The notes under the pieces: model-generated
What the model was told of the DNA's origin: nothing
Seen by the model: only the letters and a program-made list of their open reading frames with translations
Database searches by the model: none
Shown: piece by piece, positions 1 to 64,000 of the stretch
Numbering within the stretch: position 1 is the stretch's first letter
Layout: every line of letters begins with the position of its first letter
Translations under genes and position numbers: made by a program
Assembly: GCA_014376525.1 (NCBI GenBank)
Contig: JACMRI010000001.1
Coordinates: 3,871 to 67,870 of the forward strand
Length of the DNA stretch: 64,000 nt
From: Bacteroidia bacterium
GTDB lineage: Bacteria; Bacteroidota; Bacteroidia; UBA4408
Reading direction: 5' to 3'

Positions 1-352
1 ATAAATCGCCTGCATCGTGCATGTCTTCGTCTTCTTCGTGGTAGTACCAGTTTACCGTAAGTTTTATTTGATGGTACAGGCACATATTAGAAAATGCTGT
101 AATTATTTTTAACAAATACTTAGCGCTTGTGGTACTAAAATATTTTAGATTTACCTGCAGTGTTATTGAGTCGTTAGGAGGTTTTACATTGCCCAATTCA
201 TCATTTATCCATGTTATTACAGGGTCGTATATTTTGTGGCTATTTTCGGGTACACTTATACCTTTAATACTGTAAATGTTTGCATTAATATCAAAATGTA
301 TACACGGAGTGTCTTCGGTTTCTTTTAAATACAATTTAGTTGCTGCTTCCAT
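1..352 (-). CDS. DUF1987 / SiaC-like regulatory phosphoprotein (C-terminus runs off left window edge)
   Basis: Hand translation of the minus strand from ATG at 352..350 gives MEAATKLYLKETEDTPCIHFDINANIYSIKGISVPENSHKIYDPVITWINDEL... with no stop before position 1. The TP.IHFD...G.S.PEN....Y.PVI.W pattern resembles the DUF1987 family (P. aeruginosa SiaC has PENSYELFGQVIDW). It is absent from the ORF track, probably because it is truncated at the edge. Confidence 0.55.
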   Translation of the reverse strand, partial: MEAATKLYLKETEDTPCIHFDINANIYSIKGISVPENSHKIYDPVITWINDELGNVKPPNDSITLQVNLKYFSTTSAKYLLKIITAFSNMCLYHQIKLTVNWYYHEEDEDMHDAGDL

Positions 353-380
353 TGTTTATCGTTATTAAATTTTGCTGTTT

Positions 381-3300
381 TTATGCTTCGCTGTTTGTTT
401 TTTTGCCTAAGCGTGCTACCAAATTTTCGGCTCCATCAAGTAACTTTTTTAACACATCAAAATAAAGCATTATTATTAATAATATACTTGTGAACCATAT
501 AATTAATATGTTTGCCCAAAACGTATTTACGGCTACTCCAAATATTATTTTTTGTGGTGCGTAAAAATGCGTGCGTATAAACGATGTGCGCAATGGCGAC
601 TTAAATACTGGGTCGGCTTTTTGTATAAGCATACCCCTTACTTCGGTTATTTTATTGAGGTCATTGCCGTTTTTAACCATATTGCTCACACTTTCGTTGG
701 CGTATTCGTCTTGCATTTTTTGAAATGCTTCACGCCCTCCTGCTGCTTTTTCAAGTTTATATACTACACCATCTTTTTTGTCGCTGGCTTTGTTGTACTG
801 GCGCATATAGTGTTTGCCTAATTGTGCCGATAGTATCCGTAGGTCTTGTATAAGTGCTTTGTTAAAATTTGCGGGTTTTATGTTAGCTAACTTTTTGTAA
901 GTTACCTCGGTGTTGTTTTCTAACTCGTAGGTAAGTTCATTTTTAAGTAAAAGTACATCTTGCTCAAACTCGGCTACTGGCGTATGTTTCATATTCACAT
1001 AGTTTTCGCACTTATCTATTTTTTTGTCTATTTCTTTTATCCAATAATCTTTTTTAAACTGAGCTTCGCTCATTTGTTTGTCAAATTTGTAAAACTGAGC
1101 TTCAAATTTATTATTGGCAAATTGATTAACTGCCAATGCCTCAAACGCCCAGCGTGAGGTCATTATATCACCCGCAAACGGCACATTGTTTTGGGAAGTA
1201 ATAGCAGGATTTAGTTTTTCAAACTTAACAATAACACCACTTAATAATATTTGAGGTATTATTAAAAAAGGAATAAGTATATAAATAGTAACCGCCGAAT
1301 TAAATGTTGCCGATATGTTCAATCCCAACAAATTAGCCCAACACGAGGTAGTAAATAGTATTAAAAAATAATCCCAAAACATACCTTGCACGCCCAATAT
1401 ACCATTACCAATAAGTATAAACGACGTTGTTTGTATTGCCGATAGCGCAAACATTATCATTATTTTGGATAATAAATAACTTCCCTTACTTAGATTTAGG
1501 AACGACTCTCGTTTTAGTATTTTTCTATCTCTAATTATTTCTTCGGCACTTACCGTTAAGCCTATAAATAATGCTACTACCACTGCCATAAATAAGTATG
1601 CTGGCATATTTTCATTTTCACGAAATATGTAGCCTACTTTGTTGTTTACATCAATATCATAATAGCGTATTAAATACCCTAATATGGTTGCTAACAAAGG
1701 GGCTTCGAGCAAGTTGATGGCTATGTACTGCGTGTTGGTTAGTTTTGACTTAACATCACGTGTAATAAATATTATTAACTGATTAAAAAAATTAGGTATT
1801 TTAAATGTGCTTTTGGGCGCATCGGTTTCTATTTTTATGTTTTTGTTGGTAAAGTCGGGGCGTGTTAAGTAATGTTCGTTCCATTCGCTTGGCTTATACT
1901 TGCGCTTGCGTGTAGGATTGCCATATTCGTCCACTACCTTGGTTTCTATAATATTAAATATCTGTTCAGTATTAACGTTACCACACGTATTACATTCACT
2001 TTCATCGGCATTTACTTGGTTGGCCAATCGTTTAAAATAACTAACTGCATCAACAGGATTGGCGTAGTAAATAGGAAAACCGCCTACGTCCAAAATCATC
2101 AATTTATCAAACATTTTAAATATGTCGGACGAAGGCTGATGTATAACCACAAATATTAATTTTCCTTTGAGAGCAAGTTCCTTAAGTAAGTCCATAATGT
2201 TTTCAGAATCGCGCGATGATAAACCTGATGTTGGTTCATCAACAAACATTACTGCGGGCTCACGTATCAATTCTAGTGCTATGTTTAAGCGCTTGCGCTG
2301 ACCGCCCGATATTGTTTTTTCTAGCGGACTACCTACTTTTAAATTACGAGTTTCGTACAATCCCAAATCGTTTAATGTGCCGTGTACTATCTCTGTTATT
2401 TGTTCGTCGCTGTATCCATCAAAACATAATTTGGCATTAAAAAATAAGTTTTCAAACACTGTTAATTCTTCAATTAACAAATCGTCTTGAGACACAAATC
2501 CTATAACCCCTTCTAACTTTTCTTTTTGTGTATGTAGGTTTATGTTGTTGATTAATACTGCTCCGCTTGATGGGGTTTCGTTACCATTAAGCACGTTAAG
2601 CAATGTGGACTTACCTGCCCCCGAACCGCCCATTATTCCTATTAATTTGCCACTTTCTTCGGCAAAGTTTAATGGGTGTAAACCTGTTTTTCCGTTTTTA
2701 AATTTGTACTGTAATTCGTCGGCCACAAATGATATTCCTGCTGATGAATTATCTTTTAAATAACGAGAAATAATATCGCTGTAATAAATTGGTTGTGTTT
2801 TGCTACTGCGTAATGATGAGCCTTGCGTAAGAACATACACACGTGTTGGCAATATGTTGGTACCGTTCAAAAACAACTCGGCACTACCATACAAGCGCAA
2901 CACATACATACCTATGCTAGAAAAGTTTAATATACGTACACTACCCTGCAAGCCCTCTATATATAAGTGTTTGCTTAATTGTAGTTCGTTGTTTTTAATA
3001 CTGTTAATAATTAATTGTTGGTCAATATCATCAACATTAATTGTGGCAGGATTGCTAAATTTGTTTAATCTTTTATACTCTTCTTCGTCAATGTTAAAAG
3101 TAAGTGCAACAGTTTCAACAAACTCTAATTCTTGCTCGGTGACTGATTCATTTATAAATATAAATTCGAGCAAACGTATTACCACAATAAACTTTTGGCG
3201 TTGCTCCAACTCGGCATTTATGTCTGTACATATTTTTAGTACCTTAACAGAGCTCGATGATGTACGTTTGCGTTTTTTTTCGCCATCGCCACCACCTTGA

Positions 3301-3476
3301 AATTTCTCCAATTGCTCGTCGAACAATCGCAAATACTCTAATACTAACTCCGAGTTAAGTTGTTGGCGTAGGAATAATTCTACCAGTTTACGTCCTTCTA
3401 CAAACGTTCCACCGTCGTCGCTACGTGCTATGATAGCGAACAATTGCATTAGGGCTTTTAATATTTTTTCACTCAT
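381..3476 (-). CDS. Fused ABC transporter ATP-binding/permease protein (ABCG/White-type, ABC-2 membrane domain) with ~270-aa N-terminal extension (TerB-like helical repeats, possible FHA-like segment)
   Basis: Walker A GIMGGSGAGKSTLLNVLNG, ABC signature SGGQRKRLNIALEL and Walker B VMFVDEPTSGLSSRD are present, followed by ~6 TM helices (ABC2_membrane-like). Two TerB-like helical segments sit at the N-terminus (LFAIIARSDDGGTFVEGRKLVELFL; FIVVIRLLEFIFINESVTEQELEFVET). The segment before the ATPase contains an LNGTNI...LTQGSSL motif reminiscent of FHA domains. Confidence 0.8.
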   Translation of the reverse strand: MSEKILKALMQLFAIIARSDDGGTFVEGRKLVELFLRQQLNSELVLEYLRLFDEQLEKFQGGGDGEKKRKRTSSSSVKVLKICTDINAELEQRQKFIVVIRLLEFIFINESVTEQELEFVETVALTFNIDEEEYKRLNKFSNPATINVDDIDQQLIINSIKNNELQLSKHLYIEGLQGSVRILNFSSIGMYVLRLYGSAELFLNGTNILPTRVYVLTQGSSLRSSKTQPIYYSDIISRYLKDNSSAGISFVADELQYKFKNGKTGLHPLNFAEESGKLIGIMGGSGAGKSTLLNVLNGNETPSSGAVLINNINLHTQKEKLEGVIGFVSQDDLLIEELTVFENLFFNAKLCFDGYSDEQITEIVHGTLNDLGLYETRNLKVGSPLEKTISGGQRKRLNIALELIREPAVMFVDEPTSGLSSRDSENIMDLLKELALKGKLIFVVIHQPSSDIFKMFDKLMILDVGGFPIYYANPVDAVSYFKRLANQVNADESECNTCGNVNTEQIFNIIETKVVDEYGNPTRKRKYKPSEWNEHYLTRPDFTNKNIKIETDAPKSTFKIPNFFNQLIIFITRDVKSKLTNTQYIAINLLEAPLLATILGYLIRYYDIDVNNKVGYIFRENENMPAYLFMAVVVALFIGLTVSAEEIIRDRKILKRESFLNLSKGSYLLSKIMIMFALSAIQTTSFILIGNGILGVQGMFWDYFLILFTTSCWANLLGLNISATFNSAVTIYILIPFLIIPQILLSGVIVKFEKLNPAITSQNNVPFAGDIMTSRWAFEALAVNQFANNKFEAQFYKFDKQMSEAQFKKDYWIKEIDKKIDKCENYVNMKHTPVAEFEQDVLLLKNELTYELENNTEVTYKKLANIKPANFNKALIQDLRILSAQLGKHYMRQYNKASDKKDGVVYKLEKAAGGREAFQKMQDEYANESVSNMVKNGNDLNKITEVRGMLIQKADPVFKSPLRTSFIRTHFYAPQKIIFGVAVNTFWANILIIWFTSILLIIMLYFDVLKKLLDGAENLVARLGKKTNSEA

Positions 3477-3514
3477 GTTTTTTAGTTATATAGTGTAATG
3501 TTATATTTGAAATT

Positions 3515-4243
3515 TTAAGAATTATGCAATTTGAAATTTTGTCCTAAATATACTTTGCGCACTTGTTCATCGGCAGCTAGCTCTTCAGGAGTACCGTGTT
3601 TAAGTATTTTACCTTCAAATAATAAGTAGGCTCTATCTACTAACGCAAGGGTTTCGTGTACGTTGTGGTCAGTAATTAATATGCCTATGTTGCGCTCTTT
3701 TAGTTTACTTACTATAGTTTGAATGTCCTCTACCGCAATAGGATCAACTCCTGCAAAGGGTTCGTCCAATAGTATAAATTTAGGATCAACCGCCAAGGCA
3801 CGTGCTATTTCGGTACGGCGACGTTCGCCACCGCTCAAAAAATCGCCTCTATTGGTGCGTATGTGCTGTAGGCTAAATTCGTTTAATAATTGTTCTAGTT
3901 TTTCGTTGCGCTGTTTTTTGTTAAGGTCTGTAAATTCTAAGGCTGCCATAATATTATCTTCAACACTCAACTTACGAAATACGCTTGCTTCCTGCGCCAA
4001 ATAACCCACACCCAGCTTTGCACGCTTATACATAGCCATGTGTGTAATGTCTTTATCGTCCAAAAAAACTTTGCCCTCGTTGGGTGTAACCAAGCCTACC
4101 GTCATATAAAAAGTTGTGGTTTTGCCAGCGCCATTTGGCCCAAGTAAACCCACAACTTCTCCCTGCTTTACATTAACTGATACGTTATTTACCACGTATC
4201 GGTTTTTATATTTTTTAACTAAGTTTTCAGCGCGTAACTCCAT
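3515..4243 (-). CDS. lptB: Lipopolysaccharide export ABC transporter ATP-binding protein LptB
   Basis: 242 aa. [16 protein letters not shown] Walker [16 protein letters not shown] signature and [12 protein letters not shown] Walker B. The overall LptB-like N-terminus is [18 protein letters not shown]. Confidence 0.85.
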
Positions 4244-4810
4244 GTTGCGAAGTTAAGATAAAAAGTTAATTTTTAAACTACTTATTTACTTTCTTTAACT
4301 GTCATATCTATAGTCTTATCACTTGCCAAAATAGTAATTTTATGGCTATTTTGGCTCTAAGTAGGGTCTATGGTTATGTTGTATTTATTTGAAAATATAA
4401 ATATTTATTGTATGGCACCTAATCATTTTTTTATACTGTAAGAATATTGCAAAACATATTACATTAATTTTACTGCTGTTTTTAGGTTTTACAATAGAAC
4501 TCTTTACTCATTTACGAGTATCAATTATTTGGTTAAGCTGTTTCATTTTACAAATACACTCTTTTTTTAGTAAAAATTGTTTTTAAAAAATCATTTTAGC
4601 TTTTTTCTTCAGTAATAATATGAACTTTAACAATATTGTAACAGTCCAAATGTTTTATAACTGATTAACTAATCTTTATTTATGCTTTGGGGGCTGAAAG
4701 AGTCAAGAGCTTATGTAATACAATACGAATATGGTTTTCGGTTCTACTACCGCATTAGGAAGTATTTTTGAATATTTAATAAAAATTAATATTAAAATGT
4801 AAGACGCTAA

Positions 4811-6148
4811 CTATCTATTAAACGTAAGCGCTTTACCTTTACTTTTTTCAGTTATTGTGCCATTGTTATACACCATATTACCATTTACAAATGTGTATAT
4901 AACGCTTGCTTTAAAAGTATAGTCAGTAAACGGACTCCAACCACATTTGCTAAGTATGTTTTGTGGTGTAACGGTGTAAGGTTTATTTAAGTTTACCAAA
5001 GTCAAATCAGCATAATAGCCCTTGCGCAAGTAGCCACGTTTAATTATTTGAAACAAGTCTGCCATATTATGACACATTTTTTGCGCTATCATTTCCAATG
5101 ATATTTTGCCTTCACTGTGTTTTTGTAACATAGCTTGTAAGGCGTGTTGCACCAACGGTCCGCCACTTGGGGCTTGTAGGTAAGGTTGTTGCTTTTCGTG
5201 CAGGGTATGTGGTGCGTGGTCGGTAGCTATTACATCTATATTACCGTTGTATAATCCTTGCCATATTGCGGTTTTATCGTGGATAGTTTTTATTGCAGGA
5301 TTCCATTTTATAAAATTACCTTTTGTAGTATAATCCGTATCATCAAACCATAAATGATGTATGCAGGCTTCGGCTGTAATGCGTTTGGTAGTAAGCGGTT
5401 CGGTGGTAAATAAATCTACCTCTTTAGCACTTGATATATGTAGTATGTGCAAGCGAGTATCATATTTTTTTGCTAATGCTACGGCTTTACTCGATGATGC
5501 GTAACAGGCTTCAGCAGAGCGTATAATAGGGTGTTGGCTTACTGGTATAGCATCGCCAAAAGTAGCTATGGCATGTTGTAAGTTTCGTTTTACGGTTGCT
5601 TCATCTTCGCAGTGCGTGGCTATTATAGTTTTGGCTTGTTTAAATATTTTAGAAAGTACTTCGTCATTATCTACCAGCATATTGCCAGTGCTACTTCCCA
5701 TAAATATTTTTATGCCACACACATTTTTTATATCCGTGGCTAATATCTCATCTAAATTATCATTACTAGCACCCATAAAAAAAGAATAGTTAGCTAGCGA
5801 CACTTGCGCAGCTCTATCCATTTTTTGTTGCAATAACTCTTGTGTAAGTGTAGCTGGGTTGGTATTGGGCATTTCCATAAAGCTAGTAATACCTCCTGCT
5901 ATTGCGGCTTTAGCTTCAGTATAAATTTCTCCTTTGTGGGTTAAACCAGGTTCTCTAAAATGCACTTGATCATCAATAATACCAGGAAAAACATGCAAGC
6001 CAGTAGCATTTATTAGTTCTATGTTGGCATCGTTTATAAGCACGTCTGGCGGTAATATATCCGTTATTATATCGTTGGTAATAATAATAGTTTTAGGTGC
6101 TACTATACCATCATTTACAAGCTTTCCGTTAATTATTGCTTTAGTCAT
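4811..6148 (-). CDS. pyrC: Dihydroorotase (multifunctional-complex type amidohydrolase)
   Basis: 445 aa. The DDQVHFREPGLTHKGE metal-binding motif (D-x-HVH-x-R-x-PG) is typical of class I dihydroorotase/allantoinase-family amidohydrolases. A C-terminal HxH..D.AP.H region is present (ATDHAPH). Confidence 0.7.
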   Translation of the reverse strand: MTKAIINGKLVNDGIVAPKTIIITNDIITDILPPDVLINDANIELINATGLHVFPGIIDDQVHFREPGLTHKGEIYTEAKAAIAGGITSFMEMPNTNPATLTQELLQQKMDRAAQVSLANYSFFMGASNDNLDEILATDIKNVCGIKIFMGSSTGNMLVDNDEVLSKIFKQAKTIIATHCEDEATVKRNLQHAIATFGDAIPVSQHPIIRSAEACYASSSKAVALAKKYDTRLHILHISSAKEVDLFTTEPLTTKRITAEACIHHLWFDDTDYTTKGNFIKWNPAIKTIHDKTAIWQGLYNGNIDVIATDHAPHTLHEKQQPYLQAPSGGPLVQHALQAMLQKHSEGKISLEMIAQKMCHNMADLFQIIKRGYLRKGYYADLTLVNLNKPYTVTPQNILSKCGWSPFTDYTFKASVIYTFVNGNMVYNNGTITEKSKGKALTFNR

Positions 6149-6173
6149 GGAGTTTTTTTTAGCCTTTATTGTT

Positions 6174-7196
6174 TTATTCTACTATGGTTTCTATTATTGT
6201 AAGTAATTCGTCTTCAATGTGCATTTTATGTAAGTCTTCGCCAATAAATACAATTACGTTTTTGCGTTCTTCGGCAGTTTTCCATACTGGTCCATAATCC
6301 AACATATAATTATCGTGTATGGCTTGAAATACCAATTTCTTATCTTCATTTTCAATACTGAATATACCCTTAGCTCGGTATATTTTATCACCATTGTTAG
6401 TAAGAAAATTAAACAACCAACGGTCTAGCAATACTGGGTTTATGTGTGGTGTATCTAATGCAATACTTTTGCTAGATATGCTAAATTTATTGGTTTGCGA
6501 AGCTATTGCCGATGGTGTATTAAGCGCAGCCATTGATGGCTTTAGTGTACTAAAATTTATTTTACTTGTAGTTAACTTTTCTACTGCACTTAGTGTAAAG
6601 GCATTGAGCGTAAGTAGTGTTTCGTAGCTATTGAATGCTGCGGTTGTAACTATTTTACAATCGTTATTTATACGTGTAATACTTTGGATTACTTTTTTTA
6701 ATTCATCAGTAGATAATGCCTCCGTTTTACTTATAAGCACCACATTGGCATATGCTATTTGCTTGGCATATAACGGCACTGCCGATAAATGTAGGGCATG
6801 ATTTAGTGCATCTACTACCGTTACAATGGCATTTATTTTAAAACTAAGTTGTACATTGGTGTTTTCTAGCAAATTATTTAAAATTACACCAGGCTCGGCA
6901 AGCCCAGTGGTTTCTACTATTATGTGCTTGGGTATGTGTTTTTCCCCTTTATCAAATACAGTAAAAAGGGCTTCCTGAAAATCGTTATTGAGTGAGCAAC
7001 ACACACAACCATTTTTGAGTTCTATAAGGTTGTTAGTGTTTAGTAATTCAGTGTCTATGCTTGTTTCGGCGTATTCGTTTTCTATCACAAATATATCGTT
7101 GGTTGCTTGTGTATTGAGTATTTGGTTGAGTACAGTAGTTTTTCCTGCCCCCAAAAAACCAGTAAGTATAGTTATGGGTATTCTGTTTTTTAGCAT
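6174..7196 (-). CDS. CobW/HypB/UreG-family (COG0523) GTPase, putative metallochaperone
   Basis: N-terminal P-loop ILTGFLGAGKTTVLNQIL and a CVCCS CxCC motif, followed by ETTGLAEP. This is the G3E-family COG0523 architecture. A C-terminal CobW_C-like domain is present. Confidence 0.75.
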   Translation of the reverse strand: MLKNRIPITILTGFLGAGKTTVLNQILNTQATNDIFVIENEYAETSIDTELLNTNNLIELKNGCVCCSLNNDFQEALFTVFDKGEKHIPKHIIVETTGLAEPGVILNNLLENTNVQLSFKINAIVTVVDALNHALHLSAVPLYAKQIAYANVVLISKTEALSTDELKKVIQSITRINNDCKIVTTAAFNSYETLLTLNAFTLSAVEKLTTSKINFSTLKPSMAALNTPSAIASQTNKFSISSKSIALDTPHINPVLLDRWLFNFLTNNGDKIYRAKGIFSIENEDKKLVFQAIHDNYMLDYGPVWKTAEERKNVIVFIGEDLHKMHIEDELLTIIETIVE

Positions 7197-7198
7197 AA

Positions 7199-8197
7199 TT
7201 AGTGTACGTTGTTTTTGTATATAAATTCTACTTTTTCGGTGCTTAATTTTACATTTCGCACATAGCTAGGTTGTTTGTTAAGCAATAGTTTTAGCTTATT
7301 GTTATAGTTTGATTTGATATTATTTTCACTAATTGATACTTGTGCATAATCGGCTATTAATGAAAAATCGGTAGCTGTTACTTGTTTGAATTTTGACAGT
7401 GGAACTAAGCACGTAATTGGTACTTTATCGGGAAATGTTTTTATTGTTTTTTTATCGGGTATGTTAGTTACTTGCACAGGTAGTGTAAATTTGGCTTCGG
7501 TAAATTCTTCTATTATTATACTTACATATACTTTTTGCACGTTGGCGGATATGTTTTTAATTCCTTCAGGTAGCTTTATAGCTAGGGTTTGCGCTACATT
7601 GGCTTGTAAGTTTTTTTGTGTAAAATTTTCGGTGCTTACTTCTTTAATAGTGCTTAATGCTATACTATCGCCGAATAGCTCAAGCGTTTTGGGCTGAATA
7701 GTAATAGGCTCAGTTATAAAAAACTTAGGAGCATAACTGAGCAATGCACTAAATTTTATGGGTACTCGTTTGCTGTGTTTTTTGCGCAGTGTAAAGTGTA
7801 TTGCATTGGGTTGTATACGTATAATACTTAAACCGTAAGGTATTTGGGCGTTAATACTACTTATGTATGGTTCGCTATTTAGGTTTAATTCTATTTCATT
7901 AGTGGTTTTTAATAGTTTGGTTAAATACATTGTTATTGGTGTATGTTCGTTTATGAAATTAGACCTTAACAAATTAAAACCCGAACCTTTCACTTCTATT
8001 TGTATTATGTCGGTTTCATTAGTATTTAGTAAATAATTATTTTGTTCGTTAATAAATGTAACCGGGAAACTCAATTGAGTAATGTAGGTTTTACCCAATA
8101 TTACAAGCAACCATGCCATTATAGCAAGTAATGTACATAGAGCAAATGCACCAAACCGTTTGCGATTTTTTAGGAAATTAATTATGTTTTGTATCAT
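7199..8197 (-). CDS. YbbR-like domain-containing protein (CdaR-like)
   Basis: 332 aa. A single N-terminal TM helix (FGAFALCTLLAIMAWLLVILG) is followed by repeated beta-rich YbbR-type modules. The overall size and architecture match YbbR/CdaR proteins. Confidence 0.55.
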   Translation of the reverse strand: MIQNIINFLKNRKRFGAFALCTLLAIMAWLLVILGKTYITQLSFPVTFINEQNNYLLNTNETDIIQIEVKGSGFNLLRSNFINEHTPITMYLTKLLKTTNEIELNLNSEPYISSINAQIPYGLSIIRIQPNAIHFTLRKKHSKRVPIKFSALLSYAPKFFITEPITIQPKTLELFGDSIALSTIKEVSTENFTQKNLQANVAQTLAIKLPEGIKNISANVQKVYVSIIIEEFTEAKFTLPVQVTNIPDKKTIKTFPDKVPITCLVPLSKFKQVTATDFSLIADYAQVSISENNIKSNYNNKLKLLLNKQPSYVRNVKLSTEKVEFIYKNNVH

Positions 8198-8305
8198 TAT
8201 TTACTTAAGGAGTATTCTTCAAAAATACACATTATTGCTTGCATAATTTAAAACAAAAAAACAGTTAAAACATTATGTTTTAACTGTTTTTTTGTTGCTT
8301 TTAAG

Positions 8306-8385
8306 TGCGGATGAAGGGACTCGAACCCCCACGCTTGCGCACCAGATCCTAAGTCTGGCTCGGCTACCAATTACGACACATCCGC
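8306..8385 (-). tRNA. tRNA-Leu (anticodon UAG)
   Basis: The minus-strand sequence GCGGATG-TG-TCG-TAATTGGTAGC-CGA-G-CCAGA-CTTAGGA-TCTGG-TGCGCAAGCGT-GGGGG-TTCGAGT-CCCTT-CATCCGC-A folds as a cloverleaf. It has a 7-bp acceptor stem, a GG-containing D-loop and a 5-bp anticodon stem with loop CU-UAG-GA. U33 precedes the anticodon and a purine follows it. There is an 11-nt variable arm and a T-loop TTCGAGT. No CCA is encoded. Confidence 0.75.
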
Positions 8386-8560
8386 ATTGTAAATAAGTAA
8401 TTGTTCTGCAAATATAATTATTTTTTGAACTTATACTGTAAAAAAATAAAAATCTTGACTTGGTTGCCTATTTATTGAATATTGAGGAGTTATAATTTTA
8501 TGTATTTTACTTATAAATGTGTATTAAATAATTGTAAGTTTGTATAAACCAAGGTATTAA

Positions 8561-10072
8561 ATGAACATTTACCAACAAAAATTAGTGTGGAAATTACTAC
8601 TACTGTTAGCAGCATTACTTATAGTGGTGGCAAGTGTGGTATATACTAATAGCGTAGTAAAAAAAATAGCGCATGACGAACGCAACAAAGTACAAATATG
8701 GGCGCAGGCTTTACAAAAAAAAGCCAATCTTATACAATACACGCAATCGTTATTTGAGAAATTAGCACAAGAAGAACAAAAAAAAGTAGGTTTGTGGGCC
8801 AAAGCCACTGAGCACCTAGCAAGCTCAAGTATTGATGCTGGTAATTTGGGCTTTGTGTTTGATGTAATACGTAATAATCAAACTGTACCTGTATTATTAA
8901 CTGATGAAAAACTGAACATAATATCCAGCATAAACTTTGATTCGTCGGTTGCCAACAACCCTATTTTACTGCAAAGAGAACTAAATACAATACGACAAAA
9001 TATGTCGCCTATTGTTATAAAAGTTACGCCTACACGTCGTAATTATATTTATTATAAAGACTCTCGCTTGTTTGCCGAACTTAAATATACTATGAATGAT
9101 TTAATACAATCATTCATAAGTGAAATAGTGAGCAACTCTGCATCAGTGCCTGTGGTGCTTATAGATTCGGTATCGCAAGCTGTAGTTACATCGGGCAATG
9201 TAGATACTACCGTGCTAAATAATACCACTAAACGCATAGCCTTATTAGCTAGCATGCGCGAGCAGCATACACCACTTACGGTAAGTATAAATGCGGCAAC
9301 GCACTATGTATATTACGAAGAATCTCAATTGCTAAAAGAGCTGCGTTACTTTCCGTACATACAATTTTTTATAATAGGGTTATTTTTATTTGCAGCCTAT
9401 TATTTATTTAGTGTATCGCGTAAGGCAGAGCAAAATCAAGTGTGGGTGGGCATGAGCAAGGAAACGGCGCATCAGTTAGGCACGCCTATATCGTCGCTTA
9501 TGGCGTGGGTAGAGTTATTAAAACTACAAGATACTGATGCGCAAACTGTATACGAAATAGAAAAAGATGTACTACGCTTACAAGCAGTAGCCGATAGATT
9601 TAGCAAAGTAGGTTCAAGCCCCGATTTAAAGCTAGCCCCAGTAGCCAAGGCACTTACACACAGTTTGGAGTATATGAAAAAACGTGTTTCTACCAAAGTT
9701 GATTTTACGTATAACATTGCAGTAGATACCGATACACAAGTAATGCTTAATATTCCGTTATTGGATTGGGTACTAGAAAACGTAATAAACAATGCCGTAG
9801 ATGCTATGGATGCCGTGGGTACACTATGTATTACGGCTACTGAGCAACTAACCACTATATGTATTGATATTGAAGATACAGGCAAAGGCATACCTGCTAA
9901 TAAACTAAGTACTGTATTTGCTCCAGGTTTCACTACCAAAAAACGAGGTTGGGGATTGGGCTTATCACTTGCCAAACGGATAGTAGAGGAGTACCACAAG
10001 GGCAAAATATTTATAAAAGATTCCGTAATAGATAAAGGTACTACAGTGCGTATTGTACTTAATAAAAATTAA
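8561..10072 (+). CDS. Sensor histidine kinase (periplasmic sensor domain, HisKA + HATPase_c)
   Basis: An N-terminal TM helix and a ~240-aa periplasmic region are followed by a second TM. H-box MSKETAHQLGTPISSL is present. N/G boxes are NNAVDAMDAV and EDTGKGIP ... GWGLGLSLAKRIVEEY. No response regulator is adjacent. Confidence 0.8.
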   Translation: MNIYQQKLVWKLLLLLAALLIVVASVVYTNSVVKKIAHDERNKVQIWAQALQKKANLIQYTQSLFEKLAQEEQKKVGLWAKATEHLASSSIDAGNLGFVFDVIRNNQTVPVLLTDEKLNIISSINFDSSVANNPILLQRELNTIRQNMSPIVIKVTPTRRNYIYYKDSRLFAELKYTMNDLIQSFISEIVSNSASVPVVLIDSVSQAVVTSGNVDTTVLNNTTKRIALLASMREQHTPLTVSINAATHYVYYEESQLLKELRYFPYIQFFIIGLFLFAAYYLFSVSRKAEQNQVWVGMSKETAHQLGTPISSLMAWVELLKLQDTDAQTVYEIEKDVLRLQAVADRFSKVGSSPDLKLAPVAKALTHSLEYMKKRVSTKVDFTYNIAVDTDTQVMLNIPLLDWVLENVINNAVDAMDAVGTLCITATEQLTTICIDIEDTGKGIPANKLSTVFAPGFTTKKRGWGLGLSLAKRIVEEYHKGKIFIKDSVIDKGTTVRIVLNKN

Positions 10073-10448
10073 AAAATATGAAGCAATTATTGAGCAAGTT
10101 TGAAGGTCAAGGTTATGGAAACGTATTGTGTGCTGAATAATGAATTATTAAGTAAACGCTGTTTATAATTGGTGTAACCACAAAAACTAATTTACATAGT
10201 ATGCAATTTTTTGTTGGTAATTATTTTTGTTGGGTTTTGGTATTATTAAAACTATAATCGGCAATTATGGTATCGAAACTATTGATTTAGCAATTACAAT
10301 AACCCACATATCTGTTACTGACAATGACATTACACAAGTCTAGAATACTAATATGGGTAAGGTGCTTAATGCAGCATTTATGTAATTTATTATTATTATA
10401 ATTGCAATTAAAAAAATATTTTTTTCTACTTTATTAGTATAACTTTCT

Positions 10449-13196
10449 ATGCGCTTACTTACTATATTCATTTTTGTTTTTTTATCAATAACTGCCCATG
10501 CACAACAACTTACTATTGCTGGTACAGTGCAAGATACCACACCCAGTAGCGGGCTTAAAAATGCGGTAATACTAGCCGTAAGGCTTAAAGACTCTACGCT
10601 TGTAAACTATACACGTAGCAATGCGCAAGGGCTTTATAAAATGACCTTACCCTTAGATACCTACCAAATAGTGGTAACGCACACCAACTTTGGCGACCAA
10701 GAATACTATGTGTTTGGTAGTACCGAAAACTACGAATTTGATTTTGGAAAAGTACAACTCCCCAACAAATCAGTAGCGTTAAAAGAGGTAAAAATATATG
10801 CGTTTAAAGACCCTGTGTATTACAACGGCGATACCCTAGTATATATAGCCGATTCGTTTAAAGTAAAGCCCAATGCAGTAATTGAGGACTTGCTAAAAAA
10901 ACTACCAGGTATACAAGTGGACAAAGATGGAAAAATAAAAGCGCAGGGTAAAGCCATAGATAAAGTACTGATAGATGGAGATGAGTTTTTTGGAACAGAT
11001 CCTACCATTGCTACCAAAAACTTAAATGCAAATACATTGGAAACAGTACAAGTGTATGAGAAAAAAAATGAAGATGCGAGTGCCGATGTAGGTAAAGAAA
11101 CTATAAAGGTAATGGATTTAAAACTAAAGGATAGCGCCAAAAAAGGCTACTTTGGAAAAGTAAGTGCAGCAAGCGACGTGCAAAAATTTTACGAAGGAAG
11201 CGTGCTATTAAACAAGTTTAAAAACAAACAAAAAATATCATTAATGGGCATAAGTACTAACACGCCCAAAGGTGAGTTTGGCTATAGTGATATGAGTAAA
11301 TTTGGATTGAATACAAATATGTTTGAAGGTAATGATGGTAACGAATACAATATGTATGGCGGTAATGTTGGTATTAATAACGGAATACCTCGTACATTAA
11401 AAACAGGATTGTTTTACAACGAAAAATACAGTACTAAAAGCGCGCTTACCGCTAATTATTCGTACAACGAATCGTTACTAAAAACTGGAGAAGAAGTAAA
11501 CACACAATATTTTTTAACAGATACTAACTATGTATCAAAAATAACTTCCGTTAATACACAGTTGAGTAAGCAACACGTGGTAAATATGAAATATACCCAA
11601 AAGCTGGACTCACTTACCGAGCTAGAAATAAAACCAAGTGTAAGTTATAACTTAAATCAAGGGTATGGAGATAATAATACTGCGTTTTTAACCACTACCA
11701 ACAAATTAAATAGAAACACACTGGTAAATAATACCAGTAATAGCAGTGGTTACAACGTAGGTACATCGGTACGTATAAAACATAATTTTATGAAAGCCAA
11801 TCGTGAGTTTAGAGCCAAATACACCATAGGTATTGCTAACAATGAGGGTAAAAGTATATTACAATCGAGCAACAATAATTTTAACAATACTACAGTAACA
11901 GTAAGCAACATAATTAATCAACAAAAAAACAATACTAGCGCAAGTACTAGCCATAGCGGTATGTTGTGGTATGTAGAGCCGCTTAATAAAAAAAATAAAC
12001 TAGAATTTAAATTAGAAGATACCTACACACTTAGTACCCAAGACCGTACTACTCTAAATAGCATAAACGGTGAATACACAGAGCTTAACGCCTTACTTAC
12101 CAATAATTTTGAAACCAAACGTGTAGTAAGCAAAGCCAGTGTGTTGTATAAATTTGACACTAAAAAACAACACTTCCATTTTGGCTCGGCAGTGCGCAAC
12201 GTAATGGTGAATAGTACTAATTTGGTTAATAATACTAACATTATTCAAAATATAAATAATGTATTGCCAGTGGCAGAGTATCGCTACAATATATCCGACA
12301 ATGCCGAGTTGTGGTCGGGCTACAGCACCTCTAGTAGCCAACCTAGCGTTACCCAGTTGCAACCTGTGTTTGATAATAGTAACCCTAATTATATTACTGT
12401 TGGTAATCCTAGCTTAAAACCCAACTACGAACATAATTTTAACTTAGGTGCTAATAAATATAGTGTGCTAAGTGGCAATTATTTAGGTTTTGAAAGTAAT
12501 TATAGTATTGTAAATAACGATTTTACAAGTGCTATTGTATATGATAGTGTGGGGCGAGCAACCTCCCAAACTGTAAATATAAATGGTAACAACACCGCAA
12601 GTATAAATTCTTGGTCGCAATTTTCATTATACAAAAAGGTATGGTACATAGCACCAAGTTTGAATGGTAATTATTATAAAAACAACAACTTTATTAACGC
12701 CAACAAAAACACAACAGCCCAAATAACCATAACGCCCGATGTAAGATTGCAATACGAATTGGAAGATAAAATAACAGCATCTACATCGGCAAGCTTTACG
12801 TACAACTTACCTATATCAAGTATTAGCAGAACAAATACAGCACCTTATTATACGCAAAACTACAGTGCCAGTTTGCAACTTACGTTACCAAAAAAGTTTA
12901 TAATAGAAAGTGATATAAATTACACCATAAATAGTAAACGTACCAATGGTTACAATATTAATTATATAATATGGAATGCCAGTATTAAAAAGCGTTTTTT
13001 GAAGAATGAAAACTTAATACTATCATTTAATGCCAACGATATATTAAACCAAAATGTAAATGTAGCACGTACTGTAACCAACAATACTATTACTGACACT
13101 AAAACAAACATTATAGCACGTTATTTTTTGTTGGGGATAACTTGGAAATTTAACAGTCAAAAAATTAAAGATGATGATAACGGACATGGTATGTAA
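10449..13196 (+). CDS. TonB-dependent-receptor-like outer-membrane beta-barrel protein with N-terminal carboxypeptidase-regulatory-like domain
   Basis: Signal peptide MRLLTIFIFVFLSITAHAQ. An N-terminal CarbopepD_reg-like beta-sandwich (QQLTIAGTVQDTTP...AVILAV...YKMTLPLDTYQIVVTHTNF) is followed by a plug-like region (LPGIQVDKDGKIKAQGKAIDKVLIDGDEFFG). A long S/T/N/Y-rich beta-strand barrel region ends in WKF. Overall ~915 aa. Confidence 0.65.
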   Translation: MRLLTIFIFVFLSITAHAQQLTIAGTVQDTTPSSGLKNAVILAVRLKDSTLVNYTRSNAQGLYKMTLPLDTYQIVVTHTNFGDQEYYVFGSTENYEFDFGKVQLPNKSVALKEVKIYAFKDPVYYNGDTLVYIADSFKVKPNAVIEDLLKKLPGIQVDKDGKIKAQGKAIDKVLIDGDEFFGTDPTIATKNLNANTLETVQVYEKKNEDASADVGKETIKVMDLKLKDSAKKGYFGKVSAASDVQKFYEGSVLLNKFKNKQKISLMGISTNTPKGEFGYSDMSKFGLNTNMFEGNDGNEYNMYGGNVGINNGIPRTLKTGLFYNEKYSTKSALTANYSYNESLLKTGEEVNTQYFLTDTNYVSKITSVNTQLSKQHVVNMKYTQKLDSLTELEIKPSVSYNLNQGYGDNNTAFLTTTNKLNRNTLVNNTSNSSGYNVGTSVRIKHNFMKANREFRAKYTIGIANNEGKSILQSSNNNFNNTTVTVSNIINQQKNNTSASTSHSGMLWYVEPLNKKNKLEFKLEDTYTLSTQDRTTLNSINGEYTELNALLTNNFETKRVVSKASVLYKFDTKKQHFHFGSAVRNVMVNSTNLVNNTNIIQNINNVLPVAEYRYNISDNAELWSGYSTSSSQPSVTQLQPVFDNSNPNYITVGNPSLKPNYEHNFNLGANKYSVLSGNYLGFESNYSIVNNDFTSAIVYDSVGRATSQTVNINGNNTASINSWSQFSLYKKVWYIAPSLNGNYYKNNNFINANKNTTAQITITPDVRLQYELEDKITASTSASFTYNLPISSISRTNTAPYYTQNYSASLQLTLPKKFIIESDINYTINSKRTNGYNINYIIWNASIKKRFLKNENLILSFNANDILNQNVNVARTVTNNTITDTKTNIIARYFLLGITWKFNSQKIKDDDNGHGM

Positions 13197-13914
13197 AAAA
13201 ATAACGGTACTCGCTTTTTTAGTAGTAATAACAAGCTATATAGCGCAAGCGCAAGTAACTGCAGGCAAAATAACTTATGAAAGAAAAACTAACTTGACCA
13301 AAAAATTTAAAGACAGCGAGTGGGCAAGAGATTACATAAAAGAAAAAAATAAAATAGATGAATTTGAACTTTATTTTAATGATACCGCAAGCGTATTTAA
13401 AGAAAAAGAAACTGATGTAGAAAACCGTAATGACTGGTACACCAGCAAAAACGAAGTGTATCAAAATTACACACAAAACCAAAAATTAACCATAAAAAGT
13501 ATATGGGGCGAAAAGTTTGCAATAACCGATACACTAAGCAAACGTGTATGGAAAATGACTGATAGCAAGCGTAATATAGCAGGTTTTAATTGTCGTAAGG
13601 CAATATGGCAAAGCGTAGATAGTAGCAAACTGAAAATGTATGCTTGGTATTGCAACGAAATAGCCCCATCAGTAGGGCCAGAAAGTTTTAATGGCTTACC
13701 AGGTGCTATACTTGGGCTTGCCACCGAAGATGGCGGAATAGTTTTTTTTGCTACAAAGGTAGAAACTAGTAACCCAAACATTAACGCATTATGGTATAAG
13801 AATAAAAAGAAACGCTACACTTCAGCCGAATTTACAACCGAAATTATAGCTCGATTTGGTAAGGACAAATGGTTTAAACCACAAATGAAAGAATTATTTG
13901 GTGCTTGGCAGTAA
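13186..13914 (+). CDS. GLPGLI family protein
   Basis: Contains the eponymous motif NGLPGAILGLATEDGG. Signal peptide KKITVLAFLVVITSYIAQAQ. The ORF-track start (13171) overlaps the upstream gene; the MVCKK start at 13186 is more plausible. The family is typical of Flavobacteriia. Confidence 0.8.
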   Translation: MVCKKITVLAFLVVITSYIAQAQVTAGKITYERKTNLTKKFKDSEWARDYIKEKNKIDEFELYFNDTASVFKEKETDVENRNDWYTSKNEVYQNYTQNQKLTIKSIWGEKFAITDTLSKRVWKMTDSKRNIAGFNCRKAIWQSVDSSKLKMYAWYCNEIAPSVGPESFNGLPGAILGLATEDGGIVFFATKVETSNPNINALWYKNKKKRYTSAEFTTEIIARFGKDKWFKPQMKELFGAWQ

Positions 13915-14048
13915 ACTTTTATTTGGTAATTATTAAGTAGTAAATGTTTACGTTCTTAAATACACTCATAACAACGTTAAGTTACCAGATCAAGAATATT
14001 GTAATTAAAATAGTTAAGATATTTTAACGTTTCGAAAATAAGAACCTA

Positions 14049-14996
14049 TTACCACTCGCTTATTTTTTTTTTTGTATCAATAAATTCGTTCCATATTTCG
14101 GCTACTATATCTGCCGCAGGCATAATAGCGGTAATACTTGCAGCTACTTGTCCTACTTCTAATTCGCCCTCTAACATATCTCCTTCAAACATTCCTTTTT
14201 TTGCACGACCTCTACCTAATAATGCGGCAAGTTCTTCGTTAGTAGCACCATTAGCTTCGGCGTTTATAATTTCGTTTCCAAATTTATTTTTTATTAACCG
14301 TACGGGTGTAAGTTGTTTTAAGGTAAGTTGTGTATCGCCTTCGTGGCAAGCAAGTACTCTGTCTTTAAAGGCTTGGTGTGCGCTACTTTCGTGGCTAGCT
14401 ATAAAGCGGCTACCTATTTGTACACCTTGAGCGCCTAATACCATGGCTGCCAACATTTGCTTACCAGATGCTATACCTCCTGCGGCTATTACAGGAATAG
14501 TAACAGCTGCACATATTGTAGGTATAAGGCATAGCGTGGTGGTTTCTTCTCGTCCGTTGTGTCCGCCTGCTTCAAACCCCTCTGCTATTATAGCATCTAC
14601 GCCTGCTTCGGCACACTTTATGGCAAACTTTGTGTTGGCTATTACATGTACTACGGTTATTCCTTGGGCTTTTAGGCGAGAAGTATATGTTTTGGGATTG
14701 CCAGCCGATGTTACCACTATTTTAACACCTAACTCAATAATGATGGCAATATGTTCTTCAATATTAGGATATAATAAAGGTAAGTTTACTGCAAAAGGTT
14801 TGTTGGTAGTGGCTTGGCATTTGGTAATGTGTGTGCGCAATTGCTCAGGGTACATACTACCTGCTCCTATTATTCCTAACGCGCCTGCATTGCTTACTGC
14901 ACTTGCAAGTTCCCACCCACTGCACCATATCATACCAGCTTGCAGTATGGGATATTGTATGTTAAATAATTGTGTAATACGGTTAGTTGTTTTCAT
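14049..14996 (-). CDS. Nitronate monooxygenase family flavoprotein (enoyl-ACP reductase II FabK-like)
   Basis: NMO/2-nitropropane-dioxygenase family motifs: N-terminal PILQAGMIWCSGWELASAVSNAGALGIIGAG, central TIPVIAAGGIASGKQM and a C-terminal GAQGVQIGSRF region. Confidence 0.75.
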   Translation of the reverse strand: MKTTNRITQLFNIQYPILQAGMIWCSGWELASAVSNAGALGIIGAGSMYPEQLRTHITKCQATTNKPFAVNLPLLYPNIEEHIAIIIELGVKIVVTSAGNPKTYTSRLKAQGITVVHVIANTKFAIKCAEAGVDAIIAEGFEAGGHNGREETTTLCLIPTICAAVTIPVIAAGGIASGKQMLAAMVLGAQGVQIGSRFIASHESSAHQAFKDRVLACHEGDTQLTLKQLTPVRLIKNKFGNEIINAEANGATNEELAALLGRGRAKKGMFEGDMLEGELEVGQVAASITAIMPAADIVAEIWNEFIDTKKKISEW

Positions 14997-15082
14997 AGGT
15001 ATAGTTGGTAGGTAATTATAATTAATTAGTACATTATTTTTTAATTATTAATGTTGGTTTTAAGCCTAATTTGCAAAATGAG

Positions 15083-15826
15083 TTATTGTTTTATATAATT
15101 TCCTCTGTCGGGGTTGTTAAGGTATCGTAAATTGCCTATTCCTTTGTCGTACACATTGCCTAAGCTATATATTTGCCCATAAATATCACCTTGTGTATTT
15201 AAATAAATATCAGATAAACCCGAGTTTGTAAAATCAGTATAATTGCTTTTAAAATCGCTTGCATCTATTCTGCCTATTGCTCCAGTGTATGCAAATAACC
15301 TATCGCATTTACCGTGTAATATATATGTGCCAGTACCTGTAGAAATATCCAAAACCATAACTTTGGAAGTGCAATATATATTTACCTCACTTGATGTTAA
15401 ATCACCTCTAATCTTAAGTGTATCTGTATTGTACGTATTTTTATTTATTGTAATAGTACCAGTTCCTAATACTTTTAAGTAAGCCAAGTTGTTAGTATGC
15501 AGCACCACATTTATAGGTGTAGAGTAGGAGCGTGTCCAATTAAATGTGTTGGTGTTTTTTATAATTAGTTCGTCTGCTACAAGTTGAGTAGTAATTTTGG
15601 GTAGTAAATTTTTACCTGCTGTTAGTACTATATAGTTAGTACTATCTGCCACTGTAGTAAGGTTAATATTACTATATATACTTACTGTATGTATGGTTGC
15701 ATTAAGTGTACGTTGCTCAATAGTAATAGGTCCTGTAGGTTTAAAAGCATCAGTAATAGGTGCTTTTTCGCAACTGTAAAGGATACTATACATACCGTAA
15801 AAAAATAAAATTACAACACTACGCAT
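15083..15826 (-). CDS. Putative lipoprotein, DUF2807-like (auto-transporter adhesin head GIN-domain-like beta-solenoid)
   Basis: Lipoprotein-type signal with Cys (ILYSCEKAP). Repetitive short beta-strand segments rich in T/N/G/I/Y. Size (~247 aa) and composition resemble DUF2807. Confidence 0.4.
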   Translation of the reverse strand: MRSVVILFFYGMYSILYSCEKAPITDAFKPTGPITIEQRTLNATIHTVSIYSNINLTTVADSTNYIVLTAGKNLLPKITTQLVADELIIKNTNTFNWTRSYSTPINVVLHTNNLAYLKVLGTGTITINKNTYNTDTLKIRGDLTSSEVNIYCTSKVMVLDISTGTGTYILHGKCDRLFAYTGAIGRIDASDFKSNYTDFTNSGLSDIYLNTQGDIYGQIYSLGNVYDKGIGNLRYLNNPDRGNYIKQ

Positions 15827-15997
15827 TATGTTTTTTTAGGTTTAAAATAATAGTTGTGAATGTACTACTAAAAGTAAAATACTAAGGATTAAATTTTTTA
15901 ATGTATGCCACTTTTAAACAACAAAATAAGTAGTACTTTAGTTAAATTAATATCAATAAATACCACAGTTAAAACCAATTTAAAATTTTATAAAAAA

Positions 15998-16963
15998 ATG
16001 AAAAGCTATTTTCATAAATTAGCAATTGTGTTAGTTGTAATTAGTGGATGCAAAAAGCCTAAAAGCGACGACCCTACGCCCATTAATCCATTGTCGTTGG
16101 CTGCATCAAAATCGCCGTATGCAACCCTTGCCGATTATTTTAAGAAAGCCGTTACCAAGCAATTATTTACTTTGCCTAATAATACTGCAAACGTGCGTCT
16201 TAAATGTAACCAAGGCACTATACTAGAGCTCTATCGTGCATCGTTGCTTGATGTAAACAATGTGCCAGTAGTAGTTAATACTGATGTGCGCATTGAAATA
16301 GAAGAATATATTAGCGCAAAAGACATGCTTCTGTATGGTAAAAATACCAATGCTACTGATACCTTACTTGCAAGCCAAGGATTAATAAACATAAAATTGA
16401 AAGATGGTAATGGTAACACATTGCATTTTGCATCAACGGCTAATGCACTCAAAGTGGAATTTCCAGCAAAAACATACACTTTTACTAATTCTGATTTTTA
16501 TTTAGGTGCAACTGATGCTAATAACCTACTAAATAGCACTTTACAACCCAACGGAAGAAACAAATTTACTAAACAAACCGATGCTATAGAAGGTGCAATG
16601 TTTTATATGTATAGTTTGCCTCATTTAACTAATTGGGTGCAGTGTGCTTACCCAAAACCTGCAACTGTAGGAGGTTCTGTGGCGGTAACTGTTAGTTTTG
16701 ACGAACCAAAATTAATAGGAAAACAAAAGTTGGTATACGCTTACTCTGAGATTTTAAATGCAGCGTATGTAAGTGTTACAACCAACAATGAAGTTACCCT
16801 TAACCGCTTGCCACAAGGCTACAATTTTAAGTTGGTATGTTTAAGTATTGTAAACGAGTATATGTATACCGATGTGCAAAACTGGAACAGTACAGCCACA
16901 CAGCAACTAAGCCCACGCAGTATAACCGATGCCGAATATAGCGTCAAAATAAGAGCCTTGTAA
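15998..16963 (+). CDS. Hypothetical lipoprotein
   Basis: The ORF-track ORF is 15905..16963. The most plausible start is MKSYFHKLAIVLVVISGCKKP at 15998, a lipobox-like VISGC. No recognisable catalytic motifs. Confidence 0.4.
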   Translation: MKSYFHKLAIVLVVISGCKKPKSDDPTPINPLSLAASKSPYATLADYFKKAVTKQLFTLPNNTANVRLKCNQGTILELYRASLLDVNNVPVVVNTDVRIEIEEYISAKDMLLYGKNTNATDTLLASQGLINIKLKDGNGNTLHFASTANALKVEFPAKTYTFTNSDFYLGATDANNLLNSTLQPNGRNKFTKQTDAIEGAMFYMYSLPHLTNWVQCAYPKPATVGGSVAVTVSFDEPKLIGKQKLVYAYSEILNAAYVSVTTNNEVTLNRLPQGYNFKLVCLSIVNEYMYTDVQNWNSTATQQLSPRSITDAEYSVKIRAL

Positions 16964-17707
16964 ATGCCCAAAACAAGTATATACACTTACCTATTTATGT
17001 TGCCTCGGGTAATATGGAAACTGTTTTTTATAATCAATTTTATAATAGGGCTTGTTGTGTTGTACCCCTTGTTTTATCTACTATTGCAAGGTAACGCTCC
17101 TTATACTAAAGCGTTTGCATTAATGCGATTTTGGGCCTGTTGGATACTTCATGTGCCAGGTATATTTGTACACACCAAAGGCAATGCTAACGTTGCTACT
17201 ACACCTTGTGTATTGGTTGCTAATCATGCTTCTTACCTTGATATTATTGTGAGTTACGTGGTGTTTAACTTTTATTTTGTGTTTGTGGGCAAAAGCGAAA
17301 TACGTAGTGCGCCATTATTTAATGTGTTTTTTAAACGTATGAATATATTGGTAGATAGGGGTAACGCATCATCGGGCGCTACTGCTTATAAGGCCTGTAG
17401 CGAGCGTTTGCAACGTGGCGAAAGTGTATTTTTATTTCCTGAAGGTGGTATTAGAGCTAATAGCGATATGCGTACGTTTAAAAATGGTGCGTTCCAATTA
17501 GCTATTGATAACCAAGTACCAATAGTACCTGTAACGTTTCGTAACAACTGGAAACTACTACAAACAGGGGCATTTTTTAAGTGCTACGGTACACCAGGTA
17601 TAGCGCAAGTAGTGGTGCATAATAGTGTACCTACTTTGGGCTTAACCAAAGAGTATGTTCCACAACTAAAAAAAACTGTTTTTGATGTTATAAAAAATGC
17701 ACTGTAA
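16964..17707 (+). CDS. 1-acyl-sn-glycerol-3-phosphate acyltransferase family protein (PlsC-like)
   Basis: N-terminal TM. HX4D motif NHASYLD and FPEGGIR motif (acyltransferase motifs I and III). The V-P-I-V-P-V motif IV region is present. Confidence 0.7.
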   Translation: MPKTSIYTYLFMLPRVIWKLFFIINFIIGLVVLYPLFYLLLQGNAPYTKAFALMRFWACWILHVPGIFVHTKGNANVATTPCVLVANHASYLDIIVSYVVFNFYFVFVGKSEIRSAPLFNVFFKRMNILVDRGNASSGATAYKACSERLQRGESVFLFPEGGIRANSDMRTFKNGAFQLAIDNQVPIVPVTFRNNWKLLQTGAFFKCYGTPGIAQVVVHNSVPTLGLTKEYVPQLKKTVFDVIKNAL

Positions 17708-17977
17708 TTGTAATTTTATAACATCAAAAACGCAATTTTAGCAACAACCCTATACACAACAATTTAGCAGTAGCCAAACAGCTGATGTATAATAAGTATA
17801 ATTTTAATTGCTCTAAAATTATAATAAAAAGTAAAGAATATGGCGCTACAACATTTAAACTAAATATATAGTACCAAATAGCTAAATTTATATTCATTAA
17901 AATTGAGCAATTTGTAACCTTTTGGAAACGCAGTAACAACGATATTAAACAACCATTTAAAGCAATTACATCATACT

Positions 17978-19414
17978 ATGATAACCACCATTACCAATTT
18001 TTGCAACTCCTATTTTAAAAACACAACAAGTATAGTACACGCATTAGCAGCGCAAGGTAGCGACCGTCAATACTACCGTGTAAGCAACAACAACGTTAAT
18101 TACATAGCGGTGTATAGCCCTGATGTAAAAGAGAATGAAGCGTTTATAAAATTCTCATTACATTTTATTAAAGCCAAAGTACCAGTGCCTACTGTATTGC
18201 ATTTTAACGAGGAGCGTACTATGTATTTGCAAAATGATTTTGGCAATACTTGCTTGTACGATGTGCTTAACAAACAAGGTTTCACTGATGAGATATATGA
18301 TCTTTATAAACAATCGTTAAAAGCACTAGCTAATATGCAAATACAAGGTGTGCAAGACTTTGATACTGCTTATTGCGTTGCGGCCAAAGAGTTTAATCGT
18401 ACAGGGTTCTATGCCGATTTATTATACTTTAATTATTACTTTGTTCGTCCTACTAAAACGCCTTATCATAAAACCGAATTACTTACCGATTTTGATACTT
18501 TGAGCGATTATTTAATGGGTGCTAATCGTTCATTTTTTATGCACCGCGATTTTCAAAGTCGTAATATAATGGTGGCAAATAATGCACCACACGTAATAGA
18601 TTATCAAGGGGGAATGTTAGGCGCATTGCAGTACGATGTGGCTTCGCTACTGTGGCAAGCTAAAGCGCAACTGCCATACGAATGGCGCAATAATTTATTT
18701 GATTATTACTACGAGCAAGCACAACTGCAAAGCACACAAGTGCAAGACAAACTTACATTTACCGACCATTACAACGCATTTGTATTATTGCGCTTGTTGC
18801 AAGTATTAGGCGCGTACGGATTTAGAGGTTTGTTTGAAGGTCGCCCACACTTTATAGATAGCATAGCACCTGCACTGGAAAACCTAAAATGGTTTGTAGC
18901 TAACAAACGTTTGCCTTTAAAATTAAATGCCTTATACGAAGTATTAAACCACATTACTCAACCCGAATTTATAGCACAATTTAAAATAGAAAAAGCCTTG
19001 GCTACAAGCAAACTAAAAGTAACCATAACCAGCTTTAGTTACAAGCGTGCTATACCTGCCGATGTGAGTGGAAACGGAGGTGGCTATGTGTTTGACTGCC
19101 GTGGTGTACATAACCCTGGTAGGTTTGAAGAGTATAAAAAACTCACTGGAAGAGATAAACCTGTAATTGACTTTTTGATGAACAAAACACTTATGCCGCA
19201 GTTTATAAAACACATACAAAACTTGGTGGACATAACGGTGCAAGATTATTTAAAACGAGATTTTGAAAACCTAATGCTTAATTTTGGTTGCACAGGCGGG
19301 CAGCACCGTAGCGTGTTTAGTGCTGATGCTCTGGCAACTTATTTGCGTGAGCGGTATAACTTAACTGTAACCGTAACACATACCGAGCAAGAACTAAAAG
19401 GTTGGATTAACTAA
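17978..19414 (+). CDS. Fusion protein: APH-family (AmgK-like anomeric amino-sugar) kinase N-terminal domain + RapZ C-terminal-like domain
   Basis: N-terminal ~330 aa carry DRQYYRV (nucleotide-binding lysine region) and the Brenner/catalytic motif MHRDFQSRNIMV plus VIDYQGG (DFG-equivalent) of the aminoglycoside/choline-kinase-like phosphotransferase fold. C-terminal ~140 aa carry SFSYKRAIPADVSGNGGGYVFDCRGVHNPGRF ... LTGRDKPVIDFL ... GCTGGQHRSVFSADALATYL, closely matching the conserved motifs of the RapZ (YvcJ/YhbJ) C-terminal domain. Confidence 0.65.
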   Translation: MITTITNFCNSYFKNTTSIVHALAAQGSDRQYYRVSNNNVNYIAVYSPDVKENEAFIKFSLHFIKAKVPVPTVLHFNEERTMYLQNDFGNTCLYDVLNKQGFTDEIYDLYKQSLKALANMQIQGVQDFDTAYCVAAKEFNRTGFYADLLYFNYYFVRPTKTPYHKTELLTDFDTLSDYLMGANRSFFMHRDFQSRNIMVANNAPHVIDYQGGMLGALQYDVASLLWQAKAQLPYEWRNNLFDYYYEQAQLQSTQVQDKLTFTDHYNAFVLLRLLQVLGAYGFRGLFEGRPHFIDSIAPALENLKWFVANKRLPLKLNALYEVLNHITQPEFIAQFKIEKALATSKLKVTITSFSYKRAIPADVSGNGGGYVFDCRGVHNPGRFEEYKKLTGRDKPVIDFLMNKTLMPQFIKHIQNLVDITVQDYLKRDFENLMLNFGCTGGQHRSVFSADALATYLRERYNLTVTVTHTEQELKGWIN

Positions 19415-19416
19415 GC

Positions 19417-20562
19417 GTGGCGGGCATATACATACATATACCGTACTGCAAACAAGCGTGCGTGTATTGCAATTTTCATTTTAGTACACAGCTTGCTACT
19501 ACACAATTAATGGTAGACAGTATAGTTACCGAACTGCAATTGCGCACCACTTATTTTGAGCCACACACTCCTATACACACCATTTATTTTGGAGGTGGTA
19601 CACCAAGTGTACTAACGGTTACACAACTTCAAACCATTATTATAGCCATACAAAAAAACTATAATTGTGCTGAGCTACAAGAGCTTACTATGGAAGCCAA
19701 CCCCGACGATTTATCGTTAGACTATTTACAACAACTAAAACAACATACCCCTGTAAACCGCTTGAGCATTGGCGTGCAGAGTTTTAATGATGATGAACTT
19801 GCATTTTTTAATAGAGCACATAACGCATCGCAAGTACATCAAGCTTTGCGCAATGCGCAGTTGGTAGGTTTTACTAACATTAGTATAGATTTAATATTTG
19901 GTTCGCCCGTAAGTACTACAGCATCGTGGTTACGCAATTTACAATTGGCTGATGAATACGGAGTGCAACATTTATCGTGCTACTCGCTTACGGTAGAAGA
20001 AAAAACGGCATTGGCACATCGTGTAAATTATACAAAGCAAGTAACGTTGAACGAAAGTTTGAATAACCAACAGTTCCAAACCCTTATGGACTATGCCTCG
20101 CAAAACAATTGGACGCAGTACGAAATATCCAATTATTGTAAGCAAGGGTTTGAATCTAAACACAACACGAGTTACTGGCAAGGCAAAACCTTTATGGGAG
20201 TAGGTCCTGCGGCACATTCATACAATGGGGCTACTCGCAGTTTTAATATACATAATAATAATTTGTATATAAAAGCAATGCATAATAATGACTTAAAAGC
20301 TAGCACAGACACCACCGAAATTCTTACCGAAAGTGAACAGTATAACGAATATGTAATGACACGCCTACGCACCCTACAAGGCATAAATAGCATAAAATTG
20401 CAACAACTATTTGGCACTGAAAAACTCACCTATTTTGAAACTGAAATAGCTTATGAAATACATAAGGGTAATATAAAGTATGAGTACTTTAACTACACAC
20501 TTACTTCTGCAGGTAAGTACATTGCCGATAGTGTAGCGAGTAATTTGTTTTGGGTGGAATAA
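19417..20562 (+). CDS. hemW: Radical SAM heme chaperone HemW (oxygen-independent coproporphyrinogen III oxidase-like)
   Basis: CxxxCxxC radical-SAM cluster motif near the N-terminus (IYIHIPYCKQACVYCNF). ~380 aa with the HemN_C-like tail typical of HemW. Confidence 0.8.
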   Translation: MAGIYIHIPYCKQACVYCNFHFSTQLATTQLMVDSIVTELQLRTTYFEPHTPIHTIYFGGGTPSVLTVTQLQTIIIAIQKNYNCAELQELTMEANPDDLSLDYLQQLKQHTPVNRLSIGVQSFNDDELAFFNRAHNASQVHQALRNAQLVGFTNISIDLIFGSPVSTTASWLRNLQLADEYGVQHLSCYSLTVEEKTALAHRVNYTKQVTLNESLNNQQFQTLMDYASQNNWTQYEISNYCKQGFESKHNTSYWQGKTFMGVGPAAHSYNGATRSFNIHNNNLYIKAMHNNDLKASTDTTEILTESEQYNEYVMTRLRTLQGINSIKLQQLFGTEKLTYFETEIAYEIHKGNIKYEYFNYTLTSAGKYIADSVASNLFWVE

Positions 20563-20764
20563 TGAGGATACAAATAGGCTATTCAAACACAGAGATCTAC
20601 CTTTTTACACAACTATTTGAAATGTCAACAATAAAAGTTTCGTTTGCAATTTTCAAACATATTAAGAATAATTAGGTTATTGTGTATGTTTGTAAAAAAA
20701 TTAAGGTGAGTTATATTTATTGTTTCAATTTTAATTAAATCCTATTAAGTTAATTAATCTCCCC

Positions 20765-21847
20765 TTGCCAAACCTCATTTTACATAAAATAAAGCGTACA
20801 AATCAATACCTTATTAGTATTGGTCTTACTATTGGTGTAGCGGTGCTGTGCTACTTATTACCAGCAATTATTGGTTACAAAATTGTAGCACTTATATTGT
20901 TGGTAACTGTGTCGTTTATGGCTATGTTTTTTGATATTGCACCTGTATTGTGTGCATCAATATTGAGTGCTTTAATTTGGGATTATTTTTTTATTCCTCC
21001 TAAGTTTACTTTTTTTATAGCCAATACCGAAGACTTACTTATGTTTAGTATGTATTTTATTATAGCTATGGTAAATGCTATGCTAACATTTAAAATACGC
21101 GCTATAGAAAAAATAGCTACGCAAAAAGAAGGCGAAGAAAACACGCTTAAATTGTACAATACTTTACTCAATTCGTTATCGCACGAATTGCGTACCCCAA
21201 TTGCAACAATATTGGGCGCTACCGACAATTTACAAAGCAACAATAGTAACTTAACAATAACCAACAAAGCCGATTTGCTGGTAGAAATATCTACCGCTTC
21301 GCTTCGATTAAACAGACAGGTAGAAAATTTGTTAAATATGTCAAGGTTAGATTCGGGAGTTATACAACCTAACTTAGACTGGTGCGATATAAACGAGTTA
21401 ATACATGATACCGTAAATAGATTAAAAGAAAATTTGGCACAACGTATCGTAAACATTGAAATAGAAGATGCGTTGGCATTATGCAAACTTGATGTAGGAC
21501 TAATGGAGCAAGTACTTACTAATCTTATACTTAATGCTAACCTATATTGCCCTAAACACTGCATTATTACTGTAAAAGCTACGTTTAAAAATAATACTTT
21601 GATACTTGTAGTAGCAGATAATGGTAATGGTCTTGTTAATGAAGAAATACACAAAGTATTTGATAAATTTTATAGAGTAGCGCACACCAACACCAATGGT
21701 TCGGGTTTGGGTTTATCTATTGTAAAAGGTTTTGTGGAGGCACATAATGGTACGGTAAGTTTGCATAATTGTACAACAGGTGGTGCTGTGTTTACTATTG
21801 CTATTCCTACCGAAATAATGCACATAAATACTATTGAAAACGAATAG
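20765..21847 (+). CDS. KdpD-family sensor histidine kinase, membrane (DUF4118-like) + HisKA + HATPase module only
   Basis: 4-TM N-terminal region, H-box LSHELRTPIATILGATDNL, and N/G boxes LILNANLYCP ... ADNGNGL ... GSGLGLSIVKGFVEAHNG. The adjacent regulator is KdpE-like. The ORF begins with a TTG codon at 20765 and has no in-frame ATG until the membrane domain. The large N-terminal KdpD sensor/Usp domains are absent. Confidence 0.7.
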   Translation: MPNLILHKIKRTNQYLISIGLTIGVAVLCYLLPAIIGYKIVALILLVTVSFMAMFFDIAPVLCASILSALIWDYFFIPPKFTFFIANTEDLLMFSMYFIIAMVNAMLTFKIRAIEKIATQKEGEENTLKLYNTLLNSLSHELRTPIATILGATDNLQSNNSNLTITNKADLLVEISTASLRLNRQVENLLNMSRLDSGVIQPNLDWCDINELIHDTVNRLKENLAQRIVNIEIEDALALCKLDVGLMEQVLTNLILNANLYCPKHCIITVKATFKNNTLILVVADNGNGLVNEEIHKVFDKFYRVAHTNTNGSGLGLSIVKGFVEAHNGTVSLHNCTTGGAVFTIAIPTEIMHINTIENE

Positions 21848-21850
21848 CAA

Positions 21851-22528
21851 ATGAACAATGTAACTGTATTAATTATTGATGATGAAGCCCCAATTCGCAA
21901 GCTACTTACCATAACATTGGAAAGCAACGAATATAAGGTAAGCCAAGCTGCTACTGCACACGAAGGGCTTATGGCAGCTGCTAATCATCCTCCTCATATA
22001 ATTCTGTTAGACCTTGGTTTACCTGATGAGAGTGGACATGATTTACTTATAAAATTACGCCAATGGTACACCAATCCAATTATAATACTATCAGCACAAA
22101 GTACCGAACACGACATTGTAAAAGCATTAGATAATGGCGCAAATGATTACTTAGTAAAACCGTTTCGTACAGGCGAATTATTAGCACGTTTACGCTCTGT
22201 GGTTCGTACTAGTGTTAATAACGATGAAAGTCCAATTATAAACTGCAATGATTTGCAACTTAACTTTGGTACACGTACTGTAACCAAAAATAATATAGCA
22301 GTAAAACTAACTGCCACCGAATATAACTTACTAGCTTTACTCATAAAAAACGAAGGTAAAGTACTCACACACCATTATTTATTAAAACAAATATGGGGAC
22401 CAAGCTACTTGAGTCAATCGCAGTATTTGAGGGTGTTTATAGCACAATTACGCAAAAAAATAGAAGTTGATGCCAACAAACCTTTACACATTATTACTGA
22501 AAGTGGGGTAGGATATAGGTTTATATAA
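21851..22528 (+). CDS. kdpE: OmpR-family response regulator, KdpE-like
   Basis: Receiver domain with phospho-acceptor in ILLDLGLPDESG. KPF and winged-helix C-terminal (LTATEYNLLALLIKNEGKVLTH ... IITESGVGYRF). Strong overall similarity to E. coli KdpE (ILDLGLPDGDG, LSARS, DDYLSKPF). Confidence 0.8.
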   Translation: MNNVTVLIIDDEAPIRKLLTITLESNEYKVSQAATAHEGLMAAANHPPHIILLDLGLPDESGHDLLIKLRQWYTNPIIILSAQSTEHDIVKALDNGANDYLVKPFRTGELLARLRSVVRTSVNNDESPIINCNDLQLNFGTRTVTKNNIAVKLTATEYNLLALLIKNEGKVLTHHYLLKQIWGPSYLSQSQYLRVFIAQLRKKIEVDANKPLHIITESGVGYRFI

Positions 22529-22629
22529 ATCATCTTTACAAAATCTTTATATTAACGTACAACATTTTAATACTGGCTTTATACCATAAGCCCCACTTTT
22601 GCATTGCACAATTTTAATATATATCTGTT

Positions 22630-23211
22630 ATGCAAAAGTTAATAGTATTATTTCTGATTTTAATTTATTACACTACTCCACAATCTTTGGCACAAGTACA
22701 ATGTGAGGGCATATATGTAACTGCTGCTGATTATTCATTAGGTAAATTGTCTTATCAAAGTACACATAATAAATTCTGTAAATTACGTGTACACGAATTA
22801 ACACGTACTGCTACTATTAAACTAATAAGTAAAGATACTGCTATCACATTACTTAAAAATAATGTGTTTGGTTATAGAGATAATCAAAAGATAAACTATC
22901 GTTTTTACAACAATAAATCGTACGAAATGGTAAGTAATTCGAAAAGTATTATGTTATACAAAACTACTTTACTTACGGGTAATAAAGGCGCAGAAACTAT
23001 TGACAAGTTTTTTTTTAGTATTACAACAAACTCCCCTTTATATGCACTTACTATTCAAAATTTAAAAAATGAATTTGCTAACAATACATCGTTTATAGCT
23101 GCTTTAGACCTTTATTTTAAAACCAACAACGAATTATTAAATTATGATACGTTTCATAAACAATATACATTACATTACGTTTACGCATTAACAAACAAAT
23201 TATCTAATTAA
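22630..23211 (+). CDS. Hypothetical secreted protein
   Basis: N-terminal signal peptide (MQKLIVLFLILIYYTTPQSLAQ). No recognisable motifs. Confidence 0.35.
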   Translation: MQKLIVLFLILIYYTTPQSLAQVQCEGIYVTAADYSLGKLSYQSTHNKFCKLRVHELTRTATIKLISKDTAITLLKNNVFGYRDNQKINYRFYNNKSYEMVSNSKSIMLYKTTLLTGNKGAETIDKFFFSITTNSPLYALTIQNLKNEFANNTSFIAALDLYFKTNNELLNYDTFHKQYTLHYVYALTNKLSN

Positions 23212-23216
23212 TTAAA

Positions 23217-24572
23217 ATGAAAATAACAACACTTATTTTTAGTGCGCTATTAAATACAGCTGCATTGGCGCAAGACACAATTAATAATGAAAAAATACCA
23301 TTTGAAGGTATAGATATGACTTGGCAAAATGGAAGCGACAGACGAGACTCCTCCGTTTTTAACAAACTAAACTATTTTACACCAAGTGTGTTAGTAGATA
23401 TAAATTATAATTACAGTTTTGACAACCCTATAGATAATACAGTGATAGGTTCTACGGCATTGGCACGACATAACGAAGTGCAGGTAGCCGCAGTACATTT
23501 TGGTGGCGATTTTAATTATAACGGAGCAAGAGCACGAATTATGACACAGTTTGGAACACGCTCTACCGTTGTACCTCGTAATGATTATAGTCCGTTTCGT
23601 GGACAGTATGATTTGCCAAGTGTGTATCGTTATTTGAGTGAGGCATACGCAGGCTATCACATAAATAAATTGCATGGTATTAATATTGATGCTGGTATGT
23701 TTATGTCGTACATTGGCTTAAACTCTTACTATCAGGCCGAAAACTGGGAATATCAAGCTTCGTTTACATCAGATAATACCCCATGGTTTTTTAACGGAAT
23801 ACGTGTGCAAATACATCCAACAAAACATTTAAAAATAGAAACATGGATTATAAATGGTTGGCAAAGTTATGGTAAGTTTAATGCTTTGCCAGGTGTGGGC
23901 GGAAACATAACATGGTGCCCCAACAATAATTTTAAAATACTAACCAATAACTACTACGGTACAGATGCGGCGGGCATTCCAAGCCGTAAGCGTTTTCATT
24001 CGGACAATAGTATGTTGGTAAAATACTATAATAATCCTACGTCGAAGGGAGTGAGCAAAATGGCATTTTCATTTACTGGAGATTTTGGTTTTGAAAACGG
24101 TGGAGGCGTAAAAGCATTTAACGGAGACTCTGCCACTCCTAGCCAAAATTTTATAAGCGGAATGATTTATAACAGAATATGGTTTAATAAAAACAAATGT
24201 GCGTGGACTGTGGGCGGAGGTGCTATGACTAACCCAGGACGTTACTTAGTATTGTACCCAACTGGTGATGCAAGCCCGTTACCGAACCCTAATAACCCAA
24301 CAACTACTGCAGGCACACACCCATTTAGCGCTAATGCAGGAGACCAATTTAAGGGTTGGGATTGTTCTACCAATTTTGATTTTATGCCTAACCAAAGTAT
24401 AACATTTAGAGTAGAATTTGTACACCGTCAATCTAGCGTTCCGTATTTTGCTGGGCATGGGGGGGTTACATCGCCTACAGGTTATACTACTACAGCCTTG
24501 CCCTCTAATTGGTTACCCGACTTAGTAAAAACTGAAAATAAAATTATAGTAGCCATCCTGTTTAGGTTGTAG
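23217..24572 (+). CDS. Putative outer-membrane beta-barrel porin
   Basis: Signal peptide ending ALAQ. Alternating amphipathic beta-strand pattern, aromatic-rich, ending in a C-terminal F/L-rich strand. Co-localised with kdpDE-type genes, where Bacteroidota often encode a porin. Confidence 0.45.
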   Translation: MKITTLIFSALLNTAALAQDTINNEKIPFEGIDMTWQNGSDRRDSSVFNKLNYFTPSVLVDINYNYSFDNPIDNTVIGSTALARHNEVQVAAVHFGGDFNYNGARARIMTQFGTRSTVVPRNDYSPFRGQYDLPSVYRYLSEAYAGYHINKLHGINIDAGMFMSYIGLNSYYQAENWEYQASFTSDNTPWFFNGIRVQIHPTKHLKIETWIINGWQSYGKFNALPGVGGNITWCPNNNFKILTNNYYGTDAAGIPSRKRFHSDNSMLVKYYNNPTSKGVSKMAFSFTGDFGFENGGGVKAFNGDSATPSQNFISGMIYNRIWFNKNKCAWTVGGGAMTNPGRYLVLYPTGDASPLPNPNNPTTTAGTHPFSANAGDQFKGWDCSTNFDFMPNQSITFRVEFVHRQSSVPYFAGHGGVTSPTGYTTTALPSNWLPDLVKTENKIIVAILFRL

Positions 24573-25256
24573 TATTAAATTAATTAGCCGTGTAAAAAAT
24601 TATTGATCTTAGTTTGATTACACTAAAATTGCTTTTTTATGAAATTAAATATAAAAAAGTAGGTTTAATTTTAATGATGTAGTCAAAAAATTTAAATTTT
24701 AAAAAATAACAATTGGTATGCATAGCAAAACGTTCACGATATGCGTGGGCGTTTTTTGTTGTATATGATTTAAATTTTCTCGGTTACAAGTAATAATCAA
24801 AATTAAATCTAACCCACTTGATGTATATTTACTTTTTAAATTAGGTAAGTAATCCTAAACCAATTACATTATTTGAAGCGAATAGCCTCACGGAAATAAA
24901 TGGTACACGCAAATTTTTAGGGCAATAATTATTAATAAAATTGGGTATAATTTATTTAGAAAAACAATAAATAAATTTTGTGAATGTGTAATTTATAGAA
25001 TTAAAAAAAAATTGAAGAGTAAGTAAGCATCAATTACGATTTGCGAATTTAATTTTTCTTTGTAAAATACACTCACACAACTATGGTTTAGTGCACAAGC
25101 GTTTTAATAATACAATACACTTATTTTTTTTGCTTAGTAACCAAATCTGTCAAATATGTTGATGCTATGATGTGAATAAAAATTTATGTAATCATTAATT
25201 AATTTAGTGTAAACATTATATATTTCACTTTTTAAATTTACGTTATTAATACCCAC

Positions 25257-28103
25257 ATGACCCCTAGCTTTATACATTACGTTTGCGAGTTATTGCAAGC
25301 CCACTACAGTAGCAATTTAAAAAACGTAACCTTGGTTACACCCAACAGGAGGGCAGCATTGTTTTTTAATAAAACCATAAAAGAGGTGTATACCACCACT
25401 ACGTGGTTGCCAAATTATAGCACTATTGAGGAGTTTATCTACACCACAGCACAACTCAAAAGTATAGATAGTTTACAGGCTTTAATGGAATTGTACGCTT
25501 GTCACTTACAACTTAAACCTGATCAAACCTTTGTAGAATTTGCCAAATGGGGCAATATAGCCCTCAATGATTTTAACGATATAGAAAAACACGCTGTACC
25601 TGCTAAGGCAATATTTAATTATTTAACAGAGGTTAAAGCAATAGAACAATGGACGCCACAGTATGGTTTTTCGGCAGATAAACTTACTGAGTTTCAGCAA
25701 AAATATTTTGAGTTTTGGAATTCTCTATACCCTCTGTTTGAATTGTATCGCAAAACATTAATTGAAAAACAAACCGTTACACAAAGTATAGCGGCTAATT
25801 ATGCGTTTGAAAATTTTGACCAACTGGTTAATACTTATTTGTGTAACGATACTACTTATGTGTTTGTTGGCTTTAATGCCTTTACCAAAAGCGAAGAACG
25901 ACTTATAGCCAAGTGTGCACAACAAGGTAATGTAAAATTTGTGTGGGATATTGATAATTACTATTACAAAAACGACAAACATGAGGCAGGACGTTTTTTT
26001 AGAGCTTACATGCAACGAGATATATTTGTAACTAACACTCTTTATTTACCCTCCGAATTAATAGGTCGCAAAACTAATTTGCTTGCAACTACCACTATAA
26101 ATATAACTACTTACCCAGCCGCTAATGGTGCTAATATGGTAGCTATTACCAATAAATTAATTAACCAATTGGTTGATGAAGGAATAGAGCAAGCAGATAT
26201 TGCAGTAGTATTAGCGCAAGAAAATATGTTATTGCCTATGTTATATGCCTTGCCCGAGCGTATAAATTATTTAAACATAACTATGGGTTACCCTGTTAAT
26301 GCTACTATTGCATACCACTTGTGCAATTCGTTTTTTAAGTTGTTTAAAAACATTACCAAAAGCGCTAAGAAAAGCATTTACCATACTTTTTTTACTGAAA
26401 TTATTGGTCATTCGTTAATTAAAAATTACGTGTTGGGTGTACGCAATTACAAAGAAATTAACGACTATTTGATACGTCACAATTTAATTAAAATTACACC
26501 TGAGCAGTTGCACAAGTTGTTAGCGGAGCGTAATATTACCCCATTATTTAGTGCATTGTTTGATAGTGATACTGTTGAAAATAAAATTAACTCGTTGGTT
26601 AATTTGTTAATATACATCAAAGATAAAATAGGAGAAAGCAATGTTATAATTGATAGCTTTAATACGGAATGTTTATCAGCAATTGCAGGTATATTATTAC
26701 AATTAAACAATACGTTAAATACTAATAAGTTAGTAGGAATTAGCTACAACGATATTTTATTATTTTTTAACTCAATGGTTAATAGTATGACGGTAACATT
26801 TAGAGGAGAGCCACTATTAGGTATGCAAATAATGGGTGTGCTTGAAACTCGTATGCTCGATTTTAAGCACGTAATAGTACTTGGAGTTAATGAGGGAGTA
26901 ATACCTGCTAAGGGTGGTGTGTCGTCGTTTTTAACGTATGATGTAAAACTTAATTTTGGTATGAATAGTAGTGCTGACAACGATTCTATATTCTCTTACC
27001 ATTTTTATCATTTACTTAAAAGATGTAGTAGCGCACACTTATTATACATTGAGGGGGAGAGTAATAATGAGGTGCACGAAAAAAGTAGATTTATACTTCA
27101 AATAGAAAATGAATTGCTTAATGTGAACAAAAATATTAATTACAGAAAAATTAACTATTCGGTTAATGATATTAATAGTGTAATAAATGATTGTATAACC
27201 ATACAGAAAACACCCGATGTAATGGATGGTGTAAAACAAAAATTAAGCAAGGGTATGTCGCCTACTGCATTTGCTTCGTACATAGCGTGTCCGTTGCAGT
27301 TTTATTTTAAATACGTACAAAAATTATACGACGATGAAGAACTTACAGACATAGTAGATAGTAAGGATTATGGTTCTATATTTCATCAAACTATAGAATT
27401 ATTGGTGGCACCTTATTTAGGCAAAGAACTTACCACAACAGATATAACACAACTTAAAAAAGACACTTCCAAAACTATAAAAGAGGCCTATTTTATAATT
27501 AAAAAAAATAAAGACTATGATAGTGGCGAAAATTTAATAACAATAAATACTATTGAGTACCAACTGCGCAAGTATTTTGATTTTGAGTTAAACCAATTAA
27601 ACTCCAACAATACTTTAGTAATAGCCGAGATAGAAACCGATTTAAAACATCAACTTACCATTAATGATACGCTTGTGCAACTTACTGGTAAGGCAGATAG
27701 GCTGGACTTGCGCAATGGCATAGCAACGATATTGGATTATAAAACTGGCAAGGCATTAAAGAGCGATTTAATAGTTAAATCAATGGTCACATTGTTTGAA
27801 AATTATCAACAAAAAATTGCACTTCAAACATTTTTTTATTCGTATTTGGTGCATCAACAAAAGCCACAAGCCCTGGCATCGTGCGTATACAGTACTAAAA
27901 ACAGTAAGGACGGTTTGTTGTACTTAAATTATAATGGTGCTGCGTTGCTTGGTGAGCAAGACTTTGCGGAGTTTGAACAAAATTTAATAACGCTCTTAAT
28001 TGCTATTTTAGATACAGATGTGCCCTTTACCCAAACTGATGAAGTAGCTAAGGTATGTAGCTATTGTTCGTTTAACACTATTTGCAACAGAGAAACATTG
28101 TAA
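25257..28103 (+). CDS. PD-(D/E)XK nuclease family protein, AddB/RexB-like (inactivated helicase-like N-region + RecB-type nuclease C-domain)
   Basis: 948 aa. C-terminal nuclease motifs GKADRLDL ... ILDYKTGK (D...D-Y-K). Terminal Cys cluster VAKVCSYCSFNTICN (AddB-type Fe-S). No Walker A in the N-region, consistent with a degenerate helicase. Confidence 0.65.
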   Translation: MTPSFIHYVCELLQAHYSSNLKNVTLVTPNRRAALFFNKTIKEVYTTTTWLPNYSTIEEFIYTTAQLKSIDSLQALMELYACHLQLKPDQTFVEFAKWGNIALNDFNDIEKHAVPAKAIFNYLTEVKAIEQWTPQYGFSADKLTEFQQKYFEFWNSLYPLFELYRKTLIEKQTVTQSIAANYAFENFDQLVNTYLCNDTTYVFVGFNAFTKSEERLIAKCAQQGNVKFVWDIDNYYYKNDKHEAGRFFRAYMQRDIFVTNTLYLPSELIGRKTNLLATTTINITTYPAANGANMVAITNKLINQLVDEGIEQADIAVVLAQENMLLPMLYALPERINYLNITMGYPVNATIAYHLCNSFFKLFKNITKSAKKSIYHTFFTEIIGHSLIKNYVLGVRNYKEINDYLIRHNLIKITPEQLHKLLAERNITPLFSALFDSDTVENKINSLVNLLIYIKDKIGESNVIIDSFNTECLSAIAGILLQLNNTLNTNKLVGISYNDILLFFNSMVNSMTVTFRGEPLLGMQIMGVLETRMLDFKHVIVLGVNEGVIPAKGGVSSFLTYDVKLNFGMNSSADNDSIFSYHFYHLLKRCSSAHLLYIEGESNNEVHEKSRFILQIENELLNVNKNINYRKINYSVNDINSVINDCITIQKTPDVMDGVKQKLSKGMSPTAFASYIACPLQFYFKYVQKLYDDEELTDIVDSKDYGSIFHQTIELLVAPYLGKELTTTDITQLKKDTSKTIKEAYFIIKKNKDYDSGENLITINTIEYQLRKYFDFELNQLNSNNTLVIAEIETDLKHQLTINDTLVQLTGKADRLDLRNGIATILDYKTGKALKSDLIVKSMVTLFENYQQKIALQTFFYSYLVHQQKPQALASCVYSTKNSKDGLLYLNYNGAALLGEQDFAEFEQNLITLLIAILDTDVPFTQTDEVAKVCSYCSFNTICNRETL

Positions 28104-28250
28104 TATGAATTATGTGCATTAACGCCACGTTAATTGAACTGCGCTAAGTTCATCTATTTATTAAATGAATATACTTCGTAACTCAGTTAAAAATAGAATA
28201 AAAGCCACTTAAATAGTTATCACTTAAATGGCATAATAAACTCTATATTT

Positions 28251-29258
28251 GTGCCAATACACACGATGAGCCACAGCAAAATTATTACACTACTGCACAC
28301 TTGTTTACTGGTAATAATTATTACTCAGTACTCCACAGCACAAAACTTAAATGGCATACGTATAGCCATAGATCCAGGGCACAGCGCAGGAACTATGGCT
28401 GAGGCTATTGTTGAAAAAAAGTATGTAGTGTTTAAATTAGACAGTGTTAACTTAGCTAAAGGACTTACAGATAGTATTGAAATAATAGAACCCAACAGTA
28501 CGTTAGTTACAGCATTATTATTACAACAAAAACTACAAGCCAAAGGGGCGGAAGTACTTCTATCTCGCACTAAACAAGGCTATAGTTCGTTTGATAAACC
28601 TTTTGCACAATGGTATGCCGAAAAATATTTAACCACTCCAACCATTGTTAAAAAAGGCAATAAAAAAATACGCATACCTACTGAGCGCAAAGCATTTGTA
28701 AATGAATTTAATGTTCAAGATATTGCTCAACGTGCCAAAATAATAAACACTTATAAACCTGATATTACCGTAATTATACATTTTAATGCAGACGAAAAAA
28801 ATGAGCCATGGACAAGACCTACAAACAAAAATTACAATATGATATTTGTACCTACACTTGCCGAAAATGTAGACAGTGTAGCTCAACAGTTTACGCCTTA
28901 TGCAAGCACTGCAAGTAAAAATTTATTGCTTGCCAAAACTACCATACAAGCATTTGAAGAAGTATTAAAAGTGCCTGCCGCTGGTGTAAATGATGCATTG
29001 TACTTAAAAGACAAATGTGAGGAAACCTCAGTAAAAGGAGTGTATGTACGTCAACTAGCGTTAAGCAAAATGGTAAAAGGAGTAGTAATATACGGCGAAA
29101 CTTTGTACCAAGATAATTACGAAGAATGTAAATTACTCAACCATAAAACATTAAATATAAATGGCATAGCATACTCTGAACGTATTGCTAACGTTGCCGA
29201 AGCCTATTACCAAGGAATTATTAATTATTATAAAATACTACAAAATGTTATTAAGTAA
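28251..29258 (+). CDS. N-acetylmuramoyl-L-alanine amidase (Amidase_3 family)
   Basis: Signal peptide. IRIAIDPGHSAG zinc-ligand motif and a downstream IIHFNADE motif typical of AmiA/AmiC-type amidases. Confidence 0.8.
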   Translation: MPIHTMSHSKIITLLHTCLLVIIITQYSTAQNLNGIRIAIDPGHSAGTMAEAIVEKKYVVFKLDSVNLAKGLTDSIEIIEPNSTLVTALLLQQKLQAKGAEVLLSRTKQGYSSFDKPFAQWYAEKYLTTPTIVKKGNKKIRIPTERKAFVNEFNVQDIAQRAKIINTYKPDITVIIHFNADEKNEPWTRPTNKNYNMIFVPTLAENVDSVAQQFTPYASTASKNLLLAKTTIQAFEEVLKVPAAGVNDALYLKDKCEETSVKGVYVRQLALSKMVKGVVIYGETLYQDNYEECKLLNHKTLNINGIAYSERIANVAEAYYQGIINYYKILQNVIK

Positions 29259-30003
29259 AGCGCACATAAAATTAGTACAAGCATTACAGCAAAAAAAGTT
29301 TAGAGAAGAACATAAATTATTTACGGCAGAGGGTGTAAAAGTTATTGCCGATTTTTTGCGTAGCGACTTAGTTTGCACACATATATTTGCTAACGAAGAT
29401 TGGTTTAGAGTAAACAAAACCAAAGTAGAAATGAGCGTAAGTTTAATACAAGTGTCGGACGACGACCTAAAGCGAATGAGCAAACTTACCACACCCAACA
29501 AAGTAATAGGTGTTTTTGAAATCCCTAAACCTAAAGTAGTTTCGCCCAAAGAGCAACTTACCTTAGTGCTTGATGGTATAAGCGATCCTGGTAATTTAGG
29601 CACTATTATACGTATTGCTGATTGGTATGGAATACAAAATATAGTATGTAGTACCGATACTGTTGATTGCTATAATTACAAAGTAGTGCAAGCCACTATG
29701 GGTTCATTGGCTAATGTAAACGTATCCTATGCTAACTTGGTAAGTTACCTGCACGAAACTAAAGTAAAGTATATATATGGCACCTTGTTAGATGGCGAAA
29801 ATATATACAAACAAAAATTACAATTGCCTGCATTATTAGTAATGGGTAGCGAATCGCACGGCATAAGCGAGGAAGTTGCGGCATGCCTTACCCAAAAAAT
29901 AAAAATAGCTAGTGGCAATTTCAACGAACATAGTGCCGAGTCGCTTAACGTAGGCGTAGCCTGTGCTGTGGCATGTAGCGAGTTTTTGCGCGGGGTGCTT
30001 TAG
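29245..30003 (+). CDS. TrmH/SpoU-family RNA 2'-O-methyltransferase
   Basis: SPOUT motifs LVLDGISDPGNLGTIIRIADWYG and LVMGSESHGIS ... NVGVACAVAC. Start chosen at MLLSKAHIKL (29245), in frame with ORF-track 29185. Confidence 0.8.
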   Translation: MLLSKAHIKLVQALQQKKFREEHKLFTAEGVKVIADFLRSDLVCTHIFANEDWFRVNKTKVEMSVSLIQVSDDDLKRMSKLTTPNKVIGVFEIPKPKVVSPKEQLTLVLDGISDPGNLGTIIRIADWYGIQNIVCSTDTVDCYNYKVVQATMGSLANVNVSYANLVSYLHETKVKYIYGTLLDGENIYKQKLQLPALLVMGSESHGISEEVAACLTQKIKIASGNFNEHSAESLNVGVACAVACSEFLRGVL

Positions 30004-30092
30004 CTATAATTAGTATTTGCAGTTAGTGTATTTTTTTTAACTAAATTAATGCAATAGAATGTATTTACTATAAACATTATATGTTTGTTTTT

Positions 30093-30527
30093 TTACAAAA
30101 ACAATACGTCTAAATATTCGTTTTCTTTTTTACGCATGAGCTGTTGTTGCGCTTTAGTTTTATCGTTGTAACTACATAGGTGCAATAACCCATGTATCAT
30201 TATTCGCATTAGTTCGTGGTTGGTCGTAACATTGTTTTGTAAAGCATTGTCTGCAACTCTATCAACACTAATAAATATGTCTGCTACTAATTGTTTTTTT
30301 TCACGTTCAGCATCAGTAGTGTTGTCAAACGTAATAATGTCTGTGTAGTAATCGTGTTGCAAATAATCAATATTCATTTGCAACAAATCATCATCACTCA
30401 TCAGTATGTAATTAATTTCTTTTATTTTAAAACCTTCGTTAATTGCATTGTTAACAAGCCATGTGCGTGTTTTGCCAATTTTGAATTTAGGTTTAGTTAT
30501 GTGTTGAGTATGAAACTGAATGGCCAT
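30093..30527 (-). CDS. ybeY: rRNA maturation endoribonuclease YbeY
   Basis: 144 aa. The metal-binding motif HGLLHLCSYNDKT corresponds to H-G-x-L-H-L-x-G-Y-D-H of YbeY. Confidence 0.85.
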   Translation of the reverse strand: MAIQFHTQHITKPKFKIGKTRTWLVNNAINEGFKIKEINYILMSDDDLLQMNIDYLQHDYYTDIITFDNTTDAEREKKQLVADIFISVDRVADNALQNNVTTNHELMRIMIHGLLHLCSYNDKTKAQQQLMRKKENEYLDVLFL

Positions 30528-30607
30528 AATTTTGGTTTAAATAGTTTTGCCACAATAACACGAATAATTGCATATTAATTTATCGTGTTTTTTTAAATTG
30601 AACATTA

Positions 30608-30946
30608 TTAAATTTTATCCATAATATCATCGTATCTAATATCGCTATGCGAAGCATTGTACAAGCACTTACCATCTTTTATTATAAGTACTTGTGGCGA
30701 AGCGTGTTCTAAACCTGTAAGAGTTACTATGTGGTTAGATATATCTCTGTGTTCCAACAAGTCTAAATAATAGGGTTGTATTTTGCTATTATCTCCTTCC
30801 TTCCAATTGCGCTCTACACGGCTTAATGATGCTGAGCTTATAGAACAGCGTGTACTGTGCTTAAATATTAGTATTGGCTCGTTGAAAGATTGTGTATTTA
30901 CAATAGTTTCTAATTGTGCTATTGTAGTAAGTGTATTCCAGTTCAT
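30608..30946 (-). CDS. ytxJ: Bacillithiol-system thioredoxin-like protein YtxJ (BrxC-type)
   Basis: 112 aa. Monothiol TxxC motif in ILIFKHSTRCSIS. Overall DUF2847/YtxJ layout. Confidence 0.65.
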   Translation of the reverse strand: MNWNTLTTIAQLETIVNTQSFNEPILIFKHSTRCSISSASLSRVERNWKEGDNSKIQPYYLDLLEHRDISNHIVTLTGLEHASPQVLIIKDGKCLYNASHSDIRYDDIMDKI

Positions 30947-31104
30947 TAGTTTAATAGTTTTAAAATATTTTTATACAAAACTACTATTTTTTTTGTGGCA
31001 TGAATTTGGTTTAGCGGCATTTTAATTTAACTTAGCAAAATATAATTACATACAATAAAATTACTAATACACTTAATCAGCAACAATATTTTAAAAAAAC
31101 TAAC

Positions 31105-31917
31105 ATGAAAATAATTATTACATCAATTTTACTGCTATGTGTAACATTAGCCATGTCGCAAAATACAGGCAACACAGTAATATTTAGTAACACTGGGCAA
31201 CGCTTTATTGTTATACTTAACGGAACACGTATAAACGATAACTTTGAAACCAACGTAAAACTAACCAACCTAACTGCCGAATTTTATAAAATAAAATTGT
31301 TGTTTGAAAAAGGTGCTCTCAAGCAAAAAGATTTTAATTTGTATGTGCATATTGGGCAAGAAATTACCTACGAACTTAAAACAGTAAAAAACCGCACAGT
31401 ACTACGTTTTAATAGTGAAGCACCTTTAGTGCCTACGTATATGCCACCAGTTCCAATGCCTGTACAAAGTGCACCTATACAATCTTTACCAACGGGTAAT
31501 GGTATTGCAAATGCACCAATTATTAATATGCCAATAAATATAAATGTAGGTAATGGTGTTGTAAATAATGCGCCCAATAGTGGCACTATTGCACAACCTA
31601 TAATTAGCCCATACGGTTGCCCAAGCCCTATGTCTGGAACTGCATTTGGGCAAGCAAAGCAAAGTATTAATACAAAGCCATTTGAAGATAATAAACTACA
31701 GATAGCTAAGCAAGTATTGGGCAGTAACTGCTTAACTTGTGCGCAAGTAAAAGAAATAATAATGTTATTTAATTTTGAAGATTCCCGCTTAGATTTTGCT
31801 AAATTTGCTTATGGTCGTGCGTATGATTATGGCAATTATTTTATAGTAAATGATGCCTTTAAATTTTCTGATTCTATAGACCAATTAAATAGTTACATAC
31901 AATCGTTTCAACGCTAA
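31105..31917 (+). CDS. DUF4476-like secreted protein
   Basis: Signal peptide MKIIITSILLLCVTLAMSQ. P/N/G-rich linker. C-terminal domain has DSRLDFAKFAYGRAYDYGNY, characteristic of DUF4476. Confidence 0.45.
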   Translation: MKIIITSILLLCVTLAMSQNTGNTVIFSNTGQRFIVILNGTRINDNFETNVKLTNLTAEFYKIKLLFEKGALKQKDFNLYVHIGQEITYELKTVKNRTVLRFNSEAPLVPTYMPPVPMPVQSAPIQSLPTGNGIANAPIINMPININVGNGVVNNAPNSGTIAQPIISPYGCPSPMSGTAFGQAKQSINTKPFEDNKLQIAKQVLGSNCLTCAQVKEIIMLFNFEDSRLDFAKFAYGRAYDYGNYFIVNDAFKFSDSIDQLNSYIQSFQR

Positions 31918-31925
31918 ATAGAATA

Positions 31926-32300
31926 ATGAAAACAATAATAAACCCAACTAATGCCCCTGCACCAATAGGCCCTTATAGCCGTGCTATACAAGCTGGTAAT
32001 ACTATATATACAAGTGGCAATATTGCATTAGATGCTGATGGTAACTTATACATAGGCGACATTAAAACAGAAACTGAAATAGTAATGAATAACCTCAATA
32101 CTATTTTGCAAGCTGCTGGAGCATCGTTTAATAACGTAGTTAAAGCATCAATATTTATTGCCGACATGAACGACTTTGGAGCAATTAATGAAGTGTATGC
32201 ACGTTATTTTACCAACGATTTTCCTGCTCGAGAAACCGTACAAGTTGCACGATTACCCAAAGACGCTCGTGTCGAAATTAGTGTAATAGCGGTGGTGTAA
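31926..32300 (+). CDS. RidA/YjgF family reactive-intermediate deaminase
   Basis: 124 aa. PAPIGPYSRAI ... G.IALD..G ... PARETVQVARLP, a characteristic YjgF/chorismate-mutase-like pattern. Confidence 0.8.
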   Translation: MKTIINPTNAPAPIGPYSRAIQAGNTIYTSGNIALDADGNLYIGDIKTETEIVMNNLNTILQAAGASFNNVVKASIFIADMNDFGAINEVYARYFTNDFPARETVQVARLPKDARVEISVIAVV

Positions 32301-32331
32301 TTAAATGGGTATTATTAAACACAATTATTAA

Positions 32332-32943
32332 ATGATAACAGTAATTAATTATGGTGTTGGCAACTTGGGTTCGGTAATGAATATGTTTAAAAAAATAAAC
32401 GTAGAAGCCCAACTATCCACAAGTATTGACGATATTAAAAATGCAAAAAAACTGTTGTTACCTGGTATTGGTTCATTTGATATTGCAATGCAAAAGTTAA
32501 TTTCAACAGGATATTTACCTTATTTAAACCAAAAGGTAATGGAAGAAAAGGTACCTACATTGGGTATTTGTCTTGGTATGCAACTTATGACTAATGGAAG
32601 CGAAGAGGGAACACACAAGGGCCTAGGTTGGTTTGATGCAGAAACCGTAAAGTTTAATTTAGACACAAACATATATAAAATACCTCACATGGGTTGGAAC
32701 GATGTGTTTTTGAAACAAGCTAACAATACACTTACCGCCAATTTGCCTGTAGAGCCTCGTTTTTATTTTTGCCATAGTTACTTTGTTAAGTGTAAGAATG
32801 ATAACGAACAAATGCTAACGTGCAACTATGGCAATGAATTTACTTGCGGAATAAATAATGAAAACATATACGGTGTACAGTTTCACCCCGAAAAAAGCCA
32901 CAAATATGGTATGCAATTACTCAAAAACTTTTCAACGCTATAA
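32332..32943 (+). CDS. HisH-like glutamine amidotransferase subunit (WbuY-like, polysaccharide-cluster paralogue)
   Basis: Class-I GATase triad: GICLGMQ (Cys nucleophile) and HPEKS (His). N-terminal MITVINYGVGNLGSV. It is followed directly by a HisF-like gene and polysaccharide genes, not by other his genes. Confidence 0.8.
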   Translation: MITVINYGVGNLGSVMNMFKKINVEAQLSTSIDDIKNAKKLLLPGIGSFDIAMQKLISTGYLPYLNQKVMEEKVPTLGICLGMQLMTNGSEEGTHKGLGWFDAETVKFNLDTNIYKIPHMGWNDVFLKQANNTLTANLPVEPRFYFCHSYFVKCKNDNEQMLTCNYGNEFTCGINNENIYGVQFHPEKSHKYGMQLLKNFSTL

Positions 32944-32946
32944 ACA

Positions 32947-33711
32947 ATGAGAAGAATACGAGTAATACCCGCCTTATTAATTAAAGATGGCGGATTGTAT
33001 AAAGGCCAGCGTTTTAAAGATTTTAAATATGTGGGCGACCCCATAAACGCCATAAAAATATTTAACGATAAAGAAGTAGATGAGCTATGTGTGTTTGACA
33101 TAAGTGCTACCACAGCTAACAAAGCTCCTGACTATAAACTTATACAAGAGTTTGCTGGAGAATGTTTTATGCCTTGTTGCTATGGTGGAGGAATTAATAA
33201 ATTGGAACACGCACAACGTATATTTGAATTGGGTATAGAGAAAGTATCCATAAGCAGTGGTGCATTTAGTAACCCACAGCTCATAGGACAAATAGCCAAT
33301 CAATACGGAGCGTCTAGCACTGTTGTTACTATTGATTACAAAAAAAAAATATTTGGCAAAACTACTGTATATACGCATCAGGGTAGTTACAATACAAAAC
33401 TAACAGTACTAGAATGGGCTAAAACTGTTGAAAACGCTGGTGCAGGCGAAATTATATTAAATAGTATTGATAAAGATGGGTTGATGACAGGCTACGACTT
33501 AGACATGATACACGCGGTGAGTAATAGCGTAACCATACCTGTTATAGCATTAGGAGGCTGTGGTACAATAAGCGATATGGCTAAAGCCGTGGAGCAGGGT
33601 GCTAGTGCAGTAGCAGCAGGTAGCACATTTGTGTTTCATGGAAAGTTAAAAGGCGTACTTATAAATTTCCCTACACAAGACGAATTAAAGAAAGAATTAT
33701 ATATTCCATAA
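32947..33711 (+). CDS. HisF-like cyclase subunit (WbuZ-like glycosyl-amidation-associated protein)
   Basis: TIM-barrel HisF pattern RVIPALLIKDGGLYKG ... CYGGGI ... ILNSIDKDGLMTGYD ... IALGGCG. Confidence 0.8.
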   Translation: MRRIRVIPALLIKDGGLYKGQRFKDFKYVGDPINAIKIFNDKEVDELCVFDISATTANKAPDYKLIQEFAGECFMPCCYGGGINKLEHAQRIFELGIEKVSISSGAFSNPQLIGQIANQYGASSTVVTIDYKKKIFGKTTVYTHQGSYNTKLTVLEWAKTVENAGAGEIILNSIDKDGLMTGYDLDMIHAVSNSVTIPVIALGGCGTISDMAKAVEQGASAVAAGSTFVFHGKLKGVLINFPTQDELKKELYIP

Positions 33712-33718
33712 AAAAATA

Positions 33719-34984
33719 ATGATAAATAAAACTTTACTAAAATTCAAAAAACATACGTTATTTATACTTTATTTATTAATGATAATAGGAATTTGCTTTG
33801 GTGTATATAACTCTAGTGGCTTAGTTCATATTCAAAAAATAATTAGCTATTTAGTTGCATTAGTCTTAATATATATATTGGTAAATAAATATATTATTGA
33901 TAAAAATAGGAACGTTGATATAACATTTATGAATAATAGTAACAATGATGTACTGCTAAATATAGTAATAGGAGTATCACTACTTACTTGCATATTTCAC
34001 TTACTTTATCTGGGTTATATTCCTGTTTGGGAAACCTATAAATCTTTATATGGAATAGAAATTTCATTTATTAGAGAAGATGTTTTATCTAAATTAAACA
34101 CTACATTAAACTATCTAGTTGCATTTAATTTAAATGCTACAATTCCATTTATATTTTATCAAACGTTTAAGCGCAAAAAACGATATTTTGTTATTTTATA
34201 CATTATATTATTTTTTTATTTATTAAATGTATTACAAAAAAGTTATTTGCTATTTGCCATACTTCCATTGGCAATTCTTATGTTTAACCAAAAGTATTAC
34301 AAATTGGGTATTGCTACCATTGTATTGTCTACATTATCTATCTTTTTTATAATATGGCTATCTAACCCACAACTAAGAGCAAGTAGTACTGAAATAGATT
34401 TATATGCAAAAAAATATATTTCAAAAAACATTCATGCAAATACAGTTTTAGCGCCACAGGCAATACTTCCCAAAAGCTCAGTGTCTTCTCAAAATGTTGT
34501 ACTAAGTATATTTATTGGTTTTTATAATAGAATAGCTCTAGTACCTGGGCATGTTGTTAGTAAATGGTTTGATTATATACCCCAAAAATTACCTTATACA
34601 CATGGTTATAATATTAGGCCAATTGCATTAATTAGTGGAAAAAATTATCAAGATTATAATTACTCGAGAATGATTTATGATTTAGAATTTCCTGAAGACG
34701 CCAAAAACGGTTTAAAAGGAACTGCAAATGTTGCTCATTTTATGAATGATTACGCTAGTTTTGGTTTTTGGGGCTTATTTTTTTCAGCCCTGCAAGTAGT
34801 TATTATAATTCAACTTCTGCAACATATATTTAAAAATAATATAAGTGATTTAATATCATTTAACTTAAATTTTATGCTTGCGCTATCCTCTACTGCACTT
34901 ACCACAACTTTATTTTCAGGAGGATGGGCTTTAATGATTGTTTATTATTTTCTTTTTAATCACAAAAATGAAATTACTGATTAA
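33719..34984 (+). CDS. Polytopic membrane protein, putative polysaccharide (O-unit) polymerase Wzy/EpsG-like
   Basis: ~10 predicted TM helices. Very AT-rich. No catalytic motifs. It sits between hisF-like and wzx-like genes in a glycan cluster. Confidence 0.4.
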   Translation: MINKTLLKFKKHTLFILYLLMIIGICFGVYNSSGLVHIQKIISYLVALVLIYILVNKYIIDKNRNVDITFMNNSNNDVLLNIVIGVSLLTCIFHLLYLGYIPVWETYKSLYGIEISFIREDVLSKLNTTLNYLVAFNLNATIPFIFYQTFKRKKRYFVILYIILFFYLLNVLQKSYLLFAILPLAILMFNQKYYKLGIATIVLSTLSIFFIIWLSNPQLRASSTEIDLYAKKYISKNIHANTVLAPQAILPKSSVSSQNVVLSIFIGFYNRIALVPGHVVSKWFDYIPQKLPYTHGYNIRPIALISGKNYQDYNYSRMIYDLEFPEDAKNGLKGTANVAHFMNDYASFGFWGLFFSALQVVIIIQLLQHIFKNNISDLISFNLNFMLALSSTALTTTLFSGGWALMIVYYFLFNHKNEITD

Positions 34985-36227
34985 TAAAATAGCAACAAAT
35001 AATTTTTATGTTTTAACAATAGGAACAATTGCATCTCAATTTTTAGTACTTGCTACATTTTTTGCAATTGTTAAATTTAACATATACACACCAAAAGAGG
35101 TTGGAATACTAAATATAGTATTAAACAGTGTTGGTATACTGGCAGTATTGTTTAGTTTAAGATACGAGTCAGCTATTGCAAAATCAAATACTGAGGAAGA
35201 GGCCGAGCAAGTTTTTTGGATGTGTATTTGGTGGAATTTTGTTTTTTTATTTTTATTTAGTTCTTGTTTTTATTTTATTCCAACAGCAGCTATATACAAT
35301 CTTGGATTATCAAATCTAGGTGTTTATGTGTATTTAATCCCTTTATATACATTTGTATTAACCATAAATCAATTACTAATTTTAAAAATAAATAGAGATG
35401 GGAATTATAAATTAAACGCAGTTTCCAAAGTTTTAAATTCGTTATTGTTTATAATTATACTTATAGTAGCAACTTGTTTTTTTAAAAATTATTTTAGCGT
35501 ACTTAATGCGCAATTTTTTTCGTTATTAGTTGTAACACTTCTACTTTTATATAAGAATAAAAATCTTTTTAGAACTCATTTTGATGTACATACTTTTAAA
35601 TCGCTGAGCAAAAAATATATTTATTTACCAAAATATTTTTTAGTATCATCATTGTTTGATAAGCTAAGTGTGAATATGCCTTTGTTATTTATTAATAAAA
35701 TATTTGACGTATCTGTTGCTGGTTATTTTGGTTTTAGCGAGCGTATTTTAAGCAGTCCTTCAGGCGTAATTAGTTCTTCTATTTCTCAAATTTTATATCA
35801 AGATGTTTGCAAGAGAATTAATATTCAACAAGAACATTTTAGTATTTTTGCATCAAATCTTCGCAAGTTATTTTTGATGGGCATTTTGCCATTTTCAATA
35901 CTTATTATAGGCGGAGATTATCTTGCCAAAACATTATTAAGCGAGGAGTGGCAGGGAGTTGGCATATATTTACAATGTATAGCGGCTATACAATTTATAC
36001 GTTTTATGGTATCTCCGTTAAGTGTTATATTGCTTGCAAATAAAGAAACTAAAATACTTGCGATATGGCAAACAAGCTATTTTATTAGTGTTAGTGTTAT
36101 TATTGGTGTATCTTACTGGTACAAAAACATAAAACTATTTTTAATTTTACTTGTTATTATTGAATTTGTGCTGTATAGCATCTATCTTTACTTAATATAT
36201 AAATCAGCAAAAAAATCATTATTATAA
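34968..36227 (+). CDS. Polysaccharide flippase (Wzx / MOP superfamily)
   Basis: ~12 TM helices. Start placed at MKLLINKIATNNFYVLTIGTIASQFLVLATFF (ORF-track 34938 overlaps the upstream gene). The N-terminus is typical of polysaccharide biosynthesis protein / Wzx. Confidence 0.6.
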   Translation: MKLLINKIATNNFYVLTIGTIASQFLVLATFFAIVKFNIYTPKEVGILNIVLNSVGILAVLFSLRYESAIAKSNTEEEAEQVFWMCIWWNFVFLFLFSSCFYFIPTAAIYNLGLSNLGVYVYLIPLYTFVLTINQLLILKINRDGNYKLNAVSKVLNSLLFIIILIVATCFFKNYFSVLNAQFFSLLVVTLLLLYKNKNLFRTHFDVHTFKSLSKKYIYLPKYFLVSSLFDKLSVNMPLLFINKIFDVSVAGYFGFSERILSSPSGVISSSISQILYQDVCKRINIQQEHFSIFASNLRKLFLMGILPFSILIIGGDYLAKTLLSEEWQGVGIYLQCIAAIQFIRFMVSPLSVILLANKETKILAIWQTSYFISVSVIIGVSYWYKNIKLFLILLVIIEFVLYSIYLYLIYKSAKKSLL

Positions 36228-36230
36228 ATT

Positions 36231-38024
36231 ATGTGCGGCATATCTTTATTAGTTAACAAAACATTATCTAACGCTCACTTTGATGACATTCATACTATGA
36301 ATGAAACCATATTACATCGTGGTCCTGATGCTGGAAATACCTATGTGTATAACAATGTAGCACTAGGACATAGAAGACTTGCAATAATAGATTTGTCTGT
36401 TGATGGAGAACAACCAATGCATTGGAAGGATAAGTACACAATTATATTTAATGGCGAAATTTATAATTACATTGAAATAAAAAATGATTTGGAAAGTAAA
36501 GGATATATATTCTCTACCAAAACAGATACTGAAGTTATACTTGCTGCTTATGATTGTTATAAAGAAGACTGTTTAAACTATTTTAATGGCATGTGGGCAT
36601 TTGTTATAATAGATAAACAATCTAATAGTTTGTTTGGAGCTAGAGACCGTTTTGGTGTAAAACCCTTTCATTACTGCATTATCGACAAATACTTTGCCTG
36701 CTCGTCAGAAATTAAGCAACTTTTAACAATAGTACCTGCTGTTGCTAACGAACAAATTGTGGTTGATTTTTTGTCGCACGGAATAGTTGAACACAAAGAG
36801 GAAACGTTTTTTAAATCTATTTTTAAATTATTGCCCAGTACCTACTTTGTGTACAATTTAACAAGTAATAAAATCACATTCAAAAAATATTATGAAATTT
36901 TATTACGTAATGAAATATTAAATTACTCTTTGGAGGAAAGTATTAATGTTTATGAAAAAACTTTAGAAAGTGCAATAAAACTTAGAATGCGCTCTGATGT
37001 TAAAGTAGGTACCTGCTTAAGCGGAGGGCTTGATAGTTCTACTATTGCTGCAATAGCGTCTAAAATGTCAAACGGTAAATTTACAGCCATAACAGCATCG
37101 TCTACAGATAAACGAAATGACGAAACCAATTTTGCTAAAGAAGTAGTACAACATTGTAATTTAGATTGGAAAACAATATGCCCAACTACCACTGTTTTTT
37201 TTAATAATATTGCCGAAATTATTAAAACTCAAGAAGAACCTTTTGCATCTACGTCAATATTTATGCAATATTTTGTAATGAAAAGCGCAAAAGAAAATGG
37301 CTGTACTGTGTTGTTAGACGGTCAGGGAGGAGATGAAACGTTATTTGGATATGAACGTTATTACGCCTCATTATTTAAACATTTAAGTTTTATAGATAAG
37401 ATAAAGACCTTTAGAGCTGCAACTAAAAATTCAAAACTAACAGCTAAAACACTTGTAGCTTACCTGTTTTATTTTAATAATTTTTTTATTAGAAAATTGT
37501 TTTTAAAAAAAAGAAGTGCGTTTTTAAAACCAAATTATATAAATAAAATAGATTTTTCGATAATTAAAGATGCTATTAAATCTAACAATAATGTAGTTAA
37601 TTTACAAATATTAGAAATTACCAAAACAACAATGCCTCAATTGTTAAAATACGAAGACCGTAATTCAATGCGTCATTCTATAGAAACTCGCTTACCATTT
37701 ATTGATTATAATTGTGTTGAAGTTGCGCTATCCATAAACAATAATTACAAAATATATAATGGCTGGACTAAATATATTTTGCGCAACATTACACAAAAAC
37801 ATTTACCAAGCAGTATTGCATGGCGCAAAAATAAGGTTGGATTTGAGTCGCCTCAAGACGAATGGCTTAAAAATAAAAATTATTTTTTACCATTAATAAA
37901 ATCTTCATTACTATTAAAAAAAATAACAAAAACTGACTTTGATTTTGAAACTATTAGTGATAACAATCTATTTTGGAAATTATATTGTGTAGCCGCTTGG
38001 GAAAAAGAATTTATTTTAAAATAA
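36231..38024 (+). CDS. Asparagine synthase (glutamine-hydrolysing) family amidotransferase (AsnB-like)
   Basis: N-terminal Ntn nucleophile MCGISLLV. HRGPDAGN, LAIIDLS and the PP-loop SGGLDSSTIAAIA of the synthetase domain are present. Confidence 0.8.
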   Translation: MCGISLLVNKTLSNAHFDDIHTMNETILHRGPDAGNTYVYNNVALGHRRLAIIDLSVDGEQPMHWKDKYTIIFNGEIYNYIEIKNDLESKGYIFSTKTDTEVILAAYDCYKEDCLNYFNGMWAFVIIDKQSNSLFGARDRFGVKPFHYCIIDKYFACSSEIKQLLTIVPAVANEQIVVDFLSHGIVEHKEETFFKSIFKLLPSTYFVYNLTSNKITFKKYYEILLRNEILNYSLEESINVYEKTLESAIKLRMRSDVKVGTCLSGGLDSSTIAAIASKMSNGKFTAITASSTDKRNDETNFAKEVVQHCNLDWKTICPTTTVFFNNIAEIIKTQEEPFASTSIFMQYFVMKSAKENGCTVLLDGQGGDETLFGYERYYASLFKHLSFIDKIKTFRAATKNSKLTAKTLVAYLFYFNNFFIRKLFLKKRSAFLKPNYINKIDFSIIKDAIKSNNNVVNLQILEITKTTMPQLLKYEDRNSMRHSIETRLPFIDYNCVEVALSINNNYKIYNGWTKYILRNITQKHLPSSIAWRKNKVGFESPQDEWLKNKNYFLPLIKSSLLLKKITKTDFDFETISDNNLFWKLYCVAAWEKEFILK

Positions 38025-38041
38025 TAGTTAGGCACTAAATT

Positions 38042-39169
38042 ATGAACTTACATATATATCCTTCTGTTTTTAAAAACGAATCTCGCATACTTAAAGAAAC
38101 CAAAAGTTGTATTGATTTAGGCATAACTAATACGGTTGTGGTATGCGCGTTACACACTAATGGAGTAAACGAAAACGACATTATAGACAACAACAGAAGT
38201 GTAAAACGTTTAAAAATACCATTTGGAAATGCAATAGGAGGCAAGCAAGCAATGTTTAAACTATTTTTCTTTAATATATATACTATCAAATATGGCTTAA
38301 AAATTAAGCCACAACTTATTAATTGCCATAGTTTAACAGTACTAGTAAGTGGGGTTGTACTAAAATTATTTACTGGTGCAAAACTAGTTTACGACACACA
38401 TGAATTAGAAACCGAAAAAGCAGGAATGGGTAATGTAAGACGTATTATTGCTAAGTTGTGGGAACGAGTTTTAATTCAATTTGTAAATGGAGTTATAACT
38501 GTAAGTCCGTCAATTAACGATTGGTATATTAAAACGTATAAACTCAATAATTGCGTGTGCGTGCGAAACATTCCTTACCAACAAATTAATGCACCATCAA
38601 AAAATAGTATTTTAAGAGATGAATTTAAAATAGAAAGTGATGCTATCATTTATATTTATCAAGGATTATTTTCGAGAGGTAGGGGTATAGAGCTTATGCT
38701 TTCTACTTTTGAAAAACTCCCCATAAACAACCATCTTATACTTATGGGTTATGGACCATTAGAGGTACTTATACAAAAATATACCGCACAATTTCCAAAC
38801 ATACATTTTAAAGCAGCTGTTGCACCAGCAGATATTATAAAATATACGTCAAGCTGTGATGTAGGAATAGTGCTTATTGAAAACATTTCGTTGAGTTATT
38901 ATTATAGTTTGGCTAATAAGGTGTTTGAATATATGCTATCGGGTCTTCCTATTATAACAAGCAATTTTCCTGATATGCAAAATTTGGTAACCACATACAA
39001 TTGTGGGTGGAGCATAGAACCAAGTATTGAACAACTAAAAAAAATTATTTTACAGTTAACTACTCAAGAAATAGAAAATAAAAAAAATAATTTAAGCACA
39101 ATTAATAAAAATTTGTGTTGGGAAAAGGAAGAGTGTAAATTGCAACAATTTTATAAACAATTAGTTTAA
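38042..39169 (+). CDS. Glycosyltransferase family 4 (GT-B, GT1 superfamily)
   Basis: C-terminal E-x7-E region EYMLSGLPIITSNFPDMQNLV. GT-B two-domain size (375 aa). Confidence 0.7.
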   Translation: MNLHIYPSVFKNESRILKETKSCIDLGITNTVVVCALHTNGVNENDIIDNNRSVKRLKIPFGNAIGGKQAMFKLFFFNIYTIKYGLKIKPQLINCHSLTVLVSGVVLKLFTGAKLVYDTHELETEKAGMGNVRRIIAKLWERVLIQFVNGVITVSPSINDWYIKTYKLNNCVCVRNIPYQQINAPSKNSILRDEFKIESDAIIYIYQGLFSRGRGIELMLSTFEKLPINNHLILMGYGPLEVLIQKYTAQFPNIHFKAAVAPADIIKYTSSCDVGIVLIENISLSYYYSLANKVFEYMLSGLPIITSNFPDMQNLVTTYNCGWSIEPSIEQLKKIILQLTTQEIENKKNNLSTINKNLCWEKEECKLQQFYKQLV

Positions 39170-39196
39170 TTTTAAACAGAAAATAAAACGTTACAC

Positions 39197-40324
39197 ATGA
39201 ATTTAAATTATAAAATATGCACACGTTGTATAATGGATACAACCGATAGCAACATTACTTTTAGTACTCTTGGCGTATGTAACCATTGCTTAAATTATGA
39301 CGAACAAAAAAAGTTAAGAGTTTGGGATGGCACACAAGCAAAAATAGAATTAGAAAAAATAGTAAATAAAATAAAAAAAACAGGCTTAAATAATACCTAC
39401 GATTGTATAATAGGAGTTAGCGGAGGAGTTGATAGCACTTATGTTGCATATGTAGTTAAGCAACTTGGATTACGCCCACTTGCTATACATTTTGATAACA
39501 ATTGGAATTCTGAACTTGCAGTAAGTAATATTGAAAAAACATTAACAACACTAGATATAGACCTGTATACTTACGTTATTGATTGGCCTGAATTTAAAGA
39601 TTTACAACTATCTTTTCTTAAAGCTTCAACTCCTGATGGAGAAGTACCAAGCGACCACGCAATAAATGCCCTACTATACAAGGAAGCTAATAAGAGAGGG
39701 ATTAAGTATATAATAAATGGAATGAATTATGCATCAGAATCTATTGCCGTGCACTCGTGGGCGTATGGGCATACAGATTGGAAATATATTAATGGAGTTC
39801 AAAAAAAATTGGGCTCTTTAAATTTAAAAAATTACCCACACTTTAATTTTTTACAATTATTTTATTGGACATTTATTAAAAAAATTAAATCAGTAGCAAT
39901 ACTAAATTTTATAGACTATAATAAAGAAGCTGCAATGGATGTTTTACAAAAAAAATTAAATTGGAAATATTACGGTGGCAAGCATTACGAGTCTATATAT
40001 ACGCGTTTTTATCAAGGATACATTTTACCTAAAAAATTTAATATTGATAAACGTAGAGCGCACTTATCTGGCTTAATTCTATCGGGGCAAGCAACCCGCG
40101 ACCAAAGTTTAATTGATATTAAAACTAATCCGTTAGATTTAAATGTAGAAAAAACAGACAAGGACTTTGTTATGAAAAAGTTAAATTATTCAGAAGTTGA
40201 ATTTAACACAATGATGAACGCTCCATTAAAAACATTTAACGATTACCCAAACAATCACAATCTAGTAATGCGTATTAAAAACATTGTTAATTTAATGCGT
40301 AAAAATGGACTTTATTCAAAGTAA
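39197..40324 (+). CDS. N-acetyl sugar amidotransferase (WbuX/LfnA-like PP-loop ATP pyrophosphatase)
   Basis: N-terminal Cys pairs CTRCIMDTTDSNI ... CNHCLNY (zinc ribbon). PP-loop GVSGGVDSTYVAYVV. The layout matches the LPS-biosynthesis N-acetyl sugar amidotransferase family that partners HisH/HisF paralogues. Confidence 0.7.
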   Translation: MNLNYKICTRCIMDTTDSNITFSTLGVCNHCLNYDEQKKLRVWDGTQAKIELEKIVNKIKKTGLNNTYDCIIGVSGGVDSTYVAYVVKQLGLRPLAIHFDNNWNSELAVSNIEKTLTTLDIDLYTYVIDWPEFKDLQLSFLKASTPDGEVPSDHAINALLYKEANKRGIKYIINGMNYASESIAVHSWAYGHTDWKYINGVQKKLGSLNLKNYPHFNFLQLFYWTFIKKIKSVAILNFIDYNKEAAMDVLQKKLNWKYYGGKHYESIYTRFYQGYILPKKFNIDKRRAHLSGLILSGQATRDQSLIDIKTNPLDLNVEKTDKDFVMKKLNYSEVEFNTMMNAPLKTFNDYPNNHNLVMRIKNIVNLMRKNGLYSK

Positions 40325-40330
40325 ATATTA

Positions 40331-40903
40331 ATGATAAATAAAATTACACCACTAACGCTAACCGCAGTAGCTAAAGTGCACAAAGAGGTTTACTTAAAAA
40401 ATCATTTTTCTAGTTTAATGTCACCTCAAAAAACAGAAGAGTTTTACAGCTATCAAATAGCGCACAACGAGCACTGCTATAGTTACACCTTCAACAACGA
40501 AATTGTAGCATTTATTATTTCAGGAAAAAACACCAATAAAGCAGTTAATTCATTTATTATGAATAATAAACTTTATTTATTATTTGTAACCATTAGTAAT
40601 CCTCGCTTTTTATTACAAAAAGCGAAACAATTTATAAGCGTATTATTGAGCAATAATAAAGAGAAATTTGAAATACAGCCATTTAGATTACTTAGTGTAG
40701 CAGCCTCTTCAAAGGTGCAAGGCAAAGGTGTTGTGGTGCGTTTTTTTAACGAATATCATAGCGTTTTAAAAACACATGGTATTAATAGTTATGGCTTATC
40801 TGTTAAATCGGACAATACTCGCGCTATAAAACTATACGAAAAATTAGGTTTTGAAATTGAACATATTGAAAAAACCTCAATATATTATAAAATAACTTTA
40901 TAA
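40331..40903 (+). CDS. GNAT-family N-acetyltransferase
   Basis: C-terminal GNAT motif LSVKSDNTRAIKLYEKLGFEI. Acetyl-CoA binding region VQGKGVVVRFFNE. Confidence 0.5.
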   Translation: MINKITPLTLTAVAKVHKEVYLKNHFSSLMSPQKTEEFYSYQIAHNEHCYSYTFNNEIVAFIISGKNTNKAVNSFIMNNKLYLLFVTISNPRFLLQKAKQFISVLLSNNKEKFEIQPFRLLSVAASSKVQGKGVVVRFFNEYHSVLKTHGINSYGLSVKSDNTRAIKLYEKLGFEIEHIEKTSIYYKITL

Positions 40904-40924
40904 CCTCACTTAAGAAACAACACT

Positions 40925-41557
40925 ATGAACCCTAAAAAAATACTTGTACTTGCACCACATACTGATGATGGTGAATTTGGCTGTGGTGGAACTATTAACA
41001 AACTTATAAGTGAGGGTAACGAAGTATACCTTGCTGCTTTTTCGGCTTGCCAGCAATCTGTACTACCACAATTTCCTTCAGATATATTGATAACAGAAGT
41101 AAAAGCAGCTACCATAAAATTAGGTATAAAACCCGAAAACTTAATATTGTTTAATTATGATGTACGCACATTTAACTATCGCAGGCAAGATATACTGGAC
41201 GATTTAATAAAATTACGCGCAAAAATAAAACCCGATATGGTATTTATACCATCACTCAACGATATACACCAAGACCATAAAACAATAGCCGAAGAAGGAT
41301 TGCGTGCATTTAAATTTAGTACCATACTATGCTACGAAATGCCTTGGAACAATATTACGTTTACCACCTCATCGTTTTTTATATTAACTGAAGCCAACGT
41401 GCAGGCAAAAGTAAATGCTTTAGGCGAATACAAATCGCAAGCACATCGCCCCTACGCTAACGAACGTTTTATACGCTCACTTGCCAATACACGTGGCGTA
41501 CAAATAGATCAAGAATACGCTGAAGCATTTGAAGTATTGCGCTGGATTAATAATTAA
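40925..41557 (+). CDS. PIG-L/LmbE-family N-deacetylase
   Basis: ILVLAPHTDDGEFGCGGTI and a downstream HQDH motif are hallmarks of the PIG-L zinc-dependent de-N-acetylase family. Confidence 0.75.
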   Translation: MNPKKILVLAPHTDDGEFGCGGTINKLISEGNEVYLAAFSACQQSVLPQFPSDILITEVKAATIKLGIKPENLILFNYDVRTFNYRRQDILDDLIKLRAKIKPDMVFIPSLNDIHQDHKTIAEEGLRAFKFSTILCYEMPWNNITFTTSSFFILTEANVQAKVNALGEYKSQAHRPYANERFIRSLANTRGVQIDQEYAEAFEVLRWINN

Positions 41558-41571
41558 ACAAATTTAAAAAA

Positions 41572-42483
41572 ATGGTAACTTTACAGGCTATACAAGATAA
41601 ATATAAAAACTACACCGTATTAGGCGAGTTAAATACACCTATAGTTAAAATAGTACAGCTCAATATAGCCCTACAACCCAATGAAATGGCTTGGTGTGCT
41701 GACAAAAACAAAGAGCAACTTTTACAACTATCCGCAGGTACTGTAATAGTAAGTAACGAAGTATATTTATGGTTTATTGATGTAAAAAAAGAATTTAACA
41801 ACCTCAATTTTATAATTGTTGATGCAGCTCGCCGAGCATTTTTAAAAATAGTACAAACGTTTTTTACGGTAACAAAACCTGTAGGCTCAGTAGCCGCAAG
41901 TGCATATATTCACCCATCAGTTATTATAAATACAAGCAAGTGTAACATAGGGCACAACGTTGTTATAGAGGCTAATTGTACTATTGGTAATAATGTAGAG
42001 ATTGGCAACAACACGGTGATACTTGAAGGAACAATAATTAACGACAACGTAAAAATAGGCTGCAACAATACTATAGGAGGAGTAGGATTTGGTTATGAAA
42101 AAGACGAAAACGGTAATTACGAGCTTATACCGCACATAGGCAACGTAATTATAGGTGCAGGCGCCGAAATTGGCAGCAATAATTGTATTGACAGGGCGGT
42201 ATTAGGAAGTACTTTAATAGAAAAAAATGTAAAAATAGATAACCTTGTACATATTGCACATGGAGTTATTTTACGAGAAAACTGCCTTATAATAGCCAAT
42301 GCCATGATTGGTGGAAGTACCGAAATTGGCAAAAACACATGGGTAGCACCATCAACATCTATTATGCAAAAATTAAAAATTGGCAACGATGCTTTAATAG
42401 GTATGGCTGCTGTAGTACTTAAAGATGTAGAAGATAGAAGTGTAATGGTAGGTAGCCCCGCTAAAAAAATAAAAACACTATAA
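41572..42483 (+). CDS. LpxD-like left-handed beta-helix (hexapeptide) N-acyltransferase
   Basis: An LpxD-like N-terminal domain is followed by >10 hexapeptide repeats (IGHNVVIEANCTIGNNVEIGNNTVILEGTIINDNVKIG...). Confidence 0.65.
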   Translation: MVTLQAIQDKYKNYTVLGELNTPIVKIVQLNIALQPNEMAWCADKNKEQLLQLSAGTVIVSNEVYLWFIDVKKEFNNLNFIIVDAARRAFLKIVQTFFTVTKPVGSVAASAYIHPSVIINTSKCNIGHNVVIEANCTIGNNVEIGNNTVILEGTIINDNVKIGCNNTIGGVGFGYEKDENGNYELIPHIGNVIIGAGAEIGSNNCIDRAVLGSTLIEKNVKIDNLVHIAHGVILRENCLIIANAMIGGSTEIGKNTWVAPSTSIMQKLKIGNDALIGMAAVVLKDVEDRSVMVGSPAKKIKTL

Positions 42484-42486
42484 CCA

Positions 42487-43503
42487 ATGTTAGTATCAGT
42501 AATTATACCTTGCCGAAACGAAGTTAAGTATATTGAAGAGTGCATTAATGCTATATACAACTCTAGTAATATAGATTTTGAAACTATTGAGGTATTAATT
42601 ATTGATGGAAAAAGTAACGATGGTACACTGCAAATTATCAAACAATTACAACAAAAGTACCCAACATTAAAACTTATTGAAAACACATTACAACTTACAC
42701 CCTATGCATTTAATTTGGGTATAAATAATAGTGTAGGAAAGTATGTTCAAATTATAGGAGTGCGACAAATAGTAAAACCCAATTACATAAGTAATGCAAT
42801 ACACACACTAACCAACAATTCCGAAATTTGGTGTGTTGGAGGAAAAGTAATAAATGTATTTGAAAACAATGATAGCGAAACAATTGCAGCAGCCATGAGT
42901 AGTTGGTTTGGTGTAGGTGGCGGAAATTTTAGAATACTAACACAATCTGCTTTTGTTGATACCGTAGGTACACCTATGTATCCACGTGCTGTGTTTGATA
43001 AAATTGGATTATTTGACCAAGATTTAGTACGAAATCAAGATGACGATTATAATTATAGAGTTACTTATGCTGGCGGAAAAATATTTTTAAACGTTGATAT
43101 TGCTGTAAAGTATTATGTACGTGCCTCGTTTCAAAATTTATTCAAACAATACTATCAGTATGGGTATTGGAAAGTATTTGTAAATAAAAAACATAATACA
43201 CTCACCACATTACGTCAATTAGTACCCGCGTTGTTTGTATTATATTTACTATCATTAATAGTAATAGCAGGTGTTTTACCAAATATATATTTTGGAGTAT
43301 ATTTTGTGGGAATGTTAATTTACATCCTATCCGCATTATATGCTGCATCTAAAGTTAGTACAATTAGTACTAATTATTTTAAAATAGTAGGCACTTTTTT
43401 TATATTACATCTATCTTACGGTTTTGGCTATTTGGAAGGATTAATGCAGTTTGTAATACTTAAACGTGCCCCCAAAAACAGCAGTAAAACTTTAAGTAGA
43501 TAA
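42487..43503 (+). CDS. Glycosyltransferase family 2 with C-terminal TM helices
   Basis: VSVIIPCRNE N-terminus, DG.S.D and D.D-type motifs (QDDDYNYR), and a C-terminal hydrophobic region. Confidence 0.75.
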   Translation: MLVSVIIPCRNEVKYIEECINAIYNSSNIDFETIEVLIIDGKSNDGTLQIIKQLQQKYPTLKLIENTLQLTPYAFNLGINNSVGKYVQIIGVRQIVKPNYISNAIHTLTNNSEIWCVGGKVINVFENNDSETIAAAMSSWFGVGGGNFRILTQSAFVDTVGTPMYPRAVFDKIGLFDQDLVRNQDDDYNYRVTYAGGKIFLNVDIAVKYYVRASFQNLFKQYYQYGYWKVFVNKKHNTLTTLRQLVPALFVLYLLSLIVIAGVLPNIYFGVYFVGMLIYILSALYAASKVSTISTNYFKIVGTFFILHLSYGFGYLEGLMQFVILKRAPKNSSKTLSR

Positions 43504-43517
43504 CAAACCAACAACAT

Positions 43518-44753
43518 ATGTTAAACAACATAAAATATAGCAGTACTTCTATTATACTATCGTTACTGTGCTTTAGTTTACCATTATTTAAATTTTTAGC
43601 ACCTCTATTTATAATTTTATTGTGCGTAGATACTTTGTTTAATCTAGCTAAAAAAGATTTTTTTACGGCAACCAACAAAAGTTTATTATTACTTATTATG
43701 TTTTATTTGCTAACCATTATAAGTTATTTTTTTGCTTATAACAAAAGTATTGCTGGTTTTGAGTTAGAAGTAAAACTTTCGTTCTTAATACTTCCCTTAT
43801 GTTTTATTTTTAATAACAAAATTAAAAAGGTAACGATTGTTTTATTATTAAAATCCTTTGTATTTGGTTGTTTAGTAAGTTCTTTGCTATGCTTAGTGCA
43901 TAGCTCTAAAATATATTTTAGCACTCATCTTTTTGATTCGTTTACCTACGACAATATTTCTTTTTTTCATCACTCTAGTTACTTTGCAATGTATTTACAA
44001 GTTGCATTATTAGTTTCACATTATTTAATTAAAAGCACATCTACCACTTCTTTATTTCGTGCGGTGTATTCATTTTGTATTATAATTTTTGCGGTAATTA
44101 TTATTTTATTAGCTGCAAAAATTAGCATTTTGCTTCTTGCTATATACATACCTTATGGTTTATATGTATTAGTTTTAAAAAACAACAAATGGTTTGTAAA
44201 CGCTTTAGTTGTTGTATTTTTCCTTACTACAACTCTGTTTATTTTCAATAAAAGCGCAGTCTTACAATTACGCATAAGGGAAGGAGTTTCCAATGCTTTA
44301 ATTCCTGTAACATCAATCAATGCTAAAAGCCCCGATGTTTCATCTTCGCAAATGCGAAAATTAATTTGGCAAGATGCCATCACACTTATTAAACAAAAAC
44401 CATTAGGCTATACCACTGGAGACGTGGACTCAGCATTAGTTATACAATACATAAAAACTGAAAACGCACTAGCAACACAAAAACATTTAAATGCTCACAA
44501 TCAATTTCTACAAACTACTTTGGCACTGGGTATAGTAGGTTTGCTAACGTTACTTTCGCTACTTTATTATCCATTATTCAAACTCAACAAAGAGGCTTGG
44601 TTTTTTTATTTATTTTTCTCACTCATTATTACTTTTAATTTTTTAACAGAATCTATGTTACAAACACAGTCAGGCATTGTGTTTTTCGTGTTAAGTTATT
44701 GTATACTCGTGTCTAGCAATACCAAAACTATTACTCAGTATAAAATGGAATAA
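43518..44753 (+). CDS. O-antigen ligase-family membrane protein (Wzy_C domain; WaaL/Wzy-like)
   Basis: ~11 TM helices. The periplasmic-loop motif NAHNQFLQTTLALGIVGL matches the H-N-x-x-L conserved region of the O-antigen ligase family. Confidence 0.55.
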   Translation: MLNNIKYSSTSIILSLLCFSLPLFKFLAPLFIILLCVDTLFNLAKKDFFTATNKSLLLLIMFYLLTIISYFFAYNKSIAGFELEVKLSFLILPLCFIFNNKIKKVTIVLLLKSFVFGCLVSSLLCLVHSSKIYFSTHLFDSFTYDNISFFHHSSYFAMYLQVALLVSHYLIKSTSTTSLFRAVYSFCIIIFAVIIILLAAKISILLLAIYIPYGLYVLVLKNNKWFVNALVVVFFLTTTLFIFNKSAVLQLRIREGVSNALIPVTSINAKSPDVSSSQMRKLIWQDAITLIKQKPLGYTTGDVDSALVIQYIKTENALATQKHLNAHNQFLQTTLALGIVGLLTLLSLLYYPLFKLNKEAWFFYLFFSLIITFNFLTESMLQTQSGIVFFVLSYCILVSSNTKTITQYKME

Positions 44754-44935
44754 ATACTTATTTTAGCAATATTATTTAAAATGATTATAAATTACAATCG
44801 TATTCAATTTAACTATGTTTTTGTAACCTTTCGCACTATTTTGAATAGTAAATTTGCATAAATAAAATACTGGTATTAACTTTTTTAATAACAATAAAAT
44901 AAACTCTAATAATAACTAATAATCAACAAAAACAA

Positions 44936-45733
44936 ATGGAAGTAAAAAACAAAATCGGATTCCTAAATTCGGGTATTGGTCAAAAAGTAACAATGGCACT
45001 TACAGGCCTATTCTTGTGCATATTTTTAATAGTGCATTTAACAGGTAATTTTCAGTTATTCCACCACGATTCAGGTTTAGCATTTAATGAATATGCGGTG
45101 TTTATGACTACCTTTCCGCCTATCAAATTTGTATCGTATGGTTTGTATGCTATGATACTTTACCACGCATTTAAAGGCTTACATCTTGCATACAAAAACA
45201 CTAAAGCACGCCCAGTAAAATATCAAGTGGAAAAAGCAAGTGCCAACAGCCCCTGGACAAGCCGTTACATGGGAGTATTAGGTACTATTATTTTAGTGTT
45301 TATATGTACACACATGAGTAATTTTTGGTGGGAATATCACAACGGACCTATTCCACTTACCAAGTACGAAACCAGCTTGGTAAACGGTACTATGACAGCA
45401 AGTACCTATGTGGGCGAAATAGCAGGCAAAAAGCTAGAGTACAACAATGCCGATAATACTTTACACACCGTTATTATTAAAGATTTGTACGTAGTAGTGG
45501 CAGAAGCTTTCCACAACATTGGCTTAGTTATACTCTATGTATTAGCAATGGCTGCATTAGGCTTTCACTTGGTGCATGGTTTTCAAAGTTCTTTCCAAAC
45601 CGTTGGTTTTAATCATGTACGCTATACCAAGGTTATACAAGCCATAGGTATATATGTTTTTGGAATAGCTATTCCTATTGCATTTGCGGCTATGCCTATT
45701 TATTTTTATTTATTAAGCATCCACTTAATTTAA
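44936..45733 (+). CDS. sdhC: Succinate dehydrogenase / fumarate reductase cytochrome b subunit (Bacteroidetes type)
   Basis: Five TM helices with conserved His residues. It lies immediately upstream of sdhA and sdhB. Confidence 0.6.
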   Translation: MEVKNKIGFLNSGIGQKVTMALTGLFLCIFLIVHLTGNFQLFHHDSGLAFNEYAVFMTTFPPIKFVSYGLYAMILYHAFKGLHLAYKNTKARPVKYQVEKASANSPWTSRYMGVLGTIILVFICTHMSNFWWEYHNGPIPLTKYETSLVNGTMTASTYVGEIAGKKLEYNNADNTLHTVIIKDLYVVVAEAFHNIGLVILYVLAMAALGFHLVHGFQSSFQTVGFNHVRYTKVIQAIGIYVFGIAIPIAFAAMPIYFYLLSIHLI

Positions 45734-45758
45734 CTTTTTTTAAAACTATTTATTTGAT

Positions 45759-47675
45759 ATGATACTAGATTCAAAAATACCTACAGGTCCGTTAGACCAA
45801 AAATGGGGAAAATATAAAGGCGATGCCAAATTGGTAAATCCAGCCAATAAGCGTAAATTAGAAATTATAGTAGTCGGTTCAGGGCTTGCAGGTGCTTCGG
45901 CAGCAGCAAGTTTTGCCGAGTTAGGTTACTCTGTAAAAGTATTTTGTTACCAAGATAGTGCGCGTCGCGCACACAGTATAGCTGCACAAGGAGGTATTAA
46001 TTCAGCCAAAAATTATAAGAACGACGGCGATAGCGTGCATCGTTTGTTTTATGATACTATAAAAGGGGGCGATTTCCGCTCAAGAGAAGCCAACGTATAT
46101 CGCCTTGCCGAAGTATCTACAGGTATCATAGACCAATGTGTGGCGCAGGGAGTACCGTTTGCACGTGAGTATGGGGGGTTGTTAGATAATCGGTCATTTG
46201 GTGGGTCGCAAGTATCACGTACATTTTATGCAGCAGGACAAACTGGCCAGCAATTATTATTAGGAGCGTATTCGGCCATGATGCGTCAAGTAGGCTTAGG
46301 TACAGTAAAAATGTATGGTCGCCACGAAATGCACGAGGTTGTTACTATAGATGGAGTAGCAAGGGGTATTATAGCTCGTAACTCCGTTAATGGAGAATTG
46401 GAACGCCACTTTGGACACGCAGTAGTATTAGCAACTGGTGGCTACGGTAACGTATTCTTTTTAAGTACTAATGCTATGGGTTGCAACGTTACTGCGGCTT
46501 GGAAAGCGCACAAAAAAGGTGCAGCATTTGCTAATCCTTGTTTTACACAAATACACCCTACTTGTGTGCCTGTAAACGGCGATTATCAATCAAAACTTAC
46601 GTTAATGAGCGAATCGTTGCGCAATGATGGGCGTATATGGGTGCCAATGCATAAGGAAGATTGTAAAAAAGATCCTCGTCAAATAGCCGAAGAAGACCGT
46701 GATTATTATTTGGAACGCAAATATCCATCATTCGGTAACTTAGCACCACGAGACATTGCAAGCCGTGCTGCCAAAGAAGCCTGCGATGAAGGACGTGGAG
46801 TTGGCGAAAGCGGTTTAGCCGTTTATTTAGATTTTGCTGATGCTATAAAACGCAAAGGATACGATGCTATAAAAGCAAGTTACGGTAACTTGTTTGATAT
46901 GTACAAACACATTACCAACGAAAATCCTTACGAAATACCTATGCGCATATATCCTGCAGTGCATTATACAATGGGCGGTTTATGGGTAGATTATGAATTA
47001 ATGACATCAGTAAAAGGTTTGTATGCCGCTGGCGAATGTAACTTTAGCGACCACGGTGCTAACCGCCTTGGGGCATCTGCACTTATGCAAGGTTTGGCCG
47101 ACGGTTACTTTGTATTGCCATATACCATTGGTAACTACTTAGCCGGCGAAATATTTACAAAACCAATAGACTTAAATCACCCTGCGTTTGTGGAGGCCGA
47201 AAACATAGTTAAAGAACGTTTTAATAAACTATTAAGTATAAAAGGAACTAGAACCGTAGATGATTTTCACCGTGAGTTAGGTAAAATTATTTGGGATTAT
47301 TGTGGTATGGCTCGTACACGCGAAGGCTTAACCAAGGCTAGAGTTATGGTACAAGAATTGCGTGCACAGTTTTGGAAAGATGTAAAAGTAAGCGGCACTA
47401 CCGATTCTCTAAACCCCGATTTGGAAAAAGCAGCACGTGTTGCCGACTTTTTGGAATTAGGAGAATTAATGATTGTAGATGCACTAACCAGAGAGGAATC
47501 GTGCGGAGGACACTTCCGAACCGAGTATCAAGATGCAGGCGAAGCACAACGTAACGATGAACTTTTTGCATTTGTATCGGCTTGGGAATATACTGGCGAT
47601 AATAAAGATGAAATATTGCACAAAGAACAATTAGTGTACGAAAATATTAAATTACAAGTACGTAGTTATAAATAA
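45759..47675 (+). CDS. sdhA: Succinate dehydrogenase / fumarate reductase flavoprotein subunit
   Basis: FAD dinucleotide-binding [14 protein letters not shown]. Covalent-FAD His region [13 protein letters not shown]. Catalytic HYTMGG and RLGASAL motifs. Confidence 0.9.
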
Positions 47676-47727
47676 TAGTTACGCTTATTACACGCCTTTT
47701 ATCCAACTTATTTAAAACATTTACACT

Positions 47728-48474
47728 ATGAAATTTACATTACAAATATGGCGACAAGCCAACAATAAAGCACAAGGCAAAATGGTGGATTATCAAATTG
47801 ATAATATCAATGCCAATATGTCGTTCCTTGAAATGATGGACGTGCTTAACGACCAAATAATACGCAAAGGCGAAGAGCCAGTTGCCTTTGACCACGATTG
47901 CCGCGAGGGTATATGCGGTATGTGTAGTATGCACATAAACGGAAGAGCTCATGGGCCTTTAAAATTAAGTACCACTTGCCAGTTATATATGCGCAATTTT
48001 ACTGATGGCGAAACTATTACTATAGAGCCGTTTCGTGCTAAAGCATTCCCAGTATTAAAAGATTTGATTGTTAACAGAGGCGCCTTCGATAATATACAAG
48101 CAGCAGGCGGATTTATATCAGTAAGTACTGGGCAAGTAAAAGACGCCAACAATATTCCTATCAACAAAGAAGATGCAGATATGGCATTTTATGCAGCAGC
48201 CTGCATAGGTTGTGGTGCTTGTGTAGCAGCTTGCAAAAATGCTTCGGCATCGTTGTTTGTATCGGCTAAAGTATCGCAATACGCATTATTACCACAAGGA
48301 CAAACCGAACGTAACGAGCGTGTACTTGCCATGGTAAATCAAATGGAAGTAGAAGGCTTTGGGAGCTGTACTAACACTGGTGCTTGCGAGGCCGAATGCC
48401 CTAAAGGAATAAGCATAAGCAACATAGCACGCATGAACCGCGATTATATTTCTGCGGCAATTTCGGCTAAATAA
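47728..48474 (+). CDS. sdhB: Succinate dehydrogenase / fumarate reductase iron-sulfur subunit
   Basis: 2Fe-2S motif CREGICGMC. 4Fe-4S / 3Fe-4S motifs [11 protein letters not shown] and [12 protein letters not shown]. Confidence 0.85.
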
Positions 48475-48496
48475 GTTACAAACTCAATAATAAAAA

Positions 48497-48540
48497 CTTA
48501 ACGCCAGTAGATTTTATTAATTATTGGTGTTAAGTTTTTT
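48497..48540 (+). terminator. Putative Rho-independent terminator downstream of sdhB
   Basis: Imperfect stem CTTAACGCCA / TGGTGTTAAG (one G-U pair, extended by a flanking A:T run) with a ~18-nt loop, followed by TTTTTT. Confidence 0.45.
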
Positions 48541-48584
48541 AAATGAAAAAAAATATTTACACCTTGGTAGCTATACATTCCCTT

Positions 48585-48649
48585 CTCGGTGGCTGAGCGG
48601 AGTCGAAGCCCATATACGACTAGGGCTCCAACTCCGCTCAGCCACCGAG
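48585..48649. repeat. GC-rich nested hairpin / REP-like palindromic element
   Basis: Perfect 19-bp inverted repeat CTCGGTGGCTGAGCGGAGT ... ACTCCGCTCAGCCACCGAG. It encloses a second 5-bp stem AGCCC/GGGCT. It is strikingly GC-rich in AT-rich intergenic DNA, ~55 nt upstream of gpx. Confidence 0.5.
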
Positions 48650-48703
48650 ATGTGATTATAAAACTTTATAAAAAATAATAAAACAAAACAAAAACCAACC
48701 AAA

Positions 48704-49246
48704 ATGAAACTAACCTTATTCACAATCTTAACTACATTTATTATGTCATTAACCTCAGCACCCAAAAGTATTCACCAATTTAAAGTAAAAGATATTGATG
48801 GTAAAATATTTGATTTTGCATCATTAAAAGGCAAAAAAGTATTAATAGTAAATACGGCTTCGGAGTGCGGATTTACCAAGCAATACGCAGGTTTAGAAAA
48901 AGTATATAAAAAATATAAAAGCCAAAATTTTGTAATAATAGGTTTTCCGTGCAACGATTTTGGTGGACAAGAACCTGGCACCGAAGCCGATGTAAAAGCA
49001 TTTTGCACCAAAAATTTTAGTGTTACATTTCCATTAATGAGTAAAATATCAGTAAAAGACCCCAATATGGCTCCAATATACAAGTGGCTTACTGATAAGG
49101 CACAAAACGGTGTAGAAAGCTCAACGGTTAAATGGAACTTTCAAAAATATATGATTGATGAAAATGGAAATTATGTAAACTACTTACTATCAGTGCGCGA
49201 CCCAGACTGCGACAAAATAGTAAACTGGATTGAAGGCAAAAAATAA
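48704..49246 (+). CDS. Glutathione peroxidase (Cys-type)
   Basis: Active-site NTASECGFTKQY (catalytic Cys, not a UGA codon). FPCNDFGGQEPG and WNFQKY motifs. Confidence 0.85.
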   Translation: MKLTLFTILTTFIMSLTSAPKSIHQFKVKDIDGKIFDFASLKGKKVLIVNTASECGFTKQYAGLEKVYKKYKSQNFVIIGFPCNDFGGQEPGTEADVKAFCTKNFSVTFPLMSKISVKDPNMAPIYKWLTDKAQNGVESSTVKWNFQKYMIDENGNYVNYLLSVRDPDCDKIVNWIEGKK

Positions 49247-49302
49247 ATAAATTTGCTGTTCTAATTTTTTATTACAAAACACTGTTATCTTACAATCTCA
49301 CA

Positions 49303-50847
49303 ATGGACCTTAATACAACAACTTATATCGAACATCTATCAGAGCAAGAAACTATACGTCGCCAAAAATTGGTAGATATAAAAGCTTTGGGTATAGACCC
49401 TTATCCTGCTGCCACATTTGACGTTAATGCCACTGCAAAAAGCATATTAGCCAACTTTACACCCGAAACTGCTGATGATTACAAAAACATAAGCATAGCA
49501 GGGCGTGTAATGATTGTGCGCGATATGGGCAAAGCCTGTTTTGCTGGTTTGCAAGATAGCACAGGCCGTATACAACTGTATATTCGCCGAGATGATATTT
49601 GCCCTACGGAAGATAAAACTACGTTTGATGTATTGTTTAAAAAATTAATTGACCTTGGCGATTATGTAGGCATTAAGGGCTATGTGTTTGTAACCAAAGT
49701 AGGCGAAATATCTATACACGTAACGGAACTTACGTTGTTGTCAAAATCGTTGCGTCCGTTCCCAGTAGTTAAAAAAGACGAAGAAGGAAACGTATTTGAT
49801 GCATTTAGCGACCCAGAACTCCGCTATCGTATGCGTTACGTAGATTTGGTAGTAAATAGCCACGTAAAAGAAACGTTTTTAAAGCGTACTAAAATTGTAA
49901 ATACTATACGTACAGAATTGAATAATGCAGGCATAGTAGAAGTGGAAACTCCTATACTACAAAGCATACCAGGTGGTGCAACTGCTCGCCCGTTTATTAC
50001 GCATCACAATGCTTTGGATATGCCTTTGTATTTGCGTGTAGCCAACGAATTATTTTTAAAACGATTGATAGTTGGGGGGTTTGATGGTGTGTATGAATTT
50101 GCAAAAGATTTTCGTAACGAAGGAATGGACCGTACCCACAACCCCGAATTTACGGTACTGGAATTTTATGTTGCATACAAAGATTATAATTGGATGATGG
50201 ATTTTTGCGAAAGTCTATTAGAAAAAATAGCCATAGCCCTACACGGAACTACTGTGGTAACTGTGGGTAAACACGAAATAGATTTTAAAGCGCCTTATCG
50301 CCGTGTAACTATGTTTGAAGCCATACAAGAGCATACAGGCATAGACATAAGCGCAATGAACGAAGATGAACTACGTGCAGTATGCAAGCAATTACGCATA
50401 GATACCACACCTACTATGGGTAAAGCAAAATTAATTGACGAAATATTTGGAGAAAAATGTGAGGGGAATTATATACAACCCACTTACATTACCGATTATC
50501 CAGTAGAGATGAGCCCTTTAACCAAAAAACATCGTAGCAAAGAAGGATTGGTAGAGCGTTTTGAATTGATGGTAAACGGTAAAGAACTAGCCAATGCCTA
50601 CAGTGAGTTAAACGACCCTATAGACCAACGCGAACGCTTTGAAGAACAATTAAAATTACAAGAGCGTGGAGATGATGAAGCCATGTTCATTGACCACGAT
50701 TTTCTGCGTGCATTAGAATACGGTATGCCACCAACAGCAGGTATAGGTATAGGTATAGACCGCCTTACCATGCTTATGACCAACAATCCATCTATACAAG
50801 AAGTATTGTTTTTTCCTCAGCAACGCCCCGAAGCAGGTACTATTTAA
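49303..50847 (+). CDS. lysS: Lysine--tRNA ligase (class II)
   Basis: N-terminal OB-fold anticodon-binding domain. Class-II motifs FRNEGMDRTHNPEFT (motif 2) and GIGIGIDRLTMLMT (motif 3). Confidence 0.9.
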   Translation: MDLNTTTYIEHLSEQETIRRQKLVDIKALGIDPYPAATFDVNATAKSILANFTPETADDYKNISIAGRVMIVRDMGKACFAGLQDSTGRIQLYIRRDDICPTEDKTTFDVLFKKLIDLGDYVGIKGYVFVTKVGEISIHVTELTLLSKSLRPFPVVKKDEEGNVFDAFSDPELRYRMRYVDLVVNSHVKETFLKRTKIVNTIRTELNNAGIVEVETPILQSIPGGATARPFITHHNALDMPLYLRVANELFLKRLIVGGFDGVYEFAKDFRNEGMDRTHNPEFTVLEFYVAYKDYNWMMDFCESLLEKIAIALHGTTVVTVGKHEIDFKAPYRRVTMFEAIQEHTGIDISAMNEDELRAVCKQLRIDTTPTMGKAKLIDEIFGEKCEGNYIQPTYITDYPVEMSPLTKKHRSKEGLVERFELMVNGKELANAYSELNDPIDQRERFEEQLKLQERGDDEAMFIDHDFLRALEYGMPPTAGIGIGIDRLTMLMTNNPSIQEVLFFPQQRPEAGTI

Positions 50848-50879
50848 TTACGAATTACGTTTAACACCTAAATACACAT

Positions 50880-50921
50880 ACAACATCGCCCACTTATTAT
50901 TTAATAAGTGGGCGATGTTGT
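50880..50921. terminator. Bidirectional Rho-independent terminator between convergent lysS and rluA-family genes
   Basis: Perfect 20-bp inverted repeat ACAACATCGCCCACTTATTA-TT-TAATAAGTGGGCGATGTTGT, flanked by T-runs on the + strand and A-runs on the opposite side. Confidence 0.6.
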
Positions 50922-50945
50922 TTATAAAAAACAAGTGAAAAATTC

Positions 50946-51650
50946 TTACACTTTTACTTTATTTGCTTTTACTTCGTTTTCAAAAAATGCCCATAACGAA
51001 TCGTTAGGTGCAGGTGCGGTAAGTGTTAGTTCTTCTTTGCGCACAGGGTGTTCAAACTTTACAGCACGTGCATGTAAGCATATAGATCCATCAGGGTTGC
51101 TACGCTCCGAACCGTATTTTAAATCGCCCTTAATGCTGCAACCTATAGCTTGCAACTGCGCACGTATTTGATGGTGGCGTCCTGTATGCAAGTCTATTTC
51201 CAACAAATGATATTTGTCGCTTGAGGCAATAACTTCGTACGAAAGTTTAGCAAGCAAACCTCCTTTTACTTCTTTTATATGTGCCTTGCTATGGTTTTTA
51301 GTTTCGTTTTTAAGTAAGTAATGCGTAAGCGTATCTTTTAGTTTTGCGGGCTTTTGTTTTACTATTGCCCAGTATGTTTTTTTTATACTGTGGTTTTTAA
51401 AATCTTCGTTTAAACGCACCAAGCACTTGCTTGTTCGTGCTATTAGCACTATTCCACTTGTTGGACGGTCTAGGCGGTGTGGTATGCCCACAAATGCATC
51501 TCCTGGTTTTTTGTATTTGTCTTTAATGTATTTTTGGGCTTCTATTTCTAACGATGTATCGTTAGATTTATCTACCTGCACCAACATTCCTGCTGGTTTA
51601 TTTATTACAAGTAAATGGTTGTCTTCAAAAAGTATGTTTAGTGTAGTCAT
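50946..51650 (-). CDS. RluA-family pseudouridine synthase
   Basis: Catalytic-Asp motif HRLDRPTSGIVLIA and downstream KTYWAIV motif, typical of RluA/RluC/RluD. Confidence 0.8.
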   Translation of the reverse strand: MTTLNILFEDNHLLVINKPAGMLVQVDKSNDTSLEIEAQKYIKDKYKKPGDAFVGIPHRLDRPTSGIVLIARTSKCLVRLNEDFKNHSIKKTYWAIVKQKPAKLKDTLTHYLLKNETKNHSKAHIKEVKGGLLAKLSYEVIASSDKYHLLEIDLHTGRHHQIRAQLQAIGCSIKGDLKYGSERSNPDGSICLHARAVKFEHPVRKEELTLTAPAPNDSLWAFFENEVKANKVKV

Positions 51651-51701
51651 ATGAGTTTATTTAATTTTTTGGCTGAGGTACAATTTCAAATCCATTGTTA
51701 T

Positions 51702-52238
51702 TTAAAAACTAACAAAGTTTGTCATTAATTGCTTCAATACTGTTAATGTACTTTCATCGCTTACTACATCATTCGTTATTAAGCTACTCATATTAGAAAA
51801 CGGTTGGCGTTGTGCCAGTGTAGTTACCCCAATATGATTGAGCGTTACCGTAAGGTGGTCTATACCCATTAGGCAACCCGCTTTACCTTCGCTCACGCCT
51901 ATCACACATGCTTTTTTACCCTTAAACATACTTGGTGGAATACTATCAATAAATAATTTTAATATACCTGGGTAACTACCATTGTATTCGGGTATTAAAA
52001 ATATAAATTTTTGTGCTGGAGTTATGTAGGTGTCTATCAATGTTTGAAATTCGGGCGAACGTTTTCCAAACATATTATCCAATATATGGTTCGCTTGCAA
52101 TTTCTCTAATGTTAAATAATTTACTTGTGTAGTTTTATGTTCGTAATTTAAAATTTCTAAACATGCTTTTGAAAACACCTGTGTGCGGTTATCTGTGCGG
52201 TGTGTGCCGTTAATAATTGTTATCATTTTTTTTAACAA
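51702..52238 (-). CDS. NAD(P)H-dependent FMN reductase family oxidoreductase
   Basis: Flavodoxin-like fold start MITIINGTHRTDNRT and a PEYNGSYPGILK region, typical of the FMN_red family. Confidence 0.55.
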   Translation of the reverse strand: MLKKMITIINGTHRTDNRTQVFSKACLEILNYEHKTTQVNYLTLEKLQANHILDNMFGKRSPEFQTLIDTYITPAQKFIFLIPEYNGSYPGILKLFIDSIPPSMFKGKKACVIGVSEGKAGCLMGIDHLTVTLNHIGVTTLAQRQPFSNMSSLITNDVVSDESTLTVLKQLMTNFVSF

Positions 52239-52338
52239 AGTTAATGTGTATAATTAATGGAGGCAAATTTACAAATCATTAACCATTTAACATACATTTG
52301 TTCAATATCATTTAACAATAATTACAAAAAAACGTATT

Positions 52339-53178
52339 ATGGGTAAAATTATCGCAATAGCTAATCAAAAAGGAGGAGTAGGAAAAACAACTACAGCTAT
52401 TAATTTATCAGCAAGTTTGGCGGTATTGGAGTACAAAACATTATTGATAGATGCCGACCCACAAGCCAACTCAACATCTGGCGTGGGTTTCGACCCTAAA
52501 AACATAAAAACGAGCATTTACGAATGTTTGATAAATGAAGTAGAACCCAAAAATGCGGTACTACAAACTACTACTCCCAACCTATGGTTGATACCCGCAC
52601 ACATAGATTTGGTTGGTGCTGAGCTAGAATTAGTAAATGCTGCTAACCGTGAACGTTTGCTTAAAATGGCTTTAGCTAAAATAAAAGACGAGTACGATTT
52701 TATAATTATAGATTGCTCACCATCGTTAGGATTATTGGTGCTTAATTCACTTACAGCAGCCGATAGTGTACTAATACCCGTGCAGTGCGAGTATTTTGCA
52801 TTAGAAGGATTGGGTAAATTATTAAATACTATTAAAATAACACAAACCCATTTTAATCCCGAGTTAGAAATTGAGGGCGTATTACTTACCATGTATGACG
52901 GACGTTTGCGCCTAAGTAACCAAGTGGTAGAGGAGGTAAAAACACACTTTCAAGACATGGTTTTTGATACCATAATACAACGCAATACCAAATTGGGCGA
53001 AGCGCCAAGTTTTGGCGAAACTATTATAATGCACGATGCCAGTAGCAAAGGCGCTATAAACTATATGAACCTTGCACGAGAGGTATTACAAAAAAATGGT
53101 CTTACCCAAATAAGTGATGCCGAACGCAAAATAAACAACGCTGCTAACGCTTTAGAAAACGACGCAGAACAATTTTAA
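52339..53178 (+). CDS. ParA/Soj-family partitioning ATPase
   Basis: Deviant Walker A KIIAIANQKGGVGKTTTAINLSASLA, IIIDCSPSLG, and a ~25-aa C-terminal extension. No parB follows. Confidence 0.8.
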   Translation: MGKIIAIANQKGGVGKTTTAINLSASLAVLEYKTLLIDADPQANSTSGVGFDPKNIKTSIYECLINEVEPKNAVLQTTTPNLWLIPAHIDLVGAELELVNAANRERLLKMALAKIKDEYDFIIIDCSPSLGLLVLNSLTAADSVLIPVQCEYFALEGLGKLLNTIKITQTHFNPELEIEGVLLTMYDGRLRLSNQVVEEVKTHFQDMVFDTIIQRNTKLGEAPSFGETIIMHDASSKGAINYMNLAREVLQKNGLTQISDAERKINNAANALENDAEQF

Positions 53179-53187
53179 AACTTAAAA

Positions 53188-53874
53188 ATGTACCACTACG
53201 AAAACCATACTACGAACTCCGATTTTATAACTGATGTTGTAATAGGTATGAGTGATGGTTTAACGGTTCCGTTTGCATTAGCAGCAGGCGTTAGTGGAGT
53301 GGTTGCAAGCAATGCAATAGTAATTACTGCAGGCATTGCCGAAATTATAGCTGGAAGTATAGCCATGGGCTTAGGAGGATATTTAGCAGGTACTACCGAA
53401 ATACACCACTACCAAGCTGAACTAAAACGAGAATACGGTGAGGTAGAACTATACCCCGAAAAAGAAAAAGAAGAGGTGCGCGAAATATTTAAAGACTACG
53501 GTTTTAGTGAACAATCGCAGCATTTATTAGTAGAAGAACTAGCCAAGGATAAACATAAGTGGGTAGATTTTATGATGCGTTTTGAACTTGGTTTAGAAAA
53601 ACCTAACCCCAACAGAGCTCGCAACAGTGCACTTACCATAGGCGGAGCATATATTGTAGGTGGTTTTATTCCATTAGTGCCCTATTTTCTTACCCCAACA
53701 CCTACACAAGGTTTAAAATTCTCGGCTGTTGTTACGCTTATCTGCCTATTTATATTTGGCTATTTTAAAAGTAAAGTAACCGACCAACCACCTATTATGG
53801 GAGCATTTAAAGTTACTATTATTGGCGCTTTAGCCGCTTCGGTAGCATTTGCAATAGCACGTGCTATAAGTTAA
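53188..53874 (+). CDS. VIT1/CCC1-family iron/manganese transporter
   Basis: Conserved N-terminal region DVVIGMSDGLTVPFALAAG and C-terminal TM cluster, with a central cytoplasmic acidic helix (EKEKEEVREIFKDYGF). Confidence 0.7.
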   Translation: MYHYENHTTNSDFITDVVIGMSDGLTVPFALAAGVSGVVASNAIVITAGIAEIIAGSIAMGLGGYLAGTTEIHHYQAELKREYGEVELYPEKEKEEVREIFKDYGFSEQSQHLLVEELAKDKHKWVDFMMRFELGLEKPNPNRARNSALTIGGAYIVGGFIPLVPYFLTPTPTQGLKFSAVVTLICLFIFGYFKSKVTDQPPIMGAFKVTIIGALAASVAFAIARAIS

Positions 53875-53940
53875 TTTTTTATTTATTACAATTTGATAAT
53901 TATTAGTATCTTAGTAAAACAATACTAAATAATATATCTT

Positions 53941-54390
53941 ATGAAAATTAATTTTTGCACCTTTTGTTTAACAGTGTTGAGTTTTATTTTTTTTAGCATC
54001 AATAGTACAAGTAACGCTGCTTTTGTATTATATCAATCATCAACCAATGACTCGCTTGTAACTGTTAATAAGCTAACTAACACTAAGTGGCAAGTAGTTA
54101 AACACGACCGTCTTAGTAAAGATAAAAAAAAATACAATGAATTTTTAGCAGAACCTAATAATGTTGTTTCTTATACATTTAGAGATGGAAACTCGTGTGA
54201 AGTAACTAACGGTGCAATAGTATATTCATGCACTTGGATTATTAAAAATAACAACATTATAATTACCGAAAATACGCAGCATAATAAATTTATATTTTAT
54301 GTAAAACAAATTACTTCAAATAAGCTTATTATGGTAAATAATTACAAAGCAAATCAAGAAACTATTATTTTGTTAAACAAAATTAAATAA
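53941..54390 (+). CDS. Hypothetical small secreted protein (lipocalin-like?)
   Basis: Signal peptide. ~130-aa beta-rich mature region with W at the start of the domain (TNTKWQVVKHD). No specific motifs. Confidence 0.35.
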   Translation: MKINFCTFCLTVLSFIFFSINSTSNAAFVLYQSSTNDSLVTVNKLTNTKWQVVKHDRLSKDKKKYNEFLAEPNNVVSYTFRDGNSCEVTNGAIVYSCTWIIKNNNIIITENTQHNKFIFYVKQITSNKLIMVNNYKANQETIILLNKIK

Positions 54391-54396
54391 ACTGTT

Positions 54397-57300
54397 ATGA
54401 AACACCTTTATACACTGCTACTATCTATACTTTTCACATTAACAATTTATGGTCAAGAACCATGTAACTACATATATGTAACTACATCAGGCACTGCATT
54501 AGGTACTGGTACTAAAGCCGACCCAGCCGATATGGTACAAGCTATAGCTATAGCAAATGGTGGATTGCGAAGTCATATTAGAATAATGAATGGTACTTAT
54601 GCCGTTAATCAAAAATTGAGCATTACAGTAAGTAACATTACTATTGAGGGTAATTTTAATGCCACGTGGGATAAAGTAACTTCCACTACAAACGTTATTA
54701 TTAATAGTACCCCTGCATTAGAAACGGCAATAGTTGGTACAGAAACTATTGGGCATATTATAGGTATAGAAACCGTTAATAACACCAACATAAGTTTAAT
54801 AGATTTAACAATAAATGTACTTAACACTAATATTGGTACAACCACTATGCGTCGTGGAAATTCGGTATATGGAGTATACGCAAATGCTATTAGTAATTTA
54901 AATATTATACGTACTATAATAACTGTTGGTAACGCTTCCAACGGCGACCTAACAGCAGTAAGCGGAGCGATAGGAACTTTTGGTACAATAGGCAGTTGTG
55001 GTAATTTGGGCAATTGCGATGGTCCTGTTGGAAATGGTGGAAATGGAGGGACAGGTGGAGGAAACGTTGGTGCAGCTACTGCTGGAGTAATAGGTAGTGT
55101 TGGTGGTGGACGTACGGGAGGAAACGGTGGCGGTGGTGGAACTGGTAATTATGATGAAAACAATGGTTTTTCTGCAGGGAATGGTGGTGATGGAGGTTCA
55201 GGAGTATTAGGTGGAACTATTGGAGGCAGTGGTGGAGGCTGGACTTGTTTAGATCAAGGTTGTAATAGTTGGCCGCAGGGTCAAACAGGTAGTATTGGAC
55301 AAAATGGTACAGATGCAATATCTTATAATACTGCAATACAAAGTACTTTCGGACAATTTTTACAATACTATATACCTGGTTTAGGTATTAATGGTTTAGG
55401 TGGTTTAGGTGGCGGTGGAGGAAAAGGAGGGGGAGGAGGAGGAGGAGATAGTGGCGGGTTTTTTTGTGGTAATGCTGGCGGTGGCGGCGGCGGCGGCGGT
55501 GGCGGTGGCGGTGGCGAAGGCGGCGAAGGCGGAAAGGGTGGGGGAGCAGGAGGTTCATCATTTGCTGTATATACTACGGGCGGTACAACTTATAGTTTTT
55601 TGAATTCAACACTTACAGCAGGATTAGCGGGTATAGGAGGTATAGGCGGTAGTGGTGCTTTGGGCGGTACTGGTGGTACTGGCGGAAATGGAGCGTCTAA
55701 TGATAAAAATAGTTGGACGTCTAACTCACCAAACTGTAATATTGATCAAGCGGGTAACGGTGTTTGTGCGTTAGGCGGATGCTTTGATGGTGAAGGAGGC
55801 GCAGGTGGTGCAGGTGGTAATGGAGGTGCAGGTGGTATTGGCGGTAGTGGTCAAGGTGGTACTAATGGTGTAAGTAATGCCCATTACGATACTGGCTTAG
55901 GTATTGTTGCTACAAGTTCTACATCTCTTACTACGTTCCCTACTAATGTAGTTATAACAGAAAATCAGGGGTGCACTAATTCCGAAATTAATTTTGCTAA
56001 AACCACCTTAGGCGCATGGTCATTGGGTAATAATGGTTTTGTGGTAAATAATATTTCTCAATTGGTTACTTCATATAATATTACCACTGATAATACTTTG
56101 CCTGCATATTATACTACTACTGGTATTAAAACAATTGGGGTTGGTATTGAATTTATACCATTGCTTAATATAGTATATAATCGTAGCTTACCAATAATAA
56201 CAGCCCCAATGCGTATTTGTTCTTACGACTCTTTACTTGTTTTATGCAATGTAGTAGGTGCTTTGCAATATGAATGGATTGTGCAAGAAATTTCGTCTCC
56301 ATTTTCATTAACAACTCCTGGTCCTAATGTGTATGTGGGAAATCAAGTACAAACTCCCGCAAAAAGCAAAATGCCCTTTAACACTTCAGGGCTAACCAAA
56401 ACGTATCAACTAAAATTGCGAGTAAAAGATGAGTGTTGTGGTTGGTCAATACCCGTATATACCACATTTGATATTACTGATGTGCCTCTTGTACTAAAAG
56501 ATACCCTAAAACAATGTAAGGGCATTGCAGTAAATGATACAGCAGTTGGGCACATAAGTTATGTATGGTCTAATAATGGCGGTACAAATCCATTAGCTAC
56601 GTTTTTATTTGTAAACGATACTACTGTGTACGTAATTGGTACAGATATATTTAATTGTAAAAAAAGAGATTCAACATTTATCAAAATAATAAAAAATAAT
56701 GGTTTAGTTGTTCCTGCGACTTTAGATGTGTGCCCCAATCAAAATTTTGATGCTGTAGCCGCTGGTGTAGTATCATATTTGTGGTTCAATTCCACAACAA
56801 ACGATACGCTTTCTTATATTATTTCTGCGCCAATACAACTATGGGTTAGGGGCACTGATAAGTTTGGTTGTAAACAATCGGATACTATAAAAGTAAGTAT
56901 ATATGCACCTCCTACGGCATTACTAGATAGTATGCGTAATATTGCATTGCCAGATATAGAAATAAATATAACCAAAAACGATGGTGGTAATTTTGCATTA
57001 CCAAGCATTGTTACCTTCCCCAAACATGGTACGGCTGAGGTACTAATTAGTGGAAATATTAAATATACTCCAACACAAGATTATATAGGTAACGACACCA
57101 TCAAATATTCAATATGTTTAGCTAATTGTAGCGACTTATGCGACTCGGCAATTGTAATAATAATTAATGAAAAAAAATTAACAGCGTCAGGGGGTATAAC
57201 TCCTAATGGAGATGGATTAAATGATTTTTTTATAATTGAAGGTATTGAACGTTATAAGGACAACGACTTAGTGGTAGTAAACCGTTGGGGCGATGTGGTA

Positions 57301-57462
57301 TATAAAGCACACCCTTACAAAAATGACTGGGACGGTAAAGCTATGGAAAGTTCACTTAAACTTACTGGCGATTATTTGCCCAATGGAACGTATTTATATA
57401 TTTTGAAACTAACCCCTAACGAAGATAAACCCATTACCAATTATTTGGAAATAGTACGCTAA
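54397..57462 (+). CDS. Large T9SS cargo protein: beta-helix-like N-domain, long glycine-rich region, Ig-like repeats, C-terminal gliding-motility-associated (T9SS type B) sorting domain
   Basis: Signal peptide MKHLYTLLLSILFTLTIYGQ. Gly-rich repeats (GNGGNGGTGGGNVG..., a run of 12 Gly). C-terminal TASGGITPNGDGLNDFFIIEGIERYKDNDLVVVNRWGDVVY...YLYILKL matches the CHU_C / gliding-motility-associated C-terminal domain. Confidence 0.75.
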   Translation: MKHLYTLLLSILFTLTIYGQEPCNYIYVTTSGTALGTGTKADPADMVQAIAIANGGLRSHIRIMNGTYAVNQKLSITVSNITIEGNFNATWDKVTSTTNVIINSTPALETAIVGTETIGHIIGIETVNNTNISLIDLTINVLNTNIGTTTMRRGNSVYGVYANAISNLNIIRTIITVGNASNGDLTAVSGAIGTFGTIGSCGNLGNCDGPVGNGGNGGTGGGNVGAATAGVIGSVGGGRTGGNGGGGGTGNYDENNGFSAGNGGDGGSGVLGGTIGGSGGGWTCLDQGCNSWPQGQTGSIGQNGTDAISYNTAIQSTFGQFLQYYIPGLGINGLGGLGGGGGKGGGGGGGDSGGFFCGNAGGGGGGGGGGGGGEGGEGGKGGGAGGSSFAVYTTGGTTYSFLNSTLTAGLAGIGGIGGSGALGGTGGTGGNGASNDKNSWTSNSPNCNIDQAGNGVCALGGCFDGEGGAGGAGGNGGAGGIGGSGQGGTNGVSNAHYDTGLGIVATSSTSLTTFPTNVVITENQGCTNSEINFAKTTLGAWSLGNNGFVVNNISQLVTSYNITTDNTLPAYYTTTGIKTIGVGIEFIPLLNIVYNRSLPIITAPMRICSYDSLLVLCNVVGALQYEWIVQEISSPFSLTTPGPNVYVGNQVQTPAKSKMPFNTSGLTKTYQLKLRVKDECCGWSIPVYTTFDITDVPLVLKDTLKQCKGIAVNDTAVGHISYVWSNNGGTNPLATFLFVNDTTVYVIGTDIFNCKKRDSTFIKIIKNNGLVVPATLDVCPNQNFDAVAAGVVSYLWFNSTTNDTLSYIISAPIQLWVRGTDKFGCKQSDTIKVSIYAPPTALLDSMRNIALPDIEINITKNDGGNFALPSIVTFPKHGTAEVLISGNIKYTPTQDYIGNDTIKYSICLANCSDLCDSAIVIIINEKKLTASGGITPNGDGLNDFFIIEGIERYKDNDLVVVNRWGDVVYKAHPYKNDWDGKAMESSLKLTGDYLPNGTYLYILKLTPNEDKPITNYLEIVR
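55476..55531 (+). repeat. (GGC/GGT)n trinucleotide microsatellite inside the T9SS cargo gene
   Basis: ggcggtggcggcggcggcggcggtggcggtggcggtggcgaaggcggcgaaggcgg encodes GGGGGGGGGGGGEGGEGG in frame. It also creates the spurious antisense Ala/Glu-rich ORF at 55409..55603. Confidence 0.8.
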
Positions 57463-57571
57463 ATTTAATGCACATGCATAAATTTTGCAAACAGTATGTA
57501 TTTAAAACTTAAAAGTGAGTTGGTAATTAGTTACCAACTCACTTTTAAATTTACTATTATCAACAATAAGC

Positions 57572-58969
57572 TTATGCTTCCATTAATACAGCCTTAGCAT
57601 CATTAAGTATATCTTGTGCTTTTTCTTTGGTAGCAGCCTCGGCGTAAGTGCGTAATACAGGCTCTGTACCGCTTGCACGTATCATAAACCAAGTGTTATC
57701 ATCTATAAAATATTTGTAGCCGTCCATATCGTCAAGGCGTTGTACTTTGTACTTGCCAAACTGTGTGTATTCGCGAGCTTCACACTTTGCTACTATTTTA
57801 TTTTTGAGGGCTTCGTCTAAATGTAGGTCGTTGCGTTCAAATGCAAATGGACCAGTAATAGCATAAACTTCCTCTATTAATTCAGTTAATGATTTGCCCG
57901 ATTTTGCCATAAATTCCCATAAGGTTAAGCCCATCCATATACCATCTCGTTCGGGTATGTGTCCTTTAATAGCAATACCTCCACTCTCTTCACCTCCTAC
58001 TAACACATCTTCTTTGAGCATAATACCGCAAATGTATTTAAAGCCAATTTTTACAGTATCTAAAGGTAAACCATAATGGTCGCAAAGTACTTTTATTTTT
58101 ACAGAACTACTAAATGCCGTACACACTTTGCCTTTTATGCCCTTATATTTTACCATGTAATGTATAAGTAAAAGTATAATATGGTGCGAATCTACAAATT
58201 CACCTTTACTATTATACAAGCCTATTCTATCAGCATCGCCATCGGTACACAAACCACAGTCTATATCGCCATCGGCAAGGCGTATTAAATCGCTAAATTC
58301 TTTTAAATTTTTGTGTATTGGTTCTGGCGCTTGTCCGTTAAAACTTGGGTTGTAATCGCAGTGCAGAAACGTAACATCATCAGGAAACAAGCGGCGCATT
58401 ACGTTTTGCCCTGCACCATACATAGCGTCGTAAGCAAGGTTTAACGGGCTGTTGCGTATAGCGGCTAAATCAAAATTAGCTTCGGCATGTTGCACATACA
58501 AGGTTTCCATGTCTATGTACTCAAGCAATGCACCTGTGGCTAACTCGCTACGTACATCTATAGTACACTCGTCTGCTATCATATCTTCTATTTCTTGTAC
58601 TTGCTCAGGCAACAATGGTCCGCCGTAACTTCCCTTAAGTTTAAAACCATTGTAGCTTGGCGGGTTGTGCGATGCTGTAATAATAATACCCAATGCAGCC
58701 TTGTGGCGCACCGTTTCCAACGATACCATGGGTGTACTTACAAAGCCTTCGCTTGTATATACTTTTATGCCATATTGGTTCATTACTTTAATAATTGCGT
58801 GTACAAATAGTTCGCCTGCAAACCTACAATCGTGTCCTACTACTACGGAGTTGCCTCCGCTTTGTTTTATCCATTTAGCAGTAGCTTCGGCTACACGTGC
58901 TACGTTTTGCTCAGTAAATTCTTGCGCTATAATGGCACGCCAGCCGTCGGTTCCAAATTTTATTTTCAT
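57572..58969 (-). CDS. Phosphohexomutase (phosphoglucomutase / phosphomannomutase family)
   Basis: Active-site Ser loop GIIITASHNPPSYNGFK. Metal-binding CTDGDADR. Sugar-binding GGEESGG. Confidence 0.8.
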   Translation of the reverse strand: MKIKFGTDGWRAIIAQEFTEQNVARVAEATAKWIKQSGGNSVVVGHDCRFAGELFVHAIIKVMNQYGIKVYTSEGFVSTPMVSLETVRHKAALGIIITASHNPPSYNGFKLKGSYGGPLLPEQVQEIEDMIADECTIDVRSELATGALLEYIDMETLYVQHAEANFDLAAIRNSPLNLAYDAMYGAGQNVMRRLFPDDVTFLHCDYNPSFNGQAPEPIHKNLKEFSDLIRLADGDIDCGLCTDGDADRIGLYNSKGEFVDSHHIILLLIHYMVKYKGIKGKVCTAFSSSVKIKVLCDHYGLPLDTVKIGFKYICGIMLKEDVLVGGEESGGIAIKGHIPERDGIWMGLTLWEFMAKSGKSLTELIEEVYAITGPFAFERNDLHLDEALKNKIVAKCEAREYTQFGKYKVQRLDDMDGYKYFIDDNTWFMIRASGTEPVLRTYAEAATKEKAQDILNDAKAVLMEA

Positions 58970-59045
58970 ATTAAAAAGTTATAATGGTTATTTTTAAAAG
59001 TTGTGTTATTGAAACAAAAATAATAATTATGTTATAAATTTGATA

Positions 59046-60362
59046 CTAACTTTTGTAAGTTATCCATTTCATAATTTCTTTGTAAGTGGCTTTTTTTCCA
59101 TACATCATTATACCTACACGATATATGCGCCCTGCAAGCCACACAGTACCTATAAAGCCCAATATTAGTAACCCTATAGATAACCCTATTTGCCAATAGG
59201 GTACACCAAAAGGTATTCGTGCCATCATTACTATGGGAGATGTTAGCGGAAACATACTAAACCAAAACGACAAAGTGCTATCGGGGTTCATAAGTACGTG
59301 TTGTAGCATAATAATACCCAATATAAGTGGGGATGATAGTGGTAACATAAATTGTTGGGTGTCTGCCTCGCTATCAACGGCTGCCCCCATAGCAGCAAAT
59401 AATGCACTATAAATTAAATACCCACCCAAAAAGAAAATAATAAAGCAAACTACGATTACAGGAAAATCAATATCGGTAATGCTATCGCTTATGGTGGCAA
59501 AGTTTTCCATAGTTACACGTTGCTTTGCACTAAGTTCTTGCGAGCTATTTAATGCCGATTTTATAGTGGCACTATCATATTTGTTTTGCCCTATAAACGC
59601 TCCTACTACTGTGGTAAGCGTAAACGTAAGTACAACCCAAAGCATAAACTGTGTAAGACCAACCAATGCTACACCTATAATTTTACCCATCATTAACTCA
59701 AAAGGTTTTACGCTAGATATTATTACCTCAATAATTCGGTTTGATTTTTCCTCAATTACTCCACGCATTACTTGTGAAGCGTACAGGAACACAAACATAT
59801 ATATCATAAATGCGGCTACATAGCCCAGTATGGTTTTTATTTCGGCATTACCTTCACGTTCTTTGCCCTCTTCGTCTATGTCTATAAGTTGTATTTTTAC
59901 ACGATCGTTGAGTTTGTCTAACACTCGCTTATCCACGCTATTGGCTTCAAGTAGGCGTTTTTGTAATTGTTTTGATATTTCTTTCTCCAAATACGTTTGT
60001 GTAAACATACCAGGCTCCTTTTTGTAATACAGCATTATTCCCTCAGGTAAATTAAGCACCGTACGTGGCAAATAAAGTATAGCAGTATAAGGTTGTTGGT
60101 ACAAATTACTTTTGGCAACGGTAATATCTTCCAATGAATAATCAAATTTTATTTTATTGTTGTCGGTCAATGTATTTGCAAATATTGATGTTTCGTCCAC
60201 CACTTTTATAAGTACAGTTTCGTCTTTCATTTGTGCTAAATACATTGGCACTATCATAAGCGCAGCCATAAGCACAGGCCCTAGTAGCGAGAGTAGCCAA
60301 AACGATTTTTTGCTTACACGGGTAAAATATTCTCGTGCTATAATTAGTTTTATTTTTTGCAT
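59046..60362 (-). CDS. ABC-2 family transporter permease with large N-terminal extracytoplasmic domain
   Basis: N-terminal TM, ~170-aa periplasmic region, then five C-terminal TM helices (ABC2_membrane_3-like). No cognate ATPase is adjacent. Confidence 0.65.
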   Translation of the reverse strand: MQKIKLIIAREYFTRVSKKSFWLLSLLGPVLMAALMIVPMYLAQMKDETVLIKVVDETSIFANTLTDNNKIKFDYSLEDITVAKSNLYQQPYTAILYLPRTVLNLPEGIMLYYKKEPGMFTQTYLEKEISKQLQKRLLEANSVDKRVLDKLNDRVKIQLIDIDEEGKEREGNAEIKTILGYVAAFMIYMFVFLYASQVMRGVIEEKSNRIIEVIISSVKPFELMMGKIIGVALVGLTQFMLWVVLTFTLTTVVGAFIGQNKYDSATIKSALNSSQELSAKQRVTMENFATISDSITDIDFPVIVVCFIIFFLGGYLIYSALFAAMGAAVDSEADTQQFMLPLSSPLILGIIMLQHVLMNPDSTLSFWFSMFPLTSPIVMMARIPFGVPYWQIGLSIGLLILGFIGTVWLAGRIYRVGIMMYGKKATYKEIMKWITYKS

Positions 60363-60371
60363 AATGTTTTG

Positions 60372-61298
60372 TTATTGTTTAATATAACTTTGTACGTGGC
60401 GTTCTTTCTTGGAGTCGTATATATCGGCTATTTTTACTAATATACCCGTTTCTTCTACATCGCCAAATAGTTCATTAACCGCAGTACCAAAGGTTTTCAT
60501 AGTGGCACTAAGGTTCATATATGAGTTAATGAGTGGGGGTATATTTTCGCCTAATGCACGCACATGTTGGTTAAGTGCTTTGTGACCATCTTTATAATTA
60601 AGTCCTTCAAACAGATGATAAAATGAGGATAGTTCAAACTTGTTTTTTACTGCGTGTATAGGAGTTACCAGCTTATCATTATCAGCAAAATAATACTGCA
60701 TAAACGCAAGTAGCATATCTCTAGCTTCTATATTGTAATGGGTATACATAGTTACTTTGCCAAAAAAATGGGTAACGTCGGCATTGTCCACAATTAAAGC
60801 TCCTAGTCCGTCCCAAAGGTTATCTAGGCTAAATAATCCTTTGCGATTTTCGCTGCTGGGTTGGTAGTTGGGTTGTATCCACGAGCGACCAAGTTCTATG
60901 GTAGTATCAAAATAATTAACAATAAATTCATTACTGTAATTAAACAAATGTGCTGTAGATAAATTTATAGTGCCATTTGCCAACATTGCATCTTTACATT
61001 TTATGTAACGGTAGCCACCAACTATCTCCTCATCAATAGGGTTCCATACAATAAGTTGTTGATAAGGTTTGGCGCAAGTATCGTTATCATCTATATCCAA
61101 GGCTAAGCCAGTGCCACCGCCCGATGCCCTAAACGTAACTTCGCGTAAGCGTGCTATTTCTTGCATTACATTGGGTGCATTGTGGTGGTTAAGTATGTAT
61201 ATATGATTGCTACCATTGTTGGTAGTACGTACAAATAACTGTGGCGTAAGTTCTGCCTTTAATACGTGTTTGGCAATAGGATTTATGATAGTTTCCAT
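60372..61298 (-). CDS. GNAT-family (Acetyltransf_5, hemolysin-like) N-acyltransferase, OlsB/GlsB-like
   Basis: 308 aa. The ELGRSWIQPNYQ core motif and overall size resemble ornithine/glycine-lipid N-acyltransferases. It is immediately downstream of a PlsC-like O-acyltransferase. Confidence 0.6.
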   Translation of the reverse strand: METIINPIAKHVLKAELTPQLFVRTTNNGSNHIYILNHHNAPNVMQEIARLREVTFRASGGGTGLALDIDDNDTCAKPYQQLIVWNPIDEEIVGGYRYIKCKDAMLANGTINLSTAHLFNYSNEFIVNYFDTTIELGRSWIQPNYQPSSENRKGLFSLDNLWDGLGALIVDNADVTHFFGKVTMYTHYNIEARDMLLAFMQYYFADNDKLVTPIHAVKNKFELSSFYHLFEGLNYKDGHKALNQHVRALGENIPPLINSYMNLSATMKTFGTAVNELFGDVEETGILVKIADIYDSKKERHVQSYIKQ

Positions 61299-61328
61299 AC
61301 TAAAAATAAAATTGTAAAAAATGTATAA

Positions 61329-62192
61329 TTACTTAAATACTAATTCGCCTTTGCCACCTAGAGCATACACGTGTTGTTTTACCAACGCTGCCCATTCGGC
61401 TTCGGTTTTGTTGGTGGTAAATGTTTGCCAAGGTATGGGTTTGCCAAATGTAAATTTTATAGGGCGCCCTTTCATTTTGTACATTTCATCAACCAAGTAA
61501 AACATTTCTACATTGGCTTTTATGCCCAGTTTTTGGCGGTAATAGGCTAAGTTATAAAACCAGTTACTATTGCGTGCCTCGGTATGGCAGGGTATAATAT
61601 CTTTTTTGTAAGTGATTGATTTATTTATAAAACTCTTGCGCCATAGCAAATCTTCTATCTCCCCTTCACTATTTCTACGTGAACATAAACCAGCTGGAAA
61701 TACTATTACACAAGCGTTTGAGGCATATACATTATCTATATTAGCTAAGTATTCGGTTGAGTTTTTGCCTAGTTTGTTTACAGGCACAAATATACTTCCG
61801 TAGTTACGTAAGTTGAGTAATAAATCATTTACCAAAAACTTCATGTCCTTGCGAAAACTACCTATTAAGTACATAAGCGATATGCCATCGAGACCGCCCA
61901 ATGGGTGGTTGCTTGCTATTATACATCCATCAGTAATAGGTATGTTTTCTTGCCCTTCAATAGTTAGCGCACAATCAAATTCTTTAAAAGCACCCACTGC
62001 AAAATCGTATTCAAAATTGTTTCTATTACGGCTAATAGCTTCGTTCATCTCGTCTTGATGAATAGTACGTTTTATATAATTAATTATAAAACGTGGCATA
62101 TACTTTAGTAACGCAGGGTTTTTACTTGCTATTACTTTTTCTATGTCTATAAGTTTGTCGTAGTTTATAGTTTGTTTTTCCATTGAAACCAA
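61329..62192 (-). CDS. Lysophospholipid acyltransferase (PlsC family), OlsA/GlsA-like
   Basis: ASNHPLGGLDG (H-x-D type motif I, slightly expanded spacing) and VFPAGLCSR (motif III). Confidence 0.6.
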   Translation of the reverse strand: MVSMEKQTINYDKLIDIEKVIASKNPALLKYMPRFIINYIKRTIHQDEMNEAISRNRNNFEYDFAVGAFKEFDCALTIEGQENIPITDGCIIASNHPLGGLDGISLMYLIGSFRKDMKFLVNDLLLNLRNYGSIFVPVNKLGKNSTEYLANIDNVYASNACVIVFPAGLCSRRNSEGEIEDLLWRKSFINKSITYKKDIIPCHTEARNSNWFYNLAYYRQKLGIKANVEMFYLVDEMYKMKGRPIKFTFGKPIPWQTFTTNKTEAEWAALVKQHVYALGGKGELVFK

Positions 62193-62259
62193 ACGTACTT
62201 ATTTTTTTTGAAATTATTGTTAAATGTATCTTGTATTTTTACTAAAAAAAACATTTATT

Positions 62260-62955
62260 TTATCTTAACAATAAACATAAACCCAAAGCAACGACTACCA
62301 AAAATAGCTTTAGTATTAATTGTTGTTTACCTCTATTAAACTCAAATAATAACGATGTACCAATGTGTAAAAATAAACCGCATACAAAAGCTAATACATA
62401 ATGCACATCAAACACAAGTTCTGTATATTGTGTAATATATTGTGCCGCCAAAGCCCCACCAACCGTGCTTAGGCCTAGCATACTTATTAAAGTTAGGTTA
62501 ATAAATGAGCTGTAATTAAGGTGCTTAATAAGTTGCATTAAAATAATTGTTACAGGTATATTATGCACTATTAAGCCTACTAACAAACTATTACCATTAA
62601 CACTTATGAGCAAGGGTGTGCCTTCTACAAAACTGTGCAACAACAATGCGATATAACTTATATAAAATTTTACTTGCCCAGCATTATGCACATGCCCATG
62701 TTCTAAACCATTGCTATAACGTTCTAAACCTAATTGAAGTAGTAATCCTAACAAAATAACTATACCCGCATACGACTTATTGGGTACGTGTTCAAACACT
62801 TCGGGCAAAAAATTAATAACCGTAATACACAACAGCAAAGCGGCTGTAAATATGGAAATAGGCTTAGCATATTGCTTGTTAAGTGTATGCACATAAGCAT
62901 AGCTCGCACCAACAAGTACGGGTAGTGCCACTAATAAAACGAATAAATAATTCAA
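62260..62955 (-). CDS. ZIP-family metal cation transporter (ZupT-like)
   Basis: 8 TM helices. His-rich loop LEHGHVHNAG. HSFVEGTPL and HNIPVT motifs resemble the ZIP HNxxEG signatures. Confidence 0.5.
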   Translation of the reverse strand: MNYLFVLLVALPVLVGASYAYVHTLNKQYAKPISIFTAALLLCITVINFLPEVFEHVPNKSYAGIVILLGLLLQLGLERYSNGLEHGHVHNAGQVKFYISYIALLLHSFVEGTPLLISVNGNSLLVGLIVHNIPVTIILMQLIKHLNYSSFINLTLISMLGLSTVGGALAAQYITQYTELVFDVHYVLAFVCGLFLHIGTSLLFEFNRGKQQLILKLFLVVVALGLCLLLR

Positions 62956-62974
62956 CTATCTATGCAATAAACAA

Positions 62975-64000
62975 TTAGGCTTCGGTTGGGTAAATGCGTG
63001 CGTAAGCCTCCGTGTTTGAAGCTAATATTTTTTTACGTTTTAATGACATTTTTGGTGTCATTTCATCGCGTTCTATACTCCATTCTTGTGGCATTAGCTC
63101 GGTACGTTTTAGTTTTTCGTATTGTGCTAAATTCTTGTTTATTTTTTCTACTACTTCGTTTATACGCTTTATTATTATTGGGTTTTTAATAATATCGGCA
63201 TTAGTAGTAAATGGTATTTTTTTGATTGCACAATATTCTTTTAAAAATAAAAAAGAAGGTACAATGAATGCTGAGGGAAATTTTTCGTTTTCGCCAACTA
63301 CCATTACCTGCTCTATAAAACGGCTTTCTTTTAGTTTGTTTTCTATCATTTGTGGTGCAATATATTTACCACCACTAGTTTTAAATATTTCTTTTTTGCG
63401 ATCGGTAATTTTTAAAAAATTATCCTTTCCAATTTCTCCTATATCGCCAGTATGAAACCAACCTTCATTATCTATAACCTCAGCAGTAAGGTCTGGACGC
63501 TTATAGTAGCCTACCATTACATTAGGGCCTTTGGCTAATATTTCGCCATCTTCGGCTATTTTTATTTTTACGTTTTCAATTATTGGCCCTACTGTTCCGT
63601 ATCTATTGCCACCTTCAAAATAATTATTAACGGCTAATATTGGCGATGTTTCGGTAAGTCCGTAACCTTGCAATACGGGTATTTGCGCAGCCGTAAATAC
63701 ACGTGCTAAACGCTCTTGCAATGCGGCACCTCCGCTTGCTACTACTATTACTTCGCCACCCAATGCCTCACGCCATTTGTTAAATATAAGTTTGTTGGCT
63801 AGTTTTAATTGTGTTTCGTACCACCAACCATTAGCACCATTTTGCTCATGACGATGTCCTAAATTTAATGCCCAAAAGAACAATGCTTTTTTTACGCCAG
63901 TAAGTTCTTCGCCTTTAGCTACTATTTTGTCATATACCTTTTCGAGTAAACGAGGCACAGTTACAAACATATTGGGGTGTACTTCTTTAAGGTTATCTCC
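62975..64000 (-). CDS. Long-chain fatty acid--CoA ligase (AMP-binding superfamily), C-terminal part; N-terminus beyond right window edge
   Basis: The reading frame is open to position 64000 (..GDNLKEVHPNMFVTVPRLLEKVYDKI..). Motifs GYGLTETS and the hinge/ATP-binding WFHTGDIGEI..GFLKITDRKKE are characteristic of FadD-type acyl-CoA synthetases. Confidence 0.75.
   Translation of the reverse strand, partial: GDNLKEVHPNMFVTVPRLLEKVYDKIVAKGEELTGVKKALFFWALNLGHRHEQNGANGWWYETQLKLANKLIFNKWREALGGEVIVVASGGAALQERLARVFTAAQIPVLQGYGLTETSPILAVNNYFEGGNRYGTVGPIIENVKIKIAEDGEILAKGPNVMVGYYKRPDLTAEVIDNEGWFHTGDIGEIGKDNFLKITDRKKEIFKTSGGKYIAPQMIENKLKESRFIEQVMVVGENEKFPSAFIVPSFLFLKEYCAIKKIPFTTNADIIKNPIIIKRINEVVEKINKNLAQYEKLKRTELMPQEWSIERDEMTPKMSLKRKKILASNTEAYARIYPTEA

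Follow-up and report, generated by a model that had tools for sequence, protein, structure and literature searches.

A SiaC-family switch-protein gene beside an ABCG-type transporter gene with a TerB- and FHA-like head in Bacteroidota: a possible partner-switch-controlled exporter

The left end of the 64-kb stretch of Bacteroidota DNA analyzed here (the window) carries three genes in a row on one strand: lptB, encoding the LPS export ATPase, a gene for an ABCG-type half-transporter, and a siaC-like gene of the DUF1987 family (Table 1). lptB is the first gene of an lptB-ABC-siaC run conserved in the window clade. The complete siaC gene, encoding 133 aa, was found on a longer contig, L001 (7914..8315), whose ABC protein is identical.

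Table 1. Features of the lptB-ABC-siaC locus, in window coordinates.
Feature	Position	Strand	Basis or remark
siaC-like gene (DUF1987 / SiaC-family phosphoprotein)	1..352	(-)	first 117 of 133 codons in window; Pfam SiaC
Spacer of 28 nt, ABC stop codon to siaC start codon	353..380	(-)	sequence
ABCG-type half-transporter gene, 1031 aa	381..3476	(-)	NBD N-terminal to ABC-2 membrane domain; ORF call and Pfam
C-terminal extension, family-specific, residues 796-1031 (~235 aa)	384..1091	(-)	full-length AF2 model
ABC-2 type membrane domain, residues ~563-793	1098..1790	(-)	Pfam ABC2_membrane; helices in full-length AF2 model
Nucleotide-binding domain, residues 266-484	2025..2681	(-)	Pfam ABC_tran and motifs in translation
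Compact FHA-fold β-sandwich and following helix, residues 154-240	2757..3017	(-)	predicted structure
TerB-like helical bundle, seven helices, residues ~3-141	3054..3470	(-)	TerB profile and predicted structure
Conserved basic loop within TerB-like domain, residues 62-77 (GGDGEKKRKRTSSSSVKV)	3246..3293	(-)	model confidence and conservation
lptB (LPS export ATPase)	3515..4243	(-)	38 nt upstream of ABC gene; NCBIfam TIGR04406 381 bits vs cut-off 240

In keeping with an earlier note on this DNA, which had described an ABC transporter of this length with a long N-terminal extension, the Pfam domains begin at residue 266, with ABC_tran at residues 266-417 (107.6 bits) and ABC2_membrane at residues 566-786 (76.4 bits). 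The Walker A (GGSGAGKST), signature (SGGQRKR) and Walker B (VMFVDEPTSGL) motifs, read from the translation, are intact and, together with the order of NBD and ABC-2 domain, identify an ABCG-type (type V, ABC-2) exporter. TIGR00955 was matched with E 5.9e-75 and 253 bits against a subfamily cut-off of 736. The top sequence matches among solved structures are the eukaryotic and fungal ABCG/PDR transporters (ABCG1, ABCG2, ABCG5/8, Pdr5, Cdr1), Cdr1/Pdr5, ABCG1 and ABCG2 being the nearest, and ABCG2 aligns over query residues 278-786, spanning NBD and TMD. Unlike these proteins, the bacterial transporter adds a 262-aa N-terminal head and a C-terminal extension. In the full-length AF2 model (pLDDT = 74.7) the latter has long helices and two β hairpins; residues 985-1005 form an additional hydrophobic helix, and another helix ends the chain. 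Its conserved positions are N927, N936, Q952, P956, P961 and F971.

The head occupies the ~262-265 aa ahead of ABC_tran and comprises a TerB-like helical bundle and a small β-sandwich. The TerB profile (PF05099) scores 21.6 bits on the window N-terminus and 18.7 bits on the full protein, against a cut-off of 24.4, and is matched by all 29 of 29 homologous N-termini (best E 6.1e-9); many homologs carry a precomputed PF05099 match. The TerB-like fold of the bundle matches structures 2h5n (PG_1108) and 2ou3 (COG3793). Of the two TerB-like segments proposed earlier, the TerB likeness holds, while the helices form one domain (residues 8-137) rather than two. The transporter family thus shares the helical bundle with TerB proteins and matches the TerB profile throughout; it differs from them in joining the bundle to an FHA fold and an ABC transporter and in having a conserved basic KRKRTS loop there. 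Within this loop, pLDDT falls below 50 at residues 62-71, and K70, T72, S73, S76 and V77 are invariant.

The second part of the head is predicted to adopt an FHA-type β-sandwich, and two structure searches assign it the FHA fold. Pfam FHA (PF00498) gave no match to the window protein at E ≤1; in two sets of homologs it matched 1 of 29 (E 0.055) and 5 of 44 (best E 5.5e-4). The stretch "NGT...L.QGS", on which an FHA-like region had been proposed, is aligned by hhalign to "NGQ...L.QGD" of Rad53 FHA1; against both Rad53 FHA1 and a four-member PDB-verified FHA alignment, the C-terminal half alone aligned. Searches of PDB sequences with N-terminal and β-domain profile alignments returned nothing relevant. 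Proof of an FHA domain at the sequence level failed. None of the phosphothreonine (pThr)-binding motifs GR, SxxH and SxNG could be aligned in the β-domain: across the family, the candidate residues R181 and S187 are present in 71% and 93% of sequences, Met occupies the His position and the SxNG loop is absent. Because these canonical motifs were not found, the domain is probably degenerate, as in EssC. EssC/YukB, the type VII secretion ATPase, is an unrelated machine, an FtsK/SpoIIIE-type ATPase with two FHA-like domains and no TerB domain.

The existence of an N-terminal TerB-like and FHA-fold module is thus borne out by the TerB profile in homologs and by structure prediction and structure searches. 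Used alone as a query, the module retrieved 298 clusters (50% identity) at E ≤1e-30. We conclude that the transporter is a Bacteroidota-specific ABCG-type half-transporter whose cytoplasmic head is a fixed tandem of a TerB-like domain and a minimal, probably degenerate FHA fold. The family occurs in many Bacteroidota and has cultured representatives, Marinifilum flexuosum DSM 21950 and Crocinitomix catalasitica ATCC 23190, so that experiments are feasible.

The neighboring open reading frame had been assigned to DUF1987 on account of a SiaC-type motif, and this assignment was confirmed: the 117 codons in the window match SiaC (PF09345) with 96.4 bits (cut-off 24.5; E 1.2e-27; profile positions 2-103 of 120), their translation contains VPENSHKIYDPVITW, and the full-length protein from L001 likewise matches the profile. 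In P. aeruginosa SiaC, the phospho-acceptor T68 lies at the N-terminus of helix α2, within Y65-x-N67-T68-S69; in this one characterized system, the phosphorylated protein loses its target instead of gaining it (PMC8457831). T74 of the window protein aligns with T68 (phmmer to PDB 6kko; YFSTTS versus YLNTSS), in agreement with the suggestion of a SiaC-type switch protein. The Y-x-x-T motif is conserved, T74 is invariant in 27 paired sequences, and T74, Y71, S76 and K78 are invariant both in all clade members and in the 126-aa Bacteroidota type that is linked to SiaB, to which the window protein is ~30% identical. On the NCBIfam SiaC equivalog (NF038265) the window protein scores ~62.6-62.7 bits, below the 150-bit cut-off, and the 126-aa type, with 100.8 bits, also falls below it. 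Judged by the score of 62.7 bits, the window protein is a paralog and not an ortholog of SiaC.

No terminator-like site was found on the coding strand between the ABC gene and siaC. An exact scan for TAnnTTTG found no copy in the 3'-terminal 320 nt of the ABC gene or upstream of lptB, and a sigma-70 scan gave 28 matches against a shuffled mean of 24.4, that is, not above shuffled sequence; this consensus is ill-suited to Bacteroidota promoters. From the short spacer and the lack of a terminator, siaC is very probably co-transcribed with the ABC gene in the window lineage, as had been proposed, whereas in most other Bacteroidota the two genes are convergent.

The run persists within the window clade. 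lptB lies upstream of the ABC gene in the same order in L082, L083, L087, L088 and L089, and the lptB-ABC-siaC order is kept in five of six distinct contexts (window/L001, L085, L087, L088/L089 and L083/L084), with three kinds of right flank (HU-TPR, M24 peptidase and TatA). SiaB/SiaA-like kinase and phosphatase genes had been expected left of the window; this was rejected, as the genes that adjoin siaC on L001 encode a DNA-binding protein of HU-like type and a TPR protein. The closest long relative has the two genes on separate contigs of one sample: L082 carries the ABC ortholog (85% identical) with a SulP gene downstream, and L086 carries the siaC ortholog (80% identical) with HU-like and TPR genes and no ABC gene nearby.

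Beyond the clade, the association recurs in other arrangements. In 12 of the 74 GTDB species loci, siaC and a SiaB-family kinase gene form a pair that faces the orthologous ABC gene in convergent orientation; a further 6 fall within 8 kb, and the other 56 have no SiaC gene over that distance from the ABC gene. Of 63 metagenome loci sampled from the SiaC side, 47 show the same convergent arrangement. SiaB stands directly upstream of siaC in 72 of the 72 metagenome loci with room for it, and the kinase is recognized by NF038262 with 156.9 bits (cut-off 85). These metagenome counts are inflated, since many of the 47 loci share the long-range synteny GuaA-S41 peptidase-RlmL-like-SiaB-SiaC and are therefore not independent, and the sample is biased because ABC-adjacent copies made up most of the SiaC query alignment. 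Sixteen flank combinations, with both flanks varying, nevertheless surround the 47 resolved ABC/SiaC/SiaB triples, and the neighborhood occurs in Bacteroidales, Flavobacteriales/Vicingaceae and one Sphingobacteriaceae MAG. Two further loci pair an ABC gene of the same family with other SiaC paralogs, one upstream on the same strand (L064) and a divergent one in convergent orientation (L015). With few SiaC genes per genome, as we assume, chance adjacency would be of the order of 0.1% per genome. The co-conservation of the DUF1987-ABC pair across Bacteroidota, which the earlier note had singled out for checking, is thus far beyond chance.

Such co-conservation could reflect an inherited gene order with no direct functional link, the SiaC target lying elsewhere (the HU-like/TPR products or an unlinked enzyme) and the transporter head sensing something else, a reading that we regard as possible but less likely than a partner switch. 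It would accommodate the split pair on L082 and L086, the 56 species loci with no SiaC nearby and the synteny behind the metagenome counts, and it draws on the convergent orientation, which rules out co-transcription of the pair in most lineages and makes adjacency weaker evidence of shared function there than an operon would be. It sits less easily with a neighborhood that outlasts flank turnover in several orders, with the recurrence of the pairing with other SiaC paralogs and orientations (the window clade, L064 and L015) and with the low rate of chance adjacency. Since siaC is linked to HU-like/TPR genes in two of the six clade contexts, against five of six for ABC-siaC, we retain a siaC-HU/TPR partnership only within this reading.

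A partner switch with the transporter as output, which we prefer, would include a SiaB-family kinase. tblastn found no SiaB, second SiaC or p300/p141 gene in the 64-kb window, the five clade contigs contained no SiaB-like gene, and Pfam recognized no PP2C or SiaB-like protein among ten further window proteins near the locus. The transporter operon contains no Ser/Thr kinase gene. Neither a SiaA-type PP2C nor a GGDEF cyclase was seen among the Pfam-annotated neighbors of the loci, and the [RK]xGG[DE]EF motif was absent from the 1628 ORFs of all loci, which indicates that the known type of SiaC target is absent locally. In the window clade, the SiaC-like protein might instead be a constitutive accessory subunit of the transporter, no longer phosphorylated since the SiaB kinase was lost. 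This is improbable: the missing SiaB-like gene, the divergence of the protein from the SiaB-linked type and from the equivalog, and the tight same-strand spacing behind the ABC gene would all fit, but T74 and its companions Y71, S76 and K78 have stayed invariant, and a kinase could lie elsewhere, a small part of each genome having been inspected. Still less likely is the earlier idea that the FHA-like domain reads pThr and binds the phosphorylated SiaC-like protein, so that phospho-SiaC gates the exporter, given that, for all its predicted fold, the pThr motifs do not align and the candidate Arg and Ser vary in the family, and that phosphorylation works against target binding in the one characterized SiaC system.

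Two known systems frame the partner-switch reading. In P. aeruginosa SiaABCD, SiaC is a DUF1987 phosphoprotein, SiaB its kinase, SiaA a PP2C phosphatase and SiaD a diguanylate cyclase. The Bacteroidota system resembles it in a small PF09345 protein that keeps the T68-equivalent Thr and the preceding Tyr, and in a SiaB-family kinase adjoining siaC in other Bacteroidota; it differs in lacking a SiaA-type PP2C or GGDEF cyclase at the locus and SiaB in the window, and in having an ABC transporter as its conserved neighbor and hence as the candidate output. The ABC exporter Rv1747 of Mycobacterium tuberculosis, built as FHA-FHA-NBD-TMD, is under the control of the kinase PknF, and Rv2623 binds to it (PMC3138270, PMC5549992). 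Its two FHA domains are canonical and bind pThr, a phosphorylated linker connects them, and its operon includes a Hanks-type Ser/Thr kinase (PMC3138270, PMC8339232). Both transporters have an ABCG-like reverse topology, an N-terminal FHA-fold regulatory head and a signaling gene alongside (PMC3138270, PMC5549992). The Rv1747-type combination of two canonical FHA domains, phospho-acceptor linker and operon Hanks-type kinase was not found at the window locus, where the head has one TerB-like domain and one minimal FHA fold with no recognizable pThr motifs, and the family is accompanied by a STAS-like switch protein or by a SiaB-type kinase instead of a Hanks-type one.

On genomic context, we tentatively favor a SiaC partner switch that has this transporter, and not a diguanylate cyclase, as its output and a SiaB-family protein as its kinase; the transporter is the candidate output because it is the conserved neighbor. 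The unphosphorylated SiaC-like protein would dock on a cytoplasmic part of the transporter, possibly its TerB/FHA-like head or else its long C-terminal helices, and alter its ATPase or transport activity; a SiaB-family kinase would phosphorylate the conserved Thr (T74, corresponding to T68) and release SiaC. In the window lineage, the kinase would be encoded elsewhere in the genome or have been lost. The analysis shows the domain architecture, the SiaC family membership, the retained Thr and the conserved gene association, whereas we infer the physical interaction, the direction of its effect and which kinase acts in this genome. A general role of DUF1987 proteins in modulating their neighbors was proposed with the SiaC-SiaD structure (PMC8457831), and Rv1747 is a precedent for an ABC transporter whose FHA head is acted on by a small regulator and by phosphorylation (PMC3138270, PMC5549992). 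The full form of this reading, in which the SiaB/SiaC switch gates the ABCG exporter directly, with unphosphorylated SiaC on the head or C-terminal stalk released by Thr phosphorylation, and the window lineage is a derived, operon-fused and kinase-detached version, is possible and somewhat less secure.

DUF1987/SiaC proteins are widespread, and to our knowledge their single known output is that of Pseudomonas, where SiaC activates the diguanylate cyclase SiaD; c-di-GMP signaling is reported to be sparse in Bacteroidota. Likewise, we know of essentially one bacterial ABCG-like transporter with a regulatory head, Rv1747. Our literature search turned up nothing on DUF6272/SiaB or DUF1987 in Bacteroidota, nor on any TerB-FHA ABC transporter. 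The recurrence of the ABC-SiaC pairing across the phylum suggests an undescribed mode of switching transporters on and off. If direct gating is true, this transporter would be the first ABC protein under partner-switch control, and DUF1987 would gain its first assigned output in Bacteroidota. A phylum-wide link between SiaB/SiaC and TerB-FHA-like ABC transporters would open a new case for testing in both fields, showing how a STAS-like switch can control a membrane pump and what the TerB domain and the degenerate FHA fold contribute at the mouth of an ABC motor.

A partner switch with the 1031-aa ABCG-type half-transporter as its output is the best-supported reading of this locus, and one that we put forward tentatively. 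It follows the proven mode of action of SiaC, and the proposal in print that proteins of the DUF1987 family modulate their neighbours (PMC8457831). As the earlier note had recognised from its motif, the ORF directly downstream of the ABC gene on the same strand belongs to the Pfam SiaC/DUF1987 family (E 1.2e-27). The gene is complete, at 133 aa, on L001, a 9.5-kb public contig that encodes exactly the same ABC protein and reaches beyond the window edge. In P. aeruginosa, SiaB phosphorylates SiaC at T68, and SiaC contacts the SiaD stalk through N67, T68 and S69 until phosphorylation abolishes binding (PMC8457831). The window segment Y71-F-S-T74-T-S aligns with Y65-L-N67-T68-S69-S of that protein (PDB 6kko), and T74 is invariant in the SiaC sequences paired with transporters (27/27). 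The SiaC-like protein reaches 62.7 bits where the NCBIfam SiaC equivalog sets its cut-off at 150; it is a family member and not an orthologue.

The transporter carries ABC_tran (residues 266-417, 107.6 bits) followed by ABC2_membrane (residues 566-786, 76.4 bits), an order, NBD then TMD, that is the one of ABCG-type exporters. Its top NCBIfam model was the White/ABCG subfamily TIGR00955 (E 5.9e-75, with a score far under the cut-off), and the nearest solved structures by sequence are Cdr1/Pdr5, ABCG1 and ABCG2, the ABCG2 alignment spanning residues 278-786. The family-specific C-terminal extension is conserved family-wide and has no Pfam domain match; it comprises long helices (796-828, 834-854 and 873-911), two β hairpins, a hydrophobic extra helix (985-1005) and a terminal helix, and could give a regulator a second place to dock.

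Features of the window and of related loci (handles beginning with L denote contigs or loci bearing relatives)
Feature	Position	Strand	Remark
SiaC-like ORF	starts 352	-	28 nt past the ABC stop codon; runs off the window edge after 117 codons
1031-aa ORF (ABC gene)	381..3476	-	translation
C-terminal extension, ABC residues 796-1031	384..1091	-	after the ABC-2 membrane domain
Basic loop, ABC residues 62-77	3246..3293	-	inside the TerB-like domain; low model confidence
AT-rich intergenic region	4244..4810		567 bp, ~30% GC, upstream of lptB; no ORF >= 60 aa, no Rfam match
tRNA gene	8306..8385	-	sole Rfam match in the 64-kb window; between a 332-aa gene (7199..8197) and a histidine kinase gene (8561..10072)
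478-aa protein	17978..19414	+	unusual fusion of an APH-type phosphotransferase domain and a RapZ C-terminal domain (PF22740)
Second SiaB-SiaC pair	L059 8982..9912; L071 15935..16926; L075 15227..16152	-	divergent pair
Exported-protein genes (example)	L076 6615..7951	+	precede the ABC gene

Co-conservation of the two families across Bacteroidota, which the earlier note had proposed to check, is borne out from both sides. A survey of one genome per GTDB species gave 80 loci with full-length transporter orthologues (51-64% identical over the best aligned segment), and 18 of these proved, in a local HMM search, to contain SiaC-family genes. Where enough downstream sequence was available, a 126-aa SiaC gene is the immediate opposite-strand neighbour in 12 of 74 loci. 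Its product is highly conserved, with a motif, LEYFNTSSSK, numbered identically to P. aeruginosa Y65-T68, and upstream of the gene there is always a ~181-aa DUF6272 gene whose product is an NCBIfam SiaB-family kinase (156.9 bits, cut-off 85). Conversely, a metagenome scan with a 126-aa SiaC alignment, drawn mostly from ABC-adjacent copies, returned 80 loci, with SiaB directly upstream of siaC in 72/72 with room and the C-terminus of this ABC family convergent to siaC within 400 bp in 47/63 with room. Such convergent genes are not co-transcribed. Other layouts also occur: siaC-p300-ABC on one strand at L064, where p300 encodes a ~300-aa protein and the SiaC is another paralogue, and a further arrangement at L015, where another SiaC paralogue adjoins the same transporter family.

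The pairing could reflect synteny alone, with the SiaC-like protein acting on another target. Many metagenome loci share GuaA-S41 peptidase-RlmL-like-SiaB-SiaC synteny and are thus not independent; among the 47 resolved ABC/SiaC/SiaB triples there are 16 different sets of complete flanks, drawn from 8 gene families next to the ABC gene and 9 on the far side of SiaB. We consider synteny alone the strongest competitor of the partner switch, and somewhat less likely than it.

In several Bacteroidales loci the second SiaB-SiaC pair lies at a distance of 4-5 kb from the first pair, flanked by guaA and an S41 (CtpA-like) peptidase gene. Two exported proteins, a ~300-aa lipoprotein with a lipobox Cys and a ~141-aa protein with a signal peptide, precede the ABC gene on the same strand in 52 of 71 GTDB loci, sometimes joined in other Bacteroidota by a third of ~165 aa; none has a Pfam or NCBIfam match. 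These genes are absent from the window, and in its clade lptB takes their place.

In the window, lptB (381 bits, cut-off 240) precedes the ABC gene by 38 nt. The order lptB-ABC-siaC, on a single strand with short gaps, recurs in L085 (ABC identity 87%), L087, L088/L089 and L083/L084 (73%) as in the window and L001, with three kinds of right flank: HU-TPR, an opposite-strand M24 peptidase, or TatA. No terminator-like site was found between the ABC gene and siaC, and their co-transcription in the window is likely. The nearest long relative, JGI sample 3300080850, has lptB and an 85% ABC orthologue followed by a SulP-carbonic anhydrase gene on one contig (L082), and, on another (L086), an 80% SiaC orthologue grouped with HU-TPR after a divergent DUF6962 gene. 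This places a recent rearrangement breakpoint precisely at the ABC-siaC junction.

A kinase and phosphatase had been expected left of the window; on L001, siaC is followed there by an HU/IHF-like gene at 11 nt and then a TPR gene, neither of them a kinase or phosphatase gene. With no GGDEF-type motif in the 1628 ORFs of all loci, no PP2C domain among annotated neighbour genes and no detectable SiaB-like sequence in the 64-kb window, the locus is therefore not a SiaABCD operon, although it shares with the P. aeruginosa system the SiaC family and the conserved Thr. In the window clade the SiaC-like protein might instead be a kinase-less, constitutive accessory subunit of the transporter; we regard this as improbable.

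The head, the transporter's N-terminal ~262 residues, was modelled with AlphaFold2 from an alignment of 29 homologous N-termini (mean pLDDT 82.6) as seven helices (residues 3-141), a small β-sandwich (154-223) and a helix (232-240). Pfam TerB matched 29/29 N-termini (best E 6e-9; the window protein's own score is 21.6 bits, cut-off 24.4), and the two TerB-like segments described earlier are therefore one TerB-like domain. Its loop GGDGEKKRKRTSSSSVKV has five invariant residues, K70, T72, S73, S76 and V77, and resembles a basophilic phosphorylation site. Among 1.84 billion proteins the module has 298 representative clusters at E <= 1e-30, and among the best 150 matches listed it starts nearly always at residue 1 of ~1000-aa proteins or fragments, two proteins (P0161 and P0273) excepted. 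The module is specific to this transporter family.

For the β-sandwich, we compared the family profile by hhalign with four canonical FHA sequences checked against the PDB (Rad53 FHA1, GarA, FhaA and Chk2). The C-terminal half alone was alignable, with LFLNGTNILPTRVYVLTQGSSLRSS opposite TWLNGQKVEKNSNQLLSQGDEITVG (E 1e-3 to 2e-3), so that the invariant N204-G205 matches the structural 'vNG' turn rather than the Asn that binds peptide. None of the motifs invariant in all four (GR, SxxH and SxNGT) has an aligned counterpart in the profile. In a set of 196 family members, 71% keep R181, the candidate Arg (M, S, Q, W or K instead across orders), and 93% keep S187 (some lineages have T, V or A); Met stands at the His position of SxxH, and the would-be phosphate-binding loops bear conserved acidic E174 and E200. 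From the sequence and secondary-structure register, we read the domain as an FHA fold that is minimal and degenerate, like that of EssC, whose FHA-like domains lack pThr-recognition residues (PMC4925161). The FHA likeness suspected in the earlier note is retained on this reading; its model, in which the head reads Thr-phosphorylated SiaC, is unlikely and the least probable account.

We return to the partner switch, for which all the evidence is genomic or comes from structure prediction. What the analysis establishes is the domain architecture, the family membership of the proteins, retention of the Thr and the recurring gene association. We infer, as we do the site and sign of the contact and a kinase in the window genome, that the unphosphorylated SiaC-like protein would bind a cytoplasmic element of the transporter, altering its activity, and that a SiaB-family kinase would phosphorylate the conserved Thr and so release it. 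The kinase gene, adjacent in most Bacteroidota, would be unlinked or lost in the window lineage. Rv1747, an FHA-bearing ABC exporter that a co-encoded kinase controls and to which a small regulator binds (PMC3138270, PMC5549992), is a parallel to such SiaC control of an FHA-fold-bearing transporter, and its phospho-linker would be echoed by the candidate phosphosite loop. Literature searches returned nothing on SiaB/DUF6272 or DUF1987 in Bacteroidota, nor on a TerB-FHA ABC transporter. Each component is already known in kind; what is without earlier description is their combination and the output it implies, a transporter that may be set by a SiaC-type switch.

Follow-up and report, generated by a model that had tools for sequence, protein, structure and literature searches.

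An AmgK-like kinase joined to a RapZ-type C-terminal domain in a large Bacteroidota family points to an unstudied step of amino-sugar recycling

Two groups of described proteins come close to the protein analyzed here. The first is AmgK, the N-acetylmuramate/N-acetylglucosamine 1-kinase, an APH-fold enzyme known with its partner MurU from Pseudomonas putida, Legionella, Caulobacter and Tannerella. The AmgK/MurU route is present and working in Tannerella, a member of the Bacteroidia (PMC7670621, PMC13046382, PMC8054146), and in the anabolic recycling of Pseudomonas the step directly before AmgK is carried out by MupP, a HAD-family MurNAc-6-P phosphatase (PMC8054146, PMC13041923). The second group comprises the E. 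coli RNase adaptor RapZ and its Gram-positive and actinobacterial homologs YvcJ and Rv1421. As the earlier note on this DNA had stated, in agreement with the literature, RapZ carries a P-loop kinase-like N-terminal domain and a PFK-like C-terminal domain (CTD) that binds GlcN6P and the sRNA GlmZ (PMC5737377, PMC9841335). The pocket of this CTD takes sulfate, malonate or RNA phosphate (PMC5737377, PMC9841335), and its metabolite-sensing role in E. coli has been experimentally shown. A Cys residue of RapZ is essential (PMC9841335, PMC7199280), and the likeness of the pocket to a Cys-x5-Arg loop has already been published (PMC7199280). Enterobacterial RapZ ends in a basic tail, for which the consensus RxRxKNxQxRHRTxxKRK is quoted in PMC7525490. 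RapZ and YvcJ are functionally tied to amino-sugar nucleotide supply, and yvcJ adjoins the gene of a GlcNAc-1-P uridyltransferase, GlmR (PMC10128056, PMC7525490). In the searchable literature, we found no paper that treats RapZ and AmgK together and none that ties the RapZ CTD to phosphotransferases of Bacteroidetes.

The window, that is, the whole 64-kb stretch of DNA analyzed here, contains an ORF at 17978..19414 on the forward strand, to which all features described below also belong. The ORF (ATG start, 478 aa plus stop) is present just as the earlier note gave it and encodes an AmgK-like kinase followed by a RapZ-type CTD, an architecture referred to below as K-C. Its start codon is sound, because homologs align over 100% of the protein length. 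Both domains match far beyond chance: the Pfam model PF01636 (APH) covers aa 23-244 (E 3e-12, 47.2 bits against a cut-off of 23.2), and PF22740 (RapZ C-terminal domain) covers aa 346-471 (E 1.8e-32, 112.5 bits against a cut-off of 27). A PDB sequence search with the protein returned RapZ at E 2e-14 (CTD only) and 3csv at E 2.5e-9, and an AF2 model of the full-length protein reached a pLDDT of 92.1 and a pTM of 0.85. The earlier note had proposed a kinase fold at the N-terminus and a RapZ-CTD at the C-terminus, and had named failure of either assignment as what would speak against it. Neither failure was found: the N-domain matches APH in Pfam and has 3csv as its top Foldseek match, while the C-domain matches PF22740 and accounts for the match to the RapZ model of NCBIfam, which covers the C-terminal half of that model only. 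Moreover, the motifs it had quoted (HRDFQSRN, DYQGG, YVFDCR...NPGR and GCTGGQHRS) all lie at the expected places.

The N-terminal kinase domain (aa 1-335; 17978..18982) has the APH/eukaryotic-like-kinase fold and is AmgK-like according to Pfam APH, the NCBIfam AmgK model NF045759 and Foldseek. Its best Foldseek match (3csv, E 4.9e-13) itself scores as AmgK-type, and the further matches include APH enzymes and, at rank 17, the choline kinase LicA. In the N-lobe, the motif GSDRQYYR (aa 27-34; 18056..18079) is the counterpart of SSRRYQR in 3csv, with G27, R30 and Y32 invariant in the family and R34 conserved in at least 90%; E52, in the helix at 50-65, is likewise invariant. The catalytic (Brenner) loop HRDFQSRN (aa 189-196; 18542..18565) contains the invariant D191 and N196, and the metal-binding motif DYQGG (aa 208-212; 18599..18613), equivalent to DFG, contains the invariant D208, Q210, G211 and G212. 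The feature required of AmgK, an HxDxxxxN catalytic loop together with a metal-binding Asp on an APH fold, is therefore present, and the catalytic motifs are the same as those of the characterized enzymes. The alignment to NF045759 runs end to end (aa 8-323 against profile positions 10-319 of 324). It scores 68.1 bits against a cut-off of 550, the second AmgK model, NF045698, gives 28.5 bits against a cut-off of 500, and all other kinase models remain at or below 17 bits. By these comparisons, the window kinase is related to AmgK but is no equivalog of it, and the domain is predicted to be an APH-fold kinase with an intact catalytic site and AmgK as its nearest family. The characterized AmgK proteins consist of one domain (about 38 kDa in the case of Legionella; PMC11957156), whereas the window protein adds a 140-aa RapZ-type domain.

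This RapZ-type CTD (aa 346-471; 19013..19390, from PF22740) has the PFK-like fold and shares with RapZ, YvcJ and Rv1421 the pocket loop C-T-G-G-x-H-R-S, the FDxR, NP and TGxDKPV motifs and the dimerization strand, and conservation across the family places it under stronger constraint than the kinase domain. The segment YVFDCR (aa 370-375; 19085..19102) corresponds to the dimerization strand YVFD(179-182) plus R184 of E. coli RapZ (PMC5737377), and F372, D373 and R375 are invariant in the family. GCTGGQHRS (aa 437-445; 19286..19312), a predicted strand-loop-helix phosphate-binding loop with a Cys-x5-Arg-Ser signature, is equivalent to C247-S254 of E. coli RapZ and includes its pocket residues T248, G249, H252 and R253 as well as the essential C247. 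The whole motif is invariant (C438, G440, G441, H443, R444 and S445 of the pocket among its residues) except for T439, which is Thr in 46 of 48 sequences and Ser in the other two. Hence the Cys, Thr, Gly, His and Arg of the E. coli pocket are all kept: the Thr as either Thr or Ser, the other four without variation. In the AF2 model, C438, R444 and S445 are placed around a strand (431-438) and a helix (444-460). NPGR (aa 379-382; 19112..19123), the counterpart of NPHW in RapZ, is invariant as well, as is a TGRDKPV-type loop that is common to E. coli RapZ at an overall identity of only about 35%. Within NPGR, the invariant Gly381 stands where RapZ has its pocket residue H190, and the invariant Arg382 lies next to it. 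Because of this exchange and that of K251 to Gln, the ligand specificity need not be for GlcN6P.

Further examination of the RapZ residues that contact RNA revealed extensive change: K194 has become Glu, R211 Gln or Asn, R238 Phe and K251 Gln, so that four of the seven surface basic contacts are gone. The C-terminal tail RERYNLTVTVTHTEQELKGWIN (19346..19411), in which only H468 is invariant, reads THTEQELKGWIN and is without the basic RHRTxxKRK tail with which enterobacterial RapZ binds RNA. Judged from its sequence, the C-domain is a true RapZ-CTD whose predicted Cys-x5-Arg-Ser phosphate pocket and dimerization strand are intact and whose RNA-binding surface is largely lost. Since most of the RNA-contact residues are lost, RNA binding of the RapZ type is unlikely. 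The protein could be a true RapZ, an RNA-binding adaptor handing sRNA to RNase E/G, as the homology of the CTD and the NCBI name "RNase adapter RapZ" of three relatives (P0023, P0091 and P0103) would have it, and L082 and L001 do have an RNase E/G gene close to the locus. However, these are just 2 among about 85 loci, and the proximity was treated as coincidence; Pfam detects no P-loop (Walker A/B) domain in the window protein, whose N-domain is an APH-fold kinase instead; and the NCBIfam RapZ model NF003828 is matched over profile positions 156-277 only (101.9 bits against a cut-off of 244). In addition, an Rfam gathering scan of the 64-kb window gave a single tRNA and neither a glmS ribozyme nor GlmY/GlmZ, and RNA binding is not known even for YvcJ of B. 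subtilis (PMC7525490). We regard an adaptor function as exceedingly improbable, and we judge the name "RNase adapter RapZ" to be wrong for K-C proteins.

The K-C architecture occurs throughout the Bacteroidota, and the genomes of more than 600 species contain relatives. It is thus not rare but marks a very large family, which stands in databases under generic or wrong names; the JGI family name, for example, is the generic "aminoglycoside/choline kinase family". A gene for a MurU-like sugar-1-phosphate uridylyltransferase follows immediately on the same strand in 57 of 77 related loci, mostly at a distance of less than 100 nt or overlapping; the pairing in Aridibaculum is an independent example annotated by Pfam. 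About one quarter of the loci have no MurU-like gene nearby, and an LpxL-type lipid A acyltransferase is the neighbor instead in 10 of the 77. The partner carries PF00483 (NTP_transferase fold), which sets it apart from the CofD-like GlmR encoded beside yvcJ. Its top NCBIfam match is MurU (NF045761) with 120-137 bits against a cut-off of 250, followed by the next family with 66-78 bits, and on these scores it is MurU-like but no equivalog. Besides neighboring genes, fusions were also found. Many Bacteroidales have kinase–CTD–nucleotidyltransferase (K-C-T) single chains, which make up five of the top 150 clusters at 50% identity and about 109 of the 120 best matches to one such query (P0223), on contigs of up to 310 kb; the few with a named source come from Muribaculaceae and Bacteroidaceae MAGs. 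A further layout, K + C-T, as at L082, is split; here the window protein shares 39% identity with the kinase and 56% with the CTD. The family therefore has three layouts (K-C + T, K + C-T and K-C-T), in which the gene boundaries shift and the order of kinase, CTD and MurU-like nucleotidyltransferase is the same throughout. "Domain swap", the term used in the earlier note, is fair wording for the window protein, but a three-module kinase/CTD/nucleotidyltransferase unit is the better picture. The link to amino-sugar-phosphate metabolism that it had suggested is strengthened by the MurU-like neighbors and by the Bacteroidales fusions.

The window locus and its closest relative, L001, have no adjoining MurU-like gene, unlike most of the family and unlike the AmgK/MurU systems. 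In both, the slot after the K-C gene is taken by a HemW-type radical-SAM gene (in the window at 19417..20562 with a GTG start; TIGR00539, 265.8 bits), which begins 2 nt past the K-C stop codon and is probably co-transcribed with the K-C gene. A tblastn search with 60 cluster-1 proteins and an HMM search against six-frame ORFs both failed to find a MurU-like gene in the 64-kb window, and Pfam and NCBIfam scans of about 40 of its large ORFs detected no MurU, GlmS, GlmU or canonical RapZ. The check proposed in the earlier note, for a MurU-like gene and glmS/GlmZ-type RNA, thus came out negative within the window. A GlmM-like mutase gene about 38 kb and an Amidase_3 gene about 9 kb from the K-C gene were noted, neither of them linked to it. 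Scanning for promoters and terminators around the K-C gene was uninformative, the sigma-70 consensus being unsuited to Bacteroidota.

With AmgK at 68 of 550 bits and MurU at 120-137 of 250, the substrate may differ from MurNAc or GlcNAc. These scores far below the equivalog cut-offs, along with the generic JGI name, the presence of LicA among the Foldseek matches and the LpxL-type neighbor in 10 loci, would suit a kinase/nucleotidyltransferase pair that acts on something else, for instance another hexosamine, a choline-type head group like that handled by LicA/LicC, or a neutral sugar. The link to MurNAc/GlcNAc recycling would then be wrong whatever the CTD does. Nevertheless, no other kinase model comes near that of AmgK (68 against at most 17 bits), which aligns end to end, no other nucleotidyltransferase model comes near that of MurU (120-137 against at most 78 bits), the nearest solved structure is AmgK-type, and the known ligands of the RapZ family are all amino-sugar derivatives (PMC9841335, PMC7525490). 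A different substrate class is accordingly improbable in our view, and assignment to a salvage pathway of the AmgK/MurU type is likely.

The best explanation of the whole, which we put forward tentatively, is that the protein is the kinase component of a three-module anabolic amino-sugar salvage system, specific to Bacteroidota, in which the CTD serves as a sensor. The kinase would act on MurNAc, GlcNAc or a closely similar amino sugar and phosphorylate its anomeric hydroxyl, and the MurU-like partner would turn the resulting sugar-1-phosphate into a UDP-sugar for cell-envelope synthesis. The CTD would dimerize the enzyme, and its pocket would hold a phosphorylated amino sugar from the class of GlcN6P, MurNAc-6P and UDP-sugars; through this ligand, the flux of salvage may be adjusted to the pool of precursors made de novo. 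Metabolites would be sensed as by the CTD of E. coli RapZ, with the signal wired to an enzyme rather than to sRNA decay. That the pocket binds a ligand is likely, and that its role is specifically that of a non-catalytic sensor or gate is somewhat short of probable. The CTD could also be a structural module only, either for dimerization or as a scaffold joining kinase and nucleotidyltransferase, and have a pocket without ligand function. The kept YVFD strand, the constant position of the CTD between K and T with attachment to either, and the fixed inter-domain packing suggested by the pTM of 0.85 are compatible with such a module, but it would have no need for the invariant Cys-x5-Arg-Ser loop, NPGR and the TGRDKPV-type loop, nor for being the more conserved half of the protein, and we hold it to be very improbable.

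The same loop brings in another possibility within the same pathway, namely that the CTD is a Cys-dependent phosphatase acting on MurNAc-6-P, GlcNAc-6-P or GlcN-6-P. It would then be a functional analogue of MupP, freeing the sugar for renewed phosphorylation, now at C1, by the fused kinase, and K-C-T chains would run 6-P removal, 1-phosphorylation and uridylylation in succession. An invariant Cys, and a Ser after the Arg, exceed the needs of a pure binding site and favor this catalytic reading over the sensor reading. The full C-x5-R-(S/T) loop between strand and helix found in PTP, DUSP and PTP-like inositol phosphatases is present family-wide, with Cys, Arg and Ser invariant. Khan and Gorke likened the RapZ pocket to the loop of Cys-dependent PTPs and proposed GlcN6P hydrolysis (PMC7199280); the C247S exchange kills E. 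coli RapZ, and its CTD soaked with GlcN6P shows a "chemically transformed product" (PMC9841335). Phosphatase activity is reported for B. subtilis YvcJ, as quoted in PMC7525490. MupP acts directly before AmgK, and fusion of consecutive enzymes is frequent. On the other hand, the PFK and P-loop kinase folds score equal to or higher than the phosphatases for the CTD, no WPD-type general acid could be assigned in it, and Pfam models do not place the window protein in a Cys-dependent phosphatase family. The parallel with MupP would be one of function only, since an Asp-based HAD enzyme and a putative Cys-x5-Arg loop are unrelated in fold and chemistry. Moreover, sugar-phosphate phosphatase activity of the RapZ family was not found in the searchable literature, a 2026 review included. 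We consider a phosphatase function of the CTD rather unlikely, and sensing remains the reading that we prefer.

A broader and doubtful extension is that the RapZ-CTD was ancestrally an enzyme or an obligate ligand module of UDP-amino-sugar synthesis and not an RNA-binding domain. In Bacteroidota, the CTD would then be a Cys-x5-Arg amino-sugar 6-phosphate phosphatase, analogous to MupP, in a three-step line from 6-P through free sugar and 1-P to UDP-sugar, often on one polypeptide. Firmicutes and Actinobacteria would repeat this logic with components that are not homologous: there, a RapZ-CTD joined to a kinase-type domain precedes a sugar-1-P uridylyltransferase (YvcJ, then GlmR). If this is true, canonical RapZ and YvcJ would be enzymes as well, with a substrate that has escaped notice, and presenting sRNA would be a role acquired late, in Enterobacteria.

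Proteins of the RapZ/YvcJ type occur widely and influence the supply of cell-envelope precursors as well as antibiotic tolerance and virulence. The Bacteroidota proteins set the RapZ domain, with its pocket intact and its RNA surface largely lost, within a defined two-enzyme pathway, and its frequent covalent joining to both enzymes makes for a simple RNA-free system in which to ask about ligand and chemistry. Meanwhile, the misnaming of K-C proteins as "RNase adapter RapZ" spreads through databases. Muribaculaceae and Bacteroidaceae, where K-C-T chains occur, are prominent in animal guts. The finding also bears on fosfomycin bypass and on metabolic labelling with MurNAc-based tools, which rely on AmgK/MurU. 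The trio of kinase, RapZ-CTD and uridylyltransferase, variously split or fused in Bacteroidota, suggests a regulatory or enzymatic step of amino-sugar recycling that has gone unstudied, and peptidoglycan-sugar salvage in this phylum gains with it a third component, likewise unstudied.

The ORF at 17978-19414 (+) encodes a protein of 478 aa, which the earlier note had described, from the sequence alone, as an APH/AmgK-type domain fused to a RapZ C-terminal-like domain. The ORF and every motif named there were found in place, and both domain assignments were borne out by the Pfam database, in which an APH phosphotransferase domain was detected at aa 23-244 (47.2 bits vs a cut-off of 23.2) and the RapZ C-terminal domain (CTD, PF22740) at aa 346-471 (112.5 bits vs a cut-off of 27). 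The start codon is sound because homologs identified by protein search align over the entire protein. Among NCBIfam models, the Pseudomonas-type AmgK profile was aligned end to end (aa 8-323 to profile positions 10-319 of 324) with a score of 68 bits vs a cut-off of 550, and the RapZ profile was matched by its C-terminal half alone (positions 156-277, 102 bits vs 244). Matches among PDB sequences were E. coli RapZ for the CTD (E 2e-14) and 3csv for the N-domain (E 2.5e-9).

AlphaFold2, given 48 family members, produced a confident model (pLDDT 92.1, pTM 0.85). The model's top Foldseek match in PDB was 3csv (E 4.9e-13), and next came APH-fold kinases that act on small molecules (corramycin phosphotransferase, PsiK, APH(4), APH(2''), MTR kinase and LicA), in agreement with a kinase fold for the N-domain. 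Neither outcome that the earlier note had named as refuting it, a CTD without matches to RapZ-CTD models or an N-domain without a kinase fold, was observed. The rebuilt part of the 3csv sequence scored 252 bits on NF045698 and 122 bits on NF045759, both of which are NCBIfam AmgK models; therefore, the nearest solved structure is AmgK-type. Residue conservation was taken from a 48-sequence alignment whose members are ~50% identical to the window protein. Invariant catalytic residues include D191 and N196 of HRDFQSRN, D208, Q210, G211 and G212 of DYQGG, E52 within helix 50-65 (taken to be the C-helix), and G27, R30 and Y32 of an N-lobe motif common to 3csv and the family. The window protein falls outside AmgK on equivalog score and outside RapZ on the P-loop domain and RNA surface; it nonetheless has the fold and most key sites of both.

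The protein search returned at least 8000 scored candidates, and both domains were present in all 120 matches listed. When a single genome was scanned for each GTDB species, at least 600 loci were confirmed, 80 of which were kept for neighbourhood analysis. Nearly all of these 80 are labelled Bacteroidota (Chitinophagaceae, Sphingobacteriales, Cytophagales-type families and Bacteroidia) and one is labelled Williamsia; the closest among them is L001, a Bacteroidia MAG locus (87% identity). The window itself has the look of ordinary Bacteroidota chromosomal DNA, with 33-38% GC, OMP genes and a gene for a T9SS CHU_C protein. Its GC skew jumps to +0.28 at 54001-56000, over an ORF (54397-57462) whose 1021-aa product combines a bacterial Ig domain with a CHU_C type IX secretion signal domain. 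Database names for the relatives disagree ('phosphotransferase', 'aminoglycoside/choline kinase family phosphotransferase', 'RapZ C-terminal domain-containing protein' and 'RNase adapter RapZ'). Three APH+RapZ-CTD proteins (P0023, P0091 and P0103) are called 'RNase adapter RapZ' in NCBI records, which looks like over-propagated annotation since neither the P-loop domain nor most of the RNA-contact residues are present in them.

A CTD-only profile was searched against 1.84 billion representatives, resulting in 4558 matches at E <= 1e-3, 2232 at E <= 1e-10 and 346 at E <= 1e-30. The architecture of the best 150 matches was set by local HMMs for the AmgK-like kinase (K), the CTD (C) and a MurU-like nucleotidyltransferase (T). 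The K-C type, to which the window protein belongs, accounted for 101 proteins and 12 truncated ones, and five K-C-T (714-768 aa) and three C-T (~372-387 aa) fusions were also identified, together with short CTD-only entries that are likely mostly fragments and one protein with HEAT repeats and the CTD (P0216, 570 aa). One of the proteins classed as K-C by the local HMMs, P0173, has an additional N-terminal 3'-5' exonuclease domain in Pfam; this Paludibacteraceae form (P0173/P0283, DNA_pol_A_exo1 + APH + RapZ-CTD) is exactly 718 aa long on several contigs of up to 38 kb. Pfam places APH, PapZ_C and NTP_transferase within a single chain, and MurU is the best NCBIfam model for the T part of the fusions. 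The name that JGI gives to K-C-T and C-T proteins, 'GTP:adenosylcobinamide-phosphate guanylyltransferase', is doubtful as well. The triple fusion itself is abundant: ~109 of the best 120 matches to P0223, a Muribaculaceae K-C-T protein, have this architecture, some of the matched clusters contain hundreds of member sequences, and the contigs reach 310 kb. The few named matches come from Muribaculaceae and Bacteroidaceae MAGs. In two loci (L082 and L083), a 335-aa kinase gene is followed after 54 nt by a 387-aa CTD-NTase gene; compared with the window protein, the kinase shows 39% identity to aa 23-309 and the CTD 56% to aa 337-471, with FDCR, NPG and CTGGQHRS intact. The order of K, C and T stays constant while gene boundaries move, which reads as the signature of one functional unit.

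For the genomic neighbourhoods, ORFs were called in the 80 loci and the window, and neighbouring genes were clustered. No conservation was observed upstream of the K-C gene. Directly downstream on the same strand, one protein cluster, a nucleotidyltransferase of ~244 aa, was found in 57 of 77 loci (and at +2 in two others), and thus forms a conserved third partner. The distance to the K-C gene starts at -53 and extends to a few hundred nt, with most gaps under 100 nt. MurU is the top NCBIfam model for this cluster (120-137 bits vs a cut-off of 250; 66-78 bits for the next family); in the cultured Aridibaculum genome, precomputed Pfam labels also give APH+PapZ_C and then NTP_transferase. An LpxL-type lipid A lauroyl acyltransferase takes the +1 position instead in 10 of the 77 loci (L018, L030, L031, L034, L039, L048, L050, L062, L065 and L079), often with a large (~880 aa) protein upstream. 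UDP-GlcNAc is the source of lipid A too, so this adjacency may not be accidental. Proximity of the kinase to an RNase E/G-family gene is intriguing, given that RapZ serves RNase E as an adaptor, but it was seen in only two of ~85 loci (L082, 6-1322; L001, 14804-16351(-)) and not in the window.

We propose that the kinase would convert an amino sugar to its alpha-1-phosphate, from which the MurU-like enzyme would make the UDP-sugar. This route would be the Bacteroidota form of an anabolic recycling pathway described in Pseudomonas, Legionella, Caulobacter and Tannerella, in which MurNAc-6-P is turned into UDP-MurNAc by way of MurNAc and MurNAc-1-P (PMC8054146, PMC13041923, PMC13046382, PMC7670621). 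The pair probably serves amino-sugar salvage; the exact sugar is uncertain because both enzymes score well under the equivalog cut-offs.

Within the 64-kb window, a search for the MurU-like uridylyltransferase and glmS/glmZ-like elements, which the earlier note had suggested looking for, came back empty: no MurU-like ORF was found, nor any glmS, GlmZ or GlmY RNA. In both the window and L001, the gene after the K-C gene is not MurU-like and encodes a HemW-type radical-SAM protein (TIGR00539, 266 bits). Its GTG start lies only 2 nt past the kinase TAA (TAAGCGTG, 19412-19419), which suggests co-transcription or translational coupling of the two genes in these lineages. Upstream, a perfect 16-nt inverted repeat (TTTTGATGTTATAAAA / TTTTATAACATCAAAA, 17680-17729) with an 18-nt loop, which includes the stop codon (17705-17707) of the preceding acyltransferase gene, is a possible terminator-like hairpin between the acyltransferase and kinase genes; it was not reported by a simple terminator scan. 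Further downstream are a KdpD-like histidine kinase and an OmpR-type response regulator (20765-22528), the former short (360 aa; DUF4118, HisKA and HATPase), with a TTG start and without the sensor N-domain; after these come an unknown 193-aa protein and an OmpL-like porin. Genes for envelope polysaccharides form a long run on one strand (32332-44753), which looks like an O-antigen/capsule locus with modified amino sugars; it encodes a HisH/HisF-like amidotransferase/cyclase pair, a flippase, an asparagine-synthase-like enzyme, GT4, GNAT, a PIG-L deacetylase, an LpxD-like N-acyltransferase (195 bits, slightly below its cut-off), GT2 and an O-antigen-ligase-like protein. Apart from the kinase gene, a single gene of an amino-sugar-nucleotide pathway was seen in the window, a phosphohexomutase gene at 57572-58969 (-), ~38 kb from the kinase (archaeal-type GlmM as best model, 313 bits vs a cut-off of 439).

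The CTD is a working part rather than a relic, since conservation is higher there than in the kinase domain (68% vs 58% mean pairwise identity; 29% vs 21% of positions invariant). In E. coli RapZ, the pocket is defined by H190, T248, G249, H252 and R253, and the essential C247 lies close to it (PMC5737377, PMC9841335). In the K-C family, C438, G440, G441, H443, R444 and S445 are invariant and position 439 is T or S, and the position of H190 is occupied by invariant Gly381, followed by invariant Arg382. The RapZ dimerisation strand YVFD (179-182) recurs at 370-373. A purely scaffolding CTD would leave this invariant pocket unexplained and is improbable. We consider a role of the K-C protein as an RNA adaptor even harder to credit, as it is contradicted by the missing P-loop domain and the lost RNA surface: four of the seven basic residues that track the GlmZ backbone in RapZ are replaced (K194 by E, R211 by Q/N, R238 by F and K251 by an invariant Gln), and the basic C-terminal tail, by the consensus quoted in PMC7525490, is absent.

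Two readings of the pocket compete. The CTD would bind a phosphate ester in the conserved loop, and by analogy with RapZ it may, tentatively, be a metabolite sensor whose output is the activity or assembly of the salvage enzymes. Sensing is the best-precedented reading; GlcN6P is bound by the E. coli RapZ-CTD and alters RapZ action (PMC9841335). A catalytic, phosphatase-like CTD is the somewhat less likely rival, and several lines of evidence speak for it. The loop carries the full Cys-x5-Arg-Ser signature, set on a strand-loop-helix; a resemblance between the pocket of RapZ and a PTP phosphatase loop was noted by Khan & Gorke, who proposed GlcN6P hydrolysis (PMC7199280); C247S inactivates RapZ and GlcN6P soaked into its CTD appears chemically transformed (PMC9841335), and phosphatase activity has been reported for YvcJ (as quoted in PMC7525490). 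In the known pathway, moreover, AmgK is immediately preceded by a phosphatase, MupP.

A parallel arrangement occurs in Firmicutes and Actinobacteria, where yvcJ adjoins glmR, the second gene of a conserved three-gene operon (PMC7525490). Accessory GlcNAc-1-P uridyltransferase activity has been demonstrated for GlmR (PMC10128056), and Rv1421, the homolog in mycobacteria, binds UDP-GlcNAc through its N-domain (PMC11229554). Both systems combine a kinase-type domain and a RapZ-CTD with a subsequent sugar-1-P uridylyltransferase, whereas neither the kinase domains nor the transferases are homologous. That this set occurs twice supports the inference that the original job of the RapZ-CTD may have been in UDP-amino-sugar synthesis. 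The K-C sequences and their Pfam architecture can already be found in public databases, the comparison of the RapZ pocket with a PTP loop has been published, and AmgK/MurU homologs in Bacteroides have been mentioned in the literature. In the literature searched, whose coverage is incomplete, we found no paper treating RapZ and AmgK together or describing the kinase/RapZ-CTD fusion or the K-C-T unit. The K-C family offers a clean system for learning what the RapZ-CTD pocket does and would come as a moderate surprise to specialists.

Follow-up and report, generated by a model that had tools for sequence, protein, structure and literature searches.

N-acetyl sugar amidotransferase (NASAT) systems comprise WbuX/WbuY/WbuZ of Escherichia coli O145, WbpG of Pseudomonas aeruginosa O5 and AglX/AglY/AglZ of Methanococcus maripaludis. 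To our knowledge, the only solved NASAT structure is that of the Legionella enzyme LpNASAT (PDB 8WEX). The family is defined by a tetracysteine and an SGGxDS motif, and its use of ATP is inferred only from structure (PMC10607449); our literature search found no in vitro reconstitution of the chemistry for any WbuX-family enzyme. The known uronamide-forming enzymes are of the AsnB type (WbpS of P. aeruginosa O6, WbqG of E. coli O121 and PGN_1234 of Porphyromonas gingivalis), and are described as best matching the model TIGR03108 (PMC7468200).

Organisation of the locus

The DNA analysed here (the window, 64 kb) derives, unlike the known NASAT systems, from an uncultured Bacteroidia bacterium. 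Twelve tightly spaced genes, all in the same direction (+), occupy positions 32332-44753, bordered by a Rid-family gene on one side and sdhCAB on the other:

32332..32943, +, HisH-type class-I glutaminase (WbuY/AglY role), 203 aa, predicted ammonia supplier (TIGR01855, PF00117; MBC7410852.1)
32947..33711, +, HisF2/AglZ-type (beta/alpha)8 barrel, 254 aa, HisH partner and presumed ammonia conduit (NF038364)
33719..34984, +, multi-spanning membrane protein, 421 aa, probable Wzy-type repeat-unit polymerase (fold comparison)
34938..36227, +, Wzx-type (MOP family) flippase (PF13440, PF01943; Polysacc_synt, Polysacc_synt_3)
36231..38024, +, AsnB-type glutamine-dependent amidotransferase, 597 aa, probably converting a uronic acid into a uronamide (TIGR01536)
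38042..39169, +, GT4 glycosyltransferase, 375 aa (PF00534, PF13692, PF13439)
39197..40324, +, N-acetyl sugar amidotransferase of the WbuX/NASAT family, 375 aa, a PP-loop ATP pyrophosphatase carrying a zinc ribbon (TIGR03573; MBC7410858.1)
40331..40903, +, small GNAT N-acetyltransferase, 190 aa, variable gene (PF00583, 3.3e-8)
40925..41557, +, PIG-L/LmbE-family de-N-acetylase, 210 aa (PF02585, 1.2e-17)
41572..42483, +, LpxD-like left-handed beta-helix (LbH) N-acyltransferase, 303 aa, C-terminally shortened (NF002060, TIGR01853)
42487..43503, +, GT2 glycosyltransferase, 338 aa, hydrophobic in its C-terminal region (PF00535, PF13641)
43518..44753, +, Wzy_C-domain membrane protein, 411 aa, probable WaaL-type ligase (PF04932, 9.6e-16)

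All the genes named in the initial annotation were recovered at the same coordinates on the + strand; its gene list lacked the tailoring genes (GNAT, PIG-L and LpxD-like). The G+C content is low (0.27-0.30) in two stretches, ~33-40 kb and 43-45 kb, with 0.32-0.34 across 40-43 kb and 0.33-0.41 in the flanks, the composition of the cluster being distinct from that of its surroundings. The proteins were already in GenBank (MBC7410852.1-MBC7410862.1, from a Bacteroidia MAG) and the cluster type is known: this is an ordinary but well-preserved surface-polysaccharide cluster, for which family membership, motifs, folds and synteny were established here.

Family scans covered nearly all the larger ORFs of the window (two at 62260-63970 were left out). 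Among the ORFs scanned there was no initiating phosphoglycosyl transferase, in agreement with the initial annotation, and no match was obtained by tblastn of the whole window with the DegT and Bac_transf proteins of a related locus; in several relatives the initiating transferase adjoins the Wzy_C gene. The scanned ORFs also included no Wzz, no Wza/Wzc export genes and no hisA, hisB, hisD or hisIE, and wbp, fnl, pgl and NulO genes are absent from the 64 kb. The sole gene of sugar-precursor type seen in these scans was phosphoglucosamine-mutase-like (57572-58969).

The HisH, HisF2 and WbuX proteins

The PP-loop protein scored 285.8 bits against the WbuX model TIGR03573 (cut-off 203.2), and its translation carries the zinc tetracysteine (Cys8/11/28/31, as CxxC...CxxC) and the S75-G-G-V-D-S80 motif, bearing out its proposed place as third component of the module. 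Among PDB structures its AF2 model (pLDDT 88.6) best matched the Legionella NASAT 8WEX, along its entire length (E 8e-14, TM 0.68), with the next-best PP-loop enzymes far behind (TM 0.26). The window resembles the described NASAT systems in its three protein families (HisH glutaminase, HisF-like barrel, and PP-loop enzyme bearing a zinc tetracysteine), in the shared motifs and fold, and in the glycan-locus setting. It differs from LpNASAT in that its WbuX protein is only ~14% identical and falls 93 residues short of the complete chain (468 residues); from the WbuX, WbpG and AglX systems in that wbuX lies 5.5 kb from hisH/hisF2 with four genes between, which was counted against reading the three as a module; and from the WbuX and WbpG systems in having neither fnl (FucNAc) nor wbp genes in the vicinity.

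The HisH-like protein passed the hisH equivalog model TIGR01855 (224.9 bits, cut-off 105.4), also matched PF00117, and has an intact catalytic triad (Cys in GICLGMQ, His and Glu in FHPEKS). The HisF-like protein is 39% identical to Thermotoga maritima HisF over 227 residues and shares with the HisH/HisF IGP synthase the barrel, the ammonia-gate residues (Arg5/Glu46/Lys99/Glu167), Asp130 and a partner with an intact triad; unlike IGP synthase, it has Leu in place of Asp11 and Glu in place of Asp98, has no his operon context and scored under the cut-off of the hisF model TIGR00735 (203.1 bits, cut-off 294.55). Being below this cut-off and devoid of the catalytic Asp11, it can hardly be the histidine-pathway cyclase. 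Both substitutions were present in all of the WbuX-linked HisF2 copies compared (17/17). The cut-off of the WbuZ model suggested in the initial annotation, TIGR03572, was narrowly missed (293.7 bits, cut-off 299.7); that of the AglZ/HisF2 model NF038364 was passed (357.6 bits, cut-off 310).

The hisH/hisF2 pair accompanied wbuX in all 9 related genome loci found to carry it, and in 8 of them lies immediately upstream of it; in the ninth (L005) hisF2 is upstream and hisH just downstream of wbuX on the opposite strand, the exception to the adjacency of hisH and hisF2 in related loci. In one locus (L013) the gene order hisH-hisF2-TM-wzx-wbuX matches that of the window. This association is non-random. 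Curated HMM cut-offs, motifs, residue analysis, fold comparison and synteny agree with the initial annotation that this is a surface-polysaccharide cluster with hisH/hisF paralogues and a WbuX-type enzyme, and support the reading of these copies as extra paralogues of histidine-pathway genes which would work with WbuX in converting acetyl-amino into amidino sugars. Sequence evidence supports HisH, HisF2 and WbuX as one three-part acetamidino system and not two; the three amidotransferase systems first counted are reduced to this one and the AsnB-like enzyme.

We infer all the catalytic steps, their order and the identity of the sugar. In the acetamidino step, glutamine would be hydrolysed by HisH and the ammonia conducted through the HisF2 barrel, which has kept the gate residues of HisF and lost the cyclase aspartate; the PP-loop of WbuX would adenylate the carbonyl oxygen of the sugar N-acetyl group (ATP to AMP + PPi), and the ammonia would displace AMP to give the acetamidino group. 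FucNAm is just one possible product, the window containing no L-FucNAc (fnl) genes; an amino-uronic acid fits at least as well because of the recurrent links with AsnB and deacetylase/N-acyltransferase genes. The suggestion of novelty can stand for the product chemistry, not for the enzymes: at least 7998 homologues of the WbuX protein were counted (E <= 1e-30), and its GenBank entry (MBC7410858.1) is already named 'N-acetyl sugar amidotransferase'.

The AsnB-like enzyme and the N-acyl tailoring genes

The additional AsnB-like amidotransferase of the initial annotation was recognised by TIGR01536 (449.3 bits, cut-off 267.1). It contains GATase_7 and Asn_synthase domains, an N-terminal MCGI (Cys2) and an SGGLDS PP-loop, and among solved structures a hydroxyamidotransferase and AsnB come closest to it. 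It resembles WbpS, WbqG and PGN_1234 in architecture (N-terminal Cys glutaminase plus PP-loop) and in its surface-glycan locus; it is set apart from them, as they are described, by its score against the exopolysaccharide amidotransferase model TIGR03108, which is far under the cut-off (334.6 bits, cut-off 816.9) and involves the model's first 378 positions only. Judged by its domains and motifs it is a second, self-contained amidotransferase system of the cluster, and by analogy it probably makes a uronamide in a role like that of WbpS/WbqG, in which its own glutaminase and PP-loop would convert a sugar carboxylate, probably of a hexuronic acid, into a carboxamide.

The PIG-L protein carries the HTDD and HQDH metal motifs, and is up to 81% identical to its counterparts in metagenome loci and 90% in the closest relative (L101). 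The LbH protein scored under both LpxD cut-offs (NF002060, 195.5 bits, cut-off 207; TIGR01853, 190.5 bits, cut-off 242.5) and aligned to positions 5-316 of the 345 of the LpxD model, ~30 C-terminal model residues being missing; its best PDB matches are LpxD, and the catalytic His227/His230 (DNLVHIAHGV) and GGVGFGYE motifs are unchanged across 26 homologues. PIG-L adjoins LbH in 20 of the 21 close metagenome loci (LbH at least 45% identical), in 11/56 loci an AsnB gene is found no more than 3 kb from LbH, WbuX/HisF2 lie within 8 kb of it in 3/56 loci and also in L005, and the PIG-L/LbH pair adjoins wbuX in a Holophagae locus also. The pair recurs as a module that is apparently uncharacterised. 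The GNAT protein had a marginal PDB match only, no match to the FemAB-type VimA family TIGR03019 in the NCBIfam scan, and no homologue in any related locus fetched.

A deacetylase gene followed by an N-acyltransferase gene recalls lipid A synthesis (LpxC/LpxD) and the Porphyromonas Wbp/Vim pathway (VimE/VimA), in which a UDP-amino sugar is de-N-acetylated and then N-acylated. By the same logic, the PIG-L enzyme would remove the N-acetyl group and the freed amine would be re-acylated by the LpxD-like acyltransferase, perhaps also by GNAT. The LbH protein is homologous to LpxD with the catalytic His motif retained and differs from it in lacking the C-terminal part of the model; the deacetylase belongs to PIG-L/LmbE and not, as in LpxC and VimE, to LpxC or CE4, and a counterpart of VimA, which is FemAB-like (PMC7468200), is absent from this locus.

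Assembly genes and destination of the glycan

The 'wzy-like' ORF at 33719-34984 had no match in Pfam or NCBIfam even at E <= 10, and it is the fold comparison that upholds its name: the model (pLDDT 92.3) has FtsW, RodA and WaaL as best solved neighbours, and the gene lies beside wzx, likenesses shared with Wzy polymerases, WaaL ligases and SEDS glycosyltransferases, from which the protein differs in having no detectable Pfam/NCBIfam sequence similarity and no match in a Foldseek search. On its predicted structure it is probably a Wzy polymerase of SEDS/WaaL-type fold. The true start of wzx is likely the ATG at 34969, giving 419 aa, the length also of the gene call on a Logan contig. The Wzy_C protein, homologues of which (27-42% identity) adjoin PIG-L-LbH-GT2 genes in related loci, is probably a WaaL-type ligase, with a polymerase or O-oligosaccharyltransferase role as the alternative; the reverse split of polymerase and ligase between the two membrane proteins is also a candidate. 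The unit would be extended by GT4 and GT2, flipped by Wzx, polymerised by the 421-aa protein and ligated by the Wzy_C protein, with the genes for the initiating transferase and the nucleotide-sugar precursors presumably elsewhere in the genome.

We consider it likely that this Wzx/Wzy-type locus, unusually rich in sugar-tailoring enzymes, directs the synthesis of a surface heteropolysaccharide linked to undecaprenyl, in the simplest case an O-antigen; as an initiating transferase, Wzz and export genes are all missing, 'O-antigen' is the simplest label and not a demonstrated one. Less probable, though to be taken seriously, is another undecaprenyl-linked glycan: a general protein O-glycan (its outer, variable part), an A-LPS-like anchor of type IX secretion (T9SS) cargo, or a capsule. 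Wzy_C is also the O-oligosaccharyltransferase domain, in Bacteroidota neither the OTase nor the ligase has yet been identified, and acetamidino groups occur occasionally on Bacteroidota O-glycans (PMC12871550); Porphyromonas A-LPS involves an AsnB-type WbpS, a deacetylase and acyl transfer on a diamino-uronic acid (PMC7468200), and the genome encodes type IX secretion cargo (a CHU_C domain protein at 54397-57462, found by family scan). However, the locus has neither the metG-wzx start nor the two terminal conserved glycosyltransferases of LFG loci (PMC12871550), its deacetylase is PIG-L where VimE is CE4, its GNAT is small and did not match TIGR03019 in the scan, Wza/Wzc are absent among the scanned ORFs, as would not be expected of a capsule, and a polymerase-type and a ligase-type protein together form the classical O-antigen pattern. 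The amidotransferase enzymology would be the same under such a glycan, only the destination being different.

The LpxD-like gene might instead be the housekeeping lipid A N-acyltransferase; in that case it and PIG-L would be conserved core genes lying next to the variable cluster, with no action on the sugars of that cluster. This seems improbable: the GenBank name (LpxD), the best solved homologues, the rise in G+C at 40-43 kb and the 50-59% identity of LbH across many Bacteroidota speak for it, but both LpxD cut-offs were missed, the C-terminal residues are absent, and LbH never adjoined lpxA, lpxC or fabZ in the loci examined, lying instead within glycan loci beside PIG-L, GT2, Wzy_C, AsnB, DegT, Bac_transf or WbuX genes, as in Holophagae. 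Still more remote is an accidental placement of the organism's own histidine-biosynthesis genes beside a polysaccharide cluster, which the GenBank names of the pair ('imidazole glycerol phosphate synthase subunit HisH/HisF') and the passing of the hisH model would favour; against it stand the HisF2 scores, the loss of Asp11 throughout the WbuX-linked copies, the absence of other his genes among the scanned ORFs and the constant company of wbuX. GT2 copies 40-70% identical follow LbH in five related loci (L018, L019, L020, L030, L101) and are cluster-terminal in two (L013, L016). In favour of the surface-polysaccharide reading, the closest relative (L101) keeps PIG-L-LbH-GT2 at 90/78/70% identity, has variable genes that differ from those of the window and has no amidotransferases, a pattern typical of serotype-variable glycan loci.

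HisH, HisF2, WbuX and the AsnB-like enzyme

The glycan cluster comprises 12 plus-strand genes, flanked by a Rid-family gene (31926-32300) on one side and by sdhCAB (44936-48474) on the other; the genes are separated by gaps of 3-27 bp or overlap slightly. The G+C content is 0.27-0.30 across most of the cluster and 0.33-0.41 in its flanks. Its GenBank proteins are MBC7410852.1 to MBC7410862.1, and it is also present in one Logan assembly (SRR9661224).

HisH (203 aa, 32332-32943) scored 224.9 bits against TIGR01855 (cut-off 105.4), a model that cannot tell WbuY-type from histidine-pathway HisH; its catalytic triad is complete in the translation (Cys in GICLGMQ, His and Glu in FHPEKS). HisF2 (254 aa, 32947-33711) passed the AglZ/HisF2 model NF038364 (357.6; cut-off 310) and fell clearly under the cut-off of the genuine hisF equivalog TIGR00735 (203.1; cut-off 294.55). 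In a pairwise alignment with Thermotoga maritima HisF (reference sequence partly confirmed by PDB alignments) HisF2 was 39% identical, and retained the residues of the ammonia-channel gate: Arg5, Glu46, Lys99 and Glu167 (T. maritima numbering). Asp130 is retained as well, and a Leu occupies position 11 in place of Asp11; we take Asp11 and Asp130 to be the catalytic aspartates of the T. maritima enzyme. The Asp11 to Leu and Asp98 to Glu replacements were present in all 17 WbuX-linked HisF-like genes extracted from related loci. The retained gate and the lost Asp11 indicate that HisF2 would be a barrel still able to receive ammonia from HisH, and would not work as a histidine-synthesis cyclase. 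The scanned ORFs of the window include no further his genes.

The WbuX protein (375 aa, 39197-40324) scored 285.8 bits against TIGR03573 (cut-off 203.2), aligning to positions 2-343 of the 344 in the model. It carries both motifs, CXXCXn[GN]XCXXC and SGGXDS, by which Gao et al. defined the N-acetyl sugar amidotransferase (NASAT) family (PMC10607449): a tetracysteine motif (C8-x-x-C11 ... G26-V-C28-x-x-C31) and a PP-loop (S75-G-G-V-D-S80) whose S75, G76, G77, D79 and S80 were invariant in two alignments. Its AlphaFold (AF2) model, computed from an alignment of database homologues, reached a pLDDT of 88.6 and matched the solved Legionella member LpNASAT over its whole length (Foldseek, 8wex_B: E 8.1e-14, TM 0.68/0.66, 384 columns); the next PP-loop enzymes reached only TM 0.26. 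Judged from sequence and modelled fold, this protein is a NASAT family member, predicted to convert an acetamido into an acetamidino group with ATP. The family is large (at least 7998 homologues at E <= 1e-30; best match among GTDB species representatives 65%), and the protein is already correctly named in GenBank.

hisH-hisF2 lies immediately upstream of wbuX in eight of the nine genome loci retrieved with the WbuX protein. L005, from a Holophagae MAG, is the exception: there hisF2 precedes wbuX, and hisH comes just after wbuX on the opposite strand. In the window, hisH ends 3 bp before hisF2 and wbuX follows 5.5 kb downstream in the same gene string, with four genes between. An intermediate order, hisH-hisF2-TM-wzx-wbuX, with the trio likewise interrupted, was found in L013 (GCA_945887405.1). 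Family, motif, fold and synteny evidence thus make HisH, HisF2 and WbuX one system. The initial annotation had counted three amidotransferase systems; the number is two, the trio being one and the AsnB-like enzyme the other. Its identification of the PP-loop protein as WbuX-type agrees with the TIGR03573, motif and 8WEX results, and its reading of hisH and hisF as sugar-amidation paralogues with the failed hisF cut-off, the lost Asp11 and the linkage to wbuX in relatives. The two models it had named fared differently: TIGR03573 was passed (285.8/203.2), but the WbuZ model TIGR03572 was just missed (293.7; cut-off 299.7), NF038364 being passed instead.

Further variants of the trio were observed. 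Pedobacter sp. MW01-1-1 (L004, NZ_CP179926.1, 157-11107) and the related loci L002 and L007 carry the full HisF-like/HisH/WbuX set twice, with about 5 kb between the two. In L004, the upstream set (hisF-like 3015-3860, hisH 3860-4516, WbuX 4516-5745) is preceded by NeuC-like, nucleotidyltransferase and PseF-like genes, and its HisF-like protein combines a retained Asp11 with Glu130. The downstream set has Leu11 and belongs to the AglZ/HisF2 type, as in the window. The differing residues 11 and 130 and the gene neighbours of the two sets suggest two separate HisF paralogue classes for sugar amidination, one of them linked to nonulosonic acids. Two uncultured Bacteroidota (L008, 10001-11044; L009, 10001-11104) have WbuX homologues in which only one of the four cysteines of the zinc ribbon is left (CAISLMDN ... 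GISNYY), but which keep the PP-loop and still lie beside hisH-hisF2; the zinc site may hence be dispensable in part of the WbuX family. The same trio, beside an exosortase-type amidotransferase, has been published for the EPS locus of a freshwater Sphingomonas (PMC11340318).

The AsnB-like protein (597 aa, 36231-38024) combines GATase_7 and Asn_synthase domains, begins with MCGI (nucleophile Cys2), carries an SGGLDS PP-loop and scored 449.3 against TIGR01536 (cut-off 267.1). The nucleophile, the PP-loop and the presence of both AsnB domains predict an enzyme self-sufficient for glutamine-dependent amidation. AsnB paralogues of other glycan loci (WbpS, WbqG, PGN_1234) turn uronic acids into uronamides, and their reported top match is TIGR03108 (eps_aminotran_1) (PMC7468200). 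By analogy, a uronamide-forming role was adopted for the protein of the window. TIGR03108 was here the second-best model only, and its score (334.6) is far under the cut-off (816.9), so the protein is described as working like WbpS and WbqG, but not filed as a member of that family.

Assembly genes and the variable cassette

As in a Wzx/Wzy-dependent O-antigen cluster, there is a Wzx flippase gene together with candidate genes for the Wzy polymerase and the WaaL-type ligase. Wzx (34938-36227), GT4 (38042-39169), GT2 (42487-43503) and the Wzy_C protein (43518-44753) were recognised by Pfam. A 421-aa membrane protein (33719-34984) gave no Pfam or NCBIfam match; a word search returned three homologues and a profile search 568 representatives, and its gene adjoins wzx in three independent locus types. 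The best reading is that it is a putative Wzy polymerase of an unmodelled family, the Wzy_C protein then being the ligase; the opposite assignment may also hold. In the Logan assembly SRR9661224 (L011), the copy of this protein has 417 aa and a different C-terminus, and its gene overlaps wzx by 4 bp, compared to 47 bp in the window (34938-34984); either the two assemblies differ slightly in sequence where the genes meet, or the start codon was chosen differently.

Family scans of nearly all the larger ORFs of the 64-kb window, and a tblastn of the whole window with a DegT and a Bac_transf protein from a related locus, detected no gene for a phosphoglycosyl transferase, Wzz, DegT, a dehydratase or an epimerase, in line with the initial annotation, which had reported no initiating transferase or nucleotide-sugar synthesis genes. 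Six related loci (L016, L018, L019, L020, L022, L030) have DegT and a small Bac_transf in the same cluster, mostly right beside the Wzy_C gene. The Flavobacterium psychrophilum GT2 FpgA was considered as a lead for the conserved GT2 and discarded, its neighbour being a WbhW-like gene (PMC4293000).

The closest relative found, L101, keeps the block PIG-L-LbH-GT2, LbH being the LpxD-like acyltransferase (identities: PIG-L 90%, LbH 78%, GT2 70%). The genes upstream of this block encode two unmodelled membrane proteins, a GT4 and an acetyltransferase resembling PglD, and L101 has no amidotransferases. Since the block is kept without these, the amidotransferase genes of the window would belong to a variable cassette added to a better conserved block, as is usual in serotype-variable glycan loci.

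The PIG-L/LpxD-like pair

The genes named in the initial annotation are real, but three that follow wbuX had gone unmentioned:

40331-40903, plus strand: small GNAT (190 aa), matching RimI-like only
40925-41557, plus strand: PIG-L/LmbE de-N-acetylase, from the family scan
41572-42483, plus strand: LpxD-like hexapeptide acyltransferase (LbH, 303 aa), from the family scan

LbH is below both LpxD cut-offs (NF002060: 195.5, cut-off 207; TIGR01853: 190.5, cut-off 242.5), and its alignment to the LpxD model stops at position 316 of 345, indicating that the C-terminal domain is not full-length. Its motifs DNLVHIAHGV (His227 and His230, in the hexapeptide helix) and GGVGFGYE were invariant in 26 homologues; the catalytic His presumably corresponds to His239 of Escherichia coli LpxD.

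A metagenome-contig scan with the LbH family returned 80 loci. PIG-L adjoins LbH in 20 of the 21 with sufficient flank and an LbH at least 45% identical, in 14/23 at 38-45% LbH identity and in 2/9 below 38%. PIG-L is far better conserved than LbH (up to 81% identity in the metagenome loci and 90% in L101; LbH about 50-78%). In 11 of 56 loci LbH has an asnB homologue at most 3 kb away, sometimes between PIG-L and LbH; a wbuX/hisF2 set occurs no more than 8 kb away in 3 of the 56, and also in the Holophagae locus L005. GT2 directly follows LbH in five of the 16 close loci, four of which also have a DegT aminotransferase and a Bac_transf initiating enzyme of about 196 aa, usually together with Wzy_C.

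We infer that PIG-L and LbH work as a couple on an amino sugar, which is first deacetylated and then reacylated, and the recurrent company of AsnB suggests an amino-uronic acid as the acceptor. The pair shares this logic with LpxC/LpxD and VimE/VimA, but through different or diverged families. Membership of the Wbp/Vim linking-sugar pathway of Porphyromonas and Tannerella was rejected: the deacetylase is PIG-L and not CE4 as VimE, and the GNAT is not FemAB-like as VimA (TIGR03019). No Wbp genes were found in the window, and the pathway serves as an analogy only. The F. psychrophilum O-polysaccharide system was likewise discarded as a match, that system using PglD homologues and an ACP system. 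Full-text literature searches found no description of a PIG-L and LpxD-like pair.

A wider interpretation, which we consider improbable as a whole, is that PIG-L and the truncated LpxD-like protein constitute a widespread uncharacterised module, mainly of Bacteroidota, joined in a subset of loci by the conserved GT2, Wzy_C, DegT and small phosphoglycosyl transferase. The module would swap the N-acetyl of an amino-(uronic) sugar for another acyl, possibly an ACP-derived hydroxyacyl, the same sugar being amidated by AsnB and amidinated by WbuX; this sugar might be a conserved reducing-end or linking sugar, and the adjoining Wzy_C protein might be the ligase or transferase still missing in these bacteria for LPS, for protein O-glycans or for the attachment of T9SS cargo. 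The pair is the most interesting by-product of the analysis, and is directly testable in cultivable relatives.

Destination of the glycan, gene names and surroundings

The enzymes of the cluster belong to known families, and the core finding of the initial annotation is correct. Orthologues occur in cultivable bacteria, among them Pedobacter sp. MW01-1-1, Taibaiella koreensis THG-DT86 and Chryseotalea sanaruensis Ys. Candidate destinations of the glycan are an O-antigen, a protein-linked glycan and a T9SS anchor. An LFG-type O-glycosylation locus was considered and set aside, because the cluster neither starts with metG-wzx nor ends with the conserved pair of glycosyltransferases. According to PMC12871550, the O-glycan ligase and OTase of Bacteroidota have yet to be identified.

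GenBank names HisF2 (MBC7410853.1) 'imidazole glycerol phosphate synthase subunit HisF' and LbH (MBC7410861.1) 'UDP-3-O-(3-hydroxymyristoyl)glucosamine N-acyltransferase'; both names are probably wrong, because both proteins are below the current curated cut-offs of those models. The practical value of the analysis lies in this functional re-reading of genes labelled HisH, HisF and LpxD, with the 'HisF' and 'LpxD' labels corrected: metabolic reconstructions from MAGs should not credit such paralogues to histidine or lipid A synthesis. The surface glycan of this Bacteroidia lineage is predicted to bear amidino and amide groups as well as N-acyl groups other than acetyl. Such groups are positively charged or zwitterionic decorations, which in better-known bacteria influence the interactions with phages, complement and antimicrobial peptides.

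Promoter and terminator predictions between 30.5 and 45.8 kb were uninformative on operon structure (sigma-70 promoters: 88, compared to 91.9 in shuffled sequence; intrinsic terminators: 7, compared to 7.0). Directly after the cluster lies sdhC, with TAAATTTG about 80 bp upstream (44849-44856), which we take to match the Bacteroidota -7 promoter consensus TAnnTTTG; this fit suggests that sdhCAB is transcribed separately from the glycan cluster.

Outside the cluster, the window consists of Bacteroidota housekeeping DNA (CHU_C T9SS cargo, Porph_ging, DUF4476, lysS, a two-component system, a GlmM-like mutase). Within it, 54397-57462 encodes a protein of 1021 aa that carries a CHU_C sorting domain for type IX secretion. 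GC skew is very high in this gene (0.28-0.29), and its short tandem repeats at 55476-55532 and 55795-55850 are rich in GGC/GGT, indicating glycine-rich stretches. A 478-aa ORF at 17978-19414 joins an AmgK-like N-acetylmuramate/GlcNAc kinase region (residues 8-323) to a RapZ-like C-terminal region (342-470), an unusual fusion.
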